Source: Alphaproteobacteria bacterium
GTDB taxonomy: Bacteria; Pseudomonadota; Alphaproteobacteria; Bin95
Assembly (NCBI GenBank): GCA_022826185.1
Contig: JAJDVH010000153.1
Span: forward strand, 5,070-69,069
Direction of reading: 5' to 3'
Length of the DNA: 64,000 nt
Both the position numbers and the translations under genes were made by a program. Below are positions 1 through 64,000 of the stretch, one piece after another. How positions within the stretch are numbered: the first letter of the stretch is position 1; the number at the start of each line of letters is the position of its first letter. The notes under the pieces are model-generated. The model had not been told where the DNA came from. It searched no databases and worked only from the letters and a program-made list of their open reading frames with translations.

Positions 1-1
1 C

Positions 2-142
2 CTGAAACGCTTCCCCCTCGAACGCCACCTCCGCGACGCCCGCGCCGCCTCCGTCATGCGCCCATGGACCCTGGACATCGTGACGGAGGAGATCTGGAAC
101 GCGGCGCTGGCGCCGGTGGACCAAGGCGGTGAATCAGGTTAG
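2..142 (+). CDS. 3' end of a CDS truncated by the window edge; the C-terminal residues (…LERHLRDARAAS…) resemble the C-terminal helix of acyl-CoA dehydrogenase/flavin-dependent oxidoreductases
   Basis: Open frame from window start to TAG at 140-142; weak similarity to ACAD C-termini by recall. Confidence 0.3.
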   Translation: MKRFPLERHLRDARAASVMRPWTLDIVTEEIWNAALAPVDQGGESG

Positions 143-251
143 TGCCGCGCTTGGAATCGGTTAACAACGGCAATTCAAAGGTTGAAAAATTAGATTTGTC
201 ATGCTCCTGAGTTGCGAGTACCCTTTACAGGGGCGCAAGAGACGCAGAGGC

Positions 252-608
252 ATGGCGGAAGCATTCGACAAGGAAAAGGCGGCGCGCGCCCTTGAGCGGG
301 CGGGCCTCGATCCGGCTGCGGCGGAAGCGATCGCGCAGTCCGGCTCGACGATCGGGCGCGGCACGCTCGATCCCGTGCCGCCCTGGCTTGCCGCCTTGCT
401 CCTGGGAGCATTTCTCGCCGTCCTCAGCTGGGGCGCACTTGAGATAAAGAACACCGGCGAACGGCTGACACTTATCGAATACAAGGTCGATGAACTTGAG
501 ACGAGCGTCATCAGGCTGGAGCAAAGGGTAACCGCATTGGAGGAGGGCCAGCGGAAGCTGGCTGCAATGTTGCAGGTCGTTCTCGACCGGCTGCCGCCGC
601 GCTCCTGA
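252..608 (+). CDS. DUF1640-like membrane-anchored coiled-coil protein (hypothetical)
   Basis: ATG at 252 preceded by a GAGG Shine-Dalgarno. N-terminus (AEAFDKEKAARALERAGLDPAAAEAIAQ) resembles DUF1640. One transmembrane helix, then a heptad-like coiled coil. Confidence 0.5.
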   Translation: MAEAFDKEKAARALERAGLDPAAAEAIAQSGSTIGRGTLDPVPPWLAALLLGAFLAVLSWGALEIKNTGERLTLIEYKVDELETSVIRLEQRVTALEEGQRKLAAMLQVVLDRLPPRS

Positions 609-672
609 CGAGCAGAACCAGGCAACCGGCGCCCAACTGTCAGGCGCCTACCGCTTCAGTGCCAAGCGCGGC

Positions 673-921
673 TTATCCCCCGCCGATGCGGGGGAGGAGA
701 TAGACTTCGGCGCCTTCGGGGATCGGGGCGGTCAGGTCGTCCTGGTGCATGACGCCGTCTATGGCGACGGCCATGCTTTCCTCGACCTGGCGGCCGAGAC
801 CCGGAAAGCGCGCCTCCAGGTCCCGGACCAGGCCTCTTATGCTCGTTGCGTCCGACTCCAGCTCGGCCGTGCCGCCTGTGTATTGGCGGCAGGCCGAGTG
901 GGTCAGGACGATGCGCGCCAA
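673..921 (-). CDS. MoaD/ThiS-family ubiquitin-like sulfur-carrier protein
   Basis: 82 aa ending in a Gly-Gly C-terminus. Lies directly downstream of the molybdo-enzyme large subunit. Confidence 0.6.
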   Translation of the reverse strand: MARIVLTHSACRQYTGGTAELESDATSIRGLVRDLEARFPGLGRQVEESMAVAIDGVMHQDDLTAPIPEGAEVYLLPRIGGG

Positions 922-928
922 GGCGGGG

Positions 929-3211
929 CTATTCCTCCGCCGCCGCCTGCTCGTCCACCGCCTTGCGGACCTTGGGCGGCGACATGGGCAGCTCCGTCAT
1001 CCGGATGCCGATGGCGTCCTGGATGGCATTCGCCATCGCGGCCATGGGCGGCACGATCGGCACTTCGCCGACCCCGCGCGCGCCGTAGGGATGCCTCGGG
1101 TTCGGCACCTCGACGACGACCGTGTCGATCATCGGCAGGTCCGAAGCGACCGGGATGCGGTAGTCGAGGAAGCCGGGATTCTCCAGCCGGCCCTGGTCGT
1201 CATAGATGTATTCCTCGTTGAGCGCCCAGCCGATGCCCTGCACGGCGCCGCCCTGGATCTGCCCCTCGACATAGGAGGGATGGATCGCGCGGCCGGCGTC
1301 CTGTGTCGCCAGATAGCGCAGCACCTTCACATGGCCGGTCTCCCGGTCCACCTCGACATCGACCAGATGCGTGCCGAAGCCGGGGCCCGCGCCCTGGGCG
1401 TTGAGCGAGGAGGTGGCGGCGATCGGCCCGCCGGTGCGGCCCGACTTGGCCGCGAGGTCTTCCAGCGACAGCGGCTCGAAATCGCCCGCATTGCTGCCGG
1501 CGGGAACGGCCCGGCCGTCCTGCCACTCGACCGCATCGACCGGGATGTCCCAGGTCTTGGCGGCGCGCGCCTTCAGCTCGTTCACGACCGATTTCGACGC
1601 CTCCACCACGGCCATGCCGGTGGCGAAGGTGACGCGGCTGCCGCCGGTGAGGAAGCAGTAGCCGACCGAGCTCGTGTCCGCGACGATCGGGCGGACGCGC
1701 TCCACGTCGATGCCGAGCACCTCGGCCGCCATCATCGCCATGGAGGCGCGGGAGCCGCCGATATCCGGGTTGCCGGTGGCGACCACGGCCGTGCCGTCCT
1801 CGTTGATGTTGACGGTCGCGGAGGACTCGCCGCCGATATTGAACCAGAAGCCTGCGGCGACGCCGCGGCCCTGGTTCGGCCCGAGCGGCACATTGTAGTT
1901 CGGGTGGTCCTTCACCGCCTCCAGCGTCTCGACGCAGCCGATATCGCCGAAGGTCGGGCCGTAGGCGGCCTTCGTGCCCTTCTTGGCGGCATTTTTGAGC
2001 CGAAGCTCGACCGGGTCCATGTCGAGTTCGCGCGCAAGCTCGTCCACCGCGCTCTCGACGCCGAAATTCGAGATCGGCGCGCCGGGCGCCCGGTAGGCGG
2101 CGACCTTGGGACGGTTGGTCACGACGTCATAGCCGGTGATGCGCACGTCCTGGAGGTCGTACACCGCGAACGCGGTCATGCAGCCGGGGCCGACGGGCGA
2201 GCCTGCATAGGCGCCGGCCTGGAATTTCAGCACCGCGTCGCCGGCGACGATGGTGCCGTCGCGCTTGGCGCCGATCTTGACCCAGACGGTGCCACCCGAG
2301 GTCGGGCCGGAGCCGCGGAACACCTCTTCGCGGGTCATCGCCATCTTGACCGGCCGTCCGGATTTCCGCGACAGCACGACCGCCAGCGGCTCCAGATAGA
2401 CCAGCGTCTTGCCGCCGAAGCCGCCGCCGATCTCCAGCGGCGTCACGCGGATTTCGGAAATGTCGATGCCGAGCAGCTTGGCCACATAGGCGCGGACCAT
2501 GAACTGCCCCTGGCTGGAGCAGTAGATCTGCACCTGCCCGTCCGCGGCATACTGCGCCACGCAGGCATGCGGCTCGATATAGCCCTGGTGGACCGGCGCG
2601 GTCTTGTATTTGCGCTCGATGACGATGTCGGCCTTCCCGAACGCCGCGTCCACGTCGCCCAGCTCGAAGACCATGCGCTTGGCGACATTGGAAGGCGTCG
2701 TCGGCTTCGGATCGACGCCCGAGGTGAACATGTCGTCATGGAGAACGGGTGCGCCCTCGACCATCGCGTCCTCGACGTCGATGACATGCGGCAGCACCTC
2801 GTAATCCACCTCGATGGCCGCGAGCGCGGCATCGGCGGCGGCGGCGCTGGTGGCCGCGACGGCCGCGACGGCATGGCCGTCATAGAGCGCCTTGTCGCGC
2901 GCCATCGTGTTGCCGGACATGTCCTTGAAGTCCGCCGGGCCTTCGCCGACAAAGGCTTCCTCGCTGGTGATCTCGGGCATGTCGGCCGCGGTCATCACCG
3001 CCTTGACGCCCGGGATCGCCTCCGCCTTCGAAGTATCGATGGAACGGATGCGGGCATGGGCGTGCGGGCTGCGCAGCACCTTGCCCACAAGCTGGCCGGG
3101 AAGCTGGAAATCGGCTCCGAACTGAGCGCGGCCGGTGACCTTGTCCACGCCGTCCGGGCGGATCGGCCTGGTGCCGACGACCTTGAGGTCAGGGGTTCCG
3201 TCGGGTGCCAT
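929..3211 (-). CDS. Xanthine dehydrogenase/CoxL-family molybdopterin-binding large subunit (form-II-like active-site loop AYRAPGA)
   Basis: About 760 aa with aldehyde oxidase/XDH large-subunit architecture. Start reassigned to ATG at 3211 (MAPDGTPDLKVVG), 2 nt after the small-subunit stop. Active-site loop resembles form-II AYRGAGR rather than the AYxCSFR of true CO dehydrogenase. Confidence 0.85.
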   Translation of the reverse strand: MAPDGTPDLKVVGTRPIRPDGVDKVTGRAQFGADFQLPGQLVGKVLRSPHAHARIRSIDTSKAEAIPGVKAVMTAADMPEITSEEAFVGEGPADFKDMSGNTMARDKALYDGHAVAAVAATSAAAADAALAAIEVDYEVLPHVIDVEDAMVEGAPVLHDDMFTSGVDPKPTTPSNVAKRMVFELGDVDAAFGKADIVIERKYKTAPVHQGYIEPHACVAQYAADGQVQIYCSSQGQFMVRAYVAKLLGIDISEIRVTPLEIGGGFGGKTLVYLEPLAVVLSRKSGRPVKMAMTREEVFRGSGPTSGGTVWVKIGAKRDGTIVAGDAVLKFQAGAYAGSPVGPGCMTAFAVYDLQDVRITGYDVVTNRPKVAAYRAPGAPISNFGVESAVDELARELDMDPVELRLKNAAKKGTKAAYGPTFGDIGCVETLEAVKDHPNYNVPLGPNQGRGVAAGFWFNIGGESSATVNINEDGTAVVATGNPDIGGSRASMAMMAAEVLGIDVERVRPIVADTSSVGYCFLTGGSRVTFATGMAVVEASKSVVNELKARAAKTWDIPVDAVEWQDGRAVPAGSNAGDFEPLSLEDLAAKSGRTGGPIAATSSLNAQGAGPGFGTHLVDVEVDRETGHVKVLRYLATQDAGRAIHPSYVEGQIQGGAVQGIGWALNEEYIYDDQGRLENPGFLDYRIPVASDLPMIDTVVVEVPNPRHPYGARGVGEVPIVPPMAAMANAIQDAIGIRMTELPMSPPKVRKAVDEQAAAEE

Positions 3212-3212
3212 G

Positions 3213-3692
3213 TCAGGATGCTCCTCGCATGTCGGCGGCCGTGTCGAGCACGGCGCGGATGATCTTGTCGTAGCCGGTGCAGCGGCAGAGATTGCCGGCG
3301 AGCCAGTAGCGCGCCTCCTCCTCGGTGGGATTCGGGTTGCGCTCCAGCAGCGCCCGGGATGCGACGAGGAAGCCCGGCGTGCAGATGCCGCATTGCAGCG
3401 CGGCATATTCCAGGAACTTCTGCTGCAGCGGGTGCAACTGGTCCCCGTCGGCCATGCCCTCGATGGTCTCGACCGAGTGGCCCTCGGCCTCGACGCCCAG
3501 CATCAGGCAGGAACAGACGAGGCGGCCGTCGACCGTGATCGAGCAGGCGCCGCAGTCGCCCGTGGCGCAGCCTTCCTTGGTGCCGGTCAGGTGTAACTCG
3601 TCGCGAAGCACGTCGAGCATGGTCTGCTCAGTGTTGCAGAGGAACTCGACCGGCTCGCCGTTGATCGTGGTGGAAATGTGATGTTTCGCCAT
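3213..3692 (-). CDS. (2Fe-2S)-binding small subunit of the molybdo-enzyme (CoxS/XdhC-iron-sulfur type)
   Basis: 159 aa with conserved cysteine clusters (CGxCxxC, CxxGxC...C) typical of CoxS. Confidence 0.85.
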   Translation of the reverse strand: MAKHHISTTINGEPVEFLCNTEQTMLDVLRDELHLTGTKEGCATGDCGACSITVDGRLVCSCLMLGVEAEGHSVETIEGMADGDQLHPLQQKFLEYAALQCGICTPGFLVASRALLERNPNPTEEEARYWLAGNLCRCTGYDKIIRAVLDTAADMRGAS

Positions 3693-3701
3693 GGTTTCGG
3701 C

Positions 3702-4568
3702 TCAGGCTCCCGCGCGCTTGAAGGCAGTGGCGGCCGCGCGGCGCGCCAGCACGCCTGCGACCTTGGTGCGGTATTCGATGGTGCCGCGCTTGTCGTCGAT
3801 CGGCTTGCAGGCGGCCCGCGCGGCAGCGTCGAGCGCGGCGAGAGCCGCATCGTCGAGCTTGCTGCCGATCAGCGCCGCAGCCGCATCGGGAACGACCAGC
3901 ACGGTCGGCGCGACGGCCCCGAGCGACACTTTCGCCGCTGTGCAGGTGCCGCCCTCATCCAGCGTCACGCAGACGCCGGCGCCGACCACGGCGATGTCCA
4001 TTTCCGTGCGCGGAATGAAGCGCAGATAGGCGTCGCCCGTGCGCGCCGGCTTCGGCGGCAGCTTGACCGCGACCACCATCTCGCCCTTGGCGAGCGATGT
4101 GCTTCCCGGCCCGGTCGGGACCTCTTCGACCGGAACCTCACGCTCCCCGTTCGGCCCGGCTATGACGACCGTCGCGCCTGCCGCGATCAGCGCCGGCACG
4201 GAATCCGCAGCCGGCGAGGCGTTGCAGAGATTGCCGACGAAGGAAGCGCGGCCCTGGATCTGCGTCGAGCCGATCAATTCGACCGCTTCGACGATGCCCG
4301 GCCAGTCCCTGGACAGCGTGGCGTGCTCGCCCGCTTCGGCGCCGGAAACGGATGCGCCGATCCGGTAGCCGCCGCCCTCGGACGTAATCGTCCTGAGTTC
4401 GGGAATCCGCTTGGTATCGACGATCAGGTCCGGCTTCAGAATGCCGGAACGCAATTGGACAAGGAGGTCAGTACCCCCCGCCAGCACCTTGGCGACGCCG
4501 CTCGCGTTCGCCAGCAACTGCACCGCTTCGGCCACCGTCGTGGGCGCAGCGAAACTCGGTGCGTACAT
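3702..4568 (-). CDS. FAD-binding medium subunit (CoxM/XdhB-like)
   Basis: 288 aa with a FAD-binding PCMH-type domain (AGGTDLLVQLR motif). First gene of the M-S-L operon. Confidence 0.8.
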   Translation of the reverse strand: MYAPSFAAPTTVAEAVQLLANASGVAKVLAGGTDLLVQLRSGILKPDLIVDTKRIPELRTITSEGGGYRIGASVSGAEAGEHATLSRDWPGIVEAVELIGSTQIQGRASFVGNLCNASPAADSVPALIAAGATVVIAGPNGEREVPVEEVPTGPGSTSLAKGEMVVAVKLPPKPARTGDAYLRFIPRTEMDIAVVGAGVCVTLDEGGTCTAAKVSLGAVAPTVLVVPDAAAALIGSKLDDAALAALDAAARAACKPIDDKRGTIEYRTKVAGVLARRAAATAFKRAGA

Positions 4569-4743
4569 CCTTCCTCCTCAATCTCGCATGGTCGCGCAAA
4601 AAGACCCCGGCCGGAACCGTGGGACCGGTCGGCCGCCTTCGGATGCATACATTCTAGAGCCAACCGCAACCCTTTGGCGAGAGCGCAGCGTCGATAAGTC
4701 GCCTCGACTGCCTCGTTCGCCGCTCGAGGCAGAACGAAACTTC

Positions 4744-5244
4744 TCAAAAATCAATCACCACAGGACTATGTCCGCAGTCTTCGATGAACCGCACGAGGTC
4801 TTCCGGGGCGATGGCGGTGGTGCGGTCGTTGCGGAGCGGGTGGTAGTTGAGCGGCGAGATTTCGAGCATCCGGGCCTGCAGCACCGGTTGCACGCGCTGT
4901 TCGCGATCATTGATGAGGGCGAAGGGCGTGACCGCGCCGGGCAGGACGCCCAGCACCTCCATCAGCCGTTCGGCGGAACCGAAGGAAGGCCGTCCCGCGC
5001 CGATGCGTTCGCCGAATGCCTTCAGCTCGATCTTCGCGTCCTCAAGACAAACGACGAGCCAGTAGGCGCTCTTCCGGTTCTTCAGGAACAGGTTCTTGCA
5101 ATGGCCGCCGGCGATACTACCGCGCAGTTCCCGGTTTTCGTCCACCGTGAACACCGGCTCGTGGCAGACGGTGCTATAGGCGATGGCGAGCTCGTCTAGG
5201 CGGGCGAAAAGGTCCTCCGGCGTGGCGGGCATGGAGGCCGTCAT
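4744..5244 (-). CDS. Prolyl-tRNA synthetase-associated (YbaK/ProX-type) deacylase domain protein
   Basis: 166 aa with the YbaK-like fold signature (…GGHCKNLFLK…); stop overlaps the PrpD-like gene. Confidence 0.65.
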   Translation of the reverse strand: MTASMPATPEDLFARLDELAIAYSTVCHEPVFTVDENRELRGSIAGGHCKNLFLKNRKSAYWLVVCLEDAKIELKAFGERIGAGRPSFGSAERLMEVLGVLPGAVTPFALINDREQRVQPVLQARMLEISPLNYHPLRNDRTTAIAPEDLVRFIEDCGHSPVVIDF

Positions 5245-6646
5245 GCCGTTACTGCGGTTGCGGCGGCGAGCGCGGCGGCGTCGTGGCGAGGGAGTTCCAT
5301 CAGGACGGTCTTCAGCCGCTCCGCCGCTGCCTCGCCCACGGCGCCTGCCGCAAGCGCATCGTATTTGGAGAGCAGCGCCGCCTCGCGGCCCGGATGGCCC
5401 GGGGCTCCGGACGGATTGAGGGTTTCCGACCGTTCCACCCGTCCCCCGGGCCCGGCGATCTCCACCCAGCCGGGGTAATCGGCCGGATACAGGCCGTCGA
5501 GTTCGGCGTCAGGCACCAGTTCGATCCGCCGGGCGAGTTCGACCAGTTCCGGGTCCTTCAACCGCTCGTCGGTATATTGGGCGGGAAGCGCGTTGCCGTC
5601 CGCAAGCGCCGCGGCGATGGTGAAACGCGCGCTCATCTGGCCGTTGAGGGCGGTGCCGGGCTCGTAGTCGAAGCCGCACTGGACATCGACCACGCGCGGC
5701 AGGCCGGCGCGAACCGTTTCGTCTGCAGCCGGCATACGCCCGAGACGCTCGCGGAGCTCGCGGGCGGCATCGACATAGGAATGCAGCGAACCGCAGCAGG
5801 AATAGGGCTTGAAATAGACCTGCTCGACGGCCCATTCGCCGCCGAGCCCATCCAGCAGGCGTTCCGGCTTTGCGGCGTCGGAGAAGGCGTGGAGGAAGCC
5901 GCCGTCATCGGTCTCCAGCACGCTCGCCGGGCCGGTGAAACCCATCGCGGCCAGCTCCGCCGCCATGACGCCGGCATGGGCGGCGCGGCCCGGATGCAGG
6001 CGTTTGCTCATTGCGCCGTCCGCGTTGAAGGCGAACAGCCCGGACCCCTGCGTTGCGCCAAGGCCGAGCGCCCAGGCGGTTGCCTCTTCGTCGAGCCCGA
6101 ACAGCACGGCGCCCGCCGCCGCCGCGCCGAGCGGGCCGCACACGCCCGTCAGGTGCCAGCCGCGCAGCCTGGCCGCATTGGGATCGAGGGCGCGGGACGC
6201 GCGGACCATGATCTCATAGCCCGCGACGACCGCCATTTCGATCTCGTCGCCCCCCGAGCCGAGGCGCTCGGCAAGCGCAAGCGTGGCCGGGACGACCGCG
6301 GCGCCCGGGTGCAGCTTGGCAATAAAGTCGTCGAGTTCGAAGGCATGGGCAGCGACGCCGTTCACGAGCGCTGCGTCGGCAGGCCTGAGCGAGGGGCCGG
6401 CTTCTCCCCAGACCGTAGCAAGGCCCTCGCCATTGCCGGGAGGCCCGTACCCCCGGCGTGCCCAGGCCAATGCCGTTTCGGCCCAGAACTCCCGCCGTCC
6501 GTGCAGTGCGGCACCCATCGTATCGAGGATGGCGAGGCGCGCGGCATGGCGTGCGCTATCGGGTAAGGCCTCCGGGCGAAGGCCGGCCAACCAGCGGGCG
6601 AGTTCTACGGTCAGGGCTGTCGTTTCGCTGCGGTCGCGCGGCATGG
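5241..6646 (-). CDS. MmgE/PrpD family protein (2-methylcitrate dehydratase-like)
   Basis: The ORF-track N-terminal extension is rejected. Start placed at ATG 6646 (MPRDRSETTALTVELARWLAGLRPEALP), the typical MmgE/PrpD N-terminus. Confidence 0.8.
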
Positions 6647-6775
6647 CAGGTCTCCGAAAGCACAGGGCAGTCCACCGGGAGGGTTCCAACGGCGGCAATT
6701 TCCGGCAAAGAATGCAGGAATCGCGGTCCGCTCGCAAACCGGTCGGCCGCCTCGGAGAAGCGGGAGAGTGCGGCC

Positions 6776-7969
6776 ATGCCGGGTCCGTTCCACGGCCTGA
6801 GAGTGATCGACCTGACAACGGTGGTCGTAGGCCCTTACACGAGCCAGTTCCTCGGCGACCTCGGCGCCGACGTCATCAAGGTCGAGGCGCCCGAAGGCGA
6901 CCTCTCGCGGCTGGTCGGGCCCCACCGCAATCCCGGCATGACCTCGCAGTGGGTGCATGTGAACCGCAACAAGCGCAGCGTGGTTCTCGACCTCAAGACC
7001 GAAGGCGGCAAGCAGGCGATGGACCGGCTGCTCGGCACAGCCGACGTCTTCGTCCACAATATGCGCCCGGAGCCGCTGGCGCGGCTCGGCCTCGACTATG
7101 CGCGCGTGTCCGGGATCAGGCCGGACATCGTGTTCTGCAACATCTGGGGGTTCGGTCGCAGCGGCCCCTATGCCGGGCGGGCGGCTTTCGACGACGTGAT
7201 CCAGGCGGGCGCCGGCCTCGCCGCGCTGGAAGGTTTCGCCACGGGCGAGGCGAAATATGTGCCCATGCTGATCGCCGACAAGACGACGGCGCTGTTCGCG
7301 GCGCTCGCGGTCTCGGGCGCGCTCTACCACCGCCTTGCGACCGGCGAGGGGCAGGAGGTCGAGGTGCCGATGTTCGAGAGCATGGCGGGGTTCGCCATGG
7401 TGGAGCATCTGTGGGGCGAAAGCTTCGTGCCGGCCCTGGACCGGGTGGGCTCGGAACGCCATGCCACGCCGAAGCGCTGGCCGATCGCCACGAAGGACGG
7501 CTTCATCTGCGTGCTGGCGACATCCGACAAGCACTGGCGCGCCCTGCTGGCGATCGCCGGGCGTCCGGAACTGATCGAAGACCCGCGCTATGCGACCCGT
7601 CCGGCTCGTTTCCGGCACCGGGACGAGATCAATGCCGAACTCGAAACGTGGATGCAGGAGAAGACCACCGAGGAATGGGCGGGACCGCTGTCGGAGGCGG
7701 GCGTTCCCTGCATGCCGGTGCAGAGCCTGGAGCAGGTGGTCGCGGACCCCCATCTGGCCGAAGTCGGCTTCTGGCACGAGATCGACCATCCGAGCGAGGG
7801 CCGGCTCCGGCTGATGGCGCCCTCGCTCACGCTCAATCGCTCGCCCGCCTCGATCCGCCGGCCGCCGCCCCGCCAGGGCGAGCACACGCGGGAAGTGCTG
7901 TCGGAAATCGGCTTCGACGACGCCGGGATCGAGGACCTACTGGCCTCCGGCGCAGCGATGGCGGAATAA
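6776..7969 (+). CDS. Family III CoA-transferase (CaiB/BaiF)
   Basis: Start at ATG 6776 (MPGPFHGLRVIDLTTVVVGP), the canonical CaiB N-terminus. Divergent from the PrpD-like gene. Confidence 0.85.
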   Translation: MPGPFHGLRVIDLTTVVVGPYTSQFLGDLGADVIKVEAPEGDLSRLVGPHRNPGMTSQWVHVNRNKRSVVLDLKTEGGKQAMDRLLGTADVFVHNMRPEPLARLGLDYARVSGIRPDIVFCNIWGFGRSGPYAGRAAFDDVIQAGAGLAALEGFATGEAKYVPMLIADKTTALFAALAVSGALYHRLATGEGQEVEVPMFESMAGFAMVEHLWGESFVPALDRVGSERHATPKRWPIATKDGFICVLATSDKHWRALLAIAGRPELIEDPRYATRPARFRHRDEINAELETWMQEKTTEEWAGPLSEAGVPCMPVQSLEQVVADPHLAEVGFWHEIDHPSEGRLRLMAPSLTLNRSPASIRRPPPRQGEHTREVLSEIGFDDAGIEDLLASGAAMAE

Positions 7970-8047
7970 TGTAGTCACAGTATGGTCTTGAATTTGGCGG
8001 TTCAACGGCGCATGTTGCCGTAGCTGAAACGCCGGGAGCGATTCGCC

Positions 8048-8308
8048 ATGGAAATGGCCCTTCGGGAAGCCAAGGCCCGCCTCTCCGAACTCGTCACTGC
8101 CGCCTGCCGGGGTGAGCGCGTCGTTATCACCAAATACGGCCAGCCGGCGGTCGAACTCGTGCGCTGCGAGCGGCGCGGCGGGATCGATTTCGACAAGCTG
8201 GAAGAAGACCGCAGGCGGCTCGGTCTCATAGGTGACGGAGAAGGGTGGCCGGAGGAGTTCGACGATCCCGCATTCAGCCGTTACGTCCTGGGCCTCGAAG
8301 ACGAGTAG
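8048..8308 (+). CDS. Phd/YefM-family type II antitoxin
   Basis: 86 aa. The N-terminus (MALREAKARLSELV…RVVITKYGQPAVELV) is the Phd/YefM signature. Confidence 0.75.
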   Translation: MEMALREAKARLSELVTAACRGERVVITKYGQPAVELVRCERRGGIDFDKLEEDRRRLGLIGDGEGWPEEFDDPAFSRYVLGLEDE

Positions 8309-8319
8309 CCGGACAACCG

Positions 8320-8730
8320 GTGCGGATTCTCCTCGATACCTCCTTTCTCTACAACCTGATGGATGCGCCGGGAAAGTTCGCGGACTTTCGGCGCCGACTA
8401 TTAATGTCAGGCGAGACGCAGTTTTACGTAAGCGCGGTGTCGATCTGGGAGATGCGGCTCAAATTCAATGCCCGCCATGCTTCGGGTGAGCGCAAGAGCC
8501 GGTTCGACCCGAACGATGTCATTCCCGTGCTGGAAAACCAGGGTGTGACATTCCTGCCGATGACGATACGCCATGCCGCCCGCGCCCTCGAGACGCCGCT
8601 CGCGCATCGGGACCCGTTCGACGAATTGCTGCTCGTCCAGGCTCAGGAGGAGGGCCTGAAGCTGCTTACCGTCGATCGTCTCCTTGCCGGCCACCCGCTT
8701 GCGGTCTCCTCGCAGGAAGCCGGGCCATGA
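8320..8730 (+). CDS. vapC: PIN-domain toxin (VapC-like)
   Basis: GTG start 12 nt after the antitoxin stop. The VRILLDTSFL N-terminus carries the PIN acidic Asp, and a conserved Asp lies near the C-terminus. Confidence 0.7.
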   Translation: MRILLDTSFLYNLMDAPGKFADFRRRLLMSGETQFYVSAVSIWEMRLKFNARHASGERKSRFDPNDVIPVLENQGVTFLPMTIRHAARALETPLAHRDPFDELLLVQAQEEGLKLLTVDRLLAGHPLAVSSQEAGP

Positions 8731-9287
8731 TGCAGGACGTTCCGGCGGGGCATATCGCCGCCATCGTCACCGATCTTGAGATGACGTCGCCCCCCGCCGA
8801 TCCCGGCCCGGCCGCCGCGCTGGTCAGGTGGCGCAATCCGGACCTCGATGCCTACCGCGCGCTGTTTCGCGAGATCGGCGAGGACTGGCTCTGGTTCTCG
8901 CGCCTCTCGCTTCCCGACAAGGCGTTGGCGGCCATCCTGCACGATCCGCAGGTAGAGCTCTATGCGGGCCCGGACAGGGAGAGCATCGTCGAGCTCGATT
9001 TCCGGCAAGGAGGTTCGTGCGAGGTCGCGTTCTTCGGTCTCGTGCCCTCCATGACGGGGCGCGGAGAAGGACGCAGGCTGATGGCGGCGGCGCTCTCCCT
9101 GGCGTGGCGGGAAGGCGTCGGCAGGGTCTGGCTGCATACCTGCACGCTCGACCACCCGGCCGCGCTTCCCTTCTATCTCTCCTGCGGCTTTCGCGCGGTG
9201 CGCCGGCGCGTCGAGGTGGAGCCCGACCCGAGGCTTGACGGGCGGATCGCGCCGCAAGCCGCCTCGCACCATCCCGTCATTCGCTGA
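8727..9287 (+). CDS. GNAT-family N-acetyltransferase
   Basis: 186 aa with an acetyl-CoA binding motif (GRGEGRRLM). ATGA overlap with the vapC stop. Confidence 0.7.
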   Translation: MMQDVPAGHIAAIVTDLEMTSPPADPGPAAALVRWRNPDLDAYRALFREIGEDWLWFSRLSLPDKALAAILHDPQVELYAGPDRESIVELDFRQGGSCEVAFFGLVPSMTGRGEGRRLMAAALSLAWREGVGRVWLHTCTLDHPAALPFYLSCGFRAVRRRVEVEPDPRLDGRIAPQAASHHPVIR

Positions 9288-9376
9288 GAGCGGCTTCCAA
9301 GAGCCGCATTGCGAAGCATGACCGGAATCTCCTAGACCCGCCTTCGACTGACATTCCCGAACCGGAGAAGGACGAC

Positions 9377-10165
9377 ATGCAGATTTCCATGACCGGGCGC
9401 ACGGCGCTCATCACCGGCGGCAGCGACGGCATGGGCCGGGCGATGGCGCTGAAATTCGCAGGCGCCGGCGCGTCGGTCGCCATCGCCGCCCGCCGCCAGG
9501 GGCCGCTCGACGAGGCGCTGGCCGCGCTGGAAGCGGTTGCGCCCGGCCGCGCGGCTGCTTTTTCCGCCGACGTCAGCAGGGTCGAAGACTGCGAACGGAT
9601 CTACCGCGATACCGTCGCGCGGTTCGGCGCCGTGGATATCCTGGTCAACAATGCCGGAACTTCGCAGACCGGCAAATTCGAAGAGATCGACGATGCGACC
9701 TGGCAGGCCGACCTCGACCTCAAGCTGTTCGCCGCGATTCGGCTGTCGCGCCTGGCGCTGCCCGACATGAAGGCGCGTGGCTGGGGCCGGATCGTCAATG
9801 TGTTGAATGTGGGCGCGAAGGCGCCGCAGGCCGGCGGCGCGCCAACGGCCGTTTCGCGGGCGGCGGGCATGGCGCTTACCAAGGTGCTGGCAGGCGAGGG
9901 CGCTCCGCACGGTGTGCTGGTCAACGCGCTGTTGACCGGGTTTATCCGTTCCGGCCAGTGGGTCCGCCGGCATGCGAACGCGGCCCCGGACACGGACTTC
10001 GACACCTGGCTCGGAGAGATGGCGGGCAATCTGGGCGTGCCGCTCGGGCGGTTCGGCGAGGCCGAGGAATTCGCCAATATCGCCTGTTTCCTGGCCTCCG
10101 ACGCCGGTTCCTACATCACGGGCACGGCGATCAATGTGGACGGGAACCGCAGCCCGGTCGTCTAG
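9377..10165 (+). CDS. SDR-family oxidoreductase
   Basis: TGxxxGxG (ITGGSDGMG) near the N-terminus and a YxxxK-type catalytic region; 262 aa. Confidence 0.85.
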   Translation: MQISMTGRTALITGGSDGMGRAMALKFAGAGASVAIAARRQGPLDEALAALEAVAPGRAAAFSADVSRVEDCERIYRDTVARFGAVDILVNNAGTSQTGKFEEIDDATWQADLDLKLFAAIRLSRLALPDMKARGWGRIVNVLNVGAKAPQAGGAPTAVSRAAGMALTKVLAGEGAPHGVLVNALLTGFIRSGQWVRRHANAAPDTDFDTWLGEMAGNLGVPLGRFGEAEEFANIACFLASDAGSYITGTAINVDGNRSPVV

Positions 10166-10339
10166 CCGCGCTTCGGGCAACCTGTCGCCTGCCCCGCTGC
10201 GGCTTGCATTCCGGGGCGCGCGCGCGTAAACAGCCGGCGATTTCGCACGCGGGCCGCGGCCGACAAGGCCGGTCCGGTTCCTTCCCGAGGGAAGGCGACG
10301 GCCCGCGTCAGGACAAACCGGAACGAGGAAGGCGAGCCG

Positions 10340-11410
10340 ATGGCCGTGCCGACATTCACCATGCGCCAGCTTCTGGAAGCGGGCGTTCACTTCGGACATC
10401 ACACCCGACGCTGGAACCCGAGGATGGCGCCTTTCATCTTCGGGATCCGCAACGGCATCCACATCATGGACCTCCAGCAGACGGTCCCGATGCTCTACCG
10501 GGCGCTGGAAGCGGTTTCCAATGTTGTGGGCGAGGGCGGGCGCGTGCTGTTCGTCGGAACCAAGCGCCAGGCGCAGGAGACCGTGGCCGAGTCCGCCCGC
10601 CAGTGCGGACAGTATTTCGTCAACCACCGCTGGCTCGGCGGCATGCTGACCAACTGGAAGACGATCTCCAACTCCATAAACCGGTTGCGCGAGCTCGAGG
10701 AGCAACTGGCGCAGGACGATCTCGGCCTGACCAAGAAGGAGTTCCTGCAACTCCAGCGCGAACGCGACAAGCTGGAGCAGACGCTTGGCGGCATCAAGGA
10801 GATGGCGGGTCTGCCCGACATCCTGTTCGTGATCGACACCAACAAGGAGCACATCGCCGTCGCCGAGGCCCGCAAGCTGAACATCCCTGTGGTCGCCGTG
10901 CTAGACAGCAACTCCGATCCGGATGGCGTCGAGTTCCCGGTACCCGGCAATGACGATGCGATCCGGGCGATCTCGCTCTATTGCGAACTGGTGACGGGCG
11001 CGGTGCTTGACGGCATCGAGCGCGAGATGACGGCGACGGGCCAGGACATCGGCGAACTCGAAGCTGCGCCGCAGGAGTTGGTTGCAGAAGGCGCCGGCGA
11101 ACCGGAGGAAGCGCCGGTCGAAGCTGCCGCAGTCGAAAGCGTCGAGGCGGCCGGGGACTCCGAACCGGTCGCTGCAGCCGAGACCGCGGAAGCTGCGGAA
11201 AGTGCCGAGGCAGTCGAGACGGCGGAGGCAGCCGAGACTGTCGAGACAGCAGAGGCAGTTGAAACTGTCGAGACGGCGGAGGCAGCTGAAACTGTCGGGG
11301 CAGCGGGGGAGGCTGAGACTGTCGAAGCCGCGGGGCAGGCTGAGATTGTCGAAACGACAGAGGCGGTCGAAGACGCCGACACGGACGACAACGCCGCGAC
11401 AGCCGGCTGA
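10340..11410 (+). CDS. rpsB: 30S ribosomal protein S2 with a long Ala/Glu/Thr/Val-repeat C-terminal extension
   Basis: N-terminal 250 aa unmistakably S2 ([11 protein letters not shown]…). C-terminal ~100 aa is an acidic [13 protein letters not shown] tandem repeat. Confidence 0.95.
11100..11385 (+). repeat. In-frame imperfect tandem repeat (27-30 nt units, gaggcagc[ct]gagactgtcgagacggcg-like) encoding the S2 acidic tail
   Basis: Visible periodicity in the DNA and protein ([64 protein letters not shown]). Confidence 0.6.
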
Positions 11411-11446
11411 AACAAGACGAAACGACCGCAAGAAGGACGAACACCG

Positions 11447-12367
11447 ATGGCTCAGGTGACGGCGGCGCTGGTCAAGGATCTGCGCGAGCGGACCGGCGCG
11501 GGCATGATGGACTGCAAGAAGGCGCTGACGGAAAACGGCGCCGATATCGAGGCGGCCCTGGATTGGCTGCGCAAGAAAGGCCTGGCCGCAGCGCAGAAAA
11601 AAGCCGGCCGGACGGCGGCGGAGGGCCTGATCGGCATGGCCCTGGAGGACGGGCGCGGCGCGCTGGTCGAGCTCAATTCCGAAACCGACTTCGTCGCGCG
11701 CAACGAAGGCTTCCAGGTAGCGGTCGCGAAACTGGCCGAACTCGGGCTCGCCGTCGAAGGCGGCATCGACGCGCTGAAGGGAAGCGAGATCGAGGGGCAG
11801 ACGGTCGAAGAGTATGTCACCGGCCTGATCGCCACCATCGGCGAGAACATGAACCTTCGACGCTACGCCACGATCCAGGTCGAGGAAGGCATCGTTGCCG
11901 GCTATGTGCACAGTGCGGCGGCGCCGGGACTCGGCAAGATCGGCGTGCTGGTCGGGCTTGAGTCATCGGGCGACAAGGAGAAACTGGCCGCGCTCGGCAA
12001 GCAGATCGCCATGCATGTCACTTCGGCGAATCCCCGCTGGGTCGGCCGGGACGACGTGGACGAGACGTCAGTAGAACGAGAGCGGGCCATCCTGGTCGAT
12101 CAGGCGAAGGCATCGGGCCGCCCGGACCATGTCATCGAGAAGATGGTCGATGGACGGATGCGCAAATATTACGAGGAGGTCGTGCTCGCGGAGCAGGCCT
12201 TCATCATGGATACCGACAAGTCGGTGGGCAAAGTGCTGGAGGAAGCGGCGGGCGACATCGGCGCGCCGGTTGCCTGCTCCGGCTTCGTGCGGTTTGCGCT
12301 CGGCGAGGGCGTCGAACGCGAAGACAAGGACTTCGCCGCCGAAGTTGCCCAGACGCTGGGAGACTGA
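11447..12367 (+). CDS. tsf: Elongation factor Ts
   Basis: Conserved N-terminus (AALVKDLRERTGAGMMDCKKAL); sits after rpsB. Confidence 0.95.
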   Translation: MAQVTAALVKDLRERTGAGMMDCKKALTENGADIEAALDWLRKKGLAAAQKKAGRTAAEGLIGMALEDGRGALVELNSETDFVARNEGFQVAVAKLAELGLAVEGGIDALKGSEIEGQTVEEYVTGLIATIGENMNLRRYATIQVEEGIVAGYVHSAAAPGLGKIGVLVGLESSGDKEKLAALGKQIAMHVTSANPRWVGRDDVDETSVERERAILVDQAKASGRPDHVIEKMVDGRMRKYYEEVVLAEQAFIMDTDKSVGKVLEEAAGDIGAPVACSGFVRFALGEGVEREDKDFAAEVAQTLGD

Positions 12368-12391
12368 CGGCCGCACCGGACGGGAGAATTC

Positions 12392-13108
12392 ATGGCGCCG
12401 CAAACCCGCTTCAACCGCGTGTTGCTCAAGGTCTCCGGGGAGGCCTTGATGGGCGGCGAGGAGTTCGGCATTGCGCCCTCCACCATGCGCCGCATTGCGG
12501 GCGATATCGCTGAAGCGCAGGCCCTGGGCGTTGAGATCGCGGTCGTCGTTGGCGGGGGCAATATTTTCCGGGGCGTAAATTCCTCGAAGATCGGCGTCGG
12601 GCGTGTGGCCGGCGACAATATGGGGATGCTCGCCACGGTCATAAACGCGCTCGCCCTGCGGGGCGCGCTGGAAGAAGACGGCGTCCAGGCCCGCGTGCAA
12701 AGCGCAATCCCGATGCATACCGTCTGCGAGCAGTTCATACGTGAACGCGCCGAACGCCATCTCAGGCGGGGCCGGGTTCTGGTATTGGCCGGCGGCACCG
12801 GCAACCCGTTCTTCACCACCGATTCCGCCGCGATTTTGCGGGCAAGCGAACTCCGTTGCGACGCGGTTCTCAAGGCCACCAAGGTGGACGGCGTCTATTC
12901 GGCGGACCCGGAACAGGTTCCGGAGGCCGTGCGCTACGATGCGCTGACTTACAAGGAGGTTCTGGAACGCGATCTCAGGGTTATGGACGCCGCCGCCGTT
13001 GCGATGGCGCGCGACAACCGCATTCCGATTCTGGTCTTTTCGCTGCATAATGCCGGCTCGTTCGCGCGCGCGTTGACGGGCCGCGAGGCATCGACGATTA
13101 TCCAGTAG
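12392..13108 (+). CDS. pyrH: UMP kinase
   Basis: RVLLKVSGEAL…GGGNIFRG motifs. Confidence 0.95.
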   Translation: MAPQTRFNRVLLKVSGEALMGGEEFGIAPSTMRRIAGDIAEAQALGVEIAVVVGGGNIFRGVNSSKIGVGRVAGDNMGMLATVINALALRGALEEDGVQARVQSAIPMHTVCEQFIRERAERHLRRGRVLVLAGGTGNPFFTTDSAAILRASELRCDAVLKATKVDGVYSADPEQVPEAVRYDALTYKEVLERDLRVMDAAAVAMARDNRIPILVFSLHNAGSFARALTGREASTIIQ

Positions 13109-13123
13109 GAAAGCGAGATTCTC

Positions 13124-13684
13124 GTGTCCGAAGACCCCGATATCGACGATCTGGAACGGCGTATGAATGGCGCCATCGAGGCGCTGAAGCGAGAGTTTGC
13201 GGGACTGAGAACCGGACGGGCCAGCACTTCGCTTATCGAGCCGTTGACGGTGGAAGCCTATGGCTCGGAAATGCCGATCAACCAGGTGGCAACCCTGGGC
13301 GCGCCCGAGCCGCGCATGCTGACGGTGCAAGTCTGGGACAGGGGCAATGTGAAGGCGGTGGAACGCGCCATCCGCGAGTCGGCGCTCGGGCTCAATCCTG
13401 CGTCCGACGGCCAGTTGATCCGCATCCCCATCCCCGAACTGAGCGAGGAACGCAGGACGGAATTGGCGCGGGTTGCGCACCGCTATGCCGAGCAGGCGCG
13501 GGTGGCCGTCCGCAATGTGCGCCGCGACGGCATGGACAAGCTCAAGCGCATGGAGCGGGCGGGCGACCTTTCCCAGGACGAACAGCATCTCTGGTCTGAA
13601 GAAGTGCAGGAGTTGACGGACCGGTTCGTCAAGGAAATCGACGACGCCGTCACCACCAAAGAATCCGAAATCATGCAGGTGTGA
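13124..13684 (+). CDS. frr: Ribosome recycling factor
   Basis: GTG start; 186 aa with conserved RRF sequence. Confidence 0.9.
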
Positions 13685-14427
13685 CCGCGATGGCGGTCCG
13701 AACACGGGCGTTTCCGGCGCCGCTTTCGCTGCCGCGCCATGTGGCGGTCACCATGGACGGCAACGGGCGCTGGGCCGCTGCGCGCGGTCTGCCGCGTGCC
13801 ACAGGCCACGCACGGGGTGCGGAAGCGGCGCGTGCAACGGTGCGGGCGGCAACCGAACTGGGTATCGAGATCCTTACGCTCTACAGCTTCTCGTCGGAGA
13901 ACTGGCGGCGTTCGGTGGAGGAGGTCAACGATCTGCTCGGCCTGCTGCGATACTATCTGGGCCGGGAACTGGACGACATGCACCGGAACGGAGTCCGCTT
14001 GCGAATGATCGGGGAACGGGACCGCCTGCCCGCCGACCTCTGCCAGCGGATCGTCCATGCCGAAGCCCTGACTGCCGCCAATGACGCTATCCTGGTGCAG
14101 GTCGCTTTCAGCTATGGGGGACGCGGCGAGATCGTGCGCGCCGCGCGCGGCCTGGTCGAGGATGGAGCTGCCGGCAGGCTGCTGCCCGGCGACATCGACG
14201 AAGCCGCCTTTGCGGCAAGGCTGGATACGGCGGGCATACCGGACCCGGACCTGATGATCCGTACCGGCGGCGAGATGCGCATCAGCAATTTTCTGCTGTG
14301 GCAGGCCGCTTATGCCGAATTCGTGTTTACCGACAGGCTCTGGCCGGATTTCTCGAAATCCGACCTCGAAGAGGCGCTCGCCGAATTCAGCCGGCGCGAA
14401 CGGCGTTATGGCGCTCGGGCTGCCTGA
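13681..14427 (+). CDS. uppS: Isoprenyl transferase (undecaprenyl-diphosphate synthase)
   Basis: [15 protein letters not shown] motif. Start is GTG 13681 or ATG 13690. Confidence 0.9.
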
Positions 14428-15190
14428 CGACACCCTTCAGCGTTCGGTCGCGGCCATCCTGTTGATGCCCGCAGCGATTCTGGCGGTGTGGGCTGGAACC
14501 CCGTTCTGGGAAGCGCTGGTGTTCGCGGGCGCGCTGGTTGCCGGGCGCGAGTGGGCCGCCATGGCGGAGCCGGGCGCGGTAAAGGCGTTCATGGCGATTC
14601 CGGCGGTTGCAGCCGTGCCCGTGCTGTTTTCGGCATCGGCGCTCGTTCAGGGCGCGGTCGCGCTCGGTGCGGCCGCTGCAGCCGGCTTGCTCCTCAGGCG
14701 AAAGGCGCTGGCGGTCGGGGCGCTCTATATCGCGGTGCCCGTCATGTGCCTCGTCGCGCTCCGGCGTCCGGAATCCGGGGGGATGGAGCTGGCGATCTGG
14801 CTGTTCGCCGTCATCTGGGCGGGGGATATCGCGGCCTGGTGGACAGGGCGGCGCTTCGGCGGCCCGAAACTCGCGCCTGCCTGGAGCCCGGGCAAGACCT
14901 GGAGCGGCCTTCTCGGCGGTCTCGCTGCAGCCGGTCTGGCCGGCGCGGGGGTGAGTACGGTCTTCGGTCCGTCCGGGGCGGCGGGCGAGGGCTTCGCCGC
15001 CGGCATCCTGGTCGGCGCGGCAGGGGCGGCGGGCGACTTGTTCGAAAGTGCGTGCAAACGCCGTTTCGGCGTCAAGGACAGCGGACGCCTTATTCCCGGA
15101 CATGGCGGGCTGCTCGACCGCGTGGACGCGCTCCTGGCGGGCGCGGTTGCAGTCATGCTGCTTGCGGCTTGCGGATGGCGCTGGACATGA
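14408..15190 (+). CDS. cdsA: Phosphatidate cytidylyltransferase
   Basis: Start reassigned to ATG 14408 (overlaps the uppS end by 20 nt). Multi-TM CDP-diglyceride synthase with the C-terminal GHGGxLDRxD motif. Confidence 0.85.
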   Translation: MALGLPDDTLQRSVAAILLMPAAILAVWAGTPFWEALVFAGALVAGREWAAMAEPGAVKAFMAIPAVAAVPVLFSASALVQGAVALGAAAAAGLLLRRKALAVGALYIAVPVMCLVALRRPESGGMELAIWLFAVIWAGDIAAWWTGRRFGGPKLAPAWSPGKTWSGLLGGLAAAGLAGAGVSTVFGPSGAAGEGFAAGILVGAAGAAGDLFESACKRRFGVKDSGRLIPGHGGLLDRVDALLAGAVAVMLLAACGWRWT

Positions 15191-16362
15191 CAGCGAAGCG
15201 GGTGACGGTGCTGGGTTCGACGGGTTCGGTTGGCGCAAACACGCTTTCCGTCATCGCCGAACACCCCGACCGCTTCCGGGTCGTCGCGCTCGCCGCGGGC
15301 AGGAACGCCGCCGCGCTCGTGCAGCAGGCGCAGAGCTTTCGGCCCGACTTTGCCGCCATTGCCGATCCCGCCGGCTATCCGACGCTGAAGGAAGGGCTGG
15401 CCGGCACCGGAATCGAAGTGGCGGCCGGGCCGGATGCCGTGGCGGAAGCTGCCAGGCGCGACGCCGGATGGGTCATGGCGGCAATCGCCGGCGCGGCGGG
15501 CCTGGAATCCACGCTCGCCGCCGTAGAGCGCGGCGCAGTCGTCGCGCTGGCCAACAAGGAGAGCCTGGTGTGCGCGGGCGAGCTGATGATGGCTGCGGCC
15601 CGCGCTTCGGGAAGCATGATCCTGCCGGTCGATTCCGAGCACAATGCGATCTTCCAGGTTTTCGACGACCGTTGCCGGGAGGCGGTGCGCCGCCTGATCC
15701 TGACGGCATCCGGTGGCCCCTTCCGGTGCGCCAGCCGGGACCGGATGGCCGCTGTGCGGCCTGCGGAGGCGCTCCGCCACCCCAACTGGGACATGGGCGC
15801 CAAGATCACCATCGATTCGGCCACCATGATGAACAAGGGCCTGGAGCTCATCGAAGCCCACCACCTGTTCGCGATGCCGGGCGAGGCCATAGACATTCTC
15901 GTCCATCCGCAATCCATCGTGCACTCCATGGTGGAATATGCGGATGGATCGGTGCTGGCGCAGCTGGGAACGCCCGATATGCGCACGCCCATCGCCGTCG
16001 CGCTGGCCTGGCCGGAGCGCCTGGCGGTTACGGGCGAACGCCTCGATCTCTCGGTTGTGGGCCGCCTCGATTTTGAACCGCCCGATCCCGAGCGGTTCCC
16101 GGCCCTTGCGCTGGCCCGAAAGGCCCTGGAACGCGGGGGCAGGGAACCTGCCGCGCTCAGTGCGGCCAACGAGGTGGCGGTCGCGGCTTTCTTGTCGGAG
16201 CGGATCGGCTTTCTGCAAATCGCCGACATTGCGGGGAACACGGTTGCTGAATTAGGTTCGGGTCCGCTTGCGGGGCTGGACGATGTGCGTTCCGCGGACA
16301 GGGAGGCTCGGGAGGTGGCGGAAAGGTTCGTCGAGCGGGCCGCAGCCGCAGGTCCGCGCTAG
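15187..16362 (+). CDS. dxr: 1-deoxy-D-xylulose-5-phosphate reductoisomerase
   Basis: ATG 15187 overlaps the cdsA stop (ATGA). MTAKRVTVLGSTGSVGANTLSV N-terminus; the 624-aa ORF-track fusion is rejected. Confidence 0.9.
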   Translation: MTAKRVTVLGSTGSVGANTLSVIAEHPDRFRVVALAAGRNAAALVQQAQSFRPDFAAIADPAGYPTLKEGLAGTGIEVAAGPDAVAEAARRDAGWVMAAIAGAAGLESTLAAVERGAVVALANKESLVCAGELMMAAARASGSMILPVDSEHNAIFQVFDDRCREAVRRLILTASGGPFRCASRDRMAAVRPAEALRHPNWDMGAKITIDSATMMNKGLELIEAHHLFAMPGEAIDILVHPQSIVHSMVEYADGSVLAQLGTPDMRTPIAVALAWPERLAVTGERLDLSVVGRLDFEPPDPERFPALALARKALERGGREPAALSAANEVAVAAFLSERIGFLQIADIAGNTVAELGSGPLAGLDDVRSADREAREVAERFVERAAAAGPR

Positions 16363-16374
16363 GGAGGCGCCGGG

Positions 16375-17487
16375 TTGAGCTTTCTTTGGGAATATCTGGT
16401 TCCGTTCCTGGTGCTCCTGGGCGTACTCGTCTTCGTGCACGAGTTCGGTCATTACTGGGCGGCGCGGCGCTGCGGCGTTCGGGTCGAGGTCTTTTCCGTG
16501 GGCTTCGGCCGGGAGCTCTGGGGCTGGACCGACCGGGCCGGAACGCGGTGGAAGATCGCCATAATCCCGCTCGGCGGTTATGTGCGCATGTTCGGCGACG
16601 CGGGAGAGGCGGTTGGCGGGCCGGTATTGACCCCGGAGGAACGGAGCGTCGCCTTCGGAGCCAAACCCCTGGGTCAAAGAGCGTTCATCGTGGCGGCCGG
16701 ACCGGCCGCCAACTTCCTGTTCGCAATCCTTGTCGCTGCCGTGATGTTCATGACGTACGGCCAGAGGCATACCAGCCCGGTCGTGACCGCAGTCGTTGAA
16801 GACAGCGCCGCCGCAGCCGCCGGCATCCGGGCCGGAGACCGGTTCGTTGCGCTCGACGGCGAGACCATTGCGCGCTTCGAGGACCTGCAGCGGATCGTTC
16901 GCCTGAGCCCGGGCCGCCCCCTGGAAGCGGTCCTGGAGCGCGACGGCGAGGAGACCGCGCTGACGATTACGCCACGGGTCTCGCAGCAGACCGACAGCCT
17001 TGGCAACGTGCATGAATTCGGCCTGCTCGGCGTGCGCGGCAAGATGACGGAGATGGTGCGCTATGGCCCCGGTAAGGCGCTTGTCGCGGCTGTCGACTAC
17101 ACATGGACCATGACGGCGACCATCCTGACCTTTATCGGCGAGATGATCGAGGGTCGTCGTTCCACCGACGAACTGGGCGGGGTGCTGCGCATCGGACATA
17201 TCGCCGGCGAGGTCGCGAAGATCGACTTCTCGGCCTATCTGCACTTCATGGTGCTGCTGTCGATCAATCTGGGTCTCATCAACCTGTTCCCGATTCCGCT
17301 TCTGGATGGAGGGCACCTGGTGTTTTACGCCATTGAGGCAATCCGGGGCCGTCCGCTGGGGCAGAAGGCGCAGGAGATCGGGTTCAGAATCGGACTGGGA
17401 GCGGTCGTTGCGCTGATGCTGTTCGTAACCTGGAACGACTTGGTGTACTTTCAGGTCGTTGCGTTTCTGGAACGCGTCGTCGGATGA
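16375..17487 (+). CDS. rseP: RIP zinc metalloprotease RseP (site-2 protease)
   Basis: TTG start (SFLWEYLVPF…HEFGHY). HExxH motif and PDZ region. Confidence 0.9.
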   Translation: MSFLWEYLVPFLVLLGVLVFVHEFGHYWAARRCGVRVEVFSVGFGRELWGWTDRAGTRWKIAIIPLGGYVRMFGDAGEAVGGPVLTPEERSVAFGAKPLGQRAFIVAAGPAANFLFAILVAAVMFMTYGQRHTSPVVTAVVEDSAAAAAGIRAGDRFVALDGETIARFEDLQRIVRLSPGRPLEAVLERDGEETALTITPRVSQQTDSLGNVHEFGLLGVRGKMTEMVRYGPGKALVAAVDYTWTMTATILTFIGEMIEGRRSTDELGGVLRIGHIAGEVAKIDFSAYLHFMVLLSINLGLINLFPIPLLDGGHLVFYAIEAIRGRPLGQKAQEIGFRIGLGAVVALMLFVTWNDLVYFQVVAFLERVVG

Positions 17488-17507
17488 CGCCATCATTGGG
17501 GGTTACC

Positions 17508-19805
17508 ATGGACAAATGGCGAGCCGCGCTTGCCGCATGGGCACTGGCCGCCATTATGGCGCTGGCGCCGGTTGCGGCCGGCGCCCAGAGCGGAGGCGCA
17601 ATCCGCGATATCGAGGTCGTCGGCGCGCAGCGCATCGATCCCGAGACCGTACGGTCCTACCTGCGTATCCGGCCCGGCGATGTCCTCGGGCCGAGAAGCA
17701 TCAGCGATGCCCTAAAAAGCCTGTTCGAGACCGGTTATTTCGCCGATGCCAGCATCGATGTACGCGGCGGCGTCCTGGTTGTGACGGTGGCCGAGAACCC
17801 GATCGTCAACCGGATTGCATTCGAAGGCAATCGGCGCATCGACGACGAGACCCTGAGCCCCGAGGTGCAGCTGAAACCGCGCCAGATCTTCACCCGCTCG
17901 GCGGCGGAAAAGGATGTCAAGCGTATTCTGGAAATCTACCGGCGGTCCGGCCGGTTTGCCGCGAGTGTCGAAGCAAAGCTCATCGAGCTTCCGCAGAATC
18001 GCGTTGATGTCGCTTTCGAAATCGTCGAGGGAGACCAGACGCTCATCGAGAAAATCATTTTCATCGGCAATGAGCAATTCAGCGACAGCGACCTGATCGG
18101 CGAGATCAGCAGCAAGGAAGCGGCCTGGTACCGCTTTCTCTCCAACGACGATGTTTACGACCCGGACCGCGTCGCCTTCGACCGCGAACTGCTTCGCGGT
18201 TTCTACCTCTCGGAGGGCTATGTCGATTTCCGGGTCACTTCGGCCGTGGCGGAGCTCACGCCGGACCGGGACGGCTTCATCCTGACTTTCACGGTCGAGG
18301 AAGGCCCGCAATATACCTTCGGCAAGATCGAACTCGAAAACAAATTGATTGATGTTCCGGATTTTCGCCTGTCCCTGTTGCTCAAGCCGCGATCCGGCGA
18401 AATCTACAACAACGAATTGGTTCGCGAGACGGTTGACGATCTGGTCGATGAGGTCGGAACGTTCGGTTTCGCATTCGTCGATGTGCAGCCGCGTTCGAAA
18501 GTCCGTAGAGAAGAAAAGGAAGTCGATCTGGTCTTCCTCGTGGATGAAGGCCCGAGAGTGTATGTCGAACGTATCGACATCGAAGGAAATTTGCGCACGC
18601 TGGATCGTGTTATCAGGCGCGAATTCGGGATTGTAGAGGGGGATGCCTTCAACACTTCCAAAATTTCCCGCGCGACCCGGCGGGTCCGGAATCTCGGCTA
18701 CTTCAAGAAAGTCGATGTTTCGAACGAGCAGGGCAGTAGTTCGGATCGGGCAAAGGTAACGGTTGAGGTTGAAGAGACACCTACCGGAGAATTCTCGATC
18801 GGAGCCGGATATTCGAGCGAAAGCGGGGCCTTGTTCAACGTAAGGCTTGCTGAACGAAATCTGCTCGGGAAAGGACAGGAACTTGCCTTGGCCGCCACCG
18901 TGTCCGAGAGCCAGAACCAGATCGACCTGTCGTTCACCGAACCCTACTTCCAGGACCAGCCGATCTCGGTGGGCGCGGATGTGTTCCGGCTCACGACGGA
19001 TTATGACGACAGGCAGATCGACGAAGAGGAGACTATCGGTGGCCGCCTGAGGGTCGGCTACAAGCTGTCCGAGAACTGGACCCAGAGATGGCGCTATACC
19101 CTGAGTCAACGCAATACGGACTACGATGAAAGCAGAACAACCCTTAAAGATTCCGACACGCTGTTGTCGGCCGTCGGGCACGAGGTCGCTTACGACACGC
19201 GGGACAACCGGTTCACCCCGACATCCGGGCGCGTGCTGAGCATCGGCAACGACCTTGCCGGCCTCGGAGGCGATGCCTCCTTCCTTCGCACCGATGTCAG
19301 GGGCTCCCAGTATCTCCCAATGTCGAAACGGCCGACGGTGACGCTGGCACTGTCGGCAAGGGCGGGGGCCATCGTCGGCCTCGGCGAGGATGTCGAGGGT
19401 TCCGACCGTTATTTCCTCGGCGGCAGGAGCTTGAGGGGCTTTGAAAGCGGTGGCGTCGGCCCGAGGTGCAGGACGGGGCTGGACGGCTGTATTTCTGGCG
19501 TTGCACTCGGAGGAAATTACCTCGCCACCGCGACTGCCGAGGCGATCTTCCCGATCGGGCTATCGTCCGAGGACCTGGGCCTTCAGGGCAGGCTTTTCGC
19601 CGAGTTCGGTACGCTTTTCGATGTCGATACCAATATCAATAACGACCAATACCACGACGAGTCCTCGATACGCGGTTCGCTGGGCTTCGGTGTTTCCTGG
19701 ACCACGCCGCTCGGCCCGCTTCGCCTGGATTTCGCCTGGCCTGTGATGAAAGAGGATTACGACAAGGACGAGACGATCCTGTTCAGCATCGGGACCCAGT
19801 TCTGA
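17508..19805 (+). CDS. bamA: Outer membrane protein assembly factor BamA
   Basis: Signal peptide (MDKWRAALAAWALAAIMALAPVAAGAQ), POTRA repeats, and a C-terminal beta-barrel ending …FSIGTQF. Confidence 0.95.
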   Translation: MDKWRAALAAWALAAIMALAPVAAGAQSGGAIRDIEVVGAQRIDPETVRSYLRIRPGDVLGPRSISDALKSLFETGYFADASIDVRGGVLVVTVAENPIVNRIAFEGNRRIDDETLSPEVQLKPRQIFTRSAAEKDVKRILEIYRRSGRFAASVEAKLIELPQNRVDVAFEIVEGDQTLIEKIIFIGNEQFSDSDLIGEISSKEAAWYRFLSNDDVYDPDRVAFDRELLRGFYLSEGYVDFRVTSAVAELTPDRDGFILTFTVEEGPQYTFGKIELENKLIDVPDFRLSLLLKPRSGEIYNNELVRETVDDLVDEVGTFGFAFVDVQPRSKVRREEKEVDLVFLVDEGPRVYVERIDIEGNLRTLDRVIRREFGIVEGDAFNTSKISRATRRVRNLGYFKKVDVSNEQGSSSDRAKVTVEVEETPTGEFSIGAGYSSESGALFNVRLAERNLLGKGQELALAATVSESQNQIDLSFTEPYFQDQPISVGADVFRLTTDYDDRQIDEEETIGGRLRVGYKLSENWTQRWRYTLSQRNTDYDESRTTLKDSDTLLSAVGHEVAYDTRDNRFTPTSGRVLSIGNDLAGLGGDASFLRTDVRGSQYLPMSKRPTVTLALSARAGAIVGLGEDVEGSDRYFLGGRSLRGFESGGVGPRCRTGLDGCISGVALGGNYLATATAEAIFPIGLSSEDLGLQGRLFAEFGTLFDVDTNINNDQYHDESSIRGSLGFGVSWTTPLGPLRLDFAWPVMKEDYDKDETILFSIGTQF

Positions 19806-20341
19806 TGCGAACACTTGCTGCGGTTTTGCTGCTGTGCTTCTGCACGGCGCCGGTTCTGGCGGCCGTGCCGCAATCGGTGGTGATCGTCATTGATACCAAC
19901 CGGATCATGCGCGAGGCCAGGGCAACGGTGGAAATTGCCAGGCAGGTGGAAGCCATCGGCGCCCGCTACGGGAGCGAGTTCAAGGCCGCTGAAGCCCGCC
20001 TGCGGCAGGAAGACCAGGCGCTGACGAACCAGCGCAACCTGATTAACAAGGAGGCCTACAAGGCAAAAGCGCAGGAATTGCACGAGAGATTGGCGACGCT
20101 TCGCAGCAAGGCTCAACGCCAAAGGACGAATCTCGACCGGGCGCGTTCCGAAGCCGTGCGCAAGGTTCAATTGCAGCTTCTGCGCGTTGCGGGCGAATTA
20201 GCCGGGGAACTCGGAGCGAATATTGTGGTACAGAAGGCTGCCTTGGTCTGGGCCGACGAGAGTGCTCTGGAAATTACCGAAGATGCCCTGGAGCGCTTGA
20301 ATGAGGTCCTGCCGAGTGTAACCATCGAGTTGGATCGGTAG
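19805..20341 (+). CDS. OmpH/Skp-family periplasmic chaperone
   Basis: 178 aa with signal peptide and coiled-coil. TGATG overlap with bamA. Confidence 0.8.
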   Translation: MRTLAAVLLLCFCTAPVLAAVPQSVVIVIDTNRIMREARATVEIARQVEAIGARYGSEFKAAEARLRQEDQALTNQRNLINKEAYKAKAQELHERLATLRSKAQRQRTNLDRARSEAVRKVQLQLLRVAGELAGELGANIVVQKAALVWADESALEITEDALERLNEVLPSVTIELDR

Positions 20342-20374
20342 AGGCGAAGCGCTGGCAGCGTTTGGCGAGGGAAT

Positions 20375-20830
20375 ATGACGACTGACGACGCCGATATCGC
20401 GGAAATCGGCGAGGTGATGGCGACGATTCCGCATCGCTATCCCTTCCTGATGATCGACCGTGTGACGGAGATCCGGTTGGGAGAAAGTGCGGTCGGTATC
20501 AAGAATGTCTCCATCAACGAGGCGCATTTCCAGGGGCATTTTCCGGCCAAGCCGGTCATGCCGGGCGTTCTGCTCGTCGAGGCGATGGCCCAGACAGCGG
20601 CAGTGCTCGTCGTGAAGACGATGGGCGACCATGTGCGGGGCAAGCTCGTCTATTTCATGACGATCGACAATGCGCGCTTCCGCCGGCCCGTGGTGCCCGG
20701 CGACCAGGTGCGTATCGAAGTAACGGTCCGCCGCCACCGCGGCGCGGTATGGCGGTTCCGCGGCGAGGCCAAGGTGGACGGGGCCCTGGTGGCGGAGGCC
20801 GAGTACAGCGCGATGATCCAGGGGCTGTGA
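20375..20830 (+). CDS. fabZ: 3-hydroxyacyl-ACP dehydratase FabZ
   Basis: Hot-dog fold; HFPxxPVMPG motif. Confidence 0.95.
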   Translation: MTTDDADIAEIGEVMATIPHRYPFLMIDRVTEIRLGESAVGIKNVSINEAHFQGHFPAKPVMPGVLLVEAMAQTAAVLVVKTMGDHVRGKLVYFMTIDNARFRRPVVPGDQVRIEVTVRRHRGAVWRFRGEAKVDGALVAEAEYSAMIQGL

Positions 20831-21636
20831 TGACGCGCTCCATTCACCCGAGCGCCGTGGTGGAAGAGGGCGCGACGCTCGGCGAAGATGTGCAGATCGG
20901 GCCTTTCTGCCATGTGGGCGGAGAAGTCCGCCTGGGCGACGGCTGCGTCCTGCACGCCCATGTCGTTGTCGCGGGGCGCACGGATGTCGGCCCGGCCACC
21001 CGGATATTCCCTTTCGCATCGGTCGGGCACCCGCCACAGGATCTGAAATATGCCGGCGAGCCTTCGACCCTGGAAATCGGCTCCGGCAATATCATCCGCG
21101 AACATGTCACCATGAACCCGGGCACGAAAGGCGGCGGCATGCGCACCGTGGTCGGAGACCGGAACCTGTTCATGATGGGGGCGCATGTGGCGCATGACTG
21201 CCGGGTCGGAAGCGGTTGCGTCCTGGCGAACAATGCCACGCTGGGAGGCCATGTCATTGTCGAGGACGGCGCGATCATCGGCGGGCTGGCCGCCGTTCAC
21301 CAGTTCGTGCGGGTTGGAACCCAGGCAATGATCGGCGGACTGTCGGCCGTCGTGCAGGACGTGATTCCCTACGGCATGGTGCTCGGCGACCGTGCAACCC
21401 TGCGGGGCCTCAACTGGATCGGCCTGAAGCGCGCCGGGACCGACCGCGAGACATTGGCGCGGCTTCGCAAGTCATATCGGCAGTTGTTCGGCGAGGAAGG
21501 CCCGATTGGCGGACGGGTTGACGCCGTTTCGGCAAAATACGGCGACGATCCCATGGTTCGGCGCATCGTCGAGTTCATGGGCGCAGAGTCCGACCGCGGC
21601 CTCTGCCTGCCGGAGAATTCCGGGGATGCAGCCTAA
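20830..21636 (+). CDS. lpxA: Acyl-ACP--UDP-GlcNAc O-acyltransferase LpxA
   Basis: ATG 20830 overlaps the fabZ stop. Left-handed beta-helix hexapeptide repeats. The ORF-track upstream extension is rejected. Confidence 0.9.
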   Translation: MTRSIHPSAVVEEGATLGEDVQIGPFCHVGGEVRLGDGCVLHAHVVVAGRTDVGPATRIFPFASVGHPPQDLKYAGEPSTLEIGSGNIIREHVTMNPGTKGGGMRTVVGDRNLFMMGAHVAHDCRVGSGCVLANNATLGGHVIVEDGAIIGGLAAVHQFVRVGTQAMIGGLSAVVQDVIPYGMVLGDRATLRGLNWIGLKRAGTDRETLARLRKSYRQLFGEEGPIGGRVDAVSAKYGDDPMVRRIVEFMGAESDRGLCLPENSGDAA

Positions 21637-22468
21637 GCTTGCGATCGTCGCCGGCGGCGGATGGCTGCCGCTGGCCGTCGCCGAAGCCTGCCGGAAGCGC
21701 GAACGCCCCTACTTCCTGTTGGGACTGGAAGGGTTTGCAGAGGCTGACGGGTTGCGCGGCCATCCCCACCGCTGGGGCCGGATTGGCGCGGTGGGGCGGG
21801 TCATCGAAACGATCCGCGAGGAGGCGGCCACCGACGTTGTGTTCGCCGGTCATGTCCGGCGACCGTCCCTGGCTTCGCTCCGGCCGGATCTCTACACGGT
21901 CCGCATGCTTGCCCGGATCGGCGCGAAGGCGCTGGGCGACGACGGGTTGATGCGCCACATCGTGGAGGCCTTCGAGGCGGAAGGGCTCAGCGTGGTGGAA
22001 GTGTCTTCCATCCTTGCCGATGCGCTGGCGCTGCCGGGTCCGCTCGGCGCGCTGGCCCCGGACGAGACCGCGCTCGAGGATATCCGCCGGGGCGTGGAAG
22101 TGGCCGAGGCGCTCGGACGCGCCGATGCGGGCCAGGCGGTCGTCGTGCAGCAGGGAATCGTGCTGGCGATAGAAGCGGCCGAGGGCACCGACCGGATGGT
22201 CGCGCGCGCTGCCTGCCTGCGGCGGGACGGGCCCGGCGGCGTGCTGGTCAAGATGGCGAAGCCGCAGCAGGACCGGCGCATGGACCTGCCGGTCATCGGT
22301 CCCGCGACCGTGGATGCCGCCGCCGCGGCCGGGCTTCGGGGAATCGCGGTGGAAGCCGGCGGGGTGCTGGTCACGGACCGCGAGGCGGCGACGAAGCGCG
22401 CCGACGAGGCGGGGCTGTTCATTACCGGCGCGGAGCCCGGTTCAGGAGCCCCGCGCCGGCAGTCGTGA
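21626..22468 (+). CDS. lpxI: UDP-2,3-diacylglucosamine hydrolase LpxI (DUF1009)
   Basis: ATG 21626 (MQPKLAIVAGGGWLP…) overlaps the lpxA end by 11 nt. Conserved LpxI N- and C-domains. Confidence 0.8.
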   Translation: MQPKLAIVAGGGWLPLAVAEACRKRERPYFLLGLEGFAEADGLRGHPHRWGRIGAVGRVIETIREEAATDVVFAGHVRRPSLASLRPDLYTVRMLARIGAKALGDDGLMRHIVEAFEAEGLSVVEVSSILADALALPGPLGALAPDETALEDIRRGVEVAEALGRADAGQAVVVQQGIVLAIEAAEGTDRMVARAACLRRDGPGGVLVKMAKPQQDRRMDLPVIGPATVDAAAAAGLRGIAVEAGGVLVTDREAATKRADEAGLFITGAEPGSGAPRRQS

Positions 22469-22474
22469 GCGGCC

Positions 22475-22861
22475 TCAGGCGGGCGTGAAGCAGGGCACCT
22501 TCTGGCCGCCTTCGGCTTCGACGAAGACCGCCTTGACCCTCATGCCCACGGCCAGGCTGTCGAAGTCGCAATCGACGAAATTCGTCATCATCGTGATGCC
22601 TTCGTCCAGCCGCACATAGCCGATAGCATATTGGGGGTCGGACCGGCGCATGACGGAATAGGTGTAGATCTCGCCGGTGCCCGCGGCCTCGACCGTTTCG
22701 ACATTCTCCGAAAGCGTGAACGGGCTCAGCTTGCGCGGATACCAGAAGAAACGGCCGGTATCGCCGCAGCGCGGCAGCATGAGCTTGCCCTCATTGCAGG
22801 CATCCCAGAAGTCCTGGTTCTCGACATTGGTCGGCGGGGCCGGAATCTTGCGGGCGCTCAT
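22475..22861 (-). CDS. Zn-ribbon/OB-fold DUF35 protein (partner of an SCP-x-type thiolase)
   Basis: 128 aa with a CxxC…CxxC-like Zn-ribbon and an OB fold. Translationally coupled to the upstream thiolase. Confidence 0.7.
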   Translation of the reverse strand: MSARKIPAPPTNVENQDFWDACNEGKLMLPRCGDTGRFFWYPRKLSPFTLSENVETVEAAGTGEIYTYSVMRRSDPQYAIGYVRLDEGITMMTNFVDCDFDSLAVGMRVKAVFVEAEGGQKVPCFTPA

Positions 22862-24036
22862 GCGTCGGCCCTCCCGAGAATCGTTGTGGAGCTGCCCATG
22901 CGGGTGCCGAGCGAACCGCCCGTGCCATGGGCCAGCGCAAGCTGGCAGTCCTTGACCTGCACCGCCGGATGCGCTTCGTCGCGAAGCTGGCGCACGGCCT
23001 CCAGCACCTTGGTCAGCCCGCCGCGGTTCATGGGATGGTTGCTGCAGAGCCCGCCGCCGTCCGTGTTGAAGGGCAGCTTGCCCGCGCCGGAGATCAGGTT
23101 GCCGTCCGAGACGAAGGCGCCGCCCTTGCCCTTTTCGCAGAAGCCGAGGTCCTCAAGCGTTTCCAGCACGGTGATCGTGAAGCTGTCGTAGATCGACGCA
23201 TAGTCGATATCGCCCGGCGCGACGCCCGCCTCCTCGAAGGCCCGGGGGCCGGACCAGCGGGCTCCCGTATAAGTCAGGTCCACCTGGCCCGACATCAGGT
23301 TCTTCGGCGCTTCGCCGCAACCGAGAACCTTGACGCAATCCCGCTCCAGGGAGGAAGCGACCTCCGGCGCGACCACGACGAACGCCCCGCCGCCGTCCGA
23401 GATCACGCAGCAGTCGAGCCGGTGCAGCGGATCGGAGATCACGGGCGAATTCACCACGTCATCGACCGTCACGACATTGCGCAGCATGGCGTGCTCATTG
23501 TGCTGGGCGTGGTGCGACGCGGCCACCTTGATCCAGGCGAGCTGCTCGCTTGTGGTCCCGAACTCGTGCATGTGCCGGCGCGCCGCCATGGCGTACATGT
23601 TCACGACGGTCGGGCCGTAGATGAACTCGAACGGCACGTCCGGCGAGGCGTCCCCGTAGTTGCGCGGCGCGGTGCCGGTCGCCATGCCCTCCGAGCGCGG
23701 CCGCCCGGCGAGCGTGATAAGTGCGACCTTGCACTTGCCCGCTGTAATTGCCTGGGCGGCATGGCCGACATGGAGGACGTAGGAAGAGCCGCCGACATCG
23801 GTGGCGTCCATATGCCGGACGTTCCTCAGGCCCATATATTCGACCATCGACAGCGGGCCGAGGCCGGGCGCATCGCCGGCACAGTAATAGGCGTCGACAT
23901 CCTCTATCGACAGCCCGGCGTCGTCGAGCGCGCCTCTAGCGCTTTCGGCGTGGAGTTGGGCGACCGACTTGTCGACCGCCTTGCGGGTCGGGTGTTCGCT
24001 GATACCCGCAATGAAGGCTTTGCCCCTCGTGTGCAT
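22858..24036 (-). CDS. Thiolase-family (SCP-x/lipid-transfer-protein type) protein
   Basis: 392 aa with thiolase N- and C-terminal domains and an active-site Cys region. 4-nt overlap with the DUF35 gene. Confidence 0.8.
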   Translation of the reverse strand: MHTRGKAFIAGISEHPTRKAVDKSVAQLHAESARGALDDAGLSIEDVDAYYCAGDAPGLGPLSMVEYMGLRNVRHMDATDVGGSSYVLHVGHAAQAITAGKCKVALITLAGRPRSEGMATGTAPRNYGDASPDVPFEFIYGPTVVNMYAMAARRHMHEFGTTSEQLAWIKVAASHHAQHNEHAMLRNVVTVDDVVNSPVISDPLHRLDCCVISDGGGAFVVVAPEVASSLERDCVKVLGCGEAPKNLMSGQVDLTYTGARWSGPRAFEEAGVAPGDIDYASIYDSFTITVLETLEDLGFCEKGKGGAFVSDGNLISGAGKLPFNTDGGGLCSNHPMNRGGLTKVLEAVRQLRDEAHPAVQVKDCQLALAHGTGGSLGTRMGSSTTILGRADA

Positions 24037-24105
24037 TCGCAGTTCCAGTGTTGACGGAGCGGAATTGGGTGACGGCCTACAGCGTAGGCGGCCGGAGGCC
24101 GGCCC

Positions 24106-25200
24106 TCAAGGCACGATGCGCTCGCGGCGAAACTGCCGCAGCAGTTCGACGAGCATATCCTCTGTGTCCATGCAGTCCTGGAAGCCGTGTTGCCGCACCT
24201 TGATCGTGCTGACGACAGCCGGGTTCGGCCGCTGGCCGTAGCCGAAGATGAAGTCCGCGAACTGCCAGGACGGCACGATTTCACCCAGCCGGTAAGGGCG
24301 CAGGCCGTGACGCGCGACCATGGCATCCCAGACGGGGCCCTTGTCGGCCATGACGCGCCTCAGCGAGCAGGGGAAGGGCTGTTCCAGCGGCATCTCGAAA
24401 ACCTCGGCGACCCGCGGCCAGAGATTGTGCCAGACATAGCAATCGCCGTTCGCGATGTTGAAGGCTTGGCCGGCTGCTGCCGGCGTCCGGCCGGCCCAGG
24501 CGGCGGCGCGGGCGAGAAGCCGCGAATCCGTCGCCTCCTGGATGCGCGGCTCGCCGCCGGGGAACCTGAGCGGCATGCCAAGCTCTTTCGAAAGCGCCGC
24601 ATAGGCCGCCACGCAGGCAAGCGCGTTCATGTTCGAGCCGATGGCGATGCCGAAAACGACCTGCGGACGCAGGACGGTCCAGCCCCAGCCCGCGCCTGCG
24701 GCCCGTTTATTCAGCCATTCTTCCTGGTCGTGATAGAAATTCGGCCCCCAATAGCGGGGGTCCCGCTCCTTCGCCGGCGTCTTGAACGGGCCGTGATGCG
24801 CGCCGTAGGCCTTGGTGCCCTGCAGCAGCGTGACATGCCGGAGGCCGGGCGAGCACGCCTCGACGGTCTCGACCGCGTTGCGCAGCATGGCGAGATTCGT
24901 CTCGGCGTGGTCCGGGTCGCGCCAGCCGCTCGCCACGTCGGCTTTCTCGTAAACCGCGGCATAGACAATGTGGGTGACGCCGCGAAGATCGGACAGGCCG
25001 GCTTCGCATGCGGCCCGGTCCCGCAGGTCGACGGCGCGGAATTCGGCCCCGGTCCGGAAATCGGGGGCCCGGCGCGACAGGCCGACGGTGCGCCAGCCCG
25101 GCAGTGAGTCGAAATGCTCCACCATCGCCCGGCCGACGGTGCCGAGCGCGCCGCACACCAGCACTGTTCCTGCGGCGGGCGGCGCCGCTTCGCTAGCCAT
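24106..25200 (-). CDS. NAD-dependent epimerase/dehydratase (extended SDR) family protein
   Basis: 364 aa with an N-terminal Rossmann motif (VLVCGALGTVG). Confidence 0.7.
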   Translation of the reverse strand: MASEAAPPAAGTVLVCGALGTVGRAMVEHFDSLPGWRTVGLSRRAPDFRTGAEFRAVDLRDRAACEAGLSDLRGVTHIVYAAVYEKADVASGWRDPDHAETNLAMLRNAVETVEACSPGLRHVTLLQGTKAYGAHHGPFKTPAKERDPRYWGPNFYHDQEEWLNKRAAGAGWGWTVLRPQVVFGIAIGSNMNALACVAAYAALSKELGMPLRFPGGEPRIQEATDSRLLARAAAWAGRTPAAAGQAFNIANGDCYVWHNLWPRVAEVFEMPLEQPFPCSLRRVMADKGPVWDAMVARHGLRPYRLGEIVPSWQFADFIFGYGQRPNPAVVSTIKVRQHGFQDCMDTEDMLVELLRQFRRERIVP

Positions 25201-25224
25201 GTTGCAGCGTCCTGCCGGACACAG

Positions 25225-25641
25225 CTACGCGATGATGTCCGATGCGTATTCCTCGGCGGCCTGGCGCGTCACCTCGATGAACTTCTTGGTCCCGAGCACG
25301 ATCGCCTTCCTCGACACGCCGCCATTCAGAAAGATGTAGTAGTCGCAGAGCAGAAGCGTGGCGTCCTTGGTGACTGCGGCGCGGGTGATGATGTAGCGGT
25401 CGTTGATCCTGTTGACGCATTCCAGCTTTTCCTGGAGCGGCACGTTGTCCTTCAACGGAAAGAGTATCGCGAGATGGATCGCGTCCTGATGGCTCGGCAG
25501 CGTTGCGATGCATTTCAGCCCGCTCTCGGTAATCACGGAATCGCCGTCGCCGTCCTGTTCGCATTCCATGTAAGCGGCGTCGTACAGAGTGTGCAGGAAG
25601 TCCCGGTTCAGGATTTTGGGTGTTACCAGGTCGTCGTACAT
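25225..25641 (-). CDS. YbjN-domain protein (putative sensory transduction regulator / T3SS-chaperone-like fold)
   Basis: Start reassigned to ATG 25641 (MYDDLVTPKILNRDFLHTLYDAAYME…). Noticeably lower GC than its neighbours. Confidence 0.5.
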   Translation of the reverse strand: MYDDLVTPKILNRDFLHTLYDAAYMECEQDGDGDSVITESGLKCIATLPSHQDAIHLAILFPLKDNVPLQEKLECVNRINDRYIITRAAVTKDATLLLCDYYIFLNGGVSRKAIVLGTKKFIEVTRQAAEEYASDIIA

Positions 25642-25817
25642 CTCCACCACCCGGCACCCCGTTCCGCTCTGCCCGCTGCGAATTCCGGACCATATTCGGG
25701 CCACCCGGCAGGCGCAAGACGGGAAAGCCGGGCGGCTCGGTCGCAGGTTGCCGGAGGCGCTTGTCGAAACTGGCGCAAGTCGTCAAGATAGGGCGCAGAG
25801 TGAAAGGGAGGGACCCC

Positions 25818-26984
25818 ATGCAACTGCGTATCCTTGCCGCGACGGCAGTCATCGTCGGCCTTGCGGCTCCGGCCTTCTCGGCCGACCTTCCGAAGACTGT
25901 GACGCTGACAGCGTACGGCACCACGTCGTCGGGCTACGCCCAGTCCATCGCCATCGGCGGCATGCTCAAGAAGAAGTATGATGTCGAATTGCGCGTGATT
26001 CCGGGCAAGAACGACGTCTCGCGCATGATTCCCGTTGTGAAGAAGCGTGCGCATCTCTGCGCCTGCGGTATCGCCGCCGCTTTCACGCAGGAAGGCGTGT
26101 TCATGTTCGGCTCCAAGTCCTGGGGGCCAATGGCGGTCCGCAACCTTTACAACAACGCCAAGGGGCCGCACGGCCTGATGCCGGTGGTCGCGGGCGATGC
26201 CGGAGTCGAGGTCGCTGCCGACCTCAAGGGCAAGAAGATGGCCTGGATCAAGGGCGCCCCGGCGCTCAACGTCAATCTCACGGCGTTGATGGCCTTCGGC
26301 GGCGTCACCTGGGACGATGTGACCAGGGTCGAGTTCCCCGGCTGGAAACAGGCGGTGGACGGCGTGATCGGCGGCCAGGCCGATGCGGTCATGGTTTCCA
26401 CCATGTCGCCGCATGTGAACCGCCTGATGGCTTCGCCGCGAGGCAATTGGTGGGTCTCGCTGCCCCACGATGACAAGGAAGGCTGGGCCCGGGCCAAGGC
26501 CGTGGCGCCCTTCTGGAACCCGAACAAGGTCACGCTCGGCATCGGCCTCGAGAACAACATTTCGGGCAAGGCGGAATTCGACGGCCAGATGTACCCCTAT
26601 CCGATCGTGATCGGGCTCGCGGGCGACCTGTCCGACGACTTCACCTACGCCATGACCAAGGCTGTCATGGAGGGCTATGAAGGCGTGGACGGCTACGGGA
26701 CGCTGAAGGGCACGGCGGGCTACCAGCTCGACGCCCAGAACCTCACATGGGTGTTCCCCTATGCGGCCGGCTCGGTCCGCTACTACAAGGAAGCGGGCGC
26801 CTGGGGCGCGGAGGAAGAGGCGTACAACAACGGGCTGCTGAAGCGTCAGGACGTGCTGATGAGCACGTGGGAGACCTACTACGCCGCCAACAAGGACATG
26901 GAGGACGACGCCTTCGAGGCAGGCTGGGCCGAGGCCCGCAAGGAGGCGTTGACCGCGGCCGGCCTGGAAGCGCCGTTCTCGTGA
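25818..26984 (+). CDS. TAXI-family TRAP transporter solute-binding protein (periplasmic)
   Basis: ATG 25818 with a strong RBS (AAAGGGAGGG). Signal peptide MQLRILAATAVIVGLAAPAFSA. Lies directly upstream of a fused TRAP permease. Confidence 0.6.
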   Translation: MQLRILAATAVIVGLAAPAFSADLPKTVTLTAYGTTSSGYAQSIAIGGMLKKKYDVELRVIPGKNDVSRMIPVVKKRAHLCACGIAAAFTQEGVFMFGSKSWGPMAVRNLYNNAKGPHGLMPVVAGDAGVEVAADLKGKKMAWIKGAPALNVNLTALMAFGGVTWDDVTRVEFPGWKQAVDGVIGGQADAVMVSTMSPHVNRLMASPRGNWWVSLPHDDKEGWARAKAVAPFWNPNKVTLGIGLENNISGKAEFDGQMYPYPIVIGLAGDLSDDFTYAMTKAVMEGYEGVDGYGTLKGTAGYQLDAQNLTWVFPYAAGSVRYYKEAGAWGAEEEAYNNGLLKRQDVLMSTWETYYAANKDMEDDAFEAGWAEARKEALTAAGLEAPFS

Positions 26985-27096
26985 TCATTGCGGGCAGGAA
27001 ACTGCCGGCATAAACCCTGAACAGACCCGCCATGCGTCAAGCATGGCGGGTCCTTCCTTGGTCGGTTACGGCCTGCGAACCAGAGGCTTGCTTGCC

Positions 27097-29127
27097 ATGA
27101 CACAGCCCGAGCGGGAGACGGCGCTCAGCCGCCAGGCGGAAGATGCGGTCGAACGGGCCGAAGCTTCGATCAGCCGCCACCGGGAACTCGGACCGGTCTG
27201 GATGACGATTGTGGTTTCCGCCTCCACCTTGTCGGTGCTGGCCTCGATCTATTTCATCTTCAACCTTCATTTGATGATCGATGTAAAGATCTTCGGAGAG
27301 GAGACCGAATACTACTATTTCATGCTCGCCATGCTGTTGCCACTGGTGTTCCTGCTCTATCCGCCATGGCGCGGCGTCGGTCCGATGAACCGGGTTCCCT
27401 GGTACGACATGTTGCTTTCGCTGGTCGTGTTCACAGTGTCGATCGTGTTTGCGGCTCACGGCGAAGAAAACCTGCTGGAAGGCTGGGAATACGACGCGCC
27501 GGAATGGGCAATTTACGCCTCCTATTTCATGTGGCTGATGGTGCTGGAAGCCACCCGCAGGGCGGGTGGCATGCCGATCTTCATCATCTGCCTCGTCGTG
27601 TCGCTCTATCCGACGCTGGCCGAACATGCGCCCGGTTTCCTGGAGGGCCAGGCTGAGTCCCTCGCGGTAACCGCGAGCTTCCACATGTTCGGCACGGAGA
27701 GCGTCATGGGCATTCCCATGCGCGCTTTCGCCTCGCTGGTGGTCGGGTTCCTCATCTTTGGCGTCGCGCTGCAATTCACCGGCGGCGGCGCCTTCTTCCT
27801 CAACCTCGCCTTTGCTCTGCTGGGGCGTTTCCGCGGCGGGCCGGCCAAGGTTGCGATCTTCTCGTCGGGCCTGATGGGTTCGATGAGCGGCTCGGTCATC
27901 ACCAATGTGCTGACCACGGGCGCGCTCTCGATCCCGGCGATGAAGCGCGTCGGCTTCCGGCCGGCCTATGCGGGCGGCGTGGAGGCCTGCGCGTCCACCG
28001 GCGGCGTGCTGATGCCGCCCGTGATGGGCGCCACCGCCTTCATCATGGCGACCTTCCTGGAAATCTCCTACGCCGTGATCCTGGTGGCGGCGATCATCCC
28101 GTCGCTGCTCTACTATTTCAGCCTGTTCATGCAGATCGACGCCTATTCGGCCCGCTTCGGCCTCGAGGGCCTGCCGAAGTCCGAAATGCCGCAAGCGCGG
28201 CAGGTCATCCGCGACGGCTGGCACTTCATCTTCGTGCTGGCGCTGCTGATCGTGATGCTGCTGGTGATGCAGCAGGAAGCGCAGGCGCCCTATTACGCCG
28301 CCGCCCTGCTGATCGTCATCAACCAGGTGCGGGCGCACGACCGCTGGGACCTGGAGCGGTGCAAGCAGTTCCTGATCGGCATCGCCAAGCTGTTCACGGA
28401 ACTCGCCGGCATTCTGGCGGGCGTCGGCCTCATCATCGGCGCGTTGATGCTGACCGGGAAGGTCGGCAACCTGTCGCTGGAACTCGTCACCCTCGCCGGG
28501 GATTCAATCTTCATCCTGCTGGTTATGGGCGCGCTGACCAGCTTCATCCTCGGCATGGGCATGACGGTGACGGCGGCCTACCTGTTCCTGGCCATCGCGC
28601 TCGCGCCGGCGCTGACAGCCAGCGGGCGGCTCGACCTGCTCGCCGTGCATCTCTACATGATGTATTGGGGCATGATCTCCTTCATCACGCCGCCCGTCGC
28701 GCTCGGCGCCTTTGCGGCGGCGACGGTGGCCCGCGCCAACCCCATCACCACCGGCTTCGAGGCGATGCGGCTCGGCGCGATCATCTATTTCGTGCCGTTC
28801 TTCTTCGTGCTGAACCCGGCGCTGATCGGCCACGGCTCGACCGTCGAGGTCATTACCGTCTGCGGGCTTGCCTTTGCGGGCGTCATCCTGATTTCGGGTG
28901 CGCTGCAGGGCTACCTGATCGGCATCGGGACGCTCACCGGCAATCCGTTTGCGGCATGGCCGATACGTCTTGCGCTGTTCGTGTCCGGCCTGCTGCTCGC
29001 TCTGCCGGGCGGCGAACTCACCGGCTACACGCACACGCAGTTGCTTGTGGCAGCAGTCGTGTTGGGCGTCCCTGCTGCGGCGGGCGGCTGGTTTATGAAC
29101 CGGGGGGAGGCGGCAAGGCCGGCCTGA
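27097..29127 (+). CDS. TRAP transporter fused permease (DctQ-DctM fusion, TAXI-associated)
   Basis: About 676 aa and highly hydrophobic, with multiple TM segments. Start at ATG 27097 (MTQPERETAL…). Confidence 0.8.
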   Translation: MTQPERETALSRQAEDAVERAEASISRHRELGPVWMTIVVSASTLSVLASIYFIFNLHLMIDVKIFGEETEYYYFMLAMLLPLVFLLYPPWRGVGPMNRVPWYDMLLSLVVFTVSIVFAAHGEENLLEGWEYDAPEWAIYASYFMWLMVLEATRRAGGMPIFIICLVVSLYPTLAEHAPGFLEGQAESLAVTASFHMFGTESVMGIPMRAFASLVVGFLIFGVALQFTGGGAFFLNLAFALLGRFRGGPAKVAIFSSGLMGSMSGSVITNVLTTGALSIPAMKRVGFRPAYAGGVEACASTGGVLMPPVMGATAFIMATFLEISYAVILVAAIIPSLLYYFSLFMQIDAYSARFGLEGLPKSEMPQARQVIRDGWHFIFVLALLIVMLLVMQQEAQAPYYAAALLIVINQVRAHDRWDLERCKQFLIGIAKLFTELAGILAGVGLIIGALMLTGKVGNLSLELVTLAGDSIFILLVMGALTSFILGMGMTVTAAYLFLAIALAPALTASGRLDLLAVHLYMMYWGMISFITPPVALGAFAAATVARANPITTGFEAMRLGAIIYFVPFFFVLNPALIGHGSTVEVITVCGLAFAGVILISGALQGYLIGIGTLTGNPFAAWPIRLALFVSGLLLALPGGELTGYTHTQLLVAAVVLGVPAAAGGWFMNRGEAARPA

Positions 29128-29143
29128 CCCGCATCGGCGCCGC

Positions 29144-29317
29144 CTACTGGAACGCCGCCACGAGGCCGATAACGATCCCGACGACGCCGATCACGGTAAT
29201 GACGGCCCCGCCGACCCTGGCCTGCAGGCCGTCGTCCGCGCCGAAGCCGATCCGCATGGCGACGATGCCCAGGATCGCGACCAGGGCAGACATGACCAGT
29301 CCGAGCGCGGTGCCCAT
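29144..29317 (-). CDS. Small two-TM glycine-zipper membrane protein (hypothetical)
   Basis: 57 aa (MGTALGLVMSALVAILGIVAMRIGFGADDGLQARVGGAVITVIGVVGIVIGLVAAFQ), downstream of the ABC permease genes. Confidence 0.4.
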   Translation of the reverse strand: MGTALGLVMSALVAILGIVAMRIGFGADDGLQARVGGAVITVIGVVGIVIGLVAAFQ

Positions 29318-29361
29318 CCTGTTTCCCCTCGTACTGCGCCCGCCGAGCCGAGACAGGCGCT

Positions 29362-30216
29362 CTACTGCGGCGACATGCCTCTCAGCCGTTCGGAGCGCCG
29401 CCGCAGCAATTCGACGGTGGTCAGCAGGCAGATCGAGATAACCACCAGAATGGTCGCGACGGCCAGGATCGTCGGGCTGATCTGCTCGCGCAAGCCTGTG
29501 AACATCTGCCAGGGCAGCGTCTTCTGGCCGGCAGAGCCTACGAACAGCACCACCACCACCTCGTCGAAGGAGGTGATGAAGGCGAACAGCCCGCCGGAGA
29601 TCACGCCGGGCAGGATCAGCGGCGCCTGGACCTTGAAGAAGGTTCGCACCGGGTTGGCGCCGAGATTGGCTGCAGCGCGCGTCAGGCTCCGGTCGAACCC
29701 GACCAGCGTCGCGGTCACCGTAATGATGACGAACGGGATGCCGAGCGCCGCATGGGCCAGCACGACGCCGACATAGGTGCCCTGGAGGCCGATGCGCGAA
29801 TAGAAGAAATACATGCCGGCGGCGGAGATGATGAGCGGCACGATCATCGGGGAGATCAGCACCGCCATGATTGCGCCCCGGAACGGCACATGGCTCTGTG
29901 ACAGGCCGATGGCGGCGAGCGTGCCGAGGCTCACCGAAAGCAGGGTCGCGACGGGCGCGATCCGCACGGAGTTGTAGAGCGCGTTCTGCCAGTCGATGTT
30001 GGTGAAGAAGTCGTTGTAGTTCACCATGCTGTAGGCATCGGCCTCCAGCGCCAGCATTCCCGGCGTGAAGGTGAAATAGGGAAGCGGGTTGAAGCTGAGC
30101 GGGACGATGACCAGCAGCGGGAAGATCAGGAAGAAGAAGATCAGCACGCAGATGAGCCGGAAGCCCCAGTACCAGAGCTTCTGCCCGGTCGATGCGTATG
30201 GGGGCAAGGCGGCCAT
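29362..30216 (-). CDS. ABC transporter permease (PotC-like)
   Basis: 284 aa, six TM, with an EAA-like loop. Confidence 0.85.
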   Translation of the reverse strand: MAALPPYASTGQKLWYWGFRLICVLIFFFLIFPLLVIVPLSFNPLPYFTFTPGMLALEADAYSMVNYNDFFTNIDWQNALYNSVRIAPVATLLSVSLGTLAAIGLSQSHVPFRGAIMAVLISPMIVPLIISAAGMYFFYSRIGLQGTYVGVVLAHAALGIPFVIITVTATLVGFDRSLTRAAANLGANPVRTFFKVQAPLILPGVISGGLFAFITSFDEVVVVLFVGSAGQKTLPWQMFTGLREQISPTILAVATILVVISICLLTTVELLRRRSERLRGMSPQ

Positions 30217-30222
30217 GCGGTC

Positions 30223-31491
30223 CTATCCCAGCTTCACATTGTCGATGCCGATGATCCGGTCGTAGAGCCAGTAGAGGACCAGCACGACCACCAGCAGGAT
30301 GACGCCCAGCGCCGCGGCGAGGCCCCAATTGAGGCTCGACGAGATATGGTAGGCGATCCGGTTGGAAATGAAGGTGCCCGACGTGCCGCCGACCAGCTCG
30401 GGCGTGATGTAATAGCCGATGGCGAGGATGAAGACGAGGATGGCGCCGGCGCCGATGCCGGGCACGCTCTGCGGGAAATAGACCCGCCAGAACGCGGTCC
30501 AGTCCGTCGCGCCCAGGGACTTTGCGGCGCGCATGTAGCTCGGCGGGATCGTGCGCATCACCGAGTAGAGCGGCAGGATCATGAAGGGCAGCAGGATATG
30601 CGTCATCGCGATGATCGTGCCGGTCTGGTTGTTGATCATCGCAAGGCGCGCGCCATCGCCGACAATCCCGAGGAAGACAAGCGTGTCGTTTATGACGCCC
30701 TGTTGCTGAAGCAGCACCTTCCAGGCGGAGGTGCGGACCAGCAGCGAGGTCCAGAAGGGCAACAGCACGAGGATCATCAGCATGTTCGACGTGCGCATCG
30801 GCAGGGTCGCCAGAAGGAATGCGACCGGATAGCCGATCAGGAGGCAGGCGACTGTAATCACGACGCTAAGGATCAGCGTGCGCTCGAACAGGAAGATGTA
30901 GATCCGTTCGTTCTCGGGCCTCGCCTCGATGCCTGTTGCGCCGAGCTTCGCATCGACGGCGTTGAGGAAGTAACCTGACGTGTAGGCGTTCGAAAAACGC
31001 TTGATCGTGGCCCAGGTCTCAGGATCGGCCCAGCTCTTGTGGATCTTGGCGAACTGCGCGGCGAGATCGCCGTCCTCCTCCATCCTCTTGACCCGCCGCC
31101 CGGTCTTGCGCAGCAGGCTGGCGACTCCCGTCTGCTCGTAGTTGAGCCGGGAGCCGAGCTTGGTATGCGCCTTGGCGGCGACCGCGGCGAGCAGGTCCTG
31201 GCGAAGAGCGGCGAAGACCTTTTCGCCCGGCGGTTGGCCGGAGGCGTCGTCCCAGTCCTCCAGCGCCGCCACGGTGAGCGGCAGCGTTTCCGGCACGATC
31301 GCGTTCTCGACCGAACGGAACAGCATGTCCGCGATCGGCGCGGCGAAGGTGACCAGAATGAAGATCAGCAGCGGCGCGATCAGCATGAGCGCGCGCAGCT
31401 TCTGCAGGCGAAGCGCGCGGGCGAGCGACTGCCTCAGCGGCCGGCCGTCTGCCGCAAGGATCGGCCCGGAGACGTTTTCGCCGTTCGCCAT
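30223..31491 (-). CDS. ABC transporter permease (PotB-like, with an extended periplasmic N-domain)
   Basis: 422 aa, multi-TM. Confidence 0.8.
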   Translation of the reverse strand: MANGENVSGPILAADGRPLRQSLARALRLQKLRALMLIAPLLIFILVTFAAPIADMLFRSVENAIVPETLPLTVAALEDWDDASGQPPGEKVFAALRQDLLAAVAAKAHTKLGSRLNYEQTGVASLLRKTGRRVKRMEEDGDLAAQFAKIHKSWADPETWATIKRFSNAYTSGYFLNAVDAKLGATGIEARPENERIYIFLFERTLILSVVITVACLLIGYPVAFLLATLPMRTSNMLMILVLLPFWTSLLVRTSAWKVLLQQQGVINDTLVFLGIVGDGARLAMINNQTGTIIAMTHILLPFMILPLYSVMRTIPPSYMRAAKSLGATDWTAFWRVYFPQSVPGIGAGAILVFILAIGYYITPELVGGTSGTFISNRIAYHISSSLNWGLAAALGVILLVVVLVLYWLYDRIIGIDNVKLG

Positions 31492-31561
31492 TGGTCCCCG
31501 CGCGCCTTCTCCCGAAGGCCGAAAAGGGTGGAGGGGCCGCAGCCCCTCCTTCAGGACGCCT

Positions 31562-32659
31562 TTACTTGGCGAGCCAGGTCTGGAACTTCGCGTCGATATC
31601 GTCGCGATAGTCCGCCCAGAACTCGTAGTTGTAGAGCAGCGTGTTGCTCATGTTTTTCGGCTCGTTCGGCATGTGCGGGGCCATGTCGATACCGAGGGTC
31701 GCGTGCTTGCCCACCAACGGCGCCGAAGACGCGCGCGCCGGACCGTAGGAGATGTATTTCGCCTGGTCCGCAAGGCGCTGGGTGTCCGTGGCGAAGTTGA
31801 GATAGTGCAGCGCGCGCTTCTTGCGCTCGTCGCTCAGGTTCGCCGGGACGATCCACCCGTCGAGGTCGAACACCTGGCCGTCCCACAGCATGGCGACCGG
31901 CTGTTTGTCCTCCTCGATGAGCTTGAACAGGCGCCCGTTATAGGTCGAGCCGATCACGACCTCGCCGTCGGCCAGAAGCTGCGGCGTATCCGCGCCGGCG
32001 GACCACCACACCACATGCTCCTTGATGGTGTCGAGCTTGGCGAATGCCTGCGCCTGGCCTTCTTCGGTCGCCAGCACATCGTAGATGTCCGCCATGGCGA
32101 CGCCGTCGCACATCAGCGCCCATTCCATGTTGTTGATCGGGCGCTTCTCGAGGCTGCGCTTGCCCGGATAGTTCTCCAGGTCGAACACCGCGCAGACATT
32201 CTTCGGTGGCGTGTCGCCGACCATGTCGGTGCGGTAGCCGAAGGTCGTCGAATAGACGATCTGCGGGATGAAGCAGGGCGTCACGAGAAAATCGCCGAAA
32301 TCCTTGGATGCGGGCGTGCCGTCGGGCGCCGCCGCCAGCACCGAATCCACGTCGACTTCCATCGCGAGGCCTTCGTCGCAAAGCCGGATGGCGTCCGAGG
32401 CGACCACATCGACCACGTCCCAGGTCGTGTTGCCGGCTTCCGCCATGGCGCGAAGCTTGGCAACCGCCTCCGCCGCGCTCTCGTCGTTGATGATGTTCAC
32501 CTCCGGATTCATTTCCATGTACGGCTTGTGGTAGGCGTTCATCTGGGACGCCGAGTAGGCCCCGCCCCAGGACACGATGGTCATGTCCTCCGCCTGCGCC
32601 GCGCCGGCCATCGCCACGGAGGCGACTGCGCCGGCTGCAAGGAATGTTCTGAGTTTCAT
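31562..32659 (-). CDS. ABC transporter substrate-binding protein (PotD/PotF polyamine-type family)
   Basis: Start at ATG 32659 (MKLRTFLAAGAVASVAMAGAAQA signal peptide). Confidence 0.8.
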   Translation of the reverse strand: MKLRTFLAAGAVASVAMAGAAQAEDMTIVSWGGAYSASQMNAYHKPYMEMNPEVNIINDESAAEAVAKLRAMAEAGNTTWDVVDVVASDAIRLCDEGLAMEVDVDSVLAAAPDGTPASKDFGDFLVTPCFIPQIVYSTTFGYRTDMVGDTPPKNVCAVFDLENYPGKRSLEKRPINNMEWALMCDGVAMADIYDVLATEEGQAQAFAKLDTIKEHVVWWSAGADTPQLLADGEVVIGSTYNGRLFKLIEEDKQPVAMLWDGQVFDLDGWIVPANLSDERKKRALHYLNFATDTQRLADQAKYISYGPARASSAPLVGKHATLGIDMAPHMPNEPKNMSNTLLYNYEFWADYRDDIDAKFQTWLAK

Positions 32660-32740
32660 GTGGCGTTCTCCCTTGTTTACCACTCGTTCAGTTCAAGCGT
32701 GGCGCAACGGAGAAACAGCGACGCTCCCCCGGGTTACGGC

Positions 32741-33835
32741 TCAAGCCGCGTCCAGCGCCCTGCAGTCGTTCGTGAGCCATCCTATGGGGGTCGTTTCGCC
32801 CACCCTCAGCATTGAATGCTTGGCGGAATTCGGGATTTTGACGATGAAGTCGTCCCGCCCGGCCACCTCCATCCGGCAGCGGATGTGATCCCCCAGATAG
32901 ATCAGTTCGACGACCCTGCCCTGAAGCTGGTTCGGCGCCGAGGGTTCGGCGATCAGCACGCGCTCGGGCCGGATCGACAACATCGTCGGGAAACCGACGC
33001 CCCGGCAATTGACCGCCAGCGCGCCGATCTCCTCGGCCCCGTCCAGATGGACGCGCGCTTCCTTGTCCGCAAACGCCGTTACCATGCCGTCGAGCTTGTT
33101 GTTCTCTCCGATAAACTGCGCCACGAAAGCGTTTTCGGGCCTCTCGTAGAGGTCTTCCGGGGTGGCGAGCTGCTGGATCACGCCGTCGTTGAAGACCGCG
33201 ATCCGGTCGGACATCGTCAGGGCCTCCGACTGGTCGTGCGTGACATAGACGACGGTGACGCCCAACCGCTCATGCAGGTGCTTGATCTCGTACTGCATGT
33301 GTTCGCGGAGCTGTTTATCCAACGCTCCCAGCGGTTCGTCCATCAGCACAAGGTCCGGCTCGAACACCAGGGCGCGCGCCAGCGCCACCCGCTGCTGCTG
33401 GCCGCCGGAAAGCTGGGCCGGCCGGCGCCCTGCGAACTCGGTTCCGCCCATTTGAACCATGTCCAGCGCACGCTGAACTTTTTCCTCTACCTCCGCACGG
33501 CTCATCCGGCGCACCTGCAACGGAAACGCCAGGTTCTCCGCGACGGTCATGTGGGGGAAGAGGGCGTAATTCTGGAAGACCATCCCGATGCCGCGCTTGT
33601 GCGGGGGGATGTTGTTGATCGGGCGCCCGCCGAGGTTGATCTGGCCGTGCGTCGCCACCTCGAACCCGGCCAGCATCATCAGGCAGGTTGTCTTGCCGGA
33701 GCCCGAAGGGCCGAGCATCGTAAGGAATTCGCCGCGCGCAATTTCGAGGTTCAGATTCTTCACGACAAGCGTTTCGCCGTCGTAGCTCTTCTGAACTCCG
33801 TCAAACATGACGAAAGCGCGATCCTGGTCCGTCAC
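32741..33835 (-). CDS. ABC transporter ATP-binding protein (PotA-like)
   Basis: Walker [10 protein letters not shown], signature [15 protein letters not shown], Walker [12 protein letters not shown], and a C-terminal TOBE-like domain. Confidence 0.9.
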
Positions 33836-33994
33836 GACGTCTCCTGCAGCCGACAGTTGCCAGCGGACGCTAACACAAAGGAAGCAACGGCCGGAAGAGG
33901 AATGATGGCATCTCCCGCCAGACAGGGTTTCAACCCCTTGCAGTTGCTGCTATTCGGCTCGTGTCCGCAAACCTCGAACACGGGAGTTTCCGGT

Positions 33995-34237
33995 ATGGCC
34001 CAGCAACTCCTCCACCTGGTTTTCGGCGGGCGGCTGGTGCACCCCGACGGAACCGAATTCGCTGACCTCGACGCTCTGGATATCGTAGGCATCTATCCCA
34101 ACTACGCCGAGGCCGCCCGGGCCTGGCGGGGCAAGGCCCAGGGCACGGTGGACGACGCGCATATGCGATATTACGTCGTACATCTGCATCGCCTGCTGGA
34201 CCCCGACAACCATGAACACACAGAGGGACATTGCTGA
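33995..34237 (+). CDS. DUF4170 domain protein
   Basis: 80 aa (MAQQLLHLVFGGRLVHPDG…IVGIYPNYAEAARAWRGKAQ…MRYYVVHLHRL), a small family conserved in alphaproteobacteria. Confidence 0.6.
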   Translation: MAQQLLHLVFGGRLVHPDGTEFADLDALDIVGIYPNYAEAARAWRGKAQGTVDDAHMRYYVVHLHRLLDPDNHEHTEGHC

Positions 34238-35883
34238 TGGATGGCGGAGAGGCGCTCGCGGAAACGCTTGCGGCATGGGGGGTGGAAGCGGCCTTCGCCG
34301 TACCGGGCGAAAGCTATCTTCCCGTCCTTGCCGGGCTCCAGCGCCGGGCGAACGCCATCCGCCTCGTTACGCCCCGCCATGAGTCAGGCGTCACCTTTGC
34401 CTGCGCGGCCTATGGCAGGATCGCCGGCAAGCCAGCCGTCGGTCTCGTCAGCCGCGGGCCGGGCTCGACCAATGCTTCCATCGGGCTCCATGTCGCGCAG
34501 CAGGACTCGGTGCCCATGCTCCTGGTCATCGGCGATGTGCCGACGCCGTCCAAGGGCCGCGAAGCCTTCCAGGAAATCGACTACCACAAGATGTTCTCCG
34601 GCATTGCGAAGGCAGTGCTCGAACCGCAAACCGCGGCGGATGTGCCGCAGAAGGCGGCCCGCGCGCTGGAACTGGCTGCCGCGGGGCGGCCGGGGCCGGT
34701 GGTGCTGGTCATGCCGAAGGACATTTCGGACGGCGATGCAGGCGCGCCGGAGGTGCCTCGGCCGGTTCCGCGCGCTCCTCTGCTGCCCGATGCCGAAGCC
34801 GTGGCGGCGGCGGCCCGGCTTGTCGATGCGGCCCGCCGCCCGATCGTCATTGCGGGCGAGCTGATCGCGTTCGAAGGCGCGGGGGCGGCCTTGTCCGATT
34901 TCGCTGCGGCCAGCGGCGCGGCCGTGACCGCCGCCTATCGCTGCCAGGACGCCATGGCGAATGACGATCCCGCCTATATCGGGCATCTGGAGATCAACCG
35001 GGACCACTTCCAGGAGCGGGGCTGGGCGGAGGCCGACCTCGTCATCGCCGCCGGGGCAAGGCTGGACGGCATCACGACCCGTGACTTCTCGATGATCCGG
35101 GAAGACCAGACGCTGATACACATCCACCCCGACGCCGAAGTCCTGGGCCGCTGGCCGTCCGGAGCAGCCATCCGGGCCGATGCGCGTCCCGCGCTGGAGG
35201 CATTGTCGGGCGCCGTTACGAACGGAAGCCATGAGCGCCACGAATGGCGGGCGGGGCTGAACAGTGCCTACCGGCAATTTTCGGAACCCGGTGGCGTTTC
35301 TGTTCATGGCCGCGTCGACCTCGCCGAAGTCACGGCCGAAACGCAAAGGCAGTTGCCTGCCGACGCGGTGGTCATAACCGACAGCGGCACCTTCGCGCGC
35401 TGGGTGCATCGCTATTACAGCTTCGGAGAGCCGCGCACGCAGGCGGGGCCGATGGCGGGCGCGATGGGTTACGGCGTCCCCGGCGGCATCGGCGCCGCGC
35501 TTGCGCGTCCCCGGTCCCCGGTGGTCGTGTTCGTGGGCGACGGCGGTTTCCTGATGACCGGGCAGGAAGCTGTGACACTGGTGCAGGAGCGGCTGCCGGT
35601 GAAGATCGTCGTTTGCGACAACAATGCCTGGGGCTCGATTCTCACCTCGCAGCAGACGCGGTACGGCGAAGCCGGAATTTTCGGCACGAGGCTGGAAAGC
35701 CCCGACTTCGAGGCGGTCGGCCGGGCCTACGGGCTCCATTCGAGCCGCGTGCGGGAAACGGGTGAATTCGCTGGCGCCTTTGCCGCTGCCCTCTCATATC
35801 CGGGCCCGGCGCTGATCCACCTGGAGCTGGACGAGCGCGACATTTCCCCCTTCACCGGCCAGTCGCAGTCCTACCGGGTCTGA
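34231..35883 (+). CDS. Thiamine-pyrophosphate-dependent enzyme (acetolactate synthase/benzoylformate decarboxylase superfamily)
   Basis: 550 aa with N-terminal PYR, central, and C-terminal PP domains (GDGGF…N motif region). Confidence 0.8.
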   Translation: MLMDGGEALAETLAAWGVEAAFAVPGESYLPVLAGLQRRANAIRLVTPRHESGVTFACAAYGRIAGKPAVGLVSRGPGSTNASIGLHVAQQDSVPMLLVIGDVPTPSKGREAFQEIDYHKMFSGIAKAVLEPQTAADVPQKAARALELAAAGRPGPVVLVMPKDISDGDAGAPEVPRPVPRAPLLPDAEAVAAAARLVDAARRPIVIAGELIAFEGAGAALSDFAAASGAAVTAAYRCQDAMANDDPAYIGHLEINRDHFQERGWAEADLVIAAGARLDGITTRDFSMIREDQTLIHIHPDAEVLGRWPSGAAIRADARPALEALSGAVTNGSHERHEWRAGLNSAYRQFSEPGGVSVHGRVDLAEVTAETQRQLPADAVVITDSGTFARWVHRYYSFGEPRTQAGPMAGAMGYGVPGGIGAALARPRSPVVVFVGDGGFLMTGQEAVTLVQERLPVKIVVCDNNAWGSILTSQQTRYGEAGIFGTRLESPDFEAVGRAYGLHSSRVRETGEFAGAFAAALSYPGPALIHLELDERDISPFTGQSQSYRV

Positions 35884-35986
35884 AGAAGGGCTTTCAGCCT
35901 CCGCCGGGGGAACGCTCGTTGAAGCCGCGCTCCCGCTGTTCTAGCGTGCAGCGGCGCAGGTTCGAGGCCCGAGGGGGGAAGCCGGC

Positions 35987-38107
35987 ATGAGCATCCGCAT
36001 CGAGACGCTCGACGCATTCTTCAATCCGAAGTCGGTGGCCATTATCGGCGCTTCTTCCAACTTCACGAAGATCGGCGGCCGGCCCGTCCACAACATGAAG
36101 ATCTCCGGCTATGGCGGCGAGGTCTATCCGGTCAATCCGGGCGCTGCCGAAATCCAGGGCCTGCCGGCTTTCCCCGCTATGGCCGACATTCCGGGGCCGG
36201 TGGACATGGCGGTGATCGTCGTGCCGATGCCCGTTGTGGAACCGGCGGTGCAGGCCTGCATCGACAAGGGGGTGAAGGCCGCCATCGTGCTGTCCTCCGG
36301 TTTCGCCGAGATTTCCGAGGACGGCGCGCGCGCCCAGCGCCGCCTGGCCGATCTCGGCGCCGAGGGCGGGCTTCGCATCATGGGGCCCAACTGCATGGGC
36401 GTGATGAACACCGGCACCGGCATGATCGCCACCTTCATCTCGGCCATCGGCGATACGGGGCCTGAGAGGGGCACGATTTCCGTCGCCGCCCAGTCCGGCG
36501 CTTTCGGCGGCCATTGCTTCACGCTTGCCCGCGAACGCGGCCTCGGCCTGAACCTCTGGGCCACAATGGGCAACCAGTGCGACGTCGAGTTCTCCGACTG
36601 CCTCGCCTACATGGCGCAGGACCCCGGCACCAGCGTCGTGCTCGGCTACATGGAAGGCGTCCAGGACGCGGACAAGCTGATCGAGGCGCTCGAAATCGCC
36701 CGCGCGGCCGAGAAGCCGGTCGTGCTGATGAAGGTCGGGCGCTCCGAGGTCGGCACGGCTGCAGCGGCCTCGCACACGGCCTCGCTCACGGGCTCCGACG
36801 CCGTTTTCGATGCGCTGCTCCGCCAGTACAACGTCTATCGGCCCCACAGCATCGACGAGATGTTCGACGTCGGCTACGCCTTCGCCGGGGGCCAGCTGCC
36901 GAAGAGCGCCAGGACGGGCATCATCACGGTTTCCGGCGGCGTCGGCGTCATCATGGCCGATGCGGCGGAGGACGCCGGGCTCGAGCTGCCGCCGCTGCCC
37001 GAGGCGACGCAGGACCGGATGAAGGCGCTCGTGCCCTTCGCAGGCACCCGCAACCCGCTGGATGTGACCGCGCAGTTCATCAACGACGCGACCCTGATGG
37101 AGACCATGTACGGCGCCCTGCTGGAAGACGGCGACTATGCAAGCGCGGTCTGCTTCCTGGCGGGGGTCGGCCTGAACCCGCTGATGATGAAGGAGCTGGA
37201 GCCGAGCCTGGAGGCGGTAAGGAAGCGCTTTCCCGACCATCTGCACATGCTCGCCATCCTGACCACGCCCGAGCGCCGCGCGCGGATCCAGGAGATGGGC
37301 TACCTCTGCTACGAAGATCCGAGCCGGGCGATCCATGCGCTCGGGGTTCTGGCGCGGTATTCCGAGGCGTTGAAGCGGGGGCCTTCCGCGCAGCCGCCGG
37401 CCCTGCCGTCCGGTGCGCCGAGGCTCAGCGCCGGACTGGCCATCAACGAGATCGAAGGCAAGCGCATTCTGGCGGCCGCCGGCGTGCCGGCCGTCCCGGA
37501 GCGAATTGCAGGTTCGCCGTCGGACGCTGCCGAGGCTGCCGAGGCGGCGGGCTTCCCGGTCGTCATGAAGATCGTATCGCCGGACATCCTCCACAAGTCC
37601 GAGATCGGCGGCGTCATCCTCAATGTCGCGTCCCGGGAGGCAGCGGAGACGGCCTGCCGGGACCTGCTTGCGCGTGCCGAAGCGCATGCGCCGGACGCGC
37701 GGATCGACGGCGTGCTGGTCGCGCCGATGGTTTCGGGCGGCGTCGAGACCATTCTCGGCGTCGTCCGCGATCCGGTGTTCGGGCCGGTGGTGATGTTCGG
37801 GCTCGGCGGCATTTTCGTCGAGGTCCTGAAGGACGTGACCTTCCGCATCGCGCCGTTCGGCATCGACGAGGCGCGCCGGATGATCGGCGAGGTGCGCGGC
37901 TACCCGATGCTGCAGGGCGTCCGCGGAGCGCCGCCTGCGGACGAAGACGCGCTGGCGGAGGCGCTGGCAAGGCTTTCGGCGTTCGCGGCCGCCAATGCCG
38001 ATGTGCTTGAGACGATCGACGTCAACCCGTTCATCGTGCTGCCGAAAGGGGAGGGCGCGGTCGCCGTGGACGCGCTGATTGCCGTCCGCGACAACGCCGG
38101 CGGATGA
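35987..38107 (+). CDS. Acetate--CoA ligase family protein (ADP/NDP-forming acyl-CoA synthetase, fused alpha-beta)
   Basis: 706 aa. CoA-binding N-domain (KSVAIIGASSNFTKIGG), succinyl-CoA-synthetase-like flavodoxin domain, and a C-terminal ATP-grasp. Confidence 0.85.
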   Translation: MSIRIETLDAFFNPKSVAIIGASSNFTKIGGRPVHNMKISGYGGEVYPVNPGAAEIQGLPAFPAMADIPGPVDMAVIVVPMPVVEPAVQACIDKGVKAAIVLSSGFAEISEDGARAQRRLADLGAEGGLRIMGPNCMGVMNTGTGMIATFISAIGDTGPERGTISVAAQSGAFGGHCFTLARERGLGLNLWATMGNQCDVEFSDCLAYMAQDPGTSVVLGYMEGVQDADKLIEALEIARAAEKPVVLMKVGRSEVGTAAAASHTASLTGSDAVFDALLRQYNVYRPHSIDEMFDVGYAFAGGQLPKSARTGIITVSGGVGVIMADAAEDAGLELPPLPEATQDRMKALVPFAGTRNPLDVTAQFINDATLMETMYGALLEDGDYASAVCFLAGVGLNPLMMKELEPSLEAVRKRFPDHLHMLAILTTPERRARIQEMGYLCYEDPSRAIHALGVLARYSEALKRGPSAQPPALPSGAPRLSAGLAINEIEGKRILAAAGVPAVPERIAGSPSDAAEAAEAAGFPVVMKIVSPDILHKSEIGGVILNVASREAAETACRDLLARAEAHAPDARIDGVLVAPMVSGGVETILGVVRDPVFGPVVMFGLGGIFVEVLKDVTFRIAPFGIDEARRMIGEVRGYPMLQGVRGAPPADEDALAEALARLSAFAAANADVLETIDVNPFIVLPKGEGAVAVDALIAVRDNAGG

Positions 38108-39282
38108 GCCGCAGCCCCGTCATTGTCGGCGTAGCCGATGCGCCGACCCATGAACGGGGCCGCGCGCTGCCCGGCGCGACGGTGCTTTCCATACAGCGCG
38201 ATGCAGCCCATGAGGCGCTCGCCCAGGCAGGACTGAGGATGCGCGATGTGGACGGTCTCGCTGTCGCCGGCATGTGGGGCATGCCGGGGCCGGGGGCCAT
38301 GCAGCCGGTCCTGCTGACGGAGTATCTGGGTCTCGAATGGCCGCGCTATCTCGACGGGACGAATATCGGCGGCGCGGCCTTCGTGCTGCATGCCGGCCGG
38401 GCGGCGGAAGCGATCCGCTCCGGCCAGGCGGAGACGGTGCTGATCGTTTACGGCTCGCTGCAGAAGAGCCAGACGGCGCGGGCGCTGGGCGGGCGCCCGG
38501 CGATGTTCTCGAACCAGTGGGACATTCCCGCAGGGCTGCCGCTGCCGGTCGGCGCCTATGCGATGGCGGCGCAGAGGCATGCCCATGTTTATGGCTCGAC
38601 CCGCGAGACCCTTGCCGAAATCGCCGTGGCGACCCGGGCCTGGGCGGCGCTCAACCCCGCCGCTGCGTTCCGCGAGCCGATGACGGTGGACGATGTGCTG
38701 GACGCGCGGATGATCGCCTCGCCGCTCGGGCGCTACGACTGCTGCCTCGTCACCGACGGCGGCGGGGCGGTGGTGATGACCACGGAGGAGCGTGCGCGCG
38801 ACCTGCGGACGCCGCCGGTCCATGTGCTGGGCCACGGCGCGTCGGCCTCGCACACGAGCATCGCGCACATGCCCGACATGGCGAAGCTCGAGGCCGCCGA
38901 GCATTCCTCGCGCCGGGCCTACGCCATGGCGGGACGGAGGCCGGCCGAGATCGACCTTGCGATGCTCTACGACAGCTTCACCATCACCGTGCTGATGACG
39001 CTGGAGGCGCTCGGGCTCTGCGGCTACGGCGAGGGCAAGGAGTTCGTCAGGGGCGGCCGGACCGGCCCCGGCGGCGCCTTTCCGGTCAACACCAATGGCG
39101 GCGGGCTCTCCTATTGCCATCCGGGCATGTACGGGCTGTTCACCATCATCGAGGCATGCCGCCAGCTCTGGGGCCTTGCGGGCGAGAGGCAGGCGGAAGG
39201 CGTGCGCACGGCGATCTGCCACGGCACGGGCGGCGTGCTCTCTTCGGGCGCGACGCTCATCCTGTCGACCGAAAACGGCTAG
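38104..39282 (+). CDS. Thiolase-family (SCP-x type) protein
   Basis: 392 aa. Paralogous in architecture to the 22858-24036 thiolase; overlaps the preceding stop. Confidence 0.8.
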   Translation: MSRSPVIVGVADAPTHERGRALPGATVLSIQRDAAHEALAQAGLRMRDVDGLAVAGMWGMPGPGAMQPVLLTEYLGLEWPRYLDGTNIGGAAFVLHAGRAAEAIRSGQAETVLIVYGSLQKSQTARALGGRPAMFSNQWDIPAGLPLPVGAYAMAAQRHAHVYGSTRETLAEIAVATRAWAALNPAAAFREPMTVDDVLDARMIASPLGRYDCCLVTDGGGAVVMTTEERARDLRTPPVHVLGHGASASHTSIAHMPDMAKLEAAEHSSRRAYAMAGRRPAEIDLAMLYDSFTITVLMTLEALGLCGYGEGKEFVRGGRTGPGGAFPVNTNGGGLSYCHPGMYGLFTIIEACRQLWGLAGERQAEGVRTAICHGTGGVLSSGATLILSTENG

Positions 39283-39292
39283 AGTCGGCCCC

Positions 39293-39700
39293 ATGACCTA
39301 CGACAAGCCGGTCCCCGCCATCGACGCCGAATCGGAGCCTTACTGGACCGGCGCGCGCGAAGGCCGCCTGATGATCCAGCGCTGCGGCAGGACCGGGCGC
39401 TGCTTTCTCTATTCGCGCCGCCTTGCGCCGGGCGCGGAGGATGCCGATATCCGGTGGATCGAGGCGAAGGGAACCGGGACCGTTTATTCCTTCACCGTCT
39501 GCCACACGCCGGCCGGGCCGGCCTTCCGGGACGAGACGCCTTATGTCGTCGCCTGCGTCGAACTGGACGAGGGCGCGCGCATCGTAAGCAACCTCGTGAC
39601 CGGGGACATCGACGCGGTCCGTATCGGCCAGCGGGTCGAGGCGTTCTTCGACAGGGTTTCCGAAGACCTGACGATCCCGAAGTTCCGCCCGGCGGGCTGA
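39293..39700 (+). CDS. Zn-ribbon/OB-fold DUF35 protein
   Basis: 135 aa with a CxxC-like ribbon (RCGRTGRCF) and an OB fold. Directly downstream of the thiolase. Confidence 0.7.
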   Translation: MTYDKPVPAIDAESEPYWTGAREGRLMIQRCGRTGRCFLYSRRLAPGAEDADIRWIEAKGTGTVYSFTVCHTPAGPAFRDETPYVVACVELDEGARIVSNLVTGDIDAVRIGQRVEAFFDRVSEDLTIPKFRPAG

Positions 39701-39707
39701 ACCCGCG

Positions 39708-40649
39708 GTGCCGAAACGCTTCTGGCATTATTTCGGCATTGTTGCCGCGGTCGCCGTCTTCGCCGCCGCCGTCTGGGCGCTGACCTGGCAGCTGCGGGAC
39801 CTGCGCTGGGACGAACTCGGCCGCCAGCTTGAAGCGATCCCGCTGCTGCGAATCCTGGCGGCCGTGGCCGCAACCTTCGCCGCCTATCTGGTGCTGGCGG
39901 CCTATGACCACACCGCGTTCCGCTATATCGGAAGGCGCATGTCCTTCGGCCGGGTCGCGTTCGTCTCCTCCATTTCCTACGCCTTCAGCCACAACCTGGG
40001 CTTCGGGGCGCTCACCGGCGGCGCGGTCCGCTTCCGCTTCTACACGGACTGGGGCGTTCCTCCCGGCGATGTCGCCCGCGTCGTCCTCTATGCCGGCATC
40101 GTCTATTACCTCTGCGCGCTTTCCGTGGGCGGCCTGCTGACGCTTCCCAATGCGGCGGTGCTGGCCGATGCGCTGGAGCTCGACGCCGGCCTCATCCGCG
40201 CCGTTGCGGCCGTCTGGGTGCTGTCCGGCGCGCTCTATGTCCTGTGGTGCCTCTGCGGCAGGCCGGTTGTGCGCGTTGGCGAGCGCGAGGTGACGCCGCC
40301 GAAAATCAAACACGGACTGATCCAGTTCTGCGTGGGCATCCTCGAATGGGTGTTCACCAGCGCCGTGCTCTACCTGGTGCTGCCGCCGGATTTCGGCATG
40401 CCCTACTGGCATTTCGTCGCCGTCTATGTGCTGGCCTACATGGCCGGCTATATCAGCCATGTGCCGGGCGGCCTCGGCGTGTTCGAGACGGTGCTGCTGG
40501 TGCTGATGCCCGAGACCGTCCCGACCCATGTCGTGGCCGCGGGCATCATCACCTACCGGGTCATCTATTTCCTTCTGCCGCTGGCCCTCGCGCTCGCCCT
40601 CTTCGGCGCCTACGAAGCCTCCCGGGGGCGCTTCTCGCGCAAGGGGTAG
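39708..40649 (+). CDS. Lysylphosphatidylglycerol-synthase-TM-domain (MprF flippase-like, UPF0104) membrane protein
   Basis: GTG start; 313 aa, about 8 TM, LPG_synthase_TM-like. Confidence 0.6.
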   Translation: MPKRFWHYFGIVAAVAVFAAAVWALTWQLRDLRWDELGRQLEAIPLLRILAAVAATFAAYLVLAAYDHTAFRYIGRRMSFGRVAFVSSISYAFSHNLGFGALTGGAVRFRFYTDWGVPPGDVARVVLYAGIVYYLCALSVGGLLTLPNAAVLADALELDAGLIRAVAAVWVLSGALYVLWCLCGRPVVRVGEREVTPPKIKHGLIQFCVGILEWVFTSAVLYLVLPPDFGMPYWHFVAVYVLAYMAGYISHVPGGLGVFETVLLVLMPETVPTHVVAAGIITYRVIYFLLPLALALALFGAYEASRGRFSRKG

Positions 40650-40718
40650 GGCGTTGTCTCGCACCGGAACGCATGTTAGCCCTTGCCGGCACCTGCACCC
40701 GGCCTCGGAGTTTTCCGA

Positions 40719-43700
40719 ATGACGGCCCGCTTCTTCGAGCGCCCGATTCTCAACTCGCCATACGAATATCCGTCGCGACATTGGGAGCTTGACGGGACCA
40801 CCCGCCAGCCGACCGACCGAATCCTCGAACGCCGTCGGGATGTCGATTTCATTACGCCCATTCCTGCGGCCAGAAAGCGGCGGAACACGCAGGAACAACT
40901 GATTCTTCACGAAACCGCGGAACGGATCGGGACGGAGAGCCAGCAATACAAGCTGGCCGAGATGATCGCCAGCATCCGCCGCCAGGTCGATATCTGGCGC
41001 GCGCTGCCGGAGGCGCAATGGCGGGTGACGCCGGAAACGGCCCGGCTGCTACGGCATTGGCGCAATCATAAATTCAACGATATCAGGCCGTTCTTCTGCC
41101 AAGTGGAGGCCGTGGAGACCGCGATCTGGCTGACGGAGGTGGCGCCGTCACAGGGAAGCGCCGGGCGAGCTTTTCTCGAAGAACTCGAAAGGGCAAACGA
41201 AGACGCGAATCCCGGCTTATCCCGGCTGGCGCTGAAACTCGCGACAGGTGCAGGCAAAACCACCGTTATGGCCATGCTCATCGCCTGGCAAACCGTCAAC
41301 GCGGTGCGCCGGCCCGGCAGCCGGCGTTTTACTCGGGGGTTCCTCGTCGTCACTCCCGGCATCACTATCAAGGACCGGCTGCGCGTGCTCCAGCCCAACG
41401 ACCCGGACAGCTACTACCGGGAGCGGGAACTGGTGCCTGCCGACATGCTCGGCGACCTCGGCAAGGCGAAGATCGTCATCACCAACTACCACGCCTTCAA
41501 GCCCAAGGAGACGATGGCGGTTTCAAGGGGCGGCCGTGCGCTCCTGCAGGGCAGGGGGCCGGATCTGCGCACGGTGGAAACCGAAGGTCGGATGGTCCAG
41601 CGCGTGGTCGAGGACCTTATGGGTCTGAGGAATATCCTCGTGCTCAATGACGAGGCGCATCACTGCTACAGGGAGAAACCCGCCGACGAAGACGACGAAG
41701 GCGTTCTCCGGGGAGAGGACCGCACCGAGGCCGAGAAGAACCGGGAAGCCGCCCGGCTCTGGATATCCGGGCTGGAGGCGGTTGACCGCAAGCTCGGCCT
41801 CGCCCGCGTGGTCGATCTTTCGGCCACACCGTTCTTCCTGCGCGGATCGGGCTATGCGGAAGGCACGCTTTTCCCCTGGACGGTGAGCGACTTCTCGCTG
41901 ATGGACGCCATCGAGTGCGGCATCGTCAAGCTGCCGCGTGTGCCGGTCGCCGACAACATTCCGGGCACCGAGATGCCGACCTTCCGTAACCTCTGGCAGC
42001 ATATCGGCAAGGACATGCCGCGAAAGGGCAGAAGCAAGGCGTCCGGGCTGGACCCGCTGCGACTTCCTACCACGCTGCAGACGGCGCTGGAGGCTCTTTA
42101 CGGCCACTACGAGGATACTTTCGGGCTATGGCAGGAACAGGGCATCGAGGTGCCGCCCTGCTTCATCGTGGTCTGCAACAACACGGCTACCTCAAAGCTG
42201 GTTTACGACTTTATTTCCGGGTTCCACCGTACAGGTCCTGACGGTTCTCAAGCGTTGGTACAGAGCCGCTTCCCGCTTTTCCGGAATTTCGACGAGTTGG
42301 GCGCTCCACTCGCCCGCCCGCATACCTTGCTGATCGACAGCACGCAGCTTGAGTCCGGGGAGGCACTGGACCGGAATTTCCGCGCTGCGGCAGCGGATGA
42401 GATCGAACGTTTCCGCCGGGAGATCGTTGAACGCACCGGTGACCGGCAGCAGGCCGAGAAGTTGTCCGATGCAGATTTGTTGCGCGAGGCGATGAACACG
42501 GTCGGCAAGGCGGGCCGGCTTGGCGGTGCGACCCGTTGCGTGGTGTCGGTTTCCATGTTGACGGAAGGCTGGGATGCCAACACTGTCACCCATGTGCTCG
42601 GCGTCCGCGCGTTCGGCACGCAGCTCCTCTGCGAGCAGGTCGTCGGCCGGGCCTTGCGCCGACAGTCATATGAGTTGAACGAAGACAAACTGTTCGACGT
42701 TGAATATGCCGACGTCCTCGGGATCCCCTTCGATTTCACCGCCGAACCTGTTGTGGCGCCGCCACAGCGGCCTCGCAAGACCGTCCAGGTCCGGGCCGTC
42801 CGCCCAGAACGCGACGGGTGCGAAATTCGCTTCCCGCGCGTAGCCGGCTATCGGATCGAACTGCCGGAGGAGCGGTTGGAAGCGGAATTCAATACGGATT
42901 CGACGCTGGAACTGACCCCCGATCTCGTCGGCCCTACGAGAACCCGAAACGAGGGTATTGTCGGTGAAGGCGTCGATCTGACGGTAGAGCGCTTGGAAGG
43001 CATGCGGTTGCGGACGATTCAGTTTCATCTCGCAAACCATCTGTTGAACACGAAGTATCGGGACTCCGGCGAGGAACCGAAATTGCACCTGTTCGGCCCG
43101 CTCAAACGGATTACGCGCGAATGGCTGGACGATCACCTCGTTTGCAGGGGCGGCACCAAGCCGGCGCAAGTGCTGTATCCCTCATTGAAGGAGGTAGCTT
43201 GCGAGCGGATCAAGCAGGCAATCGACCGGGGCAGCGCGCAGCGCAAGGCGAGAGAAGACTCAAGCGAACCTTCCATTACGGCCGTGCTCGACCCCTACAA
43301 CCCTTCCGGTTCCACGGCCCATGTCCGTTTCACCACGACGAAGCAGTCTCTCTGGACGACGAATCCCGACCGTTGCCATATCAACTATGCCGTCTATGAC
43401 AGCGGCTGGGAGGCGGAGTTCTGCCGTATCGCCGATGCCCATCCCCGCGTCCGTGCCTGGGTGAAGAACCACGGCCTCGGCCTGGAGGTGCCCTATCGGT
43501 CCGGTTCCGAGACCCGGACCTACATTCCGGACTTCATCGTCCTGGTCGATGACGGGCGCGGTGTGGATGACCCGCTTCACCTGGTCATCGAGATCAAGGG
43601 CTATCGCGGTGAGGACGCGAAGGACAAGAAAGGGACCATGGACACCTACTGGGTGCCCGGCGTGAACGCGCTCGGTGATTACGGTCGCTGGAAGTTTACG

Positions 43701-43886
43701 GAATTCACGGATGTGTATGACATGGAAGATGATTTTGCCCGCATCGTGGGGCCGGAATTCGACCGCATGGTCGGCCAATTCCGTTCGTCCACCGAAATCG
43801 AATCCAGCAGATGGCTGGCAGAGAGCGGAGGCAGCGCTCCGGACCTCGAATACATTCCCCGTCGTCGAAGTGAAGCGGCCGGATGA
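40719..43886 (+). CDS. Type III restriction enzyme Res subunit (SF2 helicase plus C-terminal PD-ExK endonuclease)
   Basis: Walker A LATGAGKTT, DEAH box VLNDEAHH, and a C-terminal PD…EIK motif (YIPDFIVLV…VIEIKG). Start at ATG 40719. Confidence 0.85.
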   Translation: MTARFFERPILNSPYEYPSRHWELDGTTRQPTDRILERRRDVDFITPIPAARKRRNTQEQLILHETAERIGTESQQYKLAEMIASIRRQVDIWRALPEAQWRVTPETARLLRHWRNHKFNDIRPFFCQVEAVETAIWLTEVAPSQGSAGRAFLEELERANEDANPGLSRLALKLATGAGKTTVMAMLIAWQTVNAVRRPGSRRFTRGFLVVTPGITIKDRLRVLQPNDPDSYYRERELVPADMLGDLGKAKIVITNYHAFKPKETMAVSRGGRALLQGRGPDLRTVETEGRMVQRVVEDLMGLRNILVLNDEAHHCYREKPADEDDEGVLRGEDRTEAEKNREAARLWISGLEAVDRKLGLARVVDLSATPFFLRGSGYAEGTLFPWTVSDFSLMDAIECGIVKLPRVPVADNIPGTEMPTFRNLWQHIGKDMPRKGRSKASGLDPLRLPTTLQTALEALYGHYEDTFGLWQEQGIEVPPCFIVVCNNTATSKLVYDFISGFHRTGPDGSQALVQSRFPLFRNFDELGAPLARPHTLLIDSTQLESGEALDRNFRAAAADEIERFRREIVERTGDRQQAEKLSDADLLREAMNTVGKAGRLGGATRCVVSVSMLTEGWDANTVTHVLGVRAFGTQLLCEQVVGRALRRQSYELNEDKLFDVEYADVLGIPFDFTAEPVVAPPQRPRKTVQVRAVRPERDGCEIRFPRVAGYRIELPEERLEAEFNTDSTLELTPDLVGPTRTRNEGIVGEGVDLTVERLEGMRLRTIQFHLANHLLNTKYRDSGEEPKLHLFGPLKRITREWLDDHLVCRGGTKPAQVLYPSLKEVACERIKQAIDRGSAQRKAREDSSEPSITAVLDPYNPSGSTAHVRFTTTKQSLWTTNPDRCHINYAVYDSGWEAEFCRIADAHPRVRAWVKNHGLGLEVPYRSGSETRTYIPDFIVLVDDGRGVDDPLHLVIEIKGYRGEDAKDKKGTMDTYWVPGVNALGDYGRWKFTEFTDVYDMEDDFARIVGPEFDRMVGQFRSSTEIESSRWLAESGGSAPDLEYIPRRRSEAAG

Positions 43887-44254
43887 TTCTGGTGGATACG
43901 GTGGTGTGGATCGATCATCTGCGCGGTACCGAGCCTCATCTTGAGGAGATGTTGGACGCCGGTAACGTGGTGATGCATGCCATGATTCTCGGTGAGCTTG
44001 CGTGCGGCAACATTCCGAAGCGAGCAGAATTTCTGCAACGAATGCAGGATCTGCCGAATATCCGCGAGTGCACTCATGTCGATGTCATGTCCATGATTGA
44101 AACGAACGGGCTTATGCGCAGGGGAATCGGCTTTGTGGACGCGCATCTTCTTTGTTCAGTTCTCGAGCACGCTGGCATGACGCTCTGGACACGGGACCGA
44201 AAATTGAAGCGGATGGCGGAGACCCTTGGAGTTTCCTATGTGGAAAATGCTTAA
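43883..44254 (+). CDS. Orphan PIN-domain ribonuclease (VapC-like) embedded between res and mod
   Basis: 123 aa (MILVDTVVWIDHL…GFVDAHL…TRD) with PIN acidic residues. ATGA overlap with the res stop, no cognate antitoxin ORF. GC about 52% against a background of about 67%. Confidence 0.7.
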   Translation: MILVDTVVWIDHLRGTEPHLEEMLDAGNVVMHAMILGELACGNIPKRAEFLQRMQDLPNIRECTHVDVMSMIETNGLMRRGIGFVDAHLLCSVLEHAGMTLWTRDRKLKRMAETLGVSYVENA

Positions 44255-44355
44255 CGAGGCTGTTGGGGGCGAAATGCGACGTCCGGACACGAAGACAGTG
44301 CGTGCGGGGAGTTCCCGCTCGATGGCCTCCCTGCGCTTTGCCGGAAACGGTTGAT

Positions 44356-47151
44356 ATGGCGCGCCGCAGCAGGAAGACGCCGAAATCCGTCGAGACCCTC
44401 ACCCACGGCGAGGCGTCCAGGCGGAACATTCCGACGGCGGAGTTCCATCCCGTCATGGCGGAGGAGGAGAAGGCGCCGCGCCCGGTGGTCTATGAGCGCA
44501 ACCGGGACCTCGATCCGCAGCTTGTCTGGCGCGGGAAGGAGGCGCAGGACGCGGCGGACCTCACCGTGCAGGCGCCGCCGCTCTACATCCAGGAGAAGGT
44601 GCATCCCAAGGCGCTGGTAGACGACCTGCTGCGGCAGACGAAGGCGCGCCGCGACGAGGAGGCGGAGGCGGCGCCGGACCTGTTCGCCGATTTCAACGGC
44701 CTGCCGGACGAGGACGCGCGCACGGAGTTCTACCGCCACGACGCCAACTGGTCGAACCGCATGATCCTGGGCGACAGCCTGCAGGTGATGGCGAGCCTTG
44801 CCGAGCGCGAGGGCCTGCGCGGCAGGGTGCAATGCATCTATATCGACCCGCCCTACGGCATCCGCTTCAACTCCAACTTCCAGTGGTCCACCACCAGCCG
44901 CGACGTGAAGGACGGCAATGCCGCCCACATCACCCGCGAGCCGGAGCAGGTGAAAGCCTTCCGCGACACCTGGCGCGACGGCATCCACTCCTATCTGACT
45001 TATCTCCGCGACCGGCTGACGGTGGCGCGGGAACTGTTGACGGAAAGCGGCTCGGTCTTCGTGCAGATCGGGGACGAGAACGTTCACCGGGTCCGGGCGT
45101 TGATGGATGAGGTGTTTGGGGACAAAAATTTCGTGTCAGTAATCACCTTAAAGAAGACAGCAGTTCAGACTGATTTAGCGCTACCCAGTGTTTCAGATTA
45201 CATCATATGGTTCTGTAAGGATATAAATTCAATAAAGTATCGACAAGTATACCTTTCGAAAGGTATAGGAGATCCGGGATCCGAACAATACAAATTAATT
45301 CGAATAGAGGGAGGTCATTTCAGACGGATAAAGGATCAATCTAGCTATACAATTCACGAGCTATGCCGACCAGATAACCTAACGTCTAGTCACGAATACA
45401 GTAGAGGTCGAGAAATTATCGAGTTTCGGGGGCGTCAATTTTCTCCAGGTAATCGCTATTGGTCAACGAGCCCGGAATCTATCCAACGTCTGGAGAAAGC
45501 AGATCGTCTACACGCGGGAACAGGGCGATCCTTGAGCCACGTTAGGTTCCTTAGCGACTTTTCGATTATGCCACTTTTGAATATCTGGACTGATACAGGC
45601 ACAGGCGGTTACGGAGACGAAAAATACTATGTGGTACAAACTACCTCAAAAATTATTCAACGCTGCGTTCTGATGACCACCGACCCCGGCGATCTCGTGC
45701 TGGACCCGACCTGCGGCTCTGGCACCACTGCATATTGCGCAGAGCAGTGGGGCCGGCGATGGATCACCATCGACACCTCCCGCGTGGCGCTCGCGCTGGC
45801 GCGGGCGCGGGTCATGGGCGCGCGCTATCCCTGGTATCTGCTGGCCGACAGCCCGGAGGGGCAGCGCAAGGAGGCCGAGATTATCCGCCGTGCTCCCTCG
45901 GAAACGCCGACTGGCGGCAATATCCGACAGGGCTTCGTCTATGAGCGCGTGCCGCATATCACGCTGCGCAGCATCGCCAACAATGCCGAGATCGACGTGA
46001 TCTGGGAGAAGTGGGAAGAGCGGCTGGCGGCGCTCCGTGGCCAGTTGTCAGTGACCGGTGGCCAGGAAGAAACTCTCGAAGAATGGGAAGTCCCGCGCGA
46101 GCGTCCCGACCACTGGCCACCGGCCACCGACTCCTTGCTCGCCGAATTCTGGGAGCTTCGCATAGCCCGGCAGAAGGAGATCGACGCCTCCATCGCCGCC
46201 AGGGCCGATACCGAATATCTCTACGACAAGCCCTATGAGGACCGGTCCCGCATCCGCGTCGCCGGCCCCTTCACGGTCGAGAGCCTGGCGCCGCACCGGA
46301 TGCTGGCCGTCGACGAAGACGACGAGCTGTTCTCCACCCTCGGCGAAAAGGGCCGCACCTATGGCGAAGCGCCCGACTTCGCGGAGATGATCCTGGAGAA
46401 CCTGAAAACCTCTGGCGTTCAGCAGGCGCATAGGGAGGATCGGATTGCCTTCTCCTCCCTCGCGCCCTGGCCGGGCGACGGCTATATCTGCGGCGAGGGC
46501 CGCTACGAGGAGGCGGACGGCAAGCCGCGCCGCGCCGGCATCTTCATCGGCCCGGAATTCGGCACCGTCTCGCGCCCCGACCTCTCCGCCGCTGCCCGCG
46601 AGGCGGCCGAAGCCGGCTTCGACGTGCTCATCGCCTGCGCCTTCAGCTACGACGCCCATGCCAGCGAGTTCGAGCGGCTGGGCCGCATCCCCGTCCTCAA
46701 GGCGCGCATGAACGCCGACCTGCACATGGCCGACGATCTGAAGAACACGGGCAAGGGCAATCTCTTCGTCATCTTCGGCGAGCCCGACATCGATATCCTG
46801 GACGAAGGCGGCGACGAAATCAGGGTCAGGATCAACGGCGTGGACGTGTTTCACCCGAATTCCGGCGAGGTGCGCAGCGACGGGCCGGACGGCATTGCCT
46901 GCTGGTTCGTGGACACGGACTACAACGAGGAGAGCTTCTTCGTCCGCCACGCTTATTTCCTGGGCGCCAACGACCCCTACAAGGCGCTCAGGACGACGCT
47001 CAGGGCAGAGATCGACGAGGACGCCTGGGCCACGCTCAACAGCGACACCTCGCGCCCGTTCCCGCGCCCGGCCTCCGGCCGCATCGCCGTCAAGGTCATC
47101 AACCATCTGGGCGACGAGGCGATGAAGGTGTTTCGAGTGGATAGTGGCTAG
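44356..47151 (+). CDS. Type III restriction-modification Mod subunit (beta-class N6-adenine/N4-cytosine DNA methyltransferase) with a long C-terminal extension
   Basis: Motif IV DPPY (IYIDPPYGIRF) precedes motif I (DPTCGSGTT), with a variable region between. 931 aa. Start at ATG 44356. Confidence 0.85.
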   Translation: MARRSRKTPKSVETLTHGEASRRNIPTAEFHPVMAEEEKAPRPVVYERNRDLDPQLVWRGKEAQDAADLTVQAPPLYIQEKVHPKALVDDLLRQTKARRDEEAEAAPDLFADFNGLPDEDARTEFYRHDANWSNRMILGDSLQVMASLAEREGLRGRVQCIYIDPPYGIRFNSNFQWSTTSRDVKDGNAAHITREPEQVKAFRDTWRDGIHSYLTYLRDRLTVARELLTESGSVFVQIGDENVHRVRALMDEVFGDKNFVSVITLKKTAVQTDLALPSVSDYIIWFCKDINSIKYRQVYLSKGIGDPGSEQYKLIRIEGGHFRRIKDQSSYTIHELCRPDNLTSSHEYSRGREIIEFRGRQFSPGNRYWSTSPESIQRLEKADRLHAGTGRSLSHVRFLSDFSIMPLLNIWTDTGTGGYGDEKYYVVQTTSKIIQRCVLMTTDPGDLVLDPTCGSGTTAYCAEQWGRRWITIDTSRVALALARARVMGARYPWYLLADSPEGQRKEAEIIRRAPSETPTGGNIRQGFVYERVPHITLRSIANNAEIDVIWEKWEERLAALRGQLSVTGGQEETLEEWEVPRERPDHWPPATDSLLAEFWELRIARQKEIDASIAARADTEYLYDKPYEDRSRIRVAGPFTVESLAPHRMLAVDEDDELFSTLGEKGRTYGEAPDFAEMILENLKTSGVQQAHREDRIAFSSLAPWPGDGYICGEGRYEEADGKPRRAGIFIGPEFGTVSRPDLSAAAREAAEAGFDVLIACAFSYDAHASEFERLGRIPVLKARMNADLHMADDLKNTGKGNLFVIFGEPDIDILDEGGDEIRVRINGVDVFHPNSGEVRSDGPDGIACWFVDTDYNEESFFVRHAYFLGANDPYKALRTTLRAEIDEDAWATLNSDTSRPFPRPASGRIAVKVINHLGDEAMKVFRVDSG

Positions 47152-47267
47152 TGGCCGGTGGCCAGTGGATAGTGAATGGTAGATAGTGGATAACGGTTGC
47201 AGGCGGGCCTCGGCCGGACTATCCACTAGCCACTGACCACTAGCCACTGACCACTGGCGGCCGCCTC
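47134..47267. repeat. Palindromic heptamer-repeat element, copy 1 (full inverted repeat). Left arm is about seven NNAGTGG heptamers; right arm is five CCACTNN heptamers plus GGCGGCCGCC
   Basis: gagtggatagtggctagtggccggtggccagtggatagtga… loop gttgcaggcgggcctcggccggac …tatccactagccactgaccactagccactgaccactggcggccgcc. The left arm overlaps the mod stop; the right arm ends 2 nt before the ATG at 47268. Confidence 0.8.
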
Positions 47268-47519
47268 ATGGAAACCTGGATTACGCCGGCGCTGGTCGTC
47301 GCGCTGGCCGCGCTCATGATCGGTATGATCCGCTCGCTGCGCAGCGATCTGGAACAGCGCATCGACAGGGTCGAACAACGAATGGATCGCCTGGAGACCG
47401 GCCAGGTCGAGTTGAAGGAAGGTGTAGCCGAAGTGCGGGGAGAACTGAGGTTTGTCCGCGACTACATTCTTCGGCGCAACATGCCGATGGAAGAGCCGCC
47501 GGCTGCGCCAGCGGAATAG
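47268..47519 (+). CDS. Small membrane-anchored coiled-coil protein (hypothetical; DUF1640-like architecture)
   Basis: 83 aa with an N-terminal TM (ITPALVVALAALMIGMI) and then a heptad coiled coil (LEQRIDRVEQRMDRLETGQVELKEG). Flanked by two copies of the heptamer-repeat element. Confidence 0.5.
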   Translation: METWITPALVVALAALMIGMIRSLRSDLEQRIDRVEQRMDRLETGQVELKEGVAEVRGELRFVRDYILRRNMPMEEPPAAPAE

Positions 47520-47523
47520 GCCA

Positions 47524-47605
47524 ATGGCTGGTGGATAGCAGTTGCAGGCCGGCTTCGGCCGGACTATCCACTAGCCACTGACCACTAACCACTGGCGGCC
47601 GCCCC
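47524..47605. repeat. Palindromic heptamer-repeat element, copy 2 (short left arm, same loop and right arm)
   Basis: ggctggtggatagca gttgcaggccggcttcggccggac tatccactagccactgaccactaaccactggcggccgcc cc ATG; about 90% identical to the right half of copy 1. Confidence 0.8.
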
Positions 47606-48787
47606 ATGGACCTCAATTTCGCCCCTGAAGACGAAGCCTTTCGCGACGAGTGCCGTTCCTTCCTGGCCGAGACGCTGCCGGGCGATGTGGCGCGCAAGGT
47701 CGGGCTCGGCATCCAGCCGACGCTGGCCGAGACGATGGCGTGGCACAGGGCGCTTTACGACAAGGGCTGGGTCGCGCCGAATTGGCCGACCGAATGGGGC
47801 GGGCCCGGCTGGACCGTGACGCAGAAATACATCTGGGACGAGGAGCAGGCGCTCGCCAATGCGCCGCGCCCGATCCCCTTCGGCCTTTCCATGTGCGGGC
47901 CGGTGCTGATGGCCTTCGGCACCGAGGAGCAGAAGCGGGACAACCTGCCGCGCATCCTCTCCGGCGAGCGCATCTACTGCCAGGGCTATTCCGAGCCCGG
48001 CGCCGGCTCCGACCTCGCCGCGCTCAAGACCCGCTGCGAGGTGCATGACGACCGCCTCGTCATCAACGGCCAGAAGATCTGGACGACGGCGGCCCACTGG
48101 GCGAACTGGATTTTCTGCCTCGTGCGGACATCCTCGGAAGGCAAGCGGCAGGAGGGCATCTCCTTCATCCTGATCGACATGGCCACGCCCGGCATCGAGG
48201 TGAAGCCGCTCATCACCATCGACGGCCTGCACGAGGTCAACGAGGTGTTCTTCACCGATGTCGTCGTGCCGCGCGAGAACCTCGTGGGCGAGGTGGACCA
48301 GGGCTGGACGATCGCCAAATACCTGCTGGGCCATGAGCGCATGGGCGGCGGGGCGCTGGGTAGCCAGAAGAATGGCCTGCGCTCGCTCAAGGAGATTGCG
48401 GCGGACCAGGGGCTGGAGGAGGACGCGACCTTCATGCGCAAGGTGGCGGAGGTCGAGATCGAGCTCCAGACGCTGGAAATGCAGATGCTCCGCATGCTCG
48501 CCGCCGTCTCGGCGGACAAGGAGATCGGCGCCGAGTCGTCGATGATCAAGATACGCCGGACGGAGATCCAGCAGCGCCTCTCCGAGCTCAAGATGGAGGC
48601 GGCGGGCTACGACGCGGGTCCCTACCAGATCGAGGCCATGGAGCATGGCTGGAACGAGGAGCCGGTCGGCCCCGACTACGCCAACGCGCTCGCGGCGAAA
48701 TATTTCAACGACCGCAAGCACACGATCTTCGCCGGCTCCAACGAGATCCAGCGCAACATCATCTCGAAGCGGGTGCTGGGCCTTTGA
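47606..48787 (+). CDS. Acyl-CoA dehydrogenase family protein
   Basis: 393 aa with ACAD N, middle, and C domains (…YSEPGAGSDLAAL…). Start is immediately after repeat copy 2. Confidence 0.85.
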   Translation: MDLNFAPEDEAFRDECRSFLAETLPGDVARKVGLGIQPTLAETMAWHRALYDKGWVAPNWPTEWGGPGWTVTQKYIWDEEQALANAPRPIPFGLSMCGPVLMAFGTEEQKRDNLPRILSGERIYCQGYSEPGAGSDLAALKTRCEVHDDRLVINGQKIWTTAAHWANWIFCLVRTSSEGKRQEGISFILIDMATPGIEVKPLITIDGLHEVNEVFFTDVVVPRENLVGEVDQGWTIAKYLLGHERMGGGALGSQKNGLRSLKEIAADQGLEEDATFMRKVAEVEIELQTLEMQMLRMLAAVSADKEIGAESSMIKIRRTEIQQRLSELKMEAAGYDAGPYQIEAMEHGWNEEPVGPDYANALAAKYFNDRKHTIFAGSNEIQRNIISKRVLGL

Positions 48788-48920
48788 GGCGGCCTCGTCC
48801 CGCAAGCCTGCCGGACTTGTTCCACTGCCGTCCGGTTGGCGTCCTCCTCGCCGCCCCGGCCCCGAGCCCTGTCGGCTTCACACATCTGTGGCGTCGGCAT
48901 AGCGTCGCACCGCCCATAAC

Positions 48921-49047
48921 CGTCACCCCGGACTTGATCCGGGGTCCAACTCCGGTTCTCGCGGCGGCCCCGGCGGTTGGACATGCTCTCCACCGGTGGC
49001 AGGCGCAGGCGGTCAGGGATGGACCCCGGATCAAGTCCGGGGTGACG
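48921..49047. repeat. REP-like element: two inverted 27-nt hairpin units cgtcaccccggacttgatccggggtcc … ggaccccggatcaagtccggggtgacg
   Basis: Perfect 27-nt inverted repeat separated by about 73 nt. Each arm is itself a CCCCGG/CCGGGG hairpin. Intergenic between the ACAD and E1-alpha genes. Confidence 0.8.
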
Positions 49048-49083
49048 GAAGGGGGTGTCCGGGCATGACAGGAGACGGCTGAC

Positions 49084-50088
49084 ATGAGCGGCTCCCGGCC
49101 CAATCTTGACCTCGAACGGCTGGCGGACCGGCATCGGCGGATGCACCGCATCCGCGCCTTCGAGGAGCAGGCCGTCGCTGCGCTGCAGGAAGGGCTGGTG
49201 TTGGGCGCCATACACCCCTCCATCGGGCAGGAGGCCTGTGCGGTGGGCGCGGTCGGGAGCCTCGCGCGCGAGGACCTGCTGCTCTCGACTCATCGCGGCC
49301 ACGGCCACACGCTGGAGAAGGGCGCCTCCGCGGTTGCGATGATGCGCGAGCTGTTCGGGCGCGAAGGCGGCAATTGCGGCGGCAAGGGCGGCTCCATGCA
49401 CATCGCCGACTTCTCGGTCGGGATGCTGGGCGCGAACGGGGTCGTCGGCGCCAACATCAACATCGCCGCAGGTGCTGCCCACGCGGTGCGGCTCAAGGGC
49501 GAGCGGCGCATCGTCTGTTGCATCTTCGGCGACTGCGCGGTCAATCGCGGACCTTTCCTGGAGGGGCTGAACTGGGCGCGGGTCTTCGACCTGCCGGTGC
49601 TGTTCGTCTGCGAGGACAACGCCTTCGCCGCCACCACCCGGACCGAGGCGATGACCGGCGGCCCCGGCCCGGCGGCGCGCGCCGAGGCGCTGGGGATTCC
49701 GGCCCGGGCCGTGGACGGCAACGATGTGGACCTCGTGGCGGAGGTGACGACGGAGCTGCGCGGGCGGATCCTCGACGGCGGCGGCCCGCAATTCCTCTGG
49801 GCGAAGACCTGGCGGCTGACGGGCCACACGGCCGTGGACAAGGCCGCCTACCGCGATGCCGGGGAGGTCGAGGAGCGCTGGAAGGACGACCCGATCGCCC
49901 GCGCCGCGGAGACCTTGCGGGCGCATGGCGTCGCCGATGAGACGCTTGCCGGCCACCGGGAAGCCGCCGTCGGGGAGATGCAGGCTGCCTTCGAGGAGGC
50001 GAAGGCCGCGCCCTGGCCGGAAGACGGTGCGCTCTACGCCGACGTGCAGGATATCGGCGACCCGCGCGAGGCGGCGTTCCGATGGTGA
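49084..50088 (+). CDS. TPP-dependent 2-oxoacid dehydrogenase E1 component, alpha subunit (pyruvate/acetoin dehydrogenase-like)
   Basis: 334 aa with a TPP-binding motif (GDCAVNRG…N). Confidence 0.85.
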   Translation: MSGSRPNLDLERLADRHRRMHRIRAFEEQAVAALQEGLVLGAIHPSIGQEACAVGAVGSLAREDLLLSTHRGHGHTLEKGASAVAMMRELFGREGGNCGGKGGSMHIADFSVGMLGANGVVGANINIAAGAAHAVRLKGERRIVCCIFGDCAVNRGPFLEGLNWARVFDLPVLFVCEDNAFAATTRTEAMTGGPGPAARAEALGIPARAVDGNDVDLVAEVTTELRGRILDGGGPQFLWAKTWRLTGHTAVDKAAYRDAGEVEERWKDDPIARAAETLRAHGVADETLAGHREAAVGEMQAAFEEAKAAPWPEDGALYADVQDIGDPREAAFRW

Positions 50089-51050
50089 AGACGAGCTACA
50101 TGGAAGCCGGCAAGCGGGCGCTGGCCGAGGAGATGCGCCGCGACCCGACGGTGTGGGCGGTCGGCGAGGACCTCGGGCGCGGCGGCGTGTTCGGGCAGTA
50201 TGCCGGCATGGTCGAGGAATTCGGCCCGCTCCGGATTTCGGACGCGCCGATTTCAGAGGCGGCGATCCTCGGCTCCGCCGTCGGCGCGGCGCTGGCGGGG
50301 ACGCGCCCGGTGGTGGAGATGCGCTTCGCCGACTTCGCGCTCTGCGCCGTGGACGAGCTGGTGAACCAGGCGGCCAAGGCCCGCTACATGTTCGGCGGGC
50401 AGGGCGGCGTGCCGCTTGTGGTGCGCGAGCCGATGGGCATGTGGCGGTCCTCCGCCGCGCAGCACTCGCAGTCGCTGGAAGCCTGGTATGTGCATATTCC
50501 GGGCCTGACGGTGGTCGCCCCGGCGACGCCGGGGGACAATCTGCGCCTGCTGAAGGCGGCGATCCGCAGCGACGATCCGGTGGTCTATATGGAGCACAAG
50601 GACCTGTGGGGGATCGAGGAGGAGCTCGGCGAGGACGAGCCGCCGGGCGCGCTCGGCAGCGCGCGGATCGTCCGGGAAGGCGATGACGCCACGGTGGTCT
50701 CATGGTCTGCCATGGTTCGCAATGCCGCCGCTGCGGCCGAGCAGCTGGCCGAGGAAGGCGTGTCGGTGGAGGTGATCGACCTGCGCACGCTCTGGCCCTG
50801 GGACCGCGGCGCGGTGCTGGAGTCCGTGCGCAGGACCGGACGGCTGGTCGTGGCGCAGGAGGCGGTCTCGGTGGGCGGTTTCGGAGCCGAGGTCGCTGCG
50901 ACCGTCTCGGAGGCGCATTTCGGCAACCTGAAAGCGCCCGTGAAGCGCCTCGGCGCGCCGCGCATCCCGATTCCCTATGCAAAGCCGCTCGAAGACATGC
51001 TGCGCGTGGGCCCGGACGCGATTGCGGACGCGGTTCGCGCGCAGTTGTGA
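50082..51050 (+). CDS. 2-oxoacid dehydrogenase E1 component, beta subunit (transketolase-like)
   Basis: 322 aa. Overlaps the alpha-subunit stop. Confidence 0.85.
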   Translation: MVKTSYMEAGKRALAEEMRRDPTVWAVGEDLGRGGVFGQYAGMVEEFGPLRISDAPISEAAILGSAVGAALAGTRPVVEMRFADFALCAVDELVNQAAKARYMFGGQGGVPLVVREPMGMWRSSAAQHSQSLEAWYVHIPGLTVVAPATPGDNLRLLKAAIRSDDPVVYMEHKDLWGIEEELGEDEPPGALGSARIVREGDDATVVSWSAMVRNAAAAAEQLAEEGVSVEVIDLRTLWPWDRGAVLESVRRTGRLVVAQEAVSVGGFGAEVAATVSEAHFGNLKAPVKRLGAPRIPIPYAKPLEDMLRVGPDAIADAVRAQL

Positions 51051-51076
51051 GCTTTTTTCCAAGAGGACTTGAAGCG

Positions 51077-51583
51077 ATGACCGATTGGCAGGAGGACCTT
51101 TACCGGGTCCTCAAGGAGTTCGAGGTCAGCCAGGTGAGCTATGTGCCGGATGCCGGCCACCGGGTGCTGATCGACATGTCGCTAGCCGACCCGGAGGTGC
51201 ATTCCGTGCCGCTGACGACGGAGGAAGAGGGCATCGCCATGCTGGCCGGCGCCCATCTGGGCGGCGCGCGCGGCGTCGCGGCCATGCAGTCCTCGGGCAT
51301 CGGCAATTGCGTCAACATGTTCTCGCTGGTGAAGAACGGCCTGTTCCCGATGCTGGTGCTGGTGTCGATGCGCGGCGACTTCGGCGAGGGCAATCCCTGG
51401 CAGATGCCGATGGGGCAGGCGGTCGAGCCGGTGATGGAGGCGATGGGCTTCATCACCGTGCGGATCGACCGGCCCGAGGATGTCGAGGGCGCAATGCGGG
51501 CGGCCTGCACCATGGTGTTCAAGTCGGGGCAGGCGGTGGGCGTGCTTCTCACCCAGAAATTGATCGGTGCAAAAGCATTTTAA
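51077..51583 (+). CDS. Sulfopyruvate/phosphonopyruvate decarboxylase-like alpha subunit (ComD-like TPP-enzyme N-terminal half)
   Basis: 168 aa, start at ATG 51077. Pyr-binding domain of split TPP decarboxylases. Confidence 0.6.
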   Translation: MTDWQEDLYRVLKEFEVSQVSYVPDAGHRVLIDMSLADPEVHSVPLTTEEEGIAMLAGAHLGGARGVAAMQSSGIGNCVNMFSLVKNGLFPMLVLVSMRGDFGEGNPWQMPMGQAVEPVMEAMGFITVRIDRPEDVEGAMRAACTMVFKSGQAVGVLLTQKLIGAKAF

Positions 51584-51601
51584 GCGAGGGAAATTGAAGC
51601 G

Positions 51602-52228
51602 ATGAATGAAGCATTCAGGGCCGGGACCGCGGCCGATATGAGCCCCGTCGGCACGCTCGACAGGCGCGAGGCCGTGCCCGCGCTGGTGGGCAATCCGCAG
51701 GACTGGCTGATCGTCGCGGGCCTTGCCGGCACGGCGAAGGACACGGCCGCCATGTGCGAGCCGGAGGCCAACTATTTCGCCTGCGCGGGCGTCATGGGCG
51801 GGGCTGTCGCCATGGGGCTCGGACTGGCGCTCGCGCGGCCTGACCGCAGCGTGCTGGTGCTGACGGGCGACGGCGAGCTGCTGATGAATGTGGGCTCGCT
51901 TGCGACCGTCGCGATCCTGAACCCGCCCAACCTCTCCATCGTCTGCGTCGATAACGGCCATTACGGCGAGACGGGCTACCAGAAGAGCCACACCTCGCTG
52001 GGCGTGGATCTTGCCGCAATGGCGTCCGGGGCCGGCATCACGGCGGTCCGCTCGGTATCCGAAACGCACGAGATCGAAGAGGCCGGACGGTTGCTGCGCG
52101 AAGCCAACGGCGCGTCGTTCGTGCTGCTGAAGATTACCCCGGACGCGCCGCCGCCCGTCATCAGGCGCTCCCTGGATGCGGCCTTCGCCAAGGACCGCTT
52201 CCGCACCGCAACGCTCCCGGCAGGGTAA
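51602..52228 (+). CDS. Sulfopyruvate/phosphonopyruvate decarboxylase-like beta subunit (ComE-like TPP-binding half)
   Basis: 208 aa with a GDGxxxMN…N TPP-binding motif (LTGDGELLMNVGSL…VDNG). Confidence 0.6.
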   Translation: MNEAFRAGTAADMSPVGTLDRREAVPALVGNPQDWLIVAGLAGTAKDTAAMCEPEANYFACAGVMGGAVAMGLGLALARPDRSVLVLTGDGELLMNVGSLATVAILNPPNLSIVCVDNGHYGETGYQKSHTSLGVDLAAMASGAGITAVRSVSETHEIEEAGRLLREANGASFVLLKITPDAPPPVIRRSLDAAFAKDRFRTATLPAG

Positions 52229-52290
52229 GGCCCCGGCGACTCATACCTGCGGCATCGACTTCAGACCCATGTGAAGATCATGGCCCATAT

Positions 52291-52320
52291 CGTCACCCCG
52301 GCCCCCGAGCCGGGGTCCAT
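52291..52320. repeat. Single REP-like hairpin unit (cgtcaccccggcccccgagccggggtcca) in a convergent intergenic region
   Basis: Same GTCACCCCGG…CCGGGGTCCA ends as the units at 48921-49047, with a different loop. Confidence 0.6.
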
Positions 52321-52465
52321 CCCTGACTCGGGCCACCGCCGCAGCCGGAGAAGAACAAGTTGGACCGCTGAAGCTGCCGCCAGAACCGTGGCTGGGCCCC
52401 GGCTCGGGGGCCGGGGCGACGGTGGAGGTCGCTCGGCCATCGGTTCCGGTCAACGACCGTTGGTA

Positions 52466-54535
52466 TCAGGGATCGTTCGACCGGTCCGGTTGCCGGGCTC
52501 CGGTGCTTCCGGTGATCCTGGGCCGGAACGGGTAGGGCGTTTTCCGGGTCCCGATGCCGGGAAGCGGGCGCACCGGCGCGCCTTCATGCGCCGCCGCCAT
52601 GAAATCGTGCCAGATGCGCGCCGGCAGCCCGCCGCCCGTGACCTCGTCCATCGGCGCGCCGTCATCGTTGCCGACCCAAACGCCGGCCACGAGGTTCCCC
52701 GTGAAGCCCACGAAAAAGGCGTCGCGGAAGGACTGGCTGGTGCCCGTCTTGCCGGCGGCGGGGCGGTCGGAGAGCCGGGCCGCCTTGCCGGTTCCCTGCT
52801 TCACGACGGCGGTCAGCAGGTCGTTCATGGATGCCACCACGCCGGGAGCCACGGCTTCCCCCGCGCCGGTGCCCGCCCGCTGGAACACGCCCGCAATCTC
52901 CCGGACGCCGTAGGGGATGACGCCGCGCCCGCCATTGGCGAAGGCGGCGTAGGCCCCCGTCAGTTCGATCAGCCTCACCCCGCTGGAGCCGAGCGCGATG
53001 GTGAGGTCGGGCGCCAGGTCCGAGGTGATGCCGAGACGGCGGGCTGCGTCTGCGACGCGGGCGCGTCCGGCCCGGTCGGCGAGACGGACGGCGGCGGCGT
53101 TCAGGGACCGGGCGAAGGCCTCCCGCATGGTGACGGAGCCCCGGAAGCGACCGTCGAAGTTCTTCGGCGCCCAGCCGCCCACATTGACGCGCGCATCGGT
53201 CACGATGTCGTCCGGCTCCAGGCCGCGCTCCAGGGCCGCTAGGTAAACGAACAGCTTGAAGGCGGACCCCGGCTGGCGAAGCGCCTGCGTCGCGCGGTTG
53301 AACTGGCTTTCGCCGTAATCCCTGCCGCCCACCATCGCCCGCACCGCGCCGTCCGGGGCCATCGCGACCAGCGCGGCCTGCGACGGGTTCGTCTTGCCTG
53401 CCAGCGCGGCGGCGACCGTCTCGGCTGCGAGCCACTGCAGGCCGGGGTCGAAGGTCGTGGCGATGCGCAGGTCCCGGTCCACCAGGCCCATGCGCCGGTG
53501 GACCTGCGCCAGCACCCAGTCGGCGAAATAGCCGCGCCCGTCCGGCGCCGTCCTGGTCCGCAAGGCGGAGCCTGCCGCCGCCTGCGCCTGCTCGGCCGAG
53601 ATGAAGCCGGACTCCGCCATCGCCTTCAGCACAAGCCGGGCCCGCTCGCCGGCGCCTCCGGGATTGGCGACAGGCGACAACCGGCTCGGCGCCTTCAGCA
53701 GGCCGGCCAACACGGCGGCTTCCCAGAGGTCGACTTCGGCCGCCGGCTTGGAGAAGAAGCGCCGTGCAGCGGCATCGATGCCATAGGCCCCGGAGCCGAA
53801 ATAGGCGCGGTTCAGGTAGAGCGAAATGATGTGGTTCTTGTCGTAGCGCCACTCCAGCCAGAAGGCGAGAAGGGCCTCGCGGATTTTCCTCTCGATGGAC
53901 CGTTCGGGCGTGAGGAAGACATTTTTCGCAAGTTGCTGGGTGATCGTGCTGCCGCCCTGGCGCACGCCGCCCTCGACGATGTTGACCCAGAGCGCCCGCG
54001 CCAGGCCGATCGGGTCGATGCCGCCATGCTCCAAGAAGCGCCGGTCCTCGATGGCTATGACGGCGCGCGGCACATAGGCAGGCAGCCGCGCCGCATCCAC
54101 CGGGTCGCCGTAAAGGTCGCCCTTTGCAAGCACCGGATTGCCGTCCACATCGTTGAGGAAGATGCCCGGCCGCCGCCCGCTTTCCGCGACGCGGTCGACA
54201 TCGGGCAATGTGTAGGAAAAATAGGCCAGCGCCACGATGAGGGCGACCAGCCCCCACACGCAGACGACCGCAATTCCGGAAACGAGGCGCCGCAGCACGG
54301 ACCGGCGCGCGGCGGACCCTCCACCGGCTCTTCGTCTCCTGCCACGGGTCGGGCGCGGCGGCTTCCGCTTGGACGCCGCTTTGCCGGCAGCCCGGCCCGT
54401 AAGCGCCCGGCCCGGCGAAATCGGCGTTTTGGCTGCCGACTTTGTCTCTTCGTCGGTTCCCTTGCGCAGCCGCGGACCGCCTCGGCGGCGCTGCCGCCCG
54501 GTTCCCTTGCCTGTCCTGTCGCCCTGGCGCGCCAT
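52466..54535 (-). CDS. Penicillin-binding protein 1A family (bifunctional glycosyltransferase/transpeptidase) with an Arg/Lys-rich cytoplasmic N-terminal tail
   Basis: GT51 motifs (EDRRFLEHGGID, GGSTITQQL) and transpeptidase motifs (SAFK, SLN, KTGT). Start placed at ATG 54535; the upstream part of the ORF-track ORF is rejected. Confidence 0.8.
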   Translation of the reverse strand: MARQGDRTGKGTGRQRRRGGPRLRKGTDEETKSAAKTPISPGRALTGRAAGKAASKRKPPRPTRGRRRRAGGGSAARRSVLRRLVSGIAVVCVWGLVALIVALAYFSYTLPDVDRVAESGRRPGIFLNDVDGNPVLAKGDLYGDPVDAARLPAYVPRAVIAIEDRRFLEHGGIDPIGLARALWVNIVEGGVRQGGSTITQQLAKNVFLTPERSIERKIREALLAFWLEWRYDKNHIISLYLNRAYFGSGAYGIDAAARRFFSKPAAEVDLWEAAVLAGLLKAPSRLSPVANPGGAGERARLVLKAMAESGFISAEQAQAAAGSALRTRTAPDGRGYFADWVLAQVHRRMGLVDRDLRIATTFDPGLQWLAAETVAAALAGKTNPSQAALVAMAPDGAVRAMVGGRDYGESQFNRATQALRQPGSAFKLFVYLAALERGLEPDDIVTDARVNVGGWAPKNFDGRFRGSVTMREAFARSLNAAAVRLADRAGRARVADAARRLGITSDLAPDLTIALGSSGVRLIELTGAYAAFANGGRGVIPYGVREIAGVFQRAGTGAGEAVAPGVVASMNDLLTAVVKQGTGKAARLSDRPAAGKTGTSQSFRDAFFVGFTGNLVAGVWVGNDDGAPMDEVTGGGLPARIWHDFMAAAHEGAPVRPLPGIGTRKTPYPFRPRITGSTGARQPDRSNDP

Positions 54536-54567
54536 CGCGCCATATAGGCTGAAGGCCGGGCGTAATT

Positions 54568-55818
54568 CTAGGTTCTTGCGCGGTGGGCCTGGCTTCGCGG
54601 CAGGATCAGCAGGTTGCCGATGAGCTGCATGCCCTTGTCGTCTTCGGCGGCCGCGCGTTCGCGCAGCGCAAGCAGCGCCCTGCCGGCGGCCGTCTCGCCC
54701 CAGAACCAGTCGGAGAGGTCCTGTGAGGCCGCCCCTCCGGGCTGCGCCGTGGCGGCTTCCGTGTAGAAGGCCATCAGGTCGTCGCAGGCCAGTTTCAGGG
54801 AACGCGATAGCTTCCGCTCGGGACCCGGATCCTTCGGCTCCCCGCCGTCGGCGTAGCGGCTGACGATCCGCGCGGCGTCCTCGATATCGTAGCCGCTGGC
54901 GCCGACGGTCGTGCGTCCGCGCCGGTCCTTCGCCGCGTCCCACCAGGGCCGCAGCCGGGCGATTTCGTCCGCGACCAGGCGCTCGAGGCTGCCGGCCGAG
55001 GCCGCGTCCGGTCGCGGAAGGGACACGGGACAGGCCCAGCCGTCGTAATCCGCCGGCTCCGGCGCGGGGTCGGGAAACTCCTCCAGCACGGGGCCGGCAG
55101 GCCGGTCCAGCAGGTCGAGGGCGGCCCGCAGCACACGGAGCTGGAATGCCGGGTCGTCGGGCGCGCCGAGCGGCCTGCCGAGCTCGAACGGCACCGACAG
55201 CGTGCGCGGATTGGCGATCGCCTCGGCGTGTTCGTGAACCAGGGCAATGACCACCGTGGCAATGCCCTTGCGCTCCAGATAGTGGGCGAGCGCGCACACG
55301 GCGCGCGTGCAGTTCGGTCAGACGGGGACCAGCAGCGCCGTATCGACGCCTTCGGCCTGCATGGCCGCCGCGACATCCTCCGCGAAGGGCTGCATCGGCG
55401 CGGGGTCGCTCGCGCCCATGAAGGAATAATGGTGGGCCGCAACGCCGCCGATCTCGCCGCTGGCGGCCATCTCGTTCAGGCGCTCGACCGGATAGACGAT
55501 GTTGAGGTCCTGCTGGAAGCCGGTCCGGTCGTAATTGACCGAGATATGACTCATCACGATGTCGTTGGCGTCGGCATCGGCCGGCAGCACCCGGTAATCG
55601 ACGGCTCCCGGGCCGAACGGGTGGTCTCCCCGCCTGCCGAGCCCGGCGGAGGAAACGACCGCAACCCGGCGTTCGGACAAGGGCGGCCCGAGCACGAATG
55701 CGCCGCCCTCCATTTCGGGAAGCGGCAGGCGGGCGAGATGCCGGGCCACGCTCTCCGGCATGTCGGCGTAACGGGTCATGGACGCTCCTTGCGGAATCTG
55801 CGGCGATGCGCGAAACAA
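54568..55818 (-). CDS. Glycine/betaine/sarcosine/D-proline reductase selenoprotein-B-family protein with an in-frame TGA (candidate selenocysteine, U-P-N-C motif)
   Basis: ORFs 55318-55818 and 54568-55299 are in the same frame, separated only by TGA at 55318-55320 plus 7 codons. Read-through gives …ALLVPV-U-PNCTRAVCALAHYLERKG…, one continuous ~416-aa protein of this family. Confidence 0.6.
55290..55306 (-). promoter_or_regulatory. Candidate bacterial SECIS-like hairpin: GCGCGC-CGUGU-GCGCGC, starting 11 nt 3' of the in-frame UGA
   Basis: mRNA reads UGA CCGAACUGCAC GCGCGC CGUGU GCGCGC UCGCC. Six-bp GC stem with a GU-containing loop. Confidence 0.35.
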
Positions 55819-55847
55819 CGGGACGACGCTACATAGAGTGAGGCGAG

Positions 55848-56828
55848 ATGCAGGTCAAAGCCATACAGATCGACAGGCCCGGCCCCCCGTCGGCGATGGA
55901 GTTCCGCACGGTGACGGTCGGCGAGCCCGGCCCCGGCGAAGCCCTTATCCGGCACACGGCAATCGGTTTGAACTACATCGACACTTACCACCGGTCCGGC
56001 CTTTACGACCTGTCCATGCCGAGCGGGCTCGGCAGCGAGGGAGCGGGCGTCGTCGAAGCGGTCGGGGAGGGTGTCGACCATGTTCGGCCGGGCGACAGGG
56101 CCGCCTATGCAGGCGGCGCCCCCGGTTCCTATTCGGAAGCGCGCACAATGCCCGCCGACCGGCTGGTGAAGCTGCCGGACGAAATCGACGACAGGCAGGC
56201 CGCAGCCATGATGCTGAAAGGCATGACCGTCGAATACCTGCTGAACCGCACCTTCAAGGTGTCGGCGGGCCAGACCATCCTGTTCCATGCCGCGGCCGGC
56301 GGTGTCGGCCTGATCGCTGGCCAGTGGGCCAGCGCGCTCGGCGCGACCGTGATCGGCACGGCGGGCGGACCCGAGAAGTGCGCCCTCGCGGCGAAATACG
56401 GCTACGACCGCATGATCGACTACACGCAGGGCGGCATTGCGCGGCAGGTTCGCGAGTTGACCGGCGGGGCCGGCGTTCCGGTCGTCTATGACAGCGTCGG
56501 CAAGGCGACCTGGGAGGAATCGCTGGATTGCCTCGCGCCGCGCGGGGTGATGGTGTCGTTCGGCAATGCGTCCGGCCCGGCTCCGTCCTTTGCGCCCGGC
56601 ATTCTCGGGGCCAAGGGTTCGCTTTACCTGACCCGCCCGTCCCTCGTGCACTACACACTGACACAGCCGGAGGTGCAGGCGTCGGCCGATGCGCTGTTCG
56701 GCATGGTGATGTCGGGGAAGGTCAGGATCGAGGTGAACCAGACCTATGCGCTCGCCGACGCCAGGAAGGCGCATAAGGACCTGGAGGGACGCCGGACCAC
56801 CGGGTCGACCGTCCTGCTGGTGGAGTGA
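55848..56828 (+). CDS. NADPH:quinone oxidoreductase (MDR superfamily, Qor-like)
   Basis: 326 aa with a Rossmann motif (AAGGVGL). Start MQVKAIQIDRPG. Confidence 0.85.
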   Translation: MQVKAIQIDRPGPPSAMEFRTVTVGEPGPGEALIRHTAIGLNYIDTYHRSGLYDLSMPSGLGSEGAGVVEAVGEGVDHVRPGDRAAYAGGAPGSYSEARTMPADRLVKLPDEIDDRQAAAMMLKGMTVEYLLNRTFKVSAGQTILFHAAAGGVGLIAGQWASALGATVIGTAGGPEKCALAAKYGYDRMIDYTQGGIARQVRELTGGAGVPVVYDSVGKATWEESLDCLAPRGVMVSFGNASGPAPSFAPGILGAKGSLYLTRPSLVHYTLTQPEVQASADALFGMVMSGKVRIEVNQTYALADARKAHKDLEGRRTTGSTVLLVE

Positions 56829-56835
56829 CCGCACG

Positions 56836-57624
56836 ATGTCCGCAGACACGATCCTCTACGAGGTCCGCGACGGCCTCGCCCATGTGACCCTCAACCGTCC
56901 TGACGCCGCCAACGCCTTCGATCTGGACTTCGTCCGGGCGTTTCATCGCACCATGATCGACTGCGACAAGAACAAGGCCGTGCGGGCGGTGTTGCTGACG
57001 GGCGCCGGCAAGATGTTCAGCGCCGGCGGCGATCTCAAATTCTTCCTGCAGGCGGGCGACAGGGTGGCATCCGTTCTGGCGGAGATGACGACCAGCCTCC
57101 ATACCGCGATTGCGGTGATGAACAGGATGGACGCCCCGGTCGTGATCGCCGTCAACGGCATGGCGGCCGGCGGCGGGATGTCGCTGGCCTTGACGGGCGA
57201 TGTCGTCTTTGCGGGCGAAAGCGCCCGGTTCACCATGGCCTATACCGCGGGCGGCCTCTCGCCGGACGGCAGTTCCACCTGGTTCCTGCCCCGGCTGGTC
57301 GGTTTCCGGCGCGCGAAGGAGTTGGCGCTGACGAACAGGATGCTGGGCGCCGCCGAAGCGATGGAACTCGGCATCGTCGACCGCGTGGTTCCGGACGATG
57401 ACCTGATGGCGGAGGCGGAAAAGCAGGCGCGCGCCTTCGCCGAAGGGCCGACCGGGGCCTACGGCGCGGTCAAGCGGCTGATGATGGAGAGCTTCCAGAA
57501 CGGTCTCGAAACGCAGATGGAGCTCGAGTCCCGTTCCATCGCCGCCCGCGCGTCCAGCGCCGACGGGCGCGAAGGCGTCGGCGCCTTCGCCGAGAAACGC
57601 AAGCCGGTCTTTTCCGGGGAATAA
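56836..57624 (+). CDS. Enoyl-CoA hydratase/isomerase (crotonase) family protein
   Basis: Start at ATG 56836 (MSADTILYEVRDGLAHVTLNRPDAANAF). Oxyanion-hole motifs. Confidence 0.85.
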   Translation: MSADTILYEVRDGLAHVTLNRPDAANAFDLDFVRAFHRTMIDCDKNKAVRAVLLTGAGKMFSAGGDLKFFLQAGDRVASVLAEMTTSLHTAIAVMNRMDAPVVIAVNGMAAGGGMSLALTGDVVFAGESARFTMAYTAGGLSPDGSSTWFLPRLVGFRRAKELALTNRMLGAAEAMELGIVDRVVPDDDLMAEAEKQARAFAEGPTGAYGAVKRLMMESFQNGLETQMELESRSIAARASSADGREGVGAFAEKRKPVFSGE

Positions 57625-57630
57625 CCGTCC

Positions 57631-58509
57631 ATGAACGCCGCCGAGCTGCCGAAGTCCTTCGTCGAGGTGAAGGGCAAGCGAATGGCCTATGTCGAAATGG
57701 GGGAGGGCGACCCCGTCGTCTTCCTCCACGGCAATCCGACGTCCTCCTATCTCTGGCGCAACATCATGCCGCACGTCTCGGGCCAGGCCCGCTGTCTGGC
57801 GCCCGACCTGATCGGCATGGGCGACAGCGACAAGCTCGGCGATCCCGGGCCCGGCAGCTACCGCTTCGTCGAGCACCGCGAATATCTGGACGGCTTCCTC
57901 GATGCCGTCGGCCTGGGCGGCAACGCCGTTTTCGTCATCCATGACTGGGGGTCGGCGCTCGGTTTCGACTGGGGCAACCGGCACCGCGACCGCGTGAAGG
58001 GCTTCTGCTACATGGAGGCGCTTGTCCGGCCGGTGACCTGGGATGAATGGCCGGAAGCGGCAAAGGCCGTGTTCCAGGGCTTCCGTTCTCCGGCGGGCGA
58101 AGGGATGGTGCTGGAGAAGAACGTGTTCGTCGAGCGCGTGCTGCCCGGCTCGATCCTGCGAAAGATATCCGAGGAGGAAATGGCGGTTTACCGCCGGCCC
58201 TTTGCGGAAGCCGGCGAAGACCGCCGCCCGACGCTGACATGGCCGCGCGAGATTCCGATCTCCGGCGAGCCTGCCGATGTGGTCGAGATCGTCGGCGCCT
58301 ATTCGGAGTGGCTGGCGGCTTCGGATGTCGCAAAGCTGTTTATCGACGCCGAACCCGGCGCCATCCTGACCGGCCCGCAAAGGGAGTTCTGCCTTCACTG
58401 GCCCAACCAGACCGTGGCGAAGGTCAAGGGAAGTCACTTCATCCAGGAAGACTCTCCCGACGAGATCGGCAGGGCGCTCTCGGACTGGTTGCACGGCTTG
58501 CCGCGCTAA
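57631..58509 (+). CDS. Haloalkane dehalogenase (alpha/beta hydrolase, HLD family)
   Basis: [14 protein letters not shown] and a nucleophile elbow (HDWGS). Confidence 0.8.
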
Positions 58510-58540
58510 TTTGTCGCGATAATGCGAAGCACTCGCACCT

Positions 58541-58593
58541 TGCGCAAGTGACTTGACCTTCCTTTTATTGCGAATGAATATCAATCGCGCAAT
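58541..58593. promoter_or_regulatory. Candidate operator palindromes upstream of the Fe3+ binding-protein gene: CTTGCGCAAG (perfect 10-bp) and ATTGCG-N15-CGCAAT
   Basis: Located -70 to -20 relative to ATG 58613. Symmetry is visible in the sequence; the cognate regulator is unknown. Confidence 0.3.
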
Positions 58594-58612
58594 GAAAGGA
58601 AGGGAGGGCTCC

Positions 58613-59620
58613 ATGCGCCGCCTCCTCCTCGGGGTCGCCGCTTTCGCTGGCATTGCCCTTGCCGCCTTGAGTTCGGCCGCGGCTCAGGACGTCAATGTCT
58701 ATTCCTACCGCCAGCCGTTTCTGGTGAAGCCGCTCTTCAAGGCCTTCCAGGAAAAGACCGGCATCAAGGTCAATGTCGTCTTCGCCAAGAAGGGTCTGAT
58801 CGAACGGCTGAAAACGGAAGGAGAGGCCAGCCCGGCCGATCTGGTCTTCACGGTCGATATCGGCAGGCTGCACGATGCCGTCAAGGCTGGTGTGGTGAAG
58901 CCGCTCAAAACGGACACGCTGGCTGCCAATATCCCGGCTTCGCTCCGGGACCCGGACGGCGCATGGTACGGGCTGACCACCCGGACGCGGATCATTTACG
59001 TGTCCCGCGACCGTGTTCCCGAAGGTGCGATCCGGACTTATGAGCAGCTTGCGGATCCGGAATGGAAGGGGCGCATCTGCACCCGCAGCGGCAAGCACGT
59101 GTACAACATAGCGCTCATTTCCTCGATGATCGCGCATCACGGCGCGGAAAAGGCCGAAGCCTGGCTCAGGGGGTTGAAGGCGAATCTCGCCCGCCGCCCG
59201 CAAGGCAACGACACCGCGCAGGTAAAGGCGATCTTTGCCGGCGAGTGCGATGTGTCGATCGGGAACCACTATTATTTCCACAAGATGCTCGACAACCCGA
59301 AGCAGAGACCGTGGGCCGAGTCGGTCCGGGTGGTATTTCCGAACCAGGAGGGCCGCGGGGCCCACGTCAACATCTCCGGGGCCTTGCTGGTGAAAGGAGC
59401 GCCGAACGAAGCCAATGCGGTGGCGCTGCTGGAATTTGCATCGGGTAAGGAGGGCCAGGCCATCTACACGGAGATCAACGGGGAATATCCTGTACGGCCC
59501 GATGTTCCCGGACCGGAGCGCCTCTCGTCCTTCAAGGCAGACACGCTGCCGCTTTCGCGCGTGGCCGAGCTTCGCGAACAAGCCGGCATGATGGTGGACC
59601 GGGTGGACTATGACGGCTGA
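58613..59620 (+). CDS. Fe(3+) ABC transporter substrate-binding protein (FbpA/AfuA family); no cognate permease or ATPase adjacent
   Basis: Start at ATG 58613 with RBS AAAGGAAGGGAGGG. Signal peptide MRRLLLGVAAFAGIALAALSSAAA. Confidence 0.8.
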   Translation: MRRLLLGVAAFAGIALAALSSAAAQDVNVYSYRQPFLVKPLFKAFQEKTGIKVNVVFAKKGLIERLKTEGEASPADLVFTVDIGRLHDAVKAGVVKPLKTDTLAANIPASLRDPDGAWYGLTTRTRIIYVSRDRVPEGAIRTYEQLADPEWKGRICTRSGKHVYNIALISSMIAHHGAEKAEAWLRGLKANLARRPQGNDTAQVKAIFAGECDVSIGNHYYFHKMLDNPKQRPWAESVRVVFPNQEGRGAHVNISGALLVKGAPNEANAVALLEFASGKEGQAIYTEINGEYPVRPDVPGPERLSSFKADTLPLSRVAELREQAGMMVDRVDYDG

Positions 59621-61152
59621 GCGAGCCGGTTCGCCAGTTCCAGCTTGCGGACCTTGCCCGTGGCGGTGACCGGCAGGGTGGCGCGCTCGACGATCTCGAT
59701 GCGCCGCGGCGTCTTGTAGGCAGCGAGTTCCGCCCGGCAGGCCCGCCTGAGCGCTTCTGCGTCCGGCGACGCCCCGGGCGCCGCGACCACGACTGCTACA
59801 GGCACCTCGCCTTTCACGGTGTCCGGCAGGCCGACGACATAGGCCTCCGCGACGCCCGGCTGGTCCTGCAGGAACATTTCGATCTCGCGCGGCGCGATAT
59901 TGATGCCGCCCGATTTCAGCATTTCCTTGAGGCGTCCCCGGAAAAGCAGCCTGCCGCTGCCGTCCCATGCCGCGAGGTCCCCGGTCTTCATCCAGCCGTC
60001 CGCGGTGAAAATCTCGGCGTCGCGTTCCGGGTCGTTGTAGTAGCCCGGCATGTTCCGCCCGCGCAGCCAGATTTCGCCCTGCTCTCCATCCAGACCGGTC
60101 CCGGGGTCGACGAGCCGGAATTCCTGTCCCGGCAACGGGCGGCCGCATGTTGCGTGCCGGACCTCGCGCGGGTCGCCATAGTCGCAAACCGCTGAATTTC
60201 CATAGGCTTCCGTCAAGCCGTAAACCTGAAGGATTCGGGAGACGCCGAGGCGTTCGACCAGGGCCATCTCGCCGGGCGTACCGATGGAAAGGCCCGTTCT
60301 CAGCGAAGAAAGGTCGCGCGAAGGCCGGTCGGGATGCTCCCACATCGCATGAGCCATGTTGGGCAGGCCGTAGAAGACGGAGCAACGCTCCCGCTCGATC
60401 AGCGCCATCGCTTCACCGGGCTCGAAGGCATGCTGGAGGACGACGGTCGCTCCGTGGGTGAGCGCGACCCCGAGGGCGTTGGCGGCGGCGAAGCTCCAGA
60501 AGAGGTTGATCGCGAGCCAGACCCGGTCCTCAGGCCTGACCCGCATCCGTTCGCCGATGGGGCGCATGTTCTCGATTATGCCGCGATGGGTGAGTTGAGC
60601 CCCCTTGGGCATGGCCGTCGTGCCGGAGGTGAACAGGATTTGGGCTACATCGTCCGGTTCCGGGCCCGGGAAGGCGCCGGGTTCGCGGCGGAGAACGGCG
60701 AAGGGCAGGGCGCCGGGCGGTGCCTCGCCGAGGATGACGACCGTCGGCACTTCCCGGAATGCGCCGGCCTCCCGGAGCAGAGCGGCATAGTCCTGGCCGA
60801 GATAGCGGTCGGCGGCTACCAGCAGCTTGATGTCCACCTTGGCGAACACATGGCGAAGCTCGTGGCCGCGAAACCAGGTGTTGACCGCGACGACCCGTGC
60901 GCCGAGCGACAGCGCCGCAAACATGACGAGCAGCCATTCCGCGCAATTGCCCATCAGCAGGCCGACATTGTCGCCCCGCCGGATGCCGTGCGCGGCGAGG
61001 CCGGCGGCCAGGCGGGCGGCTTCGTCCCGGAAGGCGCCATAGGTCCAGCGCTCGTTGCGATAGACCAGGAATTCGCGGTCGGGCGCGCTGTCGGCCAGCG
61101 CGTCCAACAGGGCGGGAAGCGTGCGGGCGGCCCGGACCGCTTCGGAGATCAT
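59608..61152 (-). CDS. AMP-dependent synthetase/ligase (class I adenylate-forming acyl-CoA synthetase)
   Basis: 514 aa with an AMP-binding motif (LFTSGTTAMPKG) and a C-terminal hinge Lys region. Confidence 0.85.
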   Translation of the reverse strand: MISEAVRAARTLPALLDALADSAPDREFLVYRNERWTYGAFRDEAARLAAGLAAHGIRRGDNVGLLMGNCAEWLLVMFAALSLGARVVAVNTWFRGHELRHVFAKVDIKLLVAADRYLGQDYAALLREAGAFREVPTVVILGEAPPGALPFAVLRREPGAFPGPEPDDVAQILFTSGTTAMPKGAQLTHRGIIENMRPIGERMRVRPEDRVWLAINLFWSFAAANALGVALTHGATVVLQHAFEPGEAMALIERERCSVFYGLPNMAHAMWEHPDRPSRDLSSLRTGLSIGTPGEMALVERLGVSRILQVYGLTEAYGNSAVCDYGDPREVRHATCGRPLPGQEFRLVDPGTGLDGEQGEIWLRGRNMPGYYNDPERDAEIFTADGWMKTGDLAAWDGSGRLLFRGRLKEMLKSGGINIAPREIEMFLQDQPGVAEAYVVGLPDTVKGEVPVAVVVAAPGASPDAEALRRACRAELAAYKTPRRIEIVERATLPVTATGKVRKLELANRLAQPS

Positions 61153-61514
61153 CGTTCGCGCGCAGCTTCCACGACGGGCACGGCGCGCCCGTTATAGACA
61201 TCCGGCTTGCGCACCCGGACGCGGCACCAGGTCACTCTGGGGTCCTGCAGACAGACATCGAGAAGCTCGTCCACCAGCGTTTCCAGCAGGTCGGTGTGCG
61301 GGCGGGCGGGCCACTCCGAGGTCACATGCCGATAGACGCGGTCATAGTCGATGCAATCGTCGAGGCTCCGGGCCGCGTCCCATTCGGGCCGTGTCATCTC
61401 TACATCGACCAGCAGGCGCTGGCGCCTGTCGGGATGGCGTTCCCAGTCCGCAACGCCAACCCTGGCCTCGACCGTAATGCCTTCCAGAGCCACACGCTGC
61501 CAGGTCCGCGTCAT
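61149..61514 (-). CDS. folB: Dihydroneopterin aldolase
   Basis: 121 aa, FolB fold (…GITVEARVGV…E…Y…K). Overlaps its neighbours by 4 nt. Confidence 0.7.
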   Translation of the reverse strand: MTRTWQRVALEGITVEARVGVADWERHPDRRQRLLVDVEMTRPEWDAARSLDDCIDYDRVYRHVTSEWPARPHTDLLETLVDELLDVCLQDPRVTWCRVRVRKPDVYNGRAVPVVEAARER

Positions 61515-62245
61515 TCCTCGATCATCGCCGTCTCGACGTCCTCATAGTCCTGAAAGCGGAATCCGGCGTCAACGTAGAGCGTTTCTCCGGTCACGCTCTC
61601 CGTCTCGACTAGGTAACGCACGGCCCCGAAAATGTCGTCGAGCGCAATCTCCCGCCTGAGAAGGGTGGACCGGACGACCGCCCGGTATTCGTCGGCGCTC
61701 TGGCCGCCGCTGGGCAGCACCACGCCGGGCGCGACCGCATTGACCCGGACGGTCGGCGCCAGCGCCTGCGCCAGCATCGTCGTGGCGTTCTGCAGGGCCG
61801 TCTTGGCGAGCGTGTAGGAGAGAAAGGACGCGCTCGGCCGCCAGACCTTGAAGTCGAGGAAATTGATGGCGACGGCCGGGCGGCCCCGGACCGCAACCGC
61901 CCGGATAAGGTTCACCGGGGCCGCCAGGTTGACGGCGATATTTCGCTCCCAGGTGGCGGCTTCCAGGGTTTCCATATCGTCATACTCGAAGGTGGAAGCG
62001 CAGTTGATGAGCACATCGACCGGCCCGAGCGCGGCCTCGCAACCGGCGATCAGGGCCTCCGCGGCATCCCACTCGGAAAGGTCGGCCGGAAGCAGGGCCG
62101 TCCGCTCGATCCGGGCTGCGAGCGTTTCGGCCTCCTGCCTCGACCCGTTGTAATGGATACCGACGGAACAGCCCGCCCGGCCGAAACCGAGGGCAAGATG
62201 GCGGCCGATTCGCCGCGCCGCGCCCGTCACCAGCACCACCGTCAT
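61511..62245 (-). CDS. SDR-family oxidoreductase (pteridine/dihydromonapterin-reductase-like, FolM-type) next to folB
   Basis: Start reassigned to ATG 62245 (MTVVLVTGAARRIG…). Confidence 0.75.
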   Translation of the reverse strand: MTVVLVTGAARRIGRHLALGFGRAGCSVGIHYNGSRQEAETLAARIERTALLPADLSEWDAAEALIAGCEAALGPVDVLINCASTFEYDDMETLEAATWERNIAVNLAAPVNLIRAVAVRGRPAVAINFLDFKVWRPSASFLSYTLAKTALQNATTMLAQALAPTVRVNAVAPGVVLPSGGQSADEYRAVVRSTLLRREIALDDIFGAVRYLVETESVTGETLYVDAGFRFQDYEDVETAMIEE

Positions 62246-63093
62246 GACGCCAGCCAGGCTTCCAGGTTCTTGGCTTCGCCGGCGCCCTGGGCCGCCCGGA
62301 ACGCCTCGTTGGCGCTGGCATTGGCGGCGAATTCCGCGCGGGCGGCCGCGGCGATCTCCGGTGAGAGGTCGAGGTCGCCTGCGTCGATGGCGGCGATGAT
62401 CGCCGCATAACCCCTTGCCGCCCGGTCGGCCGTGTCGGGCGACTGGGTGATCGAGCCGTCGCGCTTGACATAGTCGTAGCCGGTGCGCGCGAGGCCGCGG
62501 AATTCCGGACACCGGGTCAGCACTTCGAGGTTGAACACCACATCGCTGCAGAAGTCGAAGGCGCGCCAGCCATCGCCGGCGTACTCGCGGCGGAGAAGCG
62601 CGTTCATCGGCAGGCGGGGGGCGAGGATCGCTTCGGCCGTCAGCCGGAAGTCGGCCGGAGCCTGCGGGAACGCCGTCTTGGCCAGGCGCCCTTCGATCCA
62701 GAGCGCCGTATTGTCGATCGCCGCGCCGTATCGCTCAGCGCAGGGCAGCATGAAGGCGAGCCGTTCCGGGCGCATGGTGTCGTCGGCGTCGAGATTGGCG
62801 ATGAAGCGTCCGCGCGCGGCCGCCAGCGCGGCATTGCGCGCTGGTCCGTCGCCGCTGCCGTTCCGCCCCGTCGAAACCTGCCGGAGGCGCGGGTCGGCGC
62901 AGTCGAGCATCGCCGCATAGTCCTCGCCGTCGTCGGAGGCGAGCACCACCTCGATGTCGTCGAACGTCTGGGCGAGCGCGCTTTCGACCGCCTTGCCGAG
63001 CGTTTCGGCGGCCTCGAAACACGGGACCAGAATGCTGACGGTCGGTGCTAGACTGGGCGCCAGGAAGCCGTCCTCCTCAGGAGCGGCGGCAGA
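62242..63093 (-). CDS. Family 2 glycosyltransferase; conserved N-terminus (…PTVSILVPCFEAAETLGKAVESALAQTF…) lies in an open frame with no ATG/GTG/TTG start upstream of it
   Basis: Maximal ORF back to the in-frame TAA at 63094-63096. First canonical start (GTG 62949) would delete the nucleotide-binding beta1. Either a non-canonical start (CTG/ATT) or a sequence error/pseudogene. Confidence 0.5.
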   Translation of the reverse strand, partial: SAAAPEEDGFLAPSLAPTVSILVPCFEAAETLGKAVESALAQTFDDIEVVLASDDGEDYAAMLDCADPRLRQVSTGRNGSGDGPARNAALAAARGRFIANLDADDTMRPERLAFMLPCAERYGAAIDNTALWIEGRLAKTAFPQAPADFRLTAEAILAPRLPMNALLRREYAGDGWRAFDFCSDVVFNLEVLTRCPEFRGLARTGYDYVKRDGSITQSPDTADRAARGYAAIIAAIDAGDLDLSPEIAAAARAEFAANASANEAFRAAQGAGEAKNLEAWLAS

Positions 63094-63117
63094 TTAGCAG
63101 CATCGGAGAAACCCCGC

Positions 63118-63924
63118 ATGAACGGCCTGCCGTCCTACGAAGTGCTTGCGATCCGCTATGGCGAACAGAAAGAGCGCCCGGAAGGCTCGACCTTCATGGG
63201 CGGCGACCCGGCGAAAATGATCCCCGGACTCGATTTCTTCACCTATGTCATCATGGGGGCCGGGCGCACCTGGATCGTCGATACCGGCTTCAAATCCGAC
63301 ATTTCGGGCGAGGGCGGCCGCATGCACCTGCACGACCCGGCGGCGGTGCTGGGCCGACTCGGCGTTGACGCAAGGACGGCGTCCGACGTCCTGCTGACCC
63401 ATGCGCATTTCGACCATGTCGGCAATCTTGCCGACTATCCGGCGGCCGGCTTCCGCATGCACGCCGAGGAGATGGCGTCGATCACCGGGCCGGACATGAC
63501 GCATCCGGCCTTTCGCCACGCCTACCATCTGCGCGACACCCAGGCCCTGGTGCAGCTCGTCTATGAAGACCGGTTGCGTTTCGACACCGAGCCCGTCGTC
63601 GAGATCGCGCCCGGCCTCGAATCGCACCTGATCGGCGGCCATGCGCGCGGCCAGACGGTGCTGCGCGTCCACAGCAGAAGGGGCTGGATCCTGCTTGCCT
63701 CCGACGCCGTCCACCTGTTCGAGGAAGTCACGGACGAGCGGCCGTTCGCGATCTTCTACGACCTGGCGAAAATGGTCGAAGGCTACCGGCGCTGCCTGGC
63801 GCTCGCCGGCTCTCTTGACCGCCTCGTTCCCGGCCACGATCCGCTGGTGACGGCGCGCTATCCCGCCCCGAGCGCCGACCTCGAAGGCATCGTGCTCGAC
63901 CTCGGCGCCGAACCCTCGGACTGA
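63118..63924 (+). CDS. MBL-fold metallo-hydrolase (N-acyl-homoserine-lactonase AttM/AiiB-like family)
   Basis: HAHFDH zinc motif; 268 aa. Confidence 0.75.
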   Translation: MNGLPSYEVLAIRYGEQKERPEGSTFMGGDPAKMIPGLDFFTYVIMGAGRTWIVDTGFKSDISGEGGRMHLHDPAAVLGRLGVDARTASDVLLTHAHFDHVGNLADYPAAGFRMHAEEMASITGPDMTHPAFRHAYHLRDTQALVQLVYEDRLRFDTEPVVEIAPGLESHLIGGHARGQTVLRVHSRRGWILLASDAVHLFEEVTDERPFAIFYDLAKMVEGYRRCLALAGSLDRLVPGHDPLVTARYPAPSADLEGIVLDLGAEPSD

Positions 63925-64000
63925 TGCGGTTGCGGCGCTTGCGCAGACGGCATCGGCGGCTATAGTCGCGCGTCCTTTCGGAGGGACCATCCCATGCTGA

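Follow-up and report, generated by a model that had tools for sequence, protein, structure and literature searches.

Selenoproteins named "proline reductase PrdB" have been described from seawater on a large scale. A survey of the Sargasso Sea (Zhang, Fomenko and Gladyshev 2005, PMC1088965) listed 42 such sequences, and the later GOS survey (Zhang and Gladyshev 2008, PMC2398784) assigned 235 Sec and 110 Cys forms to the PrdB family. Together, these surveys of aerobic marine proteobacterial metagenomes placed the family, which belongs to PF07355 and carries a UxxC motif, among the most abundant marine selenoproteins, a listing repeated in recent reviews. In both papers the family was filed under PrdB and was not separated from the clostridial enzyme. 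The latter is the D-proline reductase PrdB of Clostridium sticklandii (Kabisch et al. 1999, as cited in PMC13188914). For the RNA signal that directs Sec insertion in bacteria, criteria based on the bSECISearch consensus model are quoted in the legend to Fig. 2 of PMC13188914.

Here we analyzed a candidate gene of this kind on the minus strand of a 64-kb stretch of DNA, hereafter called the window. The six-frame ORF list contained two mechanical ORFs, 55818..55318 and 55299..54568, which lie in one frame (519 nt apart, or 173 codons) and, as the original prediction had described, are separated solely by a TGA at 55320-55318. Reading from an ATG at 55779 to a TAG at 54570-54568 gave one frame of 403 codons with the TGA at codon 154, and no other stop or frameshift was found across it. 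The ends of this complete CDS (54568..55779, minus strand) are supported by Cys-containing homologues of 405 to 427 aa, which align with it end to end. A Shine-Dalgarno-like AAGGAG, read from the sequence (55785..55790, minus strand), lies 5 nt upstream of the ATG, and in identical contigs gene callers begin a 153-aa N-terminal fragment at this same codon. Translation most likely begins at ATG 55779 rather than at TTG 55818, which gives a product of 403 aa whose residue 154 is Sec. The continuity of the protein first proposed was therefore borne out, whereas its length of ~416 aa was not. Read-through translation around the TGA yields VPV-U-PNC-TRAVCALAHY, confirming the expected UxxC motif. 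This U-P-N-C (TGA CCG AAC TGC; 55309..55320, minus strand), in which P155 and C157 are invariant in the alignment, is predicted to form a selenol/thiol redox pair. We consider it very likely that both ORFs belong to a single gene (55779..54568, minus strand) for a 403-residue selenoprotein of the GrdB/PrdB superfamily, with UGA 154 read as Sec by means of a SECIS hairpin.

The predicted Sec codon (55318..55320, minus strand) is conserved among relatives. In 11 full-length homologues (405 to 427 aa), the column corresponding to the TGA holds Cys in 11 of 11 cases within an invariant PV[C/U]PxC, which answers in the affirmative whether U and C align at this codon. A further 18 Cys-form DNA sequences carry TGT or TGC at the position. 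When species-representative genomes were scanned by best-segment tblastn, the TGA was found at the same codon in all 80 of 80 related loci (46 to 88% identity). Their hosts include Alphaproteobacteria known from MAGs, Reyranella, Desulfobacterales, Desulfarculia, Beta- and Gammaproteobacteria, and Dehalococcoidia; Reyranella soli NBRC 108950 is a cultured strain with the Sec form.

Immediately 3' of the TGA, and beginning 11 nt after it, is the predicted bacterial SECIS hairpin (55290..55306, minus strand). It was found as originally described, with a 5' arm GCGCGC (55306-55301), a loop CGUGU (55300-55296), and a 3' arm GCGCGC (55295-55290). The family consensus is GCGCGCC-GUG-GGCGCGC; in the clade of the window gene, a GGC codon for Gly has become TGC for Cys, which turns the seventh, closing C-G pair into a C.U mismatch and leaves a 6-bp stem. 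Folding of the region, proposed earlier as a check, gave a mixed outcome: the hairpin forms at -11.8 kcal/mol, but its stability does not exceed that of shuffled sequence (z = 0.39 and 0.26). Because the DNA is 66% GC, the fold of a single sequence is uninformative, and the significance of the hairpin derives from comparison with relatives and not from the window sequence alone.

This comparison was made across 137 distinct TGA-forms. The 7-bp stem was paired in 90.2% of cells, whereas register-shifted controls paired at just 27 to 64%. Compensatory double changes were detected in five of the seven pairs (30 cells, versus 5.3 in shuffles); at pair 19-33, for example, C-G is replaced by U-A, G-C, or A-U. 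None of 500 shuffles matched the observed pairing, the double-change count, or the covariation score, and some of the compensations alter the encoded amino acids on both arms jointly. With 79 sequences, an earlier count had given a weak signal, in which a single pair was compensated; the covariation became convincing only once divergent and metagenomic TGA-forms were added.

Codon usage was compared between 125 distinct TGA-forms and 18 Cys-forms. Stem codons are nearly fixed in the TGA-forms (Thr ACG, 108/125; Arg CGC, 113/125; Ala GCC, 112/121; Gly GGC, 87/93; Ala GCG, 85/88), with third-position entropies of 0.2 to 0.8 bit, whereas all synonyms occur at the Val GTN codon of the loop (1.35 bit) and at flanking positions (1.4 to 1.9 bit). 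This freezing persists even in sequences from ~49% GC contexts. In contrast, the 18 Cys-forms use codons freely at the same positions (1.6 to 1.8 bit) and form one to five of the seven pairs. Mean local folding energy was -3.0 kcal/mol in Cys-forms versus -12.7 kcal/mol in TGA-forms. Taken together, these data demonstrate that the hairpin is conserved, covarying, and specific to TGA-forms.

With a 6-bp stem, a 5-nt loop carrying G-U at positions 2-3, a UGA-to-loop distance of 17 nt, and a folding energy of -11.8 kcal/mol, the window hairpin falls within the bSECIS criteria as quoted in PMC13188914. This bears out the earlier claim that its spacing suits a bacterial SECIS. It shares with the consensus model, as given there, the location in the coding region directly 3' of the UGA, a GC stem of 6 to 7 bp, an apical loop of 3 to 5 nt with G followed by U, and a UGA-loop distance of 17 to 18 nt. 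Relative to the fdhF-type SECIS of E. coli, the window hairpin is short and simple, with no visible lower stem or bulged U. No Rfam family matched the hairpin in a search of 55200-55400 at permissive E-values, and Rfam at the gathering score returned nothing relevant over the whole 64-kb window.

Genes for the Sec machinery were sought both in the window and around the related genes. ARAGORN detected no tRNA in the 64-kb window, and motif scans detected no SelA, SelB, or SelD. Among the relatives, a tRNA-Sec lies within ~5 kb of the gene in six loci (L009, L012, L016, L019, L021, and L164), accounting for 6 of the 19 tRNAs detected across all fetched loci. In L164, selA (TIGR00474, 572 bits), selB (TIGR00475, 415 bits), and tRNA-Sec stand in this order, and the gene with the TGA follows 48 nt after the tRNA-Sec. 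We infer that selABCD are present in the genome of the window and that Sec is actually inserted at codon 154. Reassignment of the genetic code was considered and rejected: of 48 crude gene calls in the window, 30 end with TGA, making it the most frequent ordinary stop there. The window contains four further in-frame TGAs flanked by coding-like sequence (3679, 3704, 12365, and 49292); these resemble ordinary gene ends or antisense frames.

Since no Sec machinery was detected within the 64-kb window, a reading without Sec was also weighed, in which near-cognate or suppressor tRNAs would give Cys or Trp at the TGA, or tRNA-Sec would insert Cys when selenium is scarce, with the hairpin acting only as a stimulator. 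This is improbable. The hairpin fits the SelB-type bSECIS model, as quoted in PMC13188914, in its spacing and its G-U loop; the tRNA-Sec genes lie near the gene in the six relatives, with selA and selB adjoining in L164; the superfamily is the classic Sec family and carries Sec at this position; and most genes of the window use TGA as an ordinary stop. Decoding of the UGA as Sec is the better account, and this step (UGA with SECIS, SelB, and Sec-tRNA) is well supported. According to this mechanism, UGA codon 154 would be decoded as selenocysteine, with the hairpin at 55306-55290 acting as a bacterial SECIS that recruits SelB with Sec-tRNA(Sec). The present understanding of Sec decoding is left unchanged by this reading.

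The TGA might instead be a true stop ending a 153-aa protein, with a separate 243-aa protein initiated at GTG 55299 and the two forming a two-subunit enzyme. Conservation of both halves would also result from such an arrangement, and the window does have this GTG 18 nt downstream of the TGA. However, the proposed start is the Val codon of the hairpin loop, which is GTC, GTT, or GTA, none of them a start codon, in 43 of 121 family members. No ribosome-binding site precedes GTG 55299, the stretch in front of it being the GC hairpin itself. Moreover, the six codons from TGA to GTG (P-N-C-T-R-A) would stay untranslated, yet their Cys, Thr, and Arg show 100% conservation, and the fused Cys homologues, in which the polypeptide is continuous, keep Cys157 and Arg159 without exception. 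We therefore regard two separate genes as very improbable, and a single gene read through at the TGA as the preferred interpretation.

Coding constraint was estimated against the five closest relatives (L001-L005). dN/dS was 0.10 to 0.19 for the N-terminal half and 0.14 to 0.22 for the C-terminal half, the latter indicating that the downstream half is translated and under selection; purifying selection acts on both sides of the TGA. In addition, the downstream ORF of 243 residues recurs exactly in four assemblies from different samples, together with the 153-residue fragment upstream of it and an unchanged set of neighbors. The TGA is thus not a sequencing error. The pseudogene named as the alternative in the original prediction, a Cys-type homologue killed by a nonsense mutation (Cys TGC or TGT to TGA), accords with a lone in-frame stop at a Cys codon, one mutation from TGC or TGT, and with the handling of the locus as two fragments by annotation pipelines, but it is effectively refuted and of negligible probability given the TGA in 80 of 80 related loci at 46 to 88% identity, the constraint downstream of it, the lack of a second stop or frameshift across 403 codons, a conserved hairpin found specifically in TGA-forms, and the finding of an identical split in assemblies that are independent of one another. 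The candidate selenoprotein is supported by the Cys column, the recurrent TGA, the dN/dS values, the covarying hairpin, and the linked sel genes in relatives.

We then placed the protein within its superfamily. A PrdB/GrdB-like core domain (residues ~32 to 224; 55108..55686, minus strand) was delimited by TIGR04483 and PF07355 matches and spans the Sec codon. TIGR04483 (PrdB) matched residues 32 to 224 against model positions 25 to 218 of 238 (E = 3.9e-28), with a score of 98.5 bits that lies below the equivalog cut-off of 300. The Pfam family GRDB (PF07355) scored 26.6 bits, above its gathering score of 22, across residues 79 to 151 (profile 272 to 345 of 347), the match stopping immediately short of the Sec codon; on the same profile, P0035, a Cys homologue, reaches 45.1 bits. 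Four protein-B models were used (the TIGR01918 subfamily, TIGR01917, NF040794, and NF040795, covering GrdB, GrdF, and GrdH). The window protein scored 45.7 bits against a cut-off of 65.45 for the TIGR01918 subfamily and 40.3 against 602, 54 against 775, and 52 against 800 bits for the others. The GrdB, GrdF, and GrdH models matched in their C-terminal part only (~267 to 419 of 431 to 435).

Beyond the core is a family-specific C-terminal extension (residues ~240 to 403; 54571..55062, minus strand), predicted to be all-helical from ~268, in which the homologue alignment revealed an invariant Cys250 (TGT 55032-55030, minus strand) and an RRGRTTVG motif. The 243-aa C-terminal half matched no Pfam family, and its last ~180 residues are unassigned by Pfam. 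The earlier statement that both halves resemble GrdB/PrdB thus stands in that both sides of the TGA match, but the resemblance is confined to residues ~32 to 224 and does not extend to those last ~180. Likewise, assignment to the GrdB/PrdB family stands at the level of the superfamily (PF07355, 26.6 versus 22 bits) but not at that of a PrdB or GrdB orthologue. True PrdB was rejected on its score (98.5 versus 300 bits), the lack of prdA within 20 kb, and a length of 403 aa with an extra domain; protein B of glycine, sarcosine, or betaine reductase was rejected since all curated cut-offs were missed and the match is partial. The protein is a member of the GrdB/PrdB superfamily that belongs to an orphan PrdB-like subfamily, neither a PrdB nor a GrdB orthologue.

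An AlphaFold model of P0035, which is 43 to 44% identical to the window protein, was used to view the predicted fold (pLDDT, 84.8; pTM, 0.85). The model comprises an alpha/beta core and an all-helical C-terminal domain (helices from 268 to 403). The Sec-equivalent Cys157 of P0035 is located between a strand (150 to 154) and a helix (158 to 173), with Cys160 in the first helical turn; in this predicted structure, the placement of the two Cys residues is the classic geometry of a redox pair. The family profile found no relative among PDB sequences, and a Foldseek search of the model against the PDB returned nothing significant (best E = 0.011, TM = 0.23). By analogy with PrdB, Sec154 and Cys157 of the window protein, at the strand-to-helix junction, would constitute a selenol/thiol pair cycling through a selenenyl-sulfide. 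On this analogy, the protein would be a stand-alone reductase of a small substrate, which is probably anionic because many Arg, Asp, and Glu residues are invariant. It is neither a D-proline reductase nor a glycine reductase, and neither name should be used, because neither a pyruvoyl partner (PrdA/GrdE) nor GrdA is encoded nearby and because the protein has an extra C-terminal helical domain.

The genomic neighborhood was examined for candidate partners. In the window, the neighbors are a divergent zinc-type alcohol dehydrogenase, an enoyl-CoA hydratase, an alpha/beta hydrolase, PBP1A, TPP enzymes, and an acyl-CoA dehydrogenase, with PBP1A 32 nt downstream of the PrdB-like gene. No prd, grd, thioredoxin, or sel genes were found within ~20 kb of it in the window. 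Neighborhood clustering of 160 loci detected no PrdA-, GrdA-, or GrdE-like partner; one large "cluster" of neighbors in this analysis proved to be antisense ORF noise and was discarded. Among 124 related loci, prdA and other prd partners were not recurrent, and the only recurrent neighbor was a TauD/TfdA dioxygenase, adjacent in 27 and mostly on the same strand. This dioxygenase adjoins Sec forms as well as Cys forms, and some marine Cys-forms have a VTT/DedA membrane protein encoded upstream. The window itself contains no TauD homologue and no second copy of the family, and the gene has no conserved operon partner in this genome.

Public gene catalogues systematically split genes of this family at the TGA: among the best 150 cluster representatives, ~147 are fragments, ~190 to 280 residues long, that start within the first ~60 residues of the C-terminal ORF of the window. 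In public protein catalogues, this gene and almost all of its nearest relatives are entered as two "hypothetical" fragments; for this gene, recognizing the TGA as a Sec codon joins them into a single enzyme of 403 residues. Combining these observations, we tentatively propose, as a joint hypothesis with somewhat less than an even chance of holding in all its parts, that environmental and marine "PrdB" is a distinct family of stand-alone selenoenzymes rather than proline reductase subunits, having a PrdB-like core, a private helical C-terminal domain, and no pyruvoyl partner. As part of the same hypothesis, the adjacent selA-selB-tRNA-Sec genes of several lineages would mainly serve this family, and in marine clades the family would work with the neighboring TauD/TfdA-type dioxygenase on a substrate that may be an osmolyte or a sulfonate. 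The relatives with adjacent Sec machinery or a TauD-type dioxygenase, along with the cultured R. soli NBRC 108950, provide starting points for determining function. The family ranks among the most abundant selenoproteins of ocean metagenomes. The interest lies in its real function and in its separation from genuine PrdB.

Compared with the described systems, the window gene shares with PrdB (TIGR04483) a homologous core of ~195 residues in which Sec is part of a UxxC motif. However, it differs from PrdB in its length (403 versus ~240 aa), with an extra C-terminal helical domain; in the absence, within 20 kb, of prdA (encoding the pyruvoyl proprotein), prdC, and the other prd genes; and in the hosts of its family, which are largely aerobic Proteobacteria and not Stickland fermenters. 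With GrdB, GrdF, and GrdH, the resemblance is to their C-terminal part, the TGA falling near model position 348-350, which we take to be where GrdB carries its Sec. In contrast to GrdB, the window protein is without the N-terminal ~260 residues, its motif is UxxCxxxxC rather than UxxCxxC, and no grdA, grdE, grdC, or thioredoxin system is found near the gene. The closest likeness is to the marine "PrdB" family, as judged from its published description (PMC1088965 and PMC2398784), with which the window gene has in common PF07355, UxxC, and the coexistence of Sec and Cys forms. Marine metagenomes are the source of the Cys-form relatives identified in this work, some of which carry the JGI annotation "D-proline reductase (dithiol) PrdB." The window gene differs from the marine family in coming from an alphaproteobacterial lineage of 66% GC, whose members were deposited merely as "hypothetical protein" fragments. 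It is best seen as a further, mis-annotated member of the already catalogued marine "PrdB" selenoprotein family.

In the window, the PrdB-like selenoprotein gene is followed closely on the minus strand by a gene encoding PBP1A (54535..52466; 689 aa, with Transgly and Transpeptidase domains). Just 32 nt separate the selenoprotein stop codon from the PBP1A start, so the two genes may be co-transcribed. A mechanical ORF of 943 aa (52466-55297, minus strand) that overlaps the selenoprotein gene was rejected as a high-GC artefact, the real gene there being that of PBP1A. Acyl-CoA and 2-oxoacid metabolism predominates among the surrounding genes, with a TPP enzyme, an acyl-CoA synthetase of the ATP-grasp/CoA-ligase type, a thiolase-like protein, an acyl-CoA dehydrogenase, and E1 alpha/beta dehydrogenase components encoded within 34231-39282 and 47606-52228 (plus strand); no gene in these two intervals obviously encodes a redox partner of the selenoprotein.

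Four further in-frame TGAs in the window were flanked on either side by coding-like third-position GC content (12365 on the plus strand, 3679, 3704, and 49292). They resemble either the ordinary ends of genes, with the next gene in the same frame, or antisense frames. The window also encodes a type III-like restriction-modification pair on the plus strand, comprising a ResIII helicase (40683-43886; 1067 aa) and an N6_N4 DNA methylase (44152-47151; 999 aa). Third-position GC across this pair is 0.75 to 0.76, lower than the 0.83 to 0.92 of most nearby genes, and the pair may therefore be a horizontally acquired island.

Across 124 related loci, the PrdB-like gene is adjoined in 27 by a gene for a TauD/TfdA-family Fe(II)/2-oxoglutarate dioxygenase (PF02668, E = 7.8e-56; for example, at 7233-8084 in locus L128 and in L086-L093), on the same strand in 25 cases. 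The dioxygenase neighbors both the Sec form and the Cys form. In most Sec-form loci its gene lies downstream of the PrdB-like gene; in the Cys-form loci it lies upstream, and a VTT/DedA membrane protein is often encoded in between. No TauD/TfdA dioxygenase was found in the window.

Several genomes (loci L007, L008, L010, L011, L020, L043, and L045) carry a tandem pair of paralogs of this family (for example, at 10460 and 11689 in L007), and both copies contain a TGA of their own. The second paralog in L007 and in L010 has a predicted hairpin with a 9-bp stem that lies 3 nt further downstream, with the GUG loop unchanged. In public protein catalogs, the 150 best cluster representatives that match the C-terminal half include about 147 fragments of ∼190 to 280 residues; these start within the first 60 or so residues of the window's downstream ORF, most of them within its first few residues. 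Only two of these representatives were clearly longer (P0195, 411 aa; P0206, 368 aa). Metagenomic gene predictions thus systematically cut short the Sec form of the family. In six related loci, the PrdB-like gene is directly adjoined by selA, selB, and tRNA-Sec (L164, positions 2423-7209; also L009, L012, L016, L019, and L021), and the tRNA-Sec of L164 has its end 48 nt upstream of the start of the PrdB-like gene. This arrangement suggests that the Sec machinery of these genomes has the PrdB-like protein as a main client.
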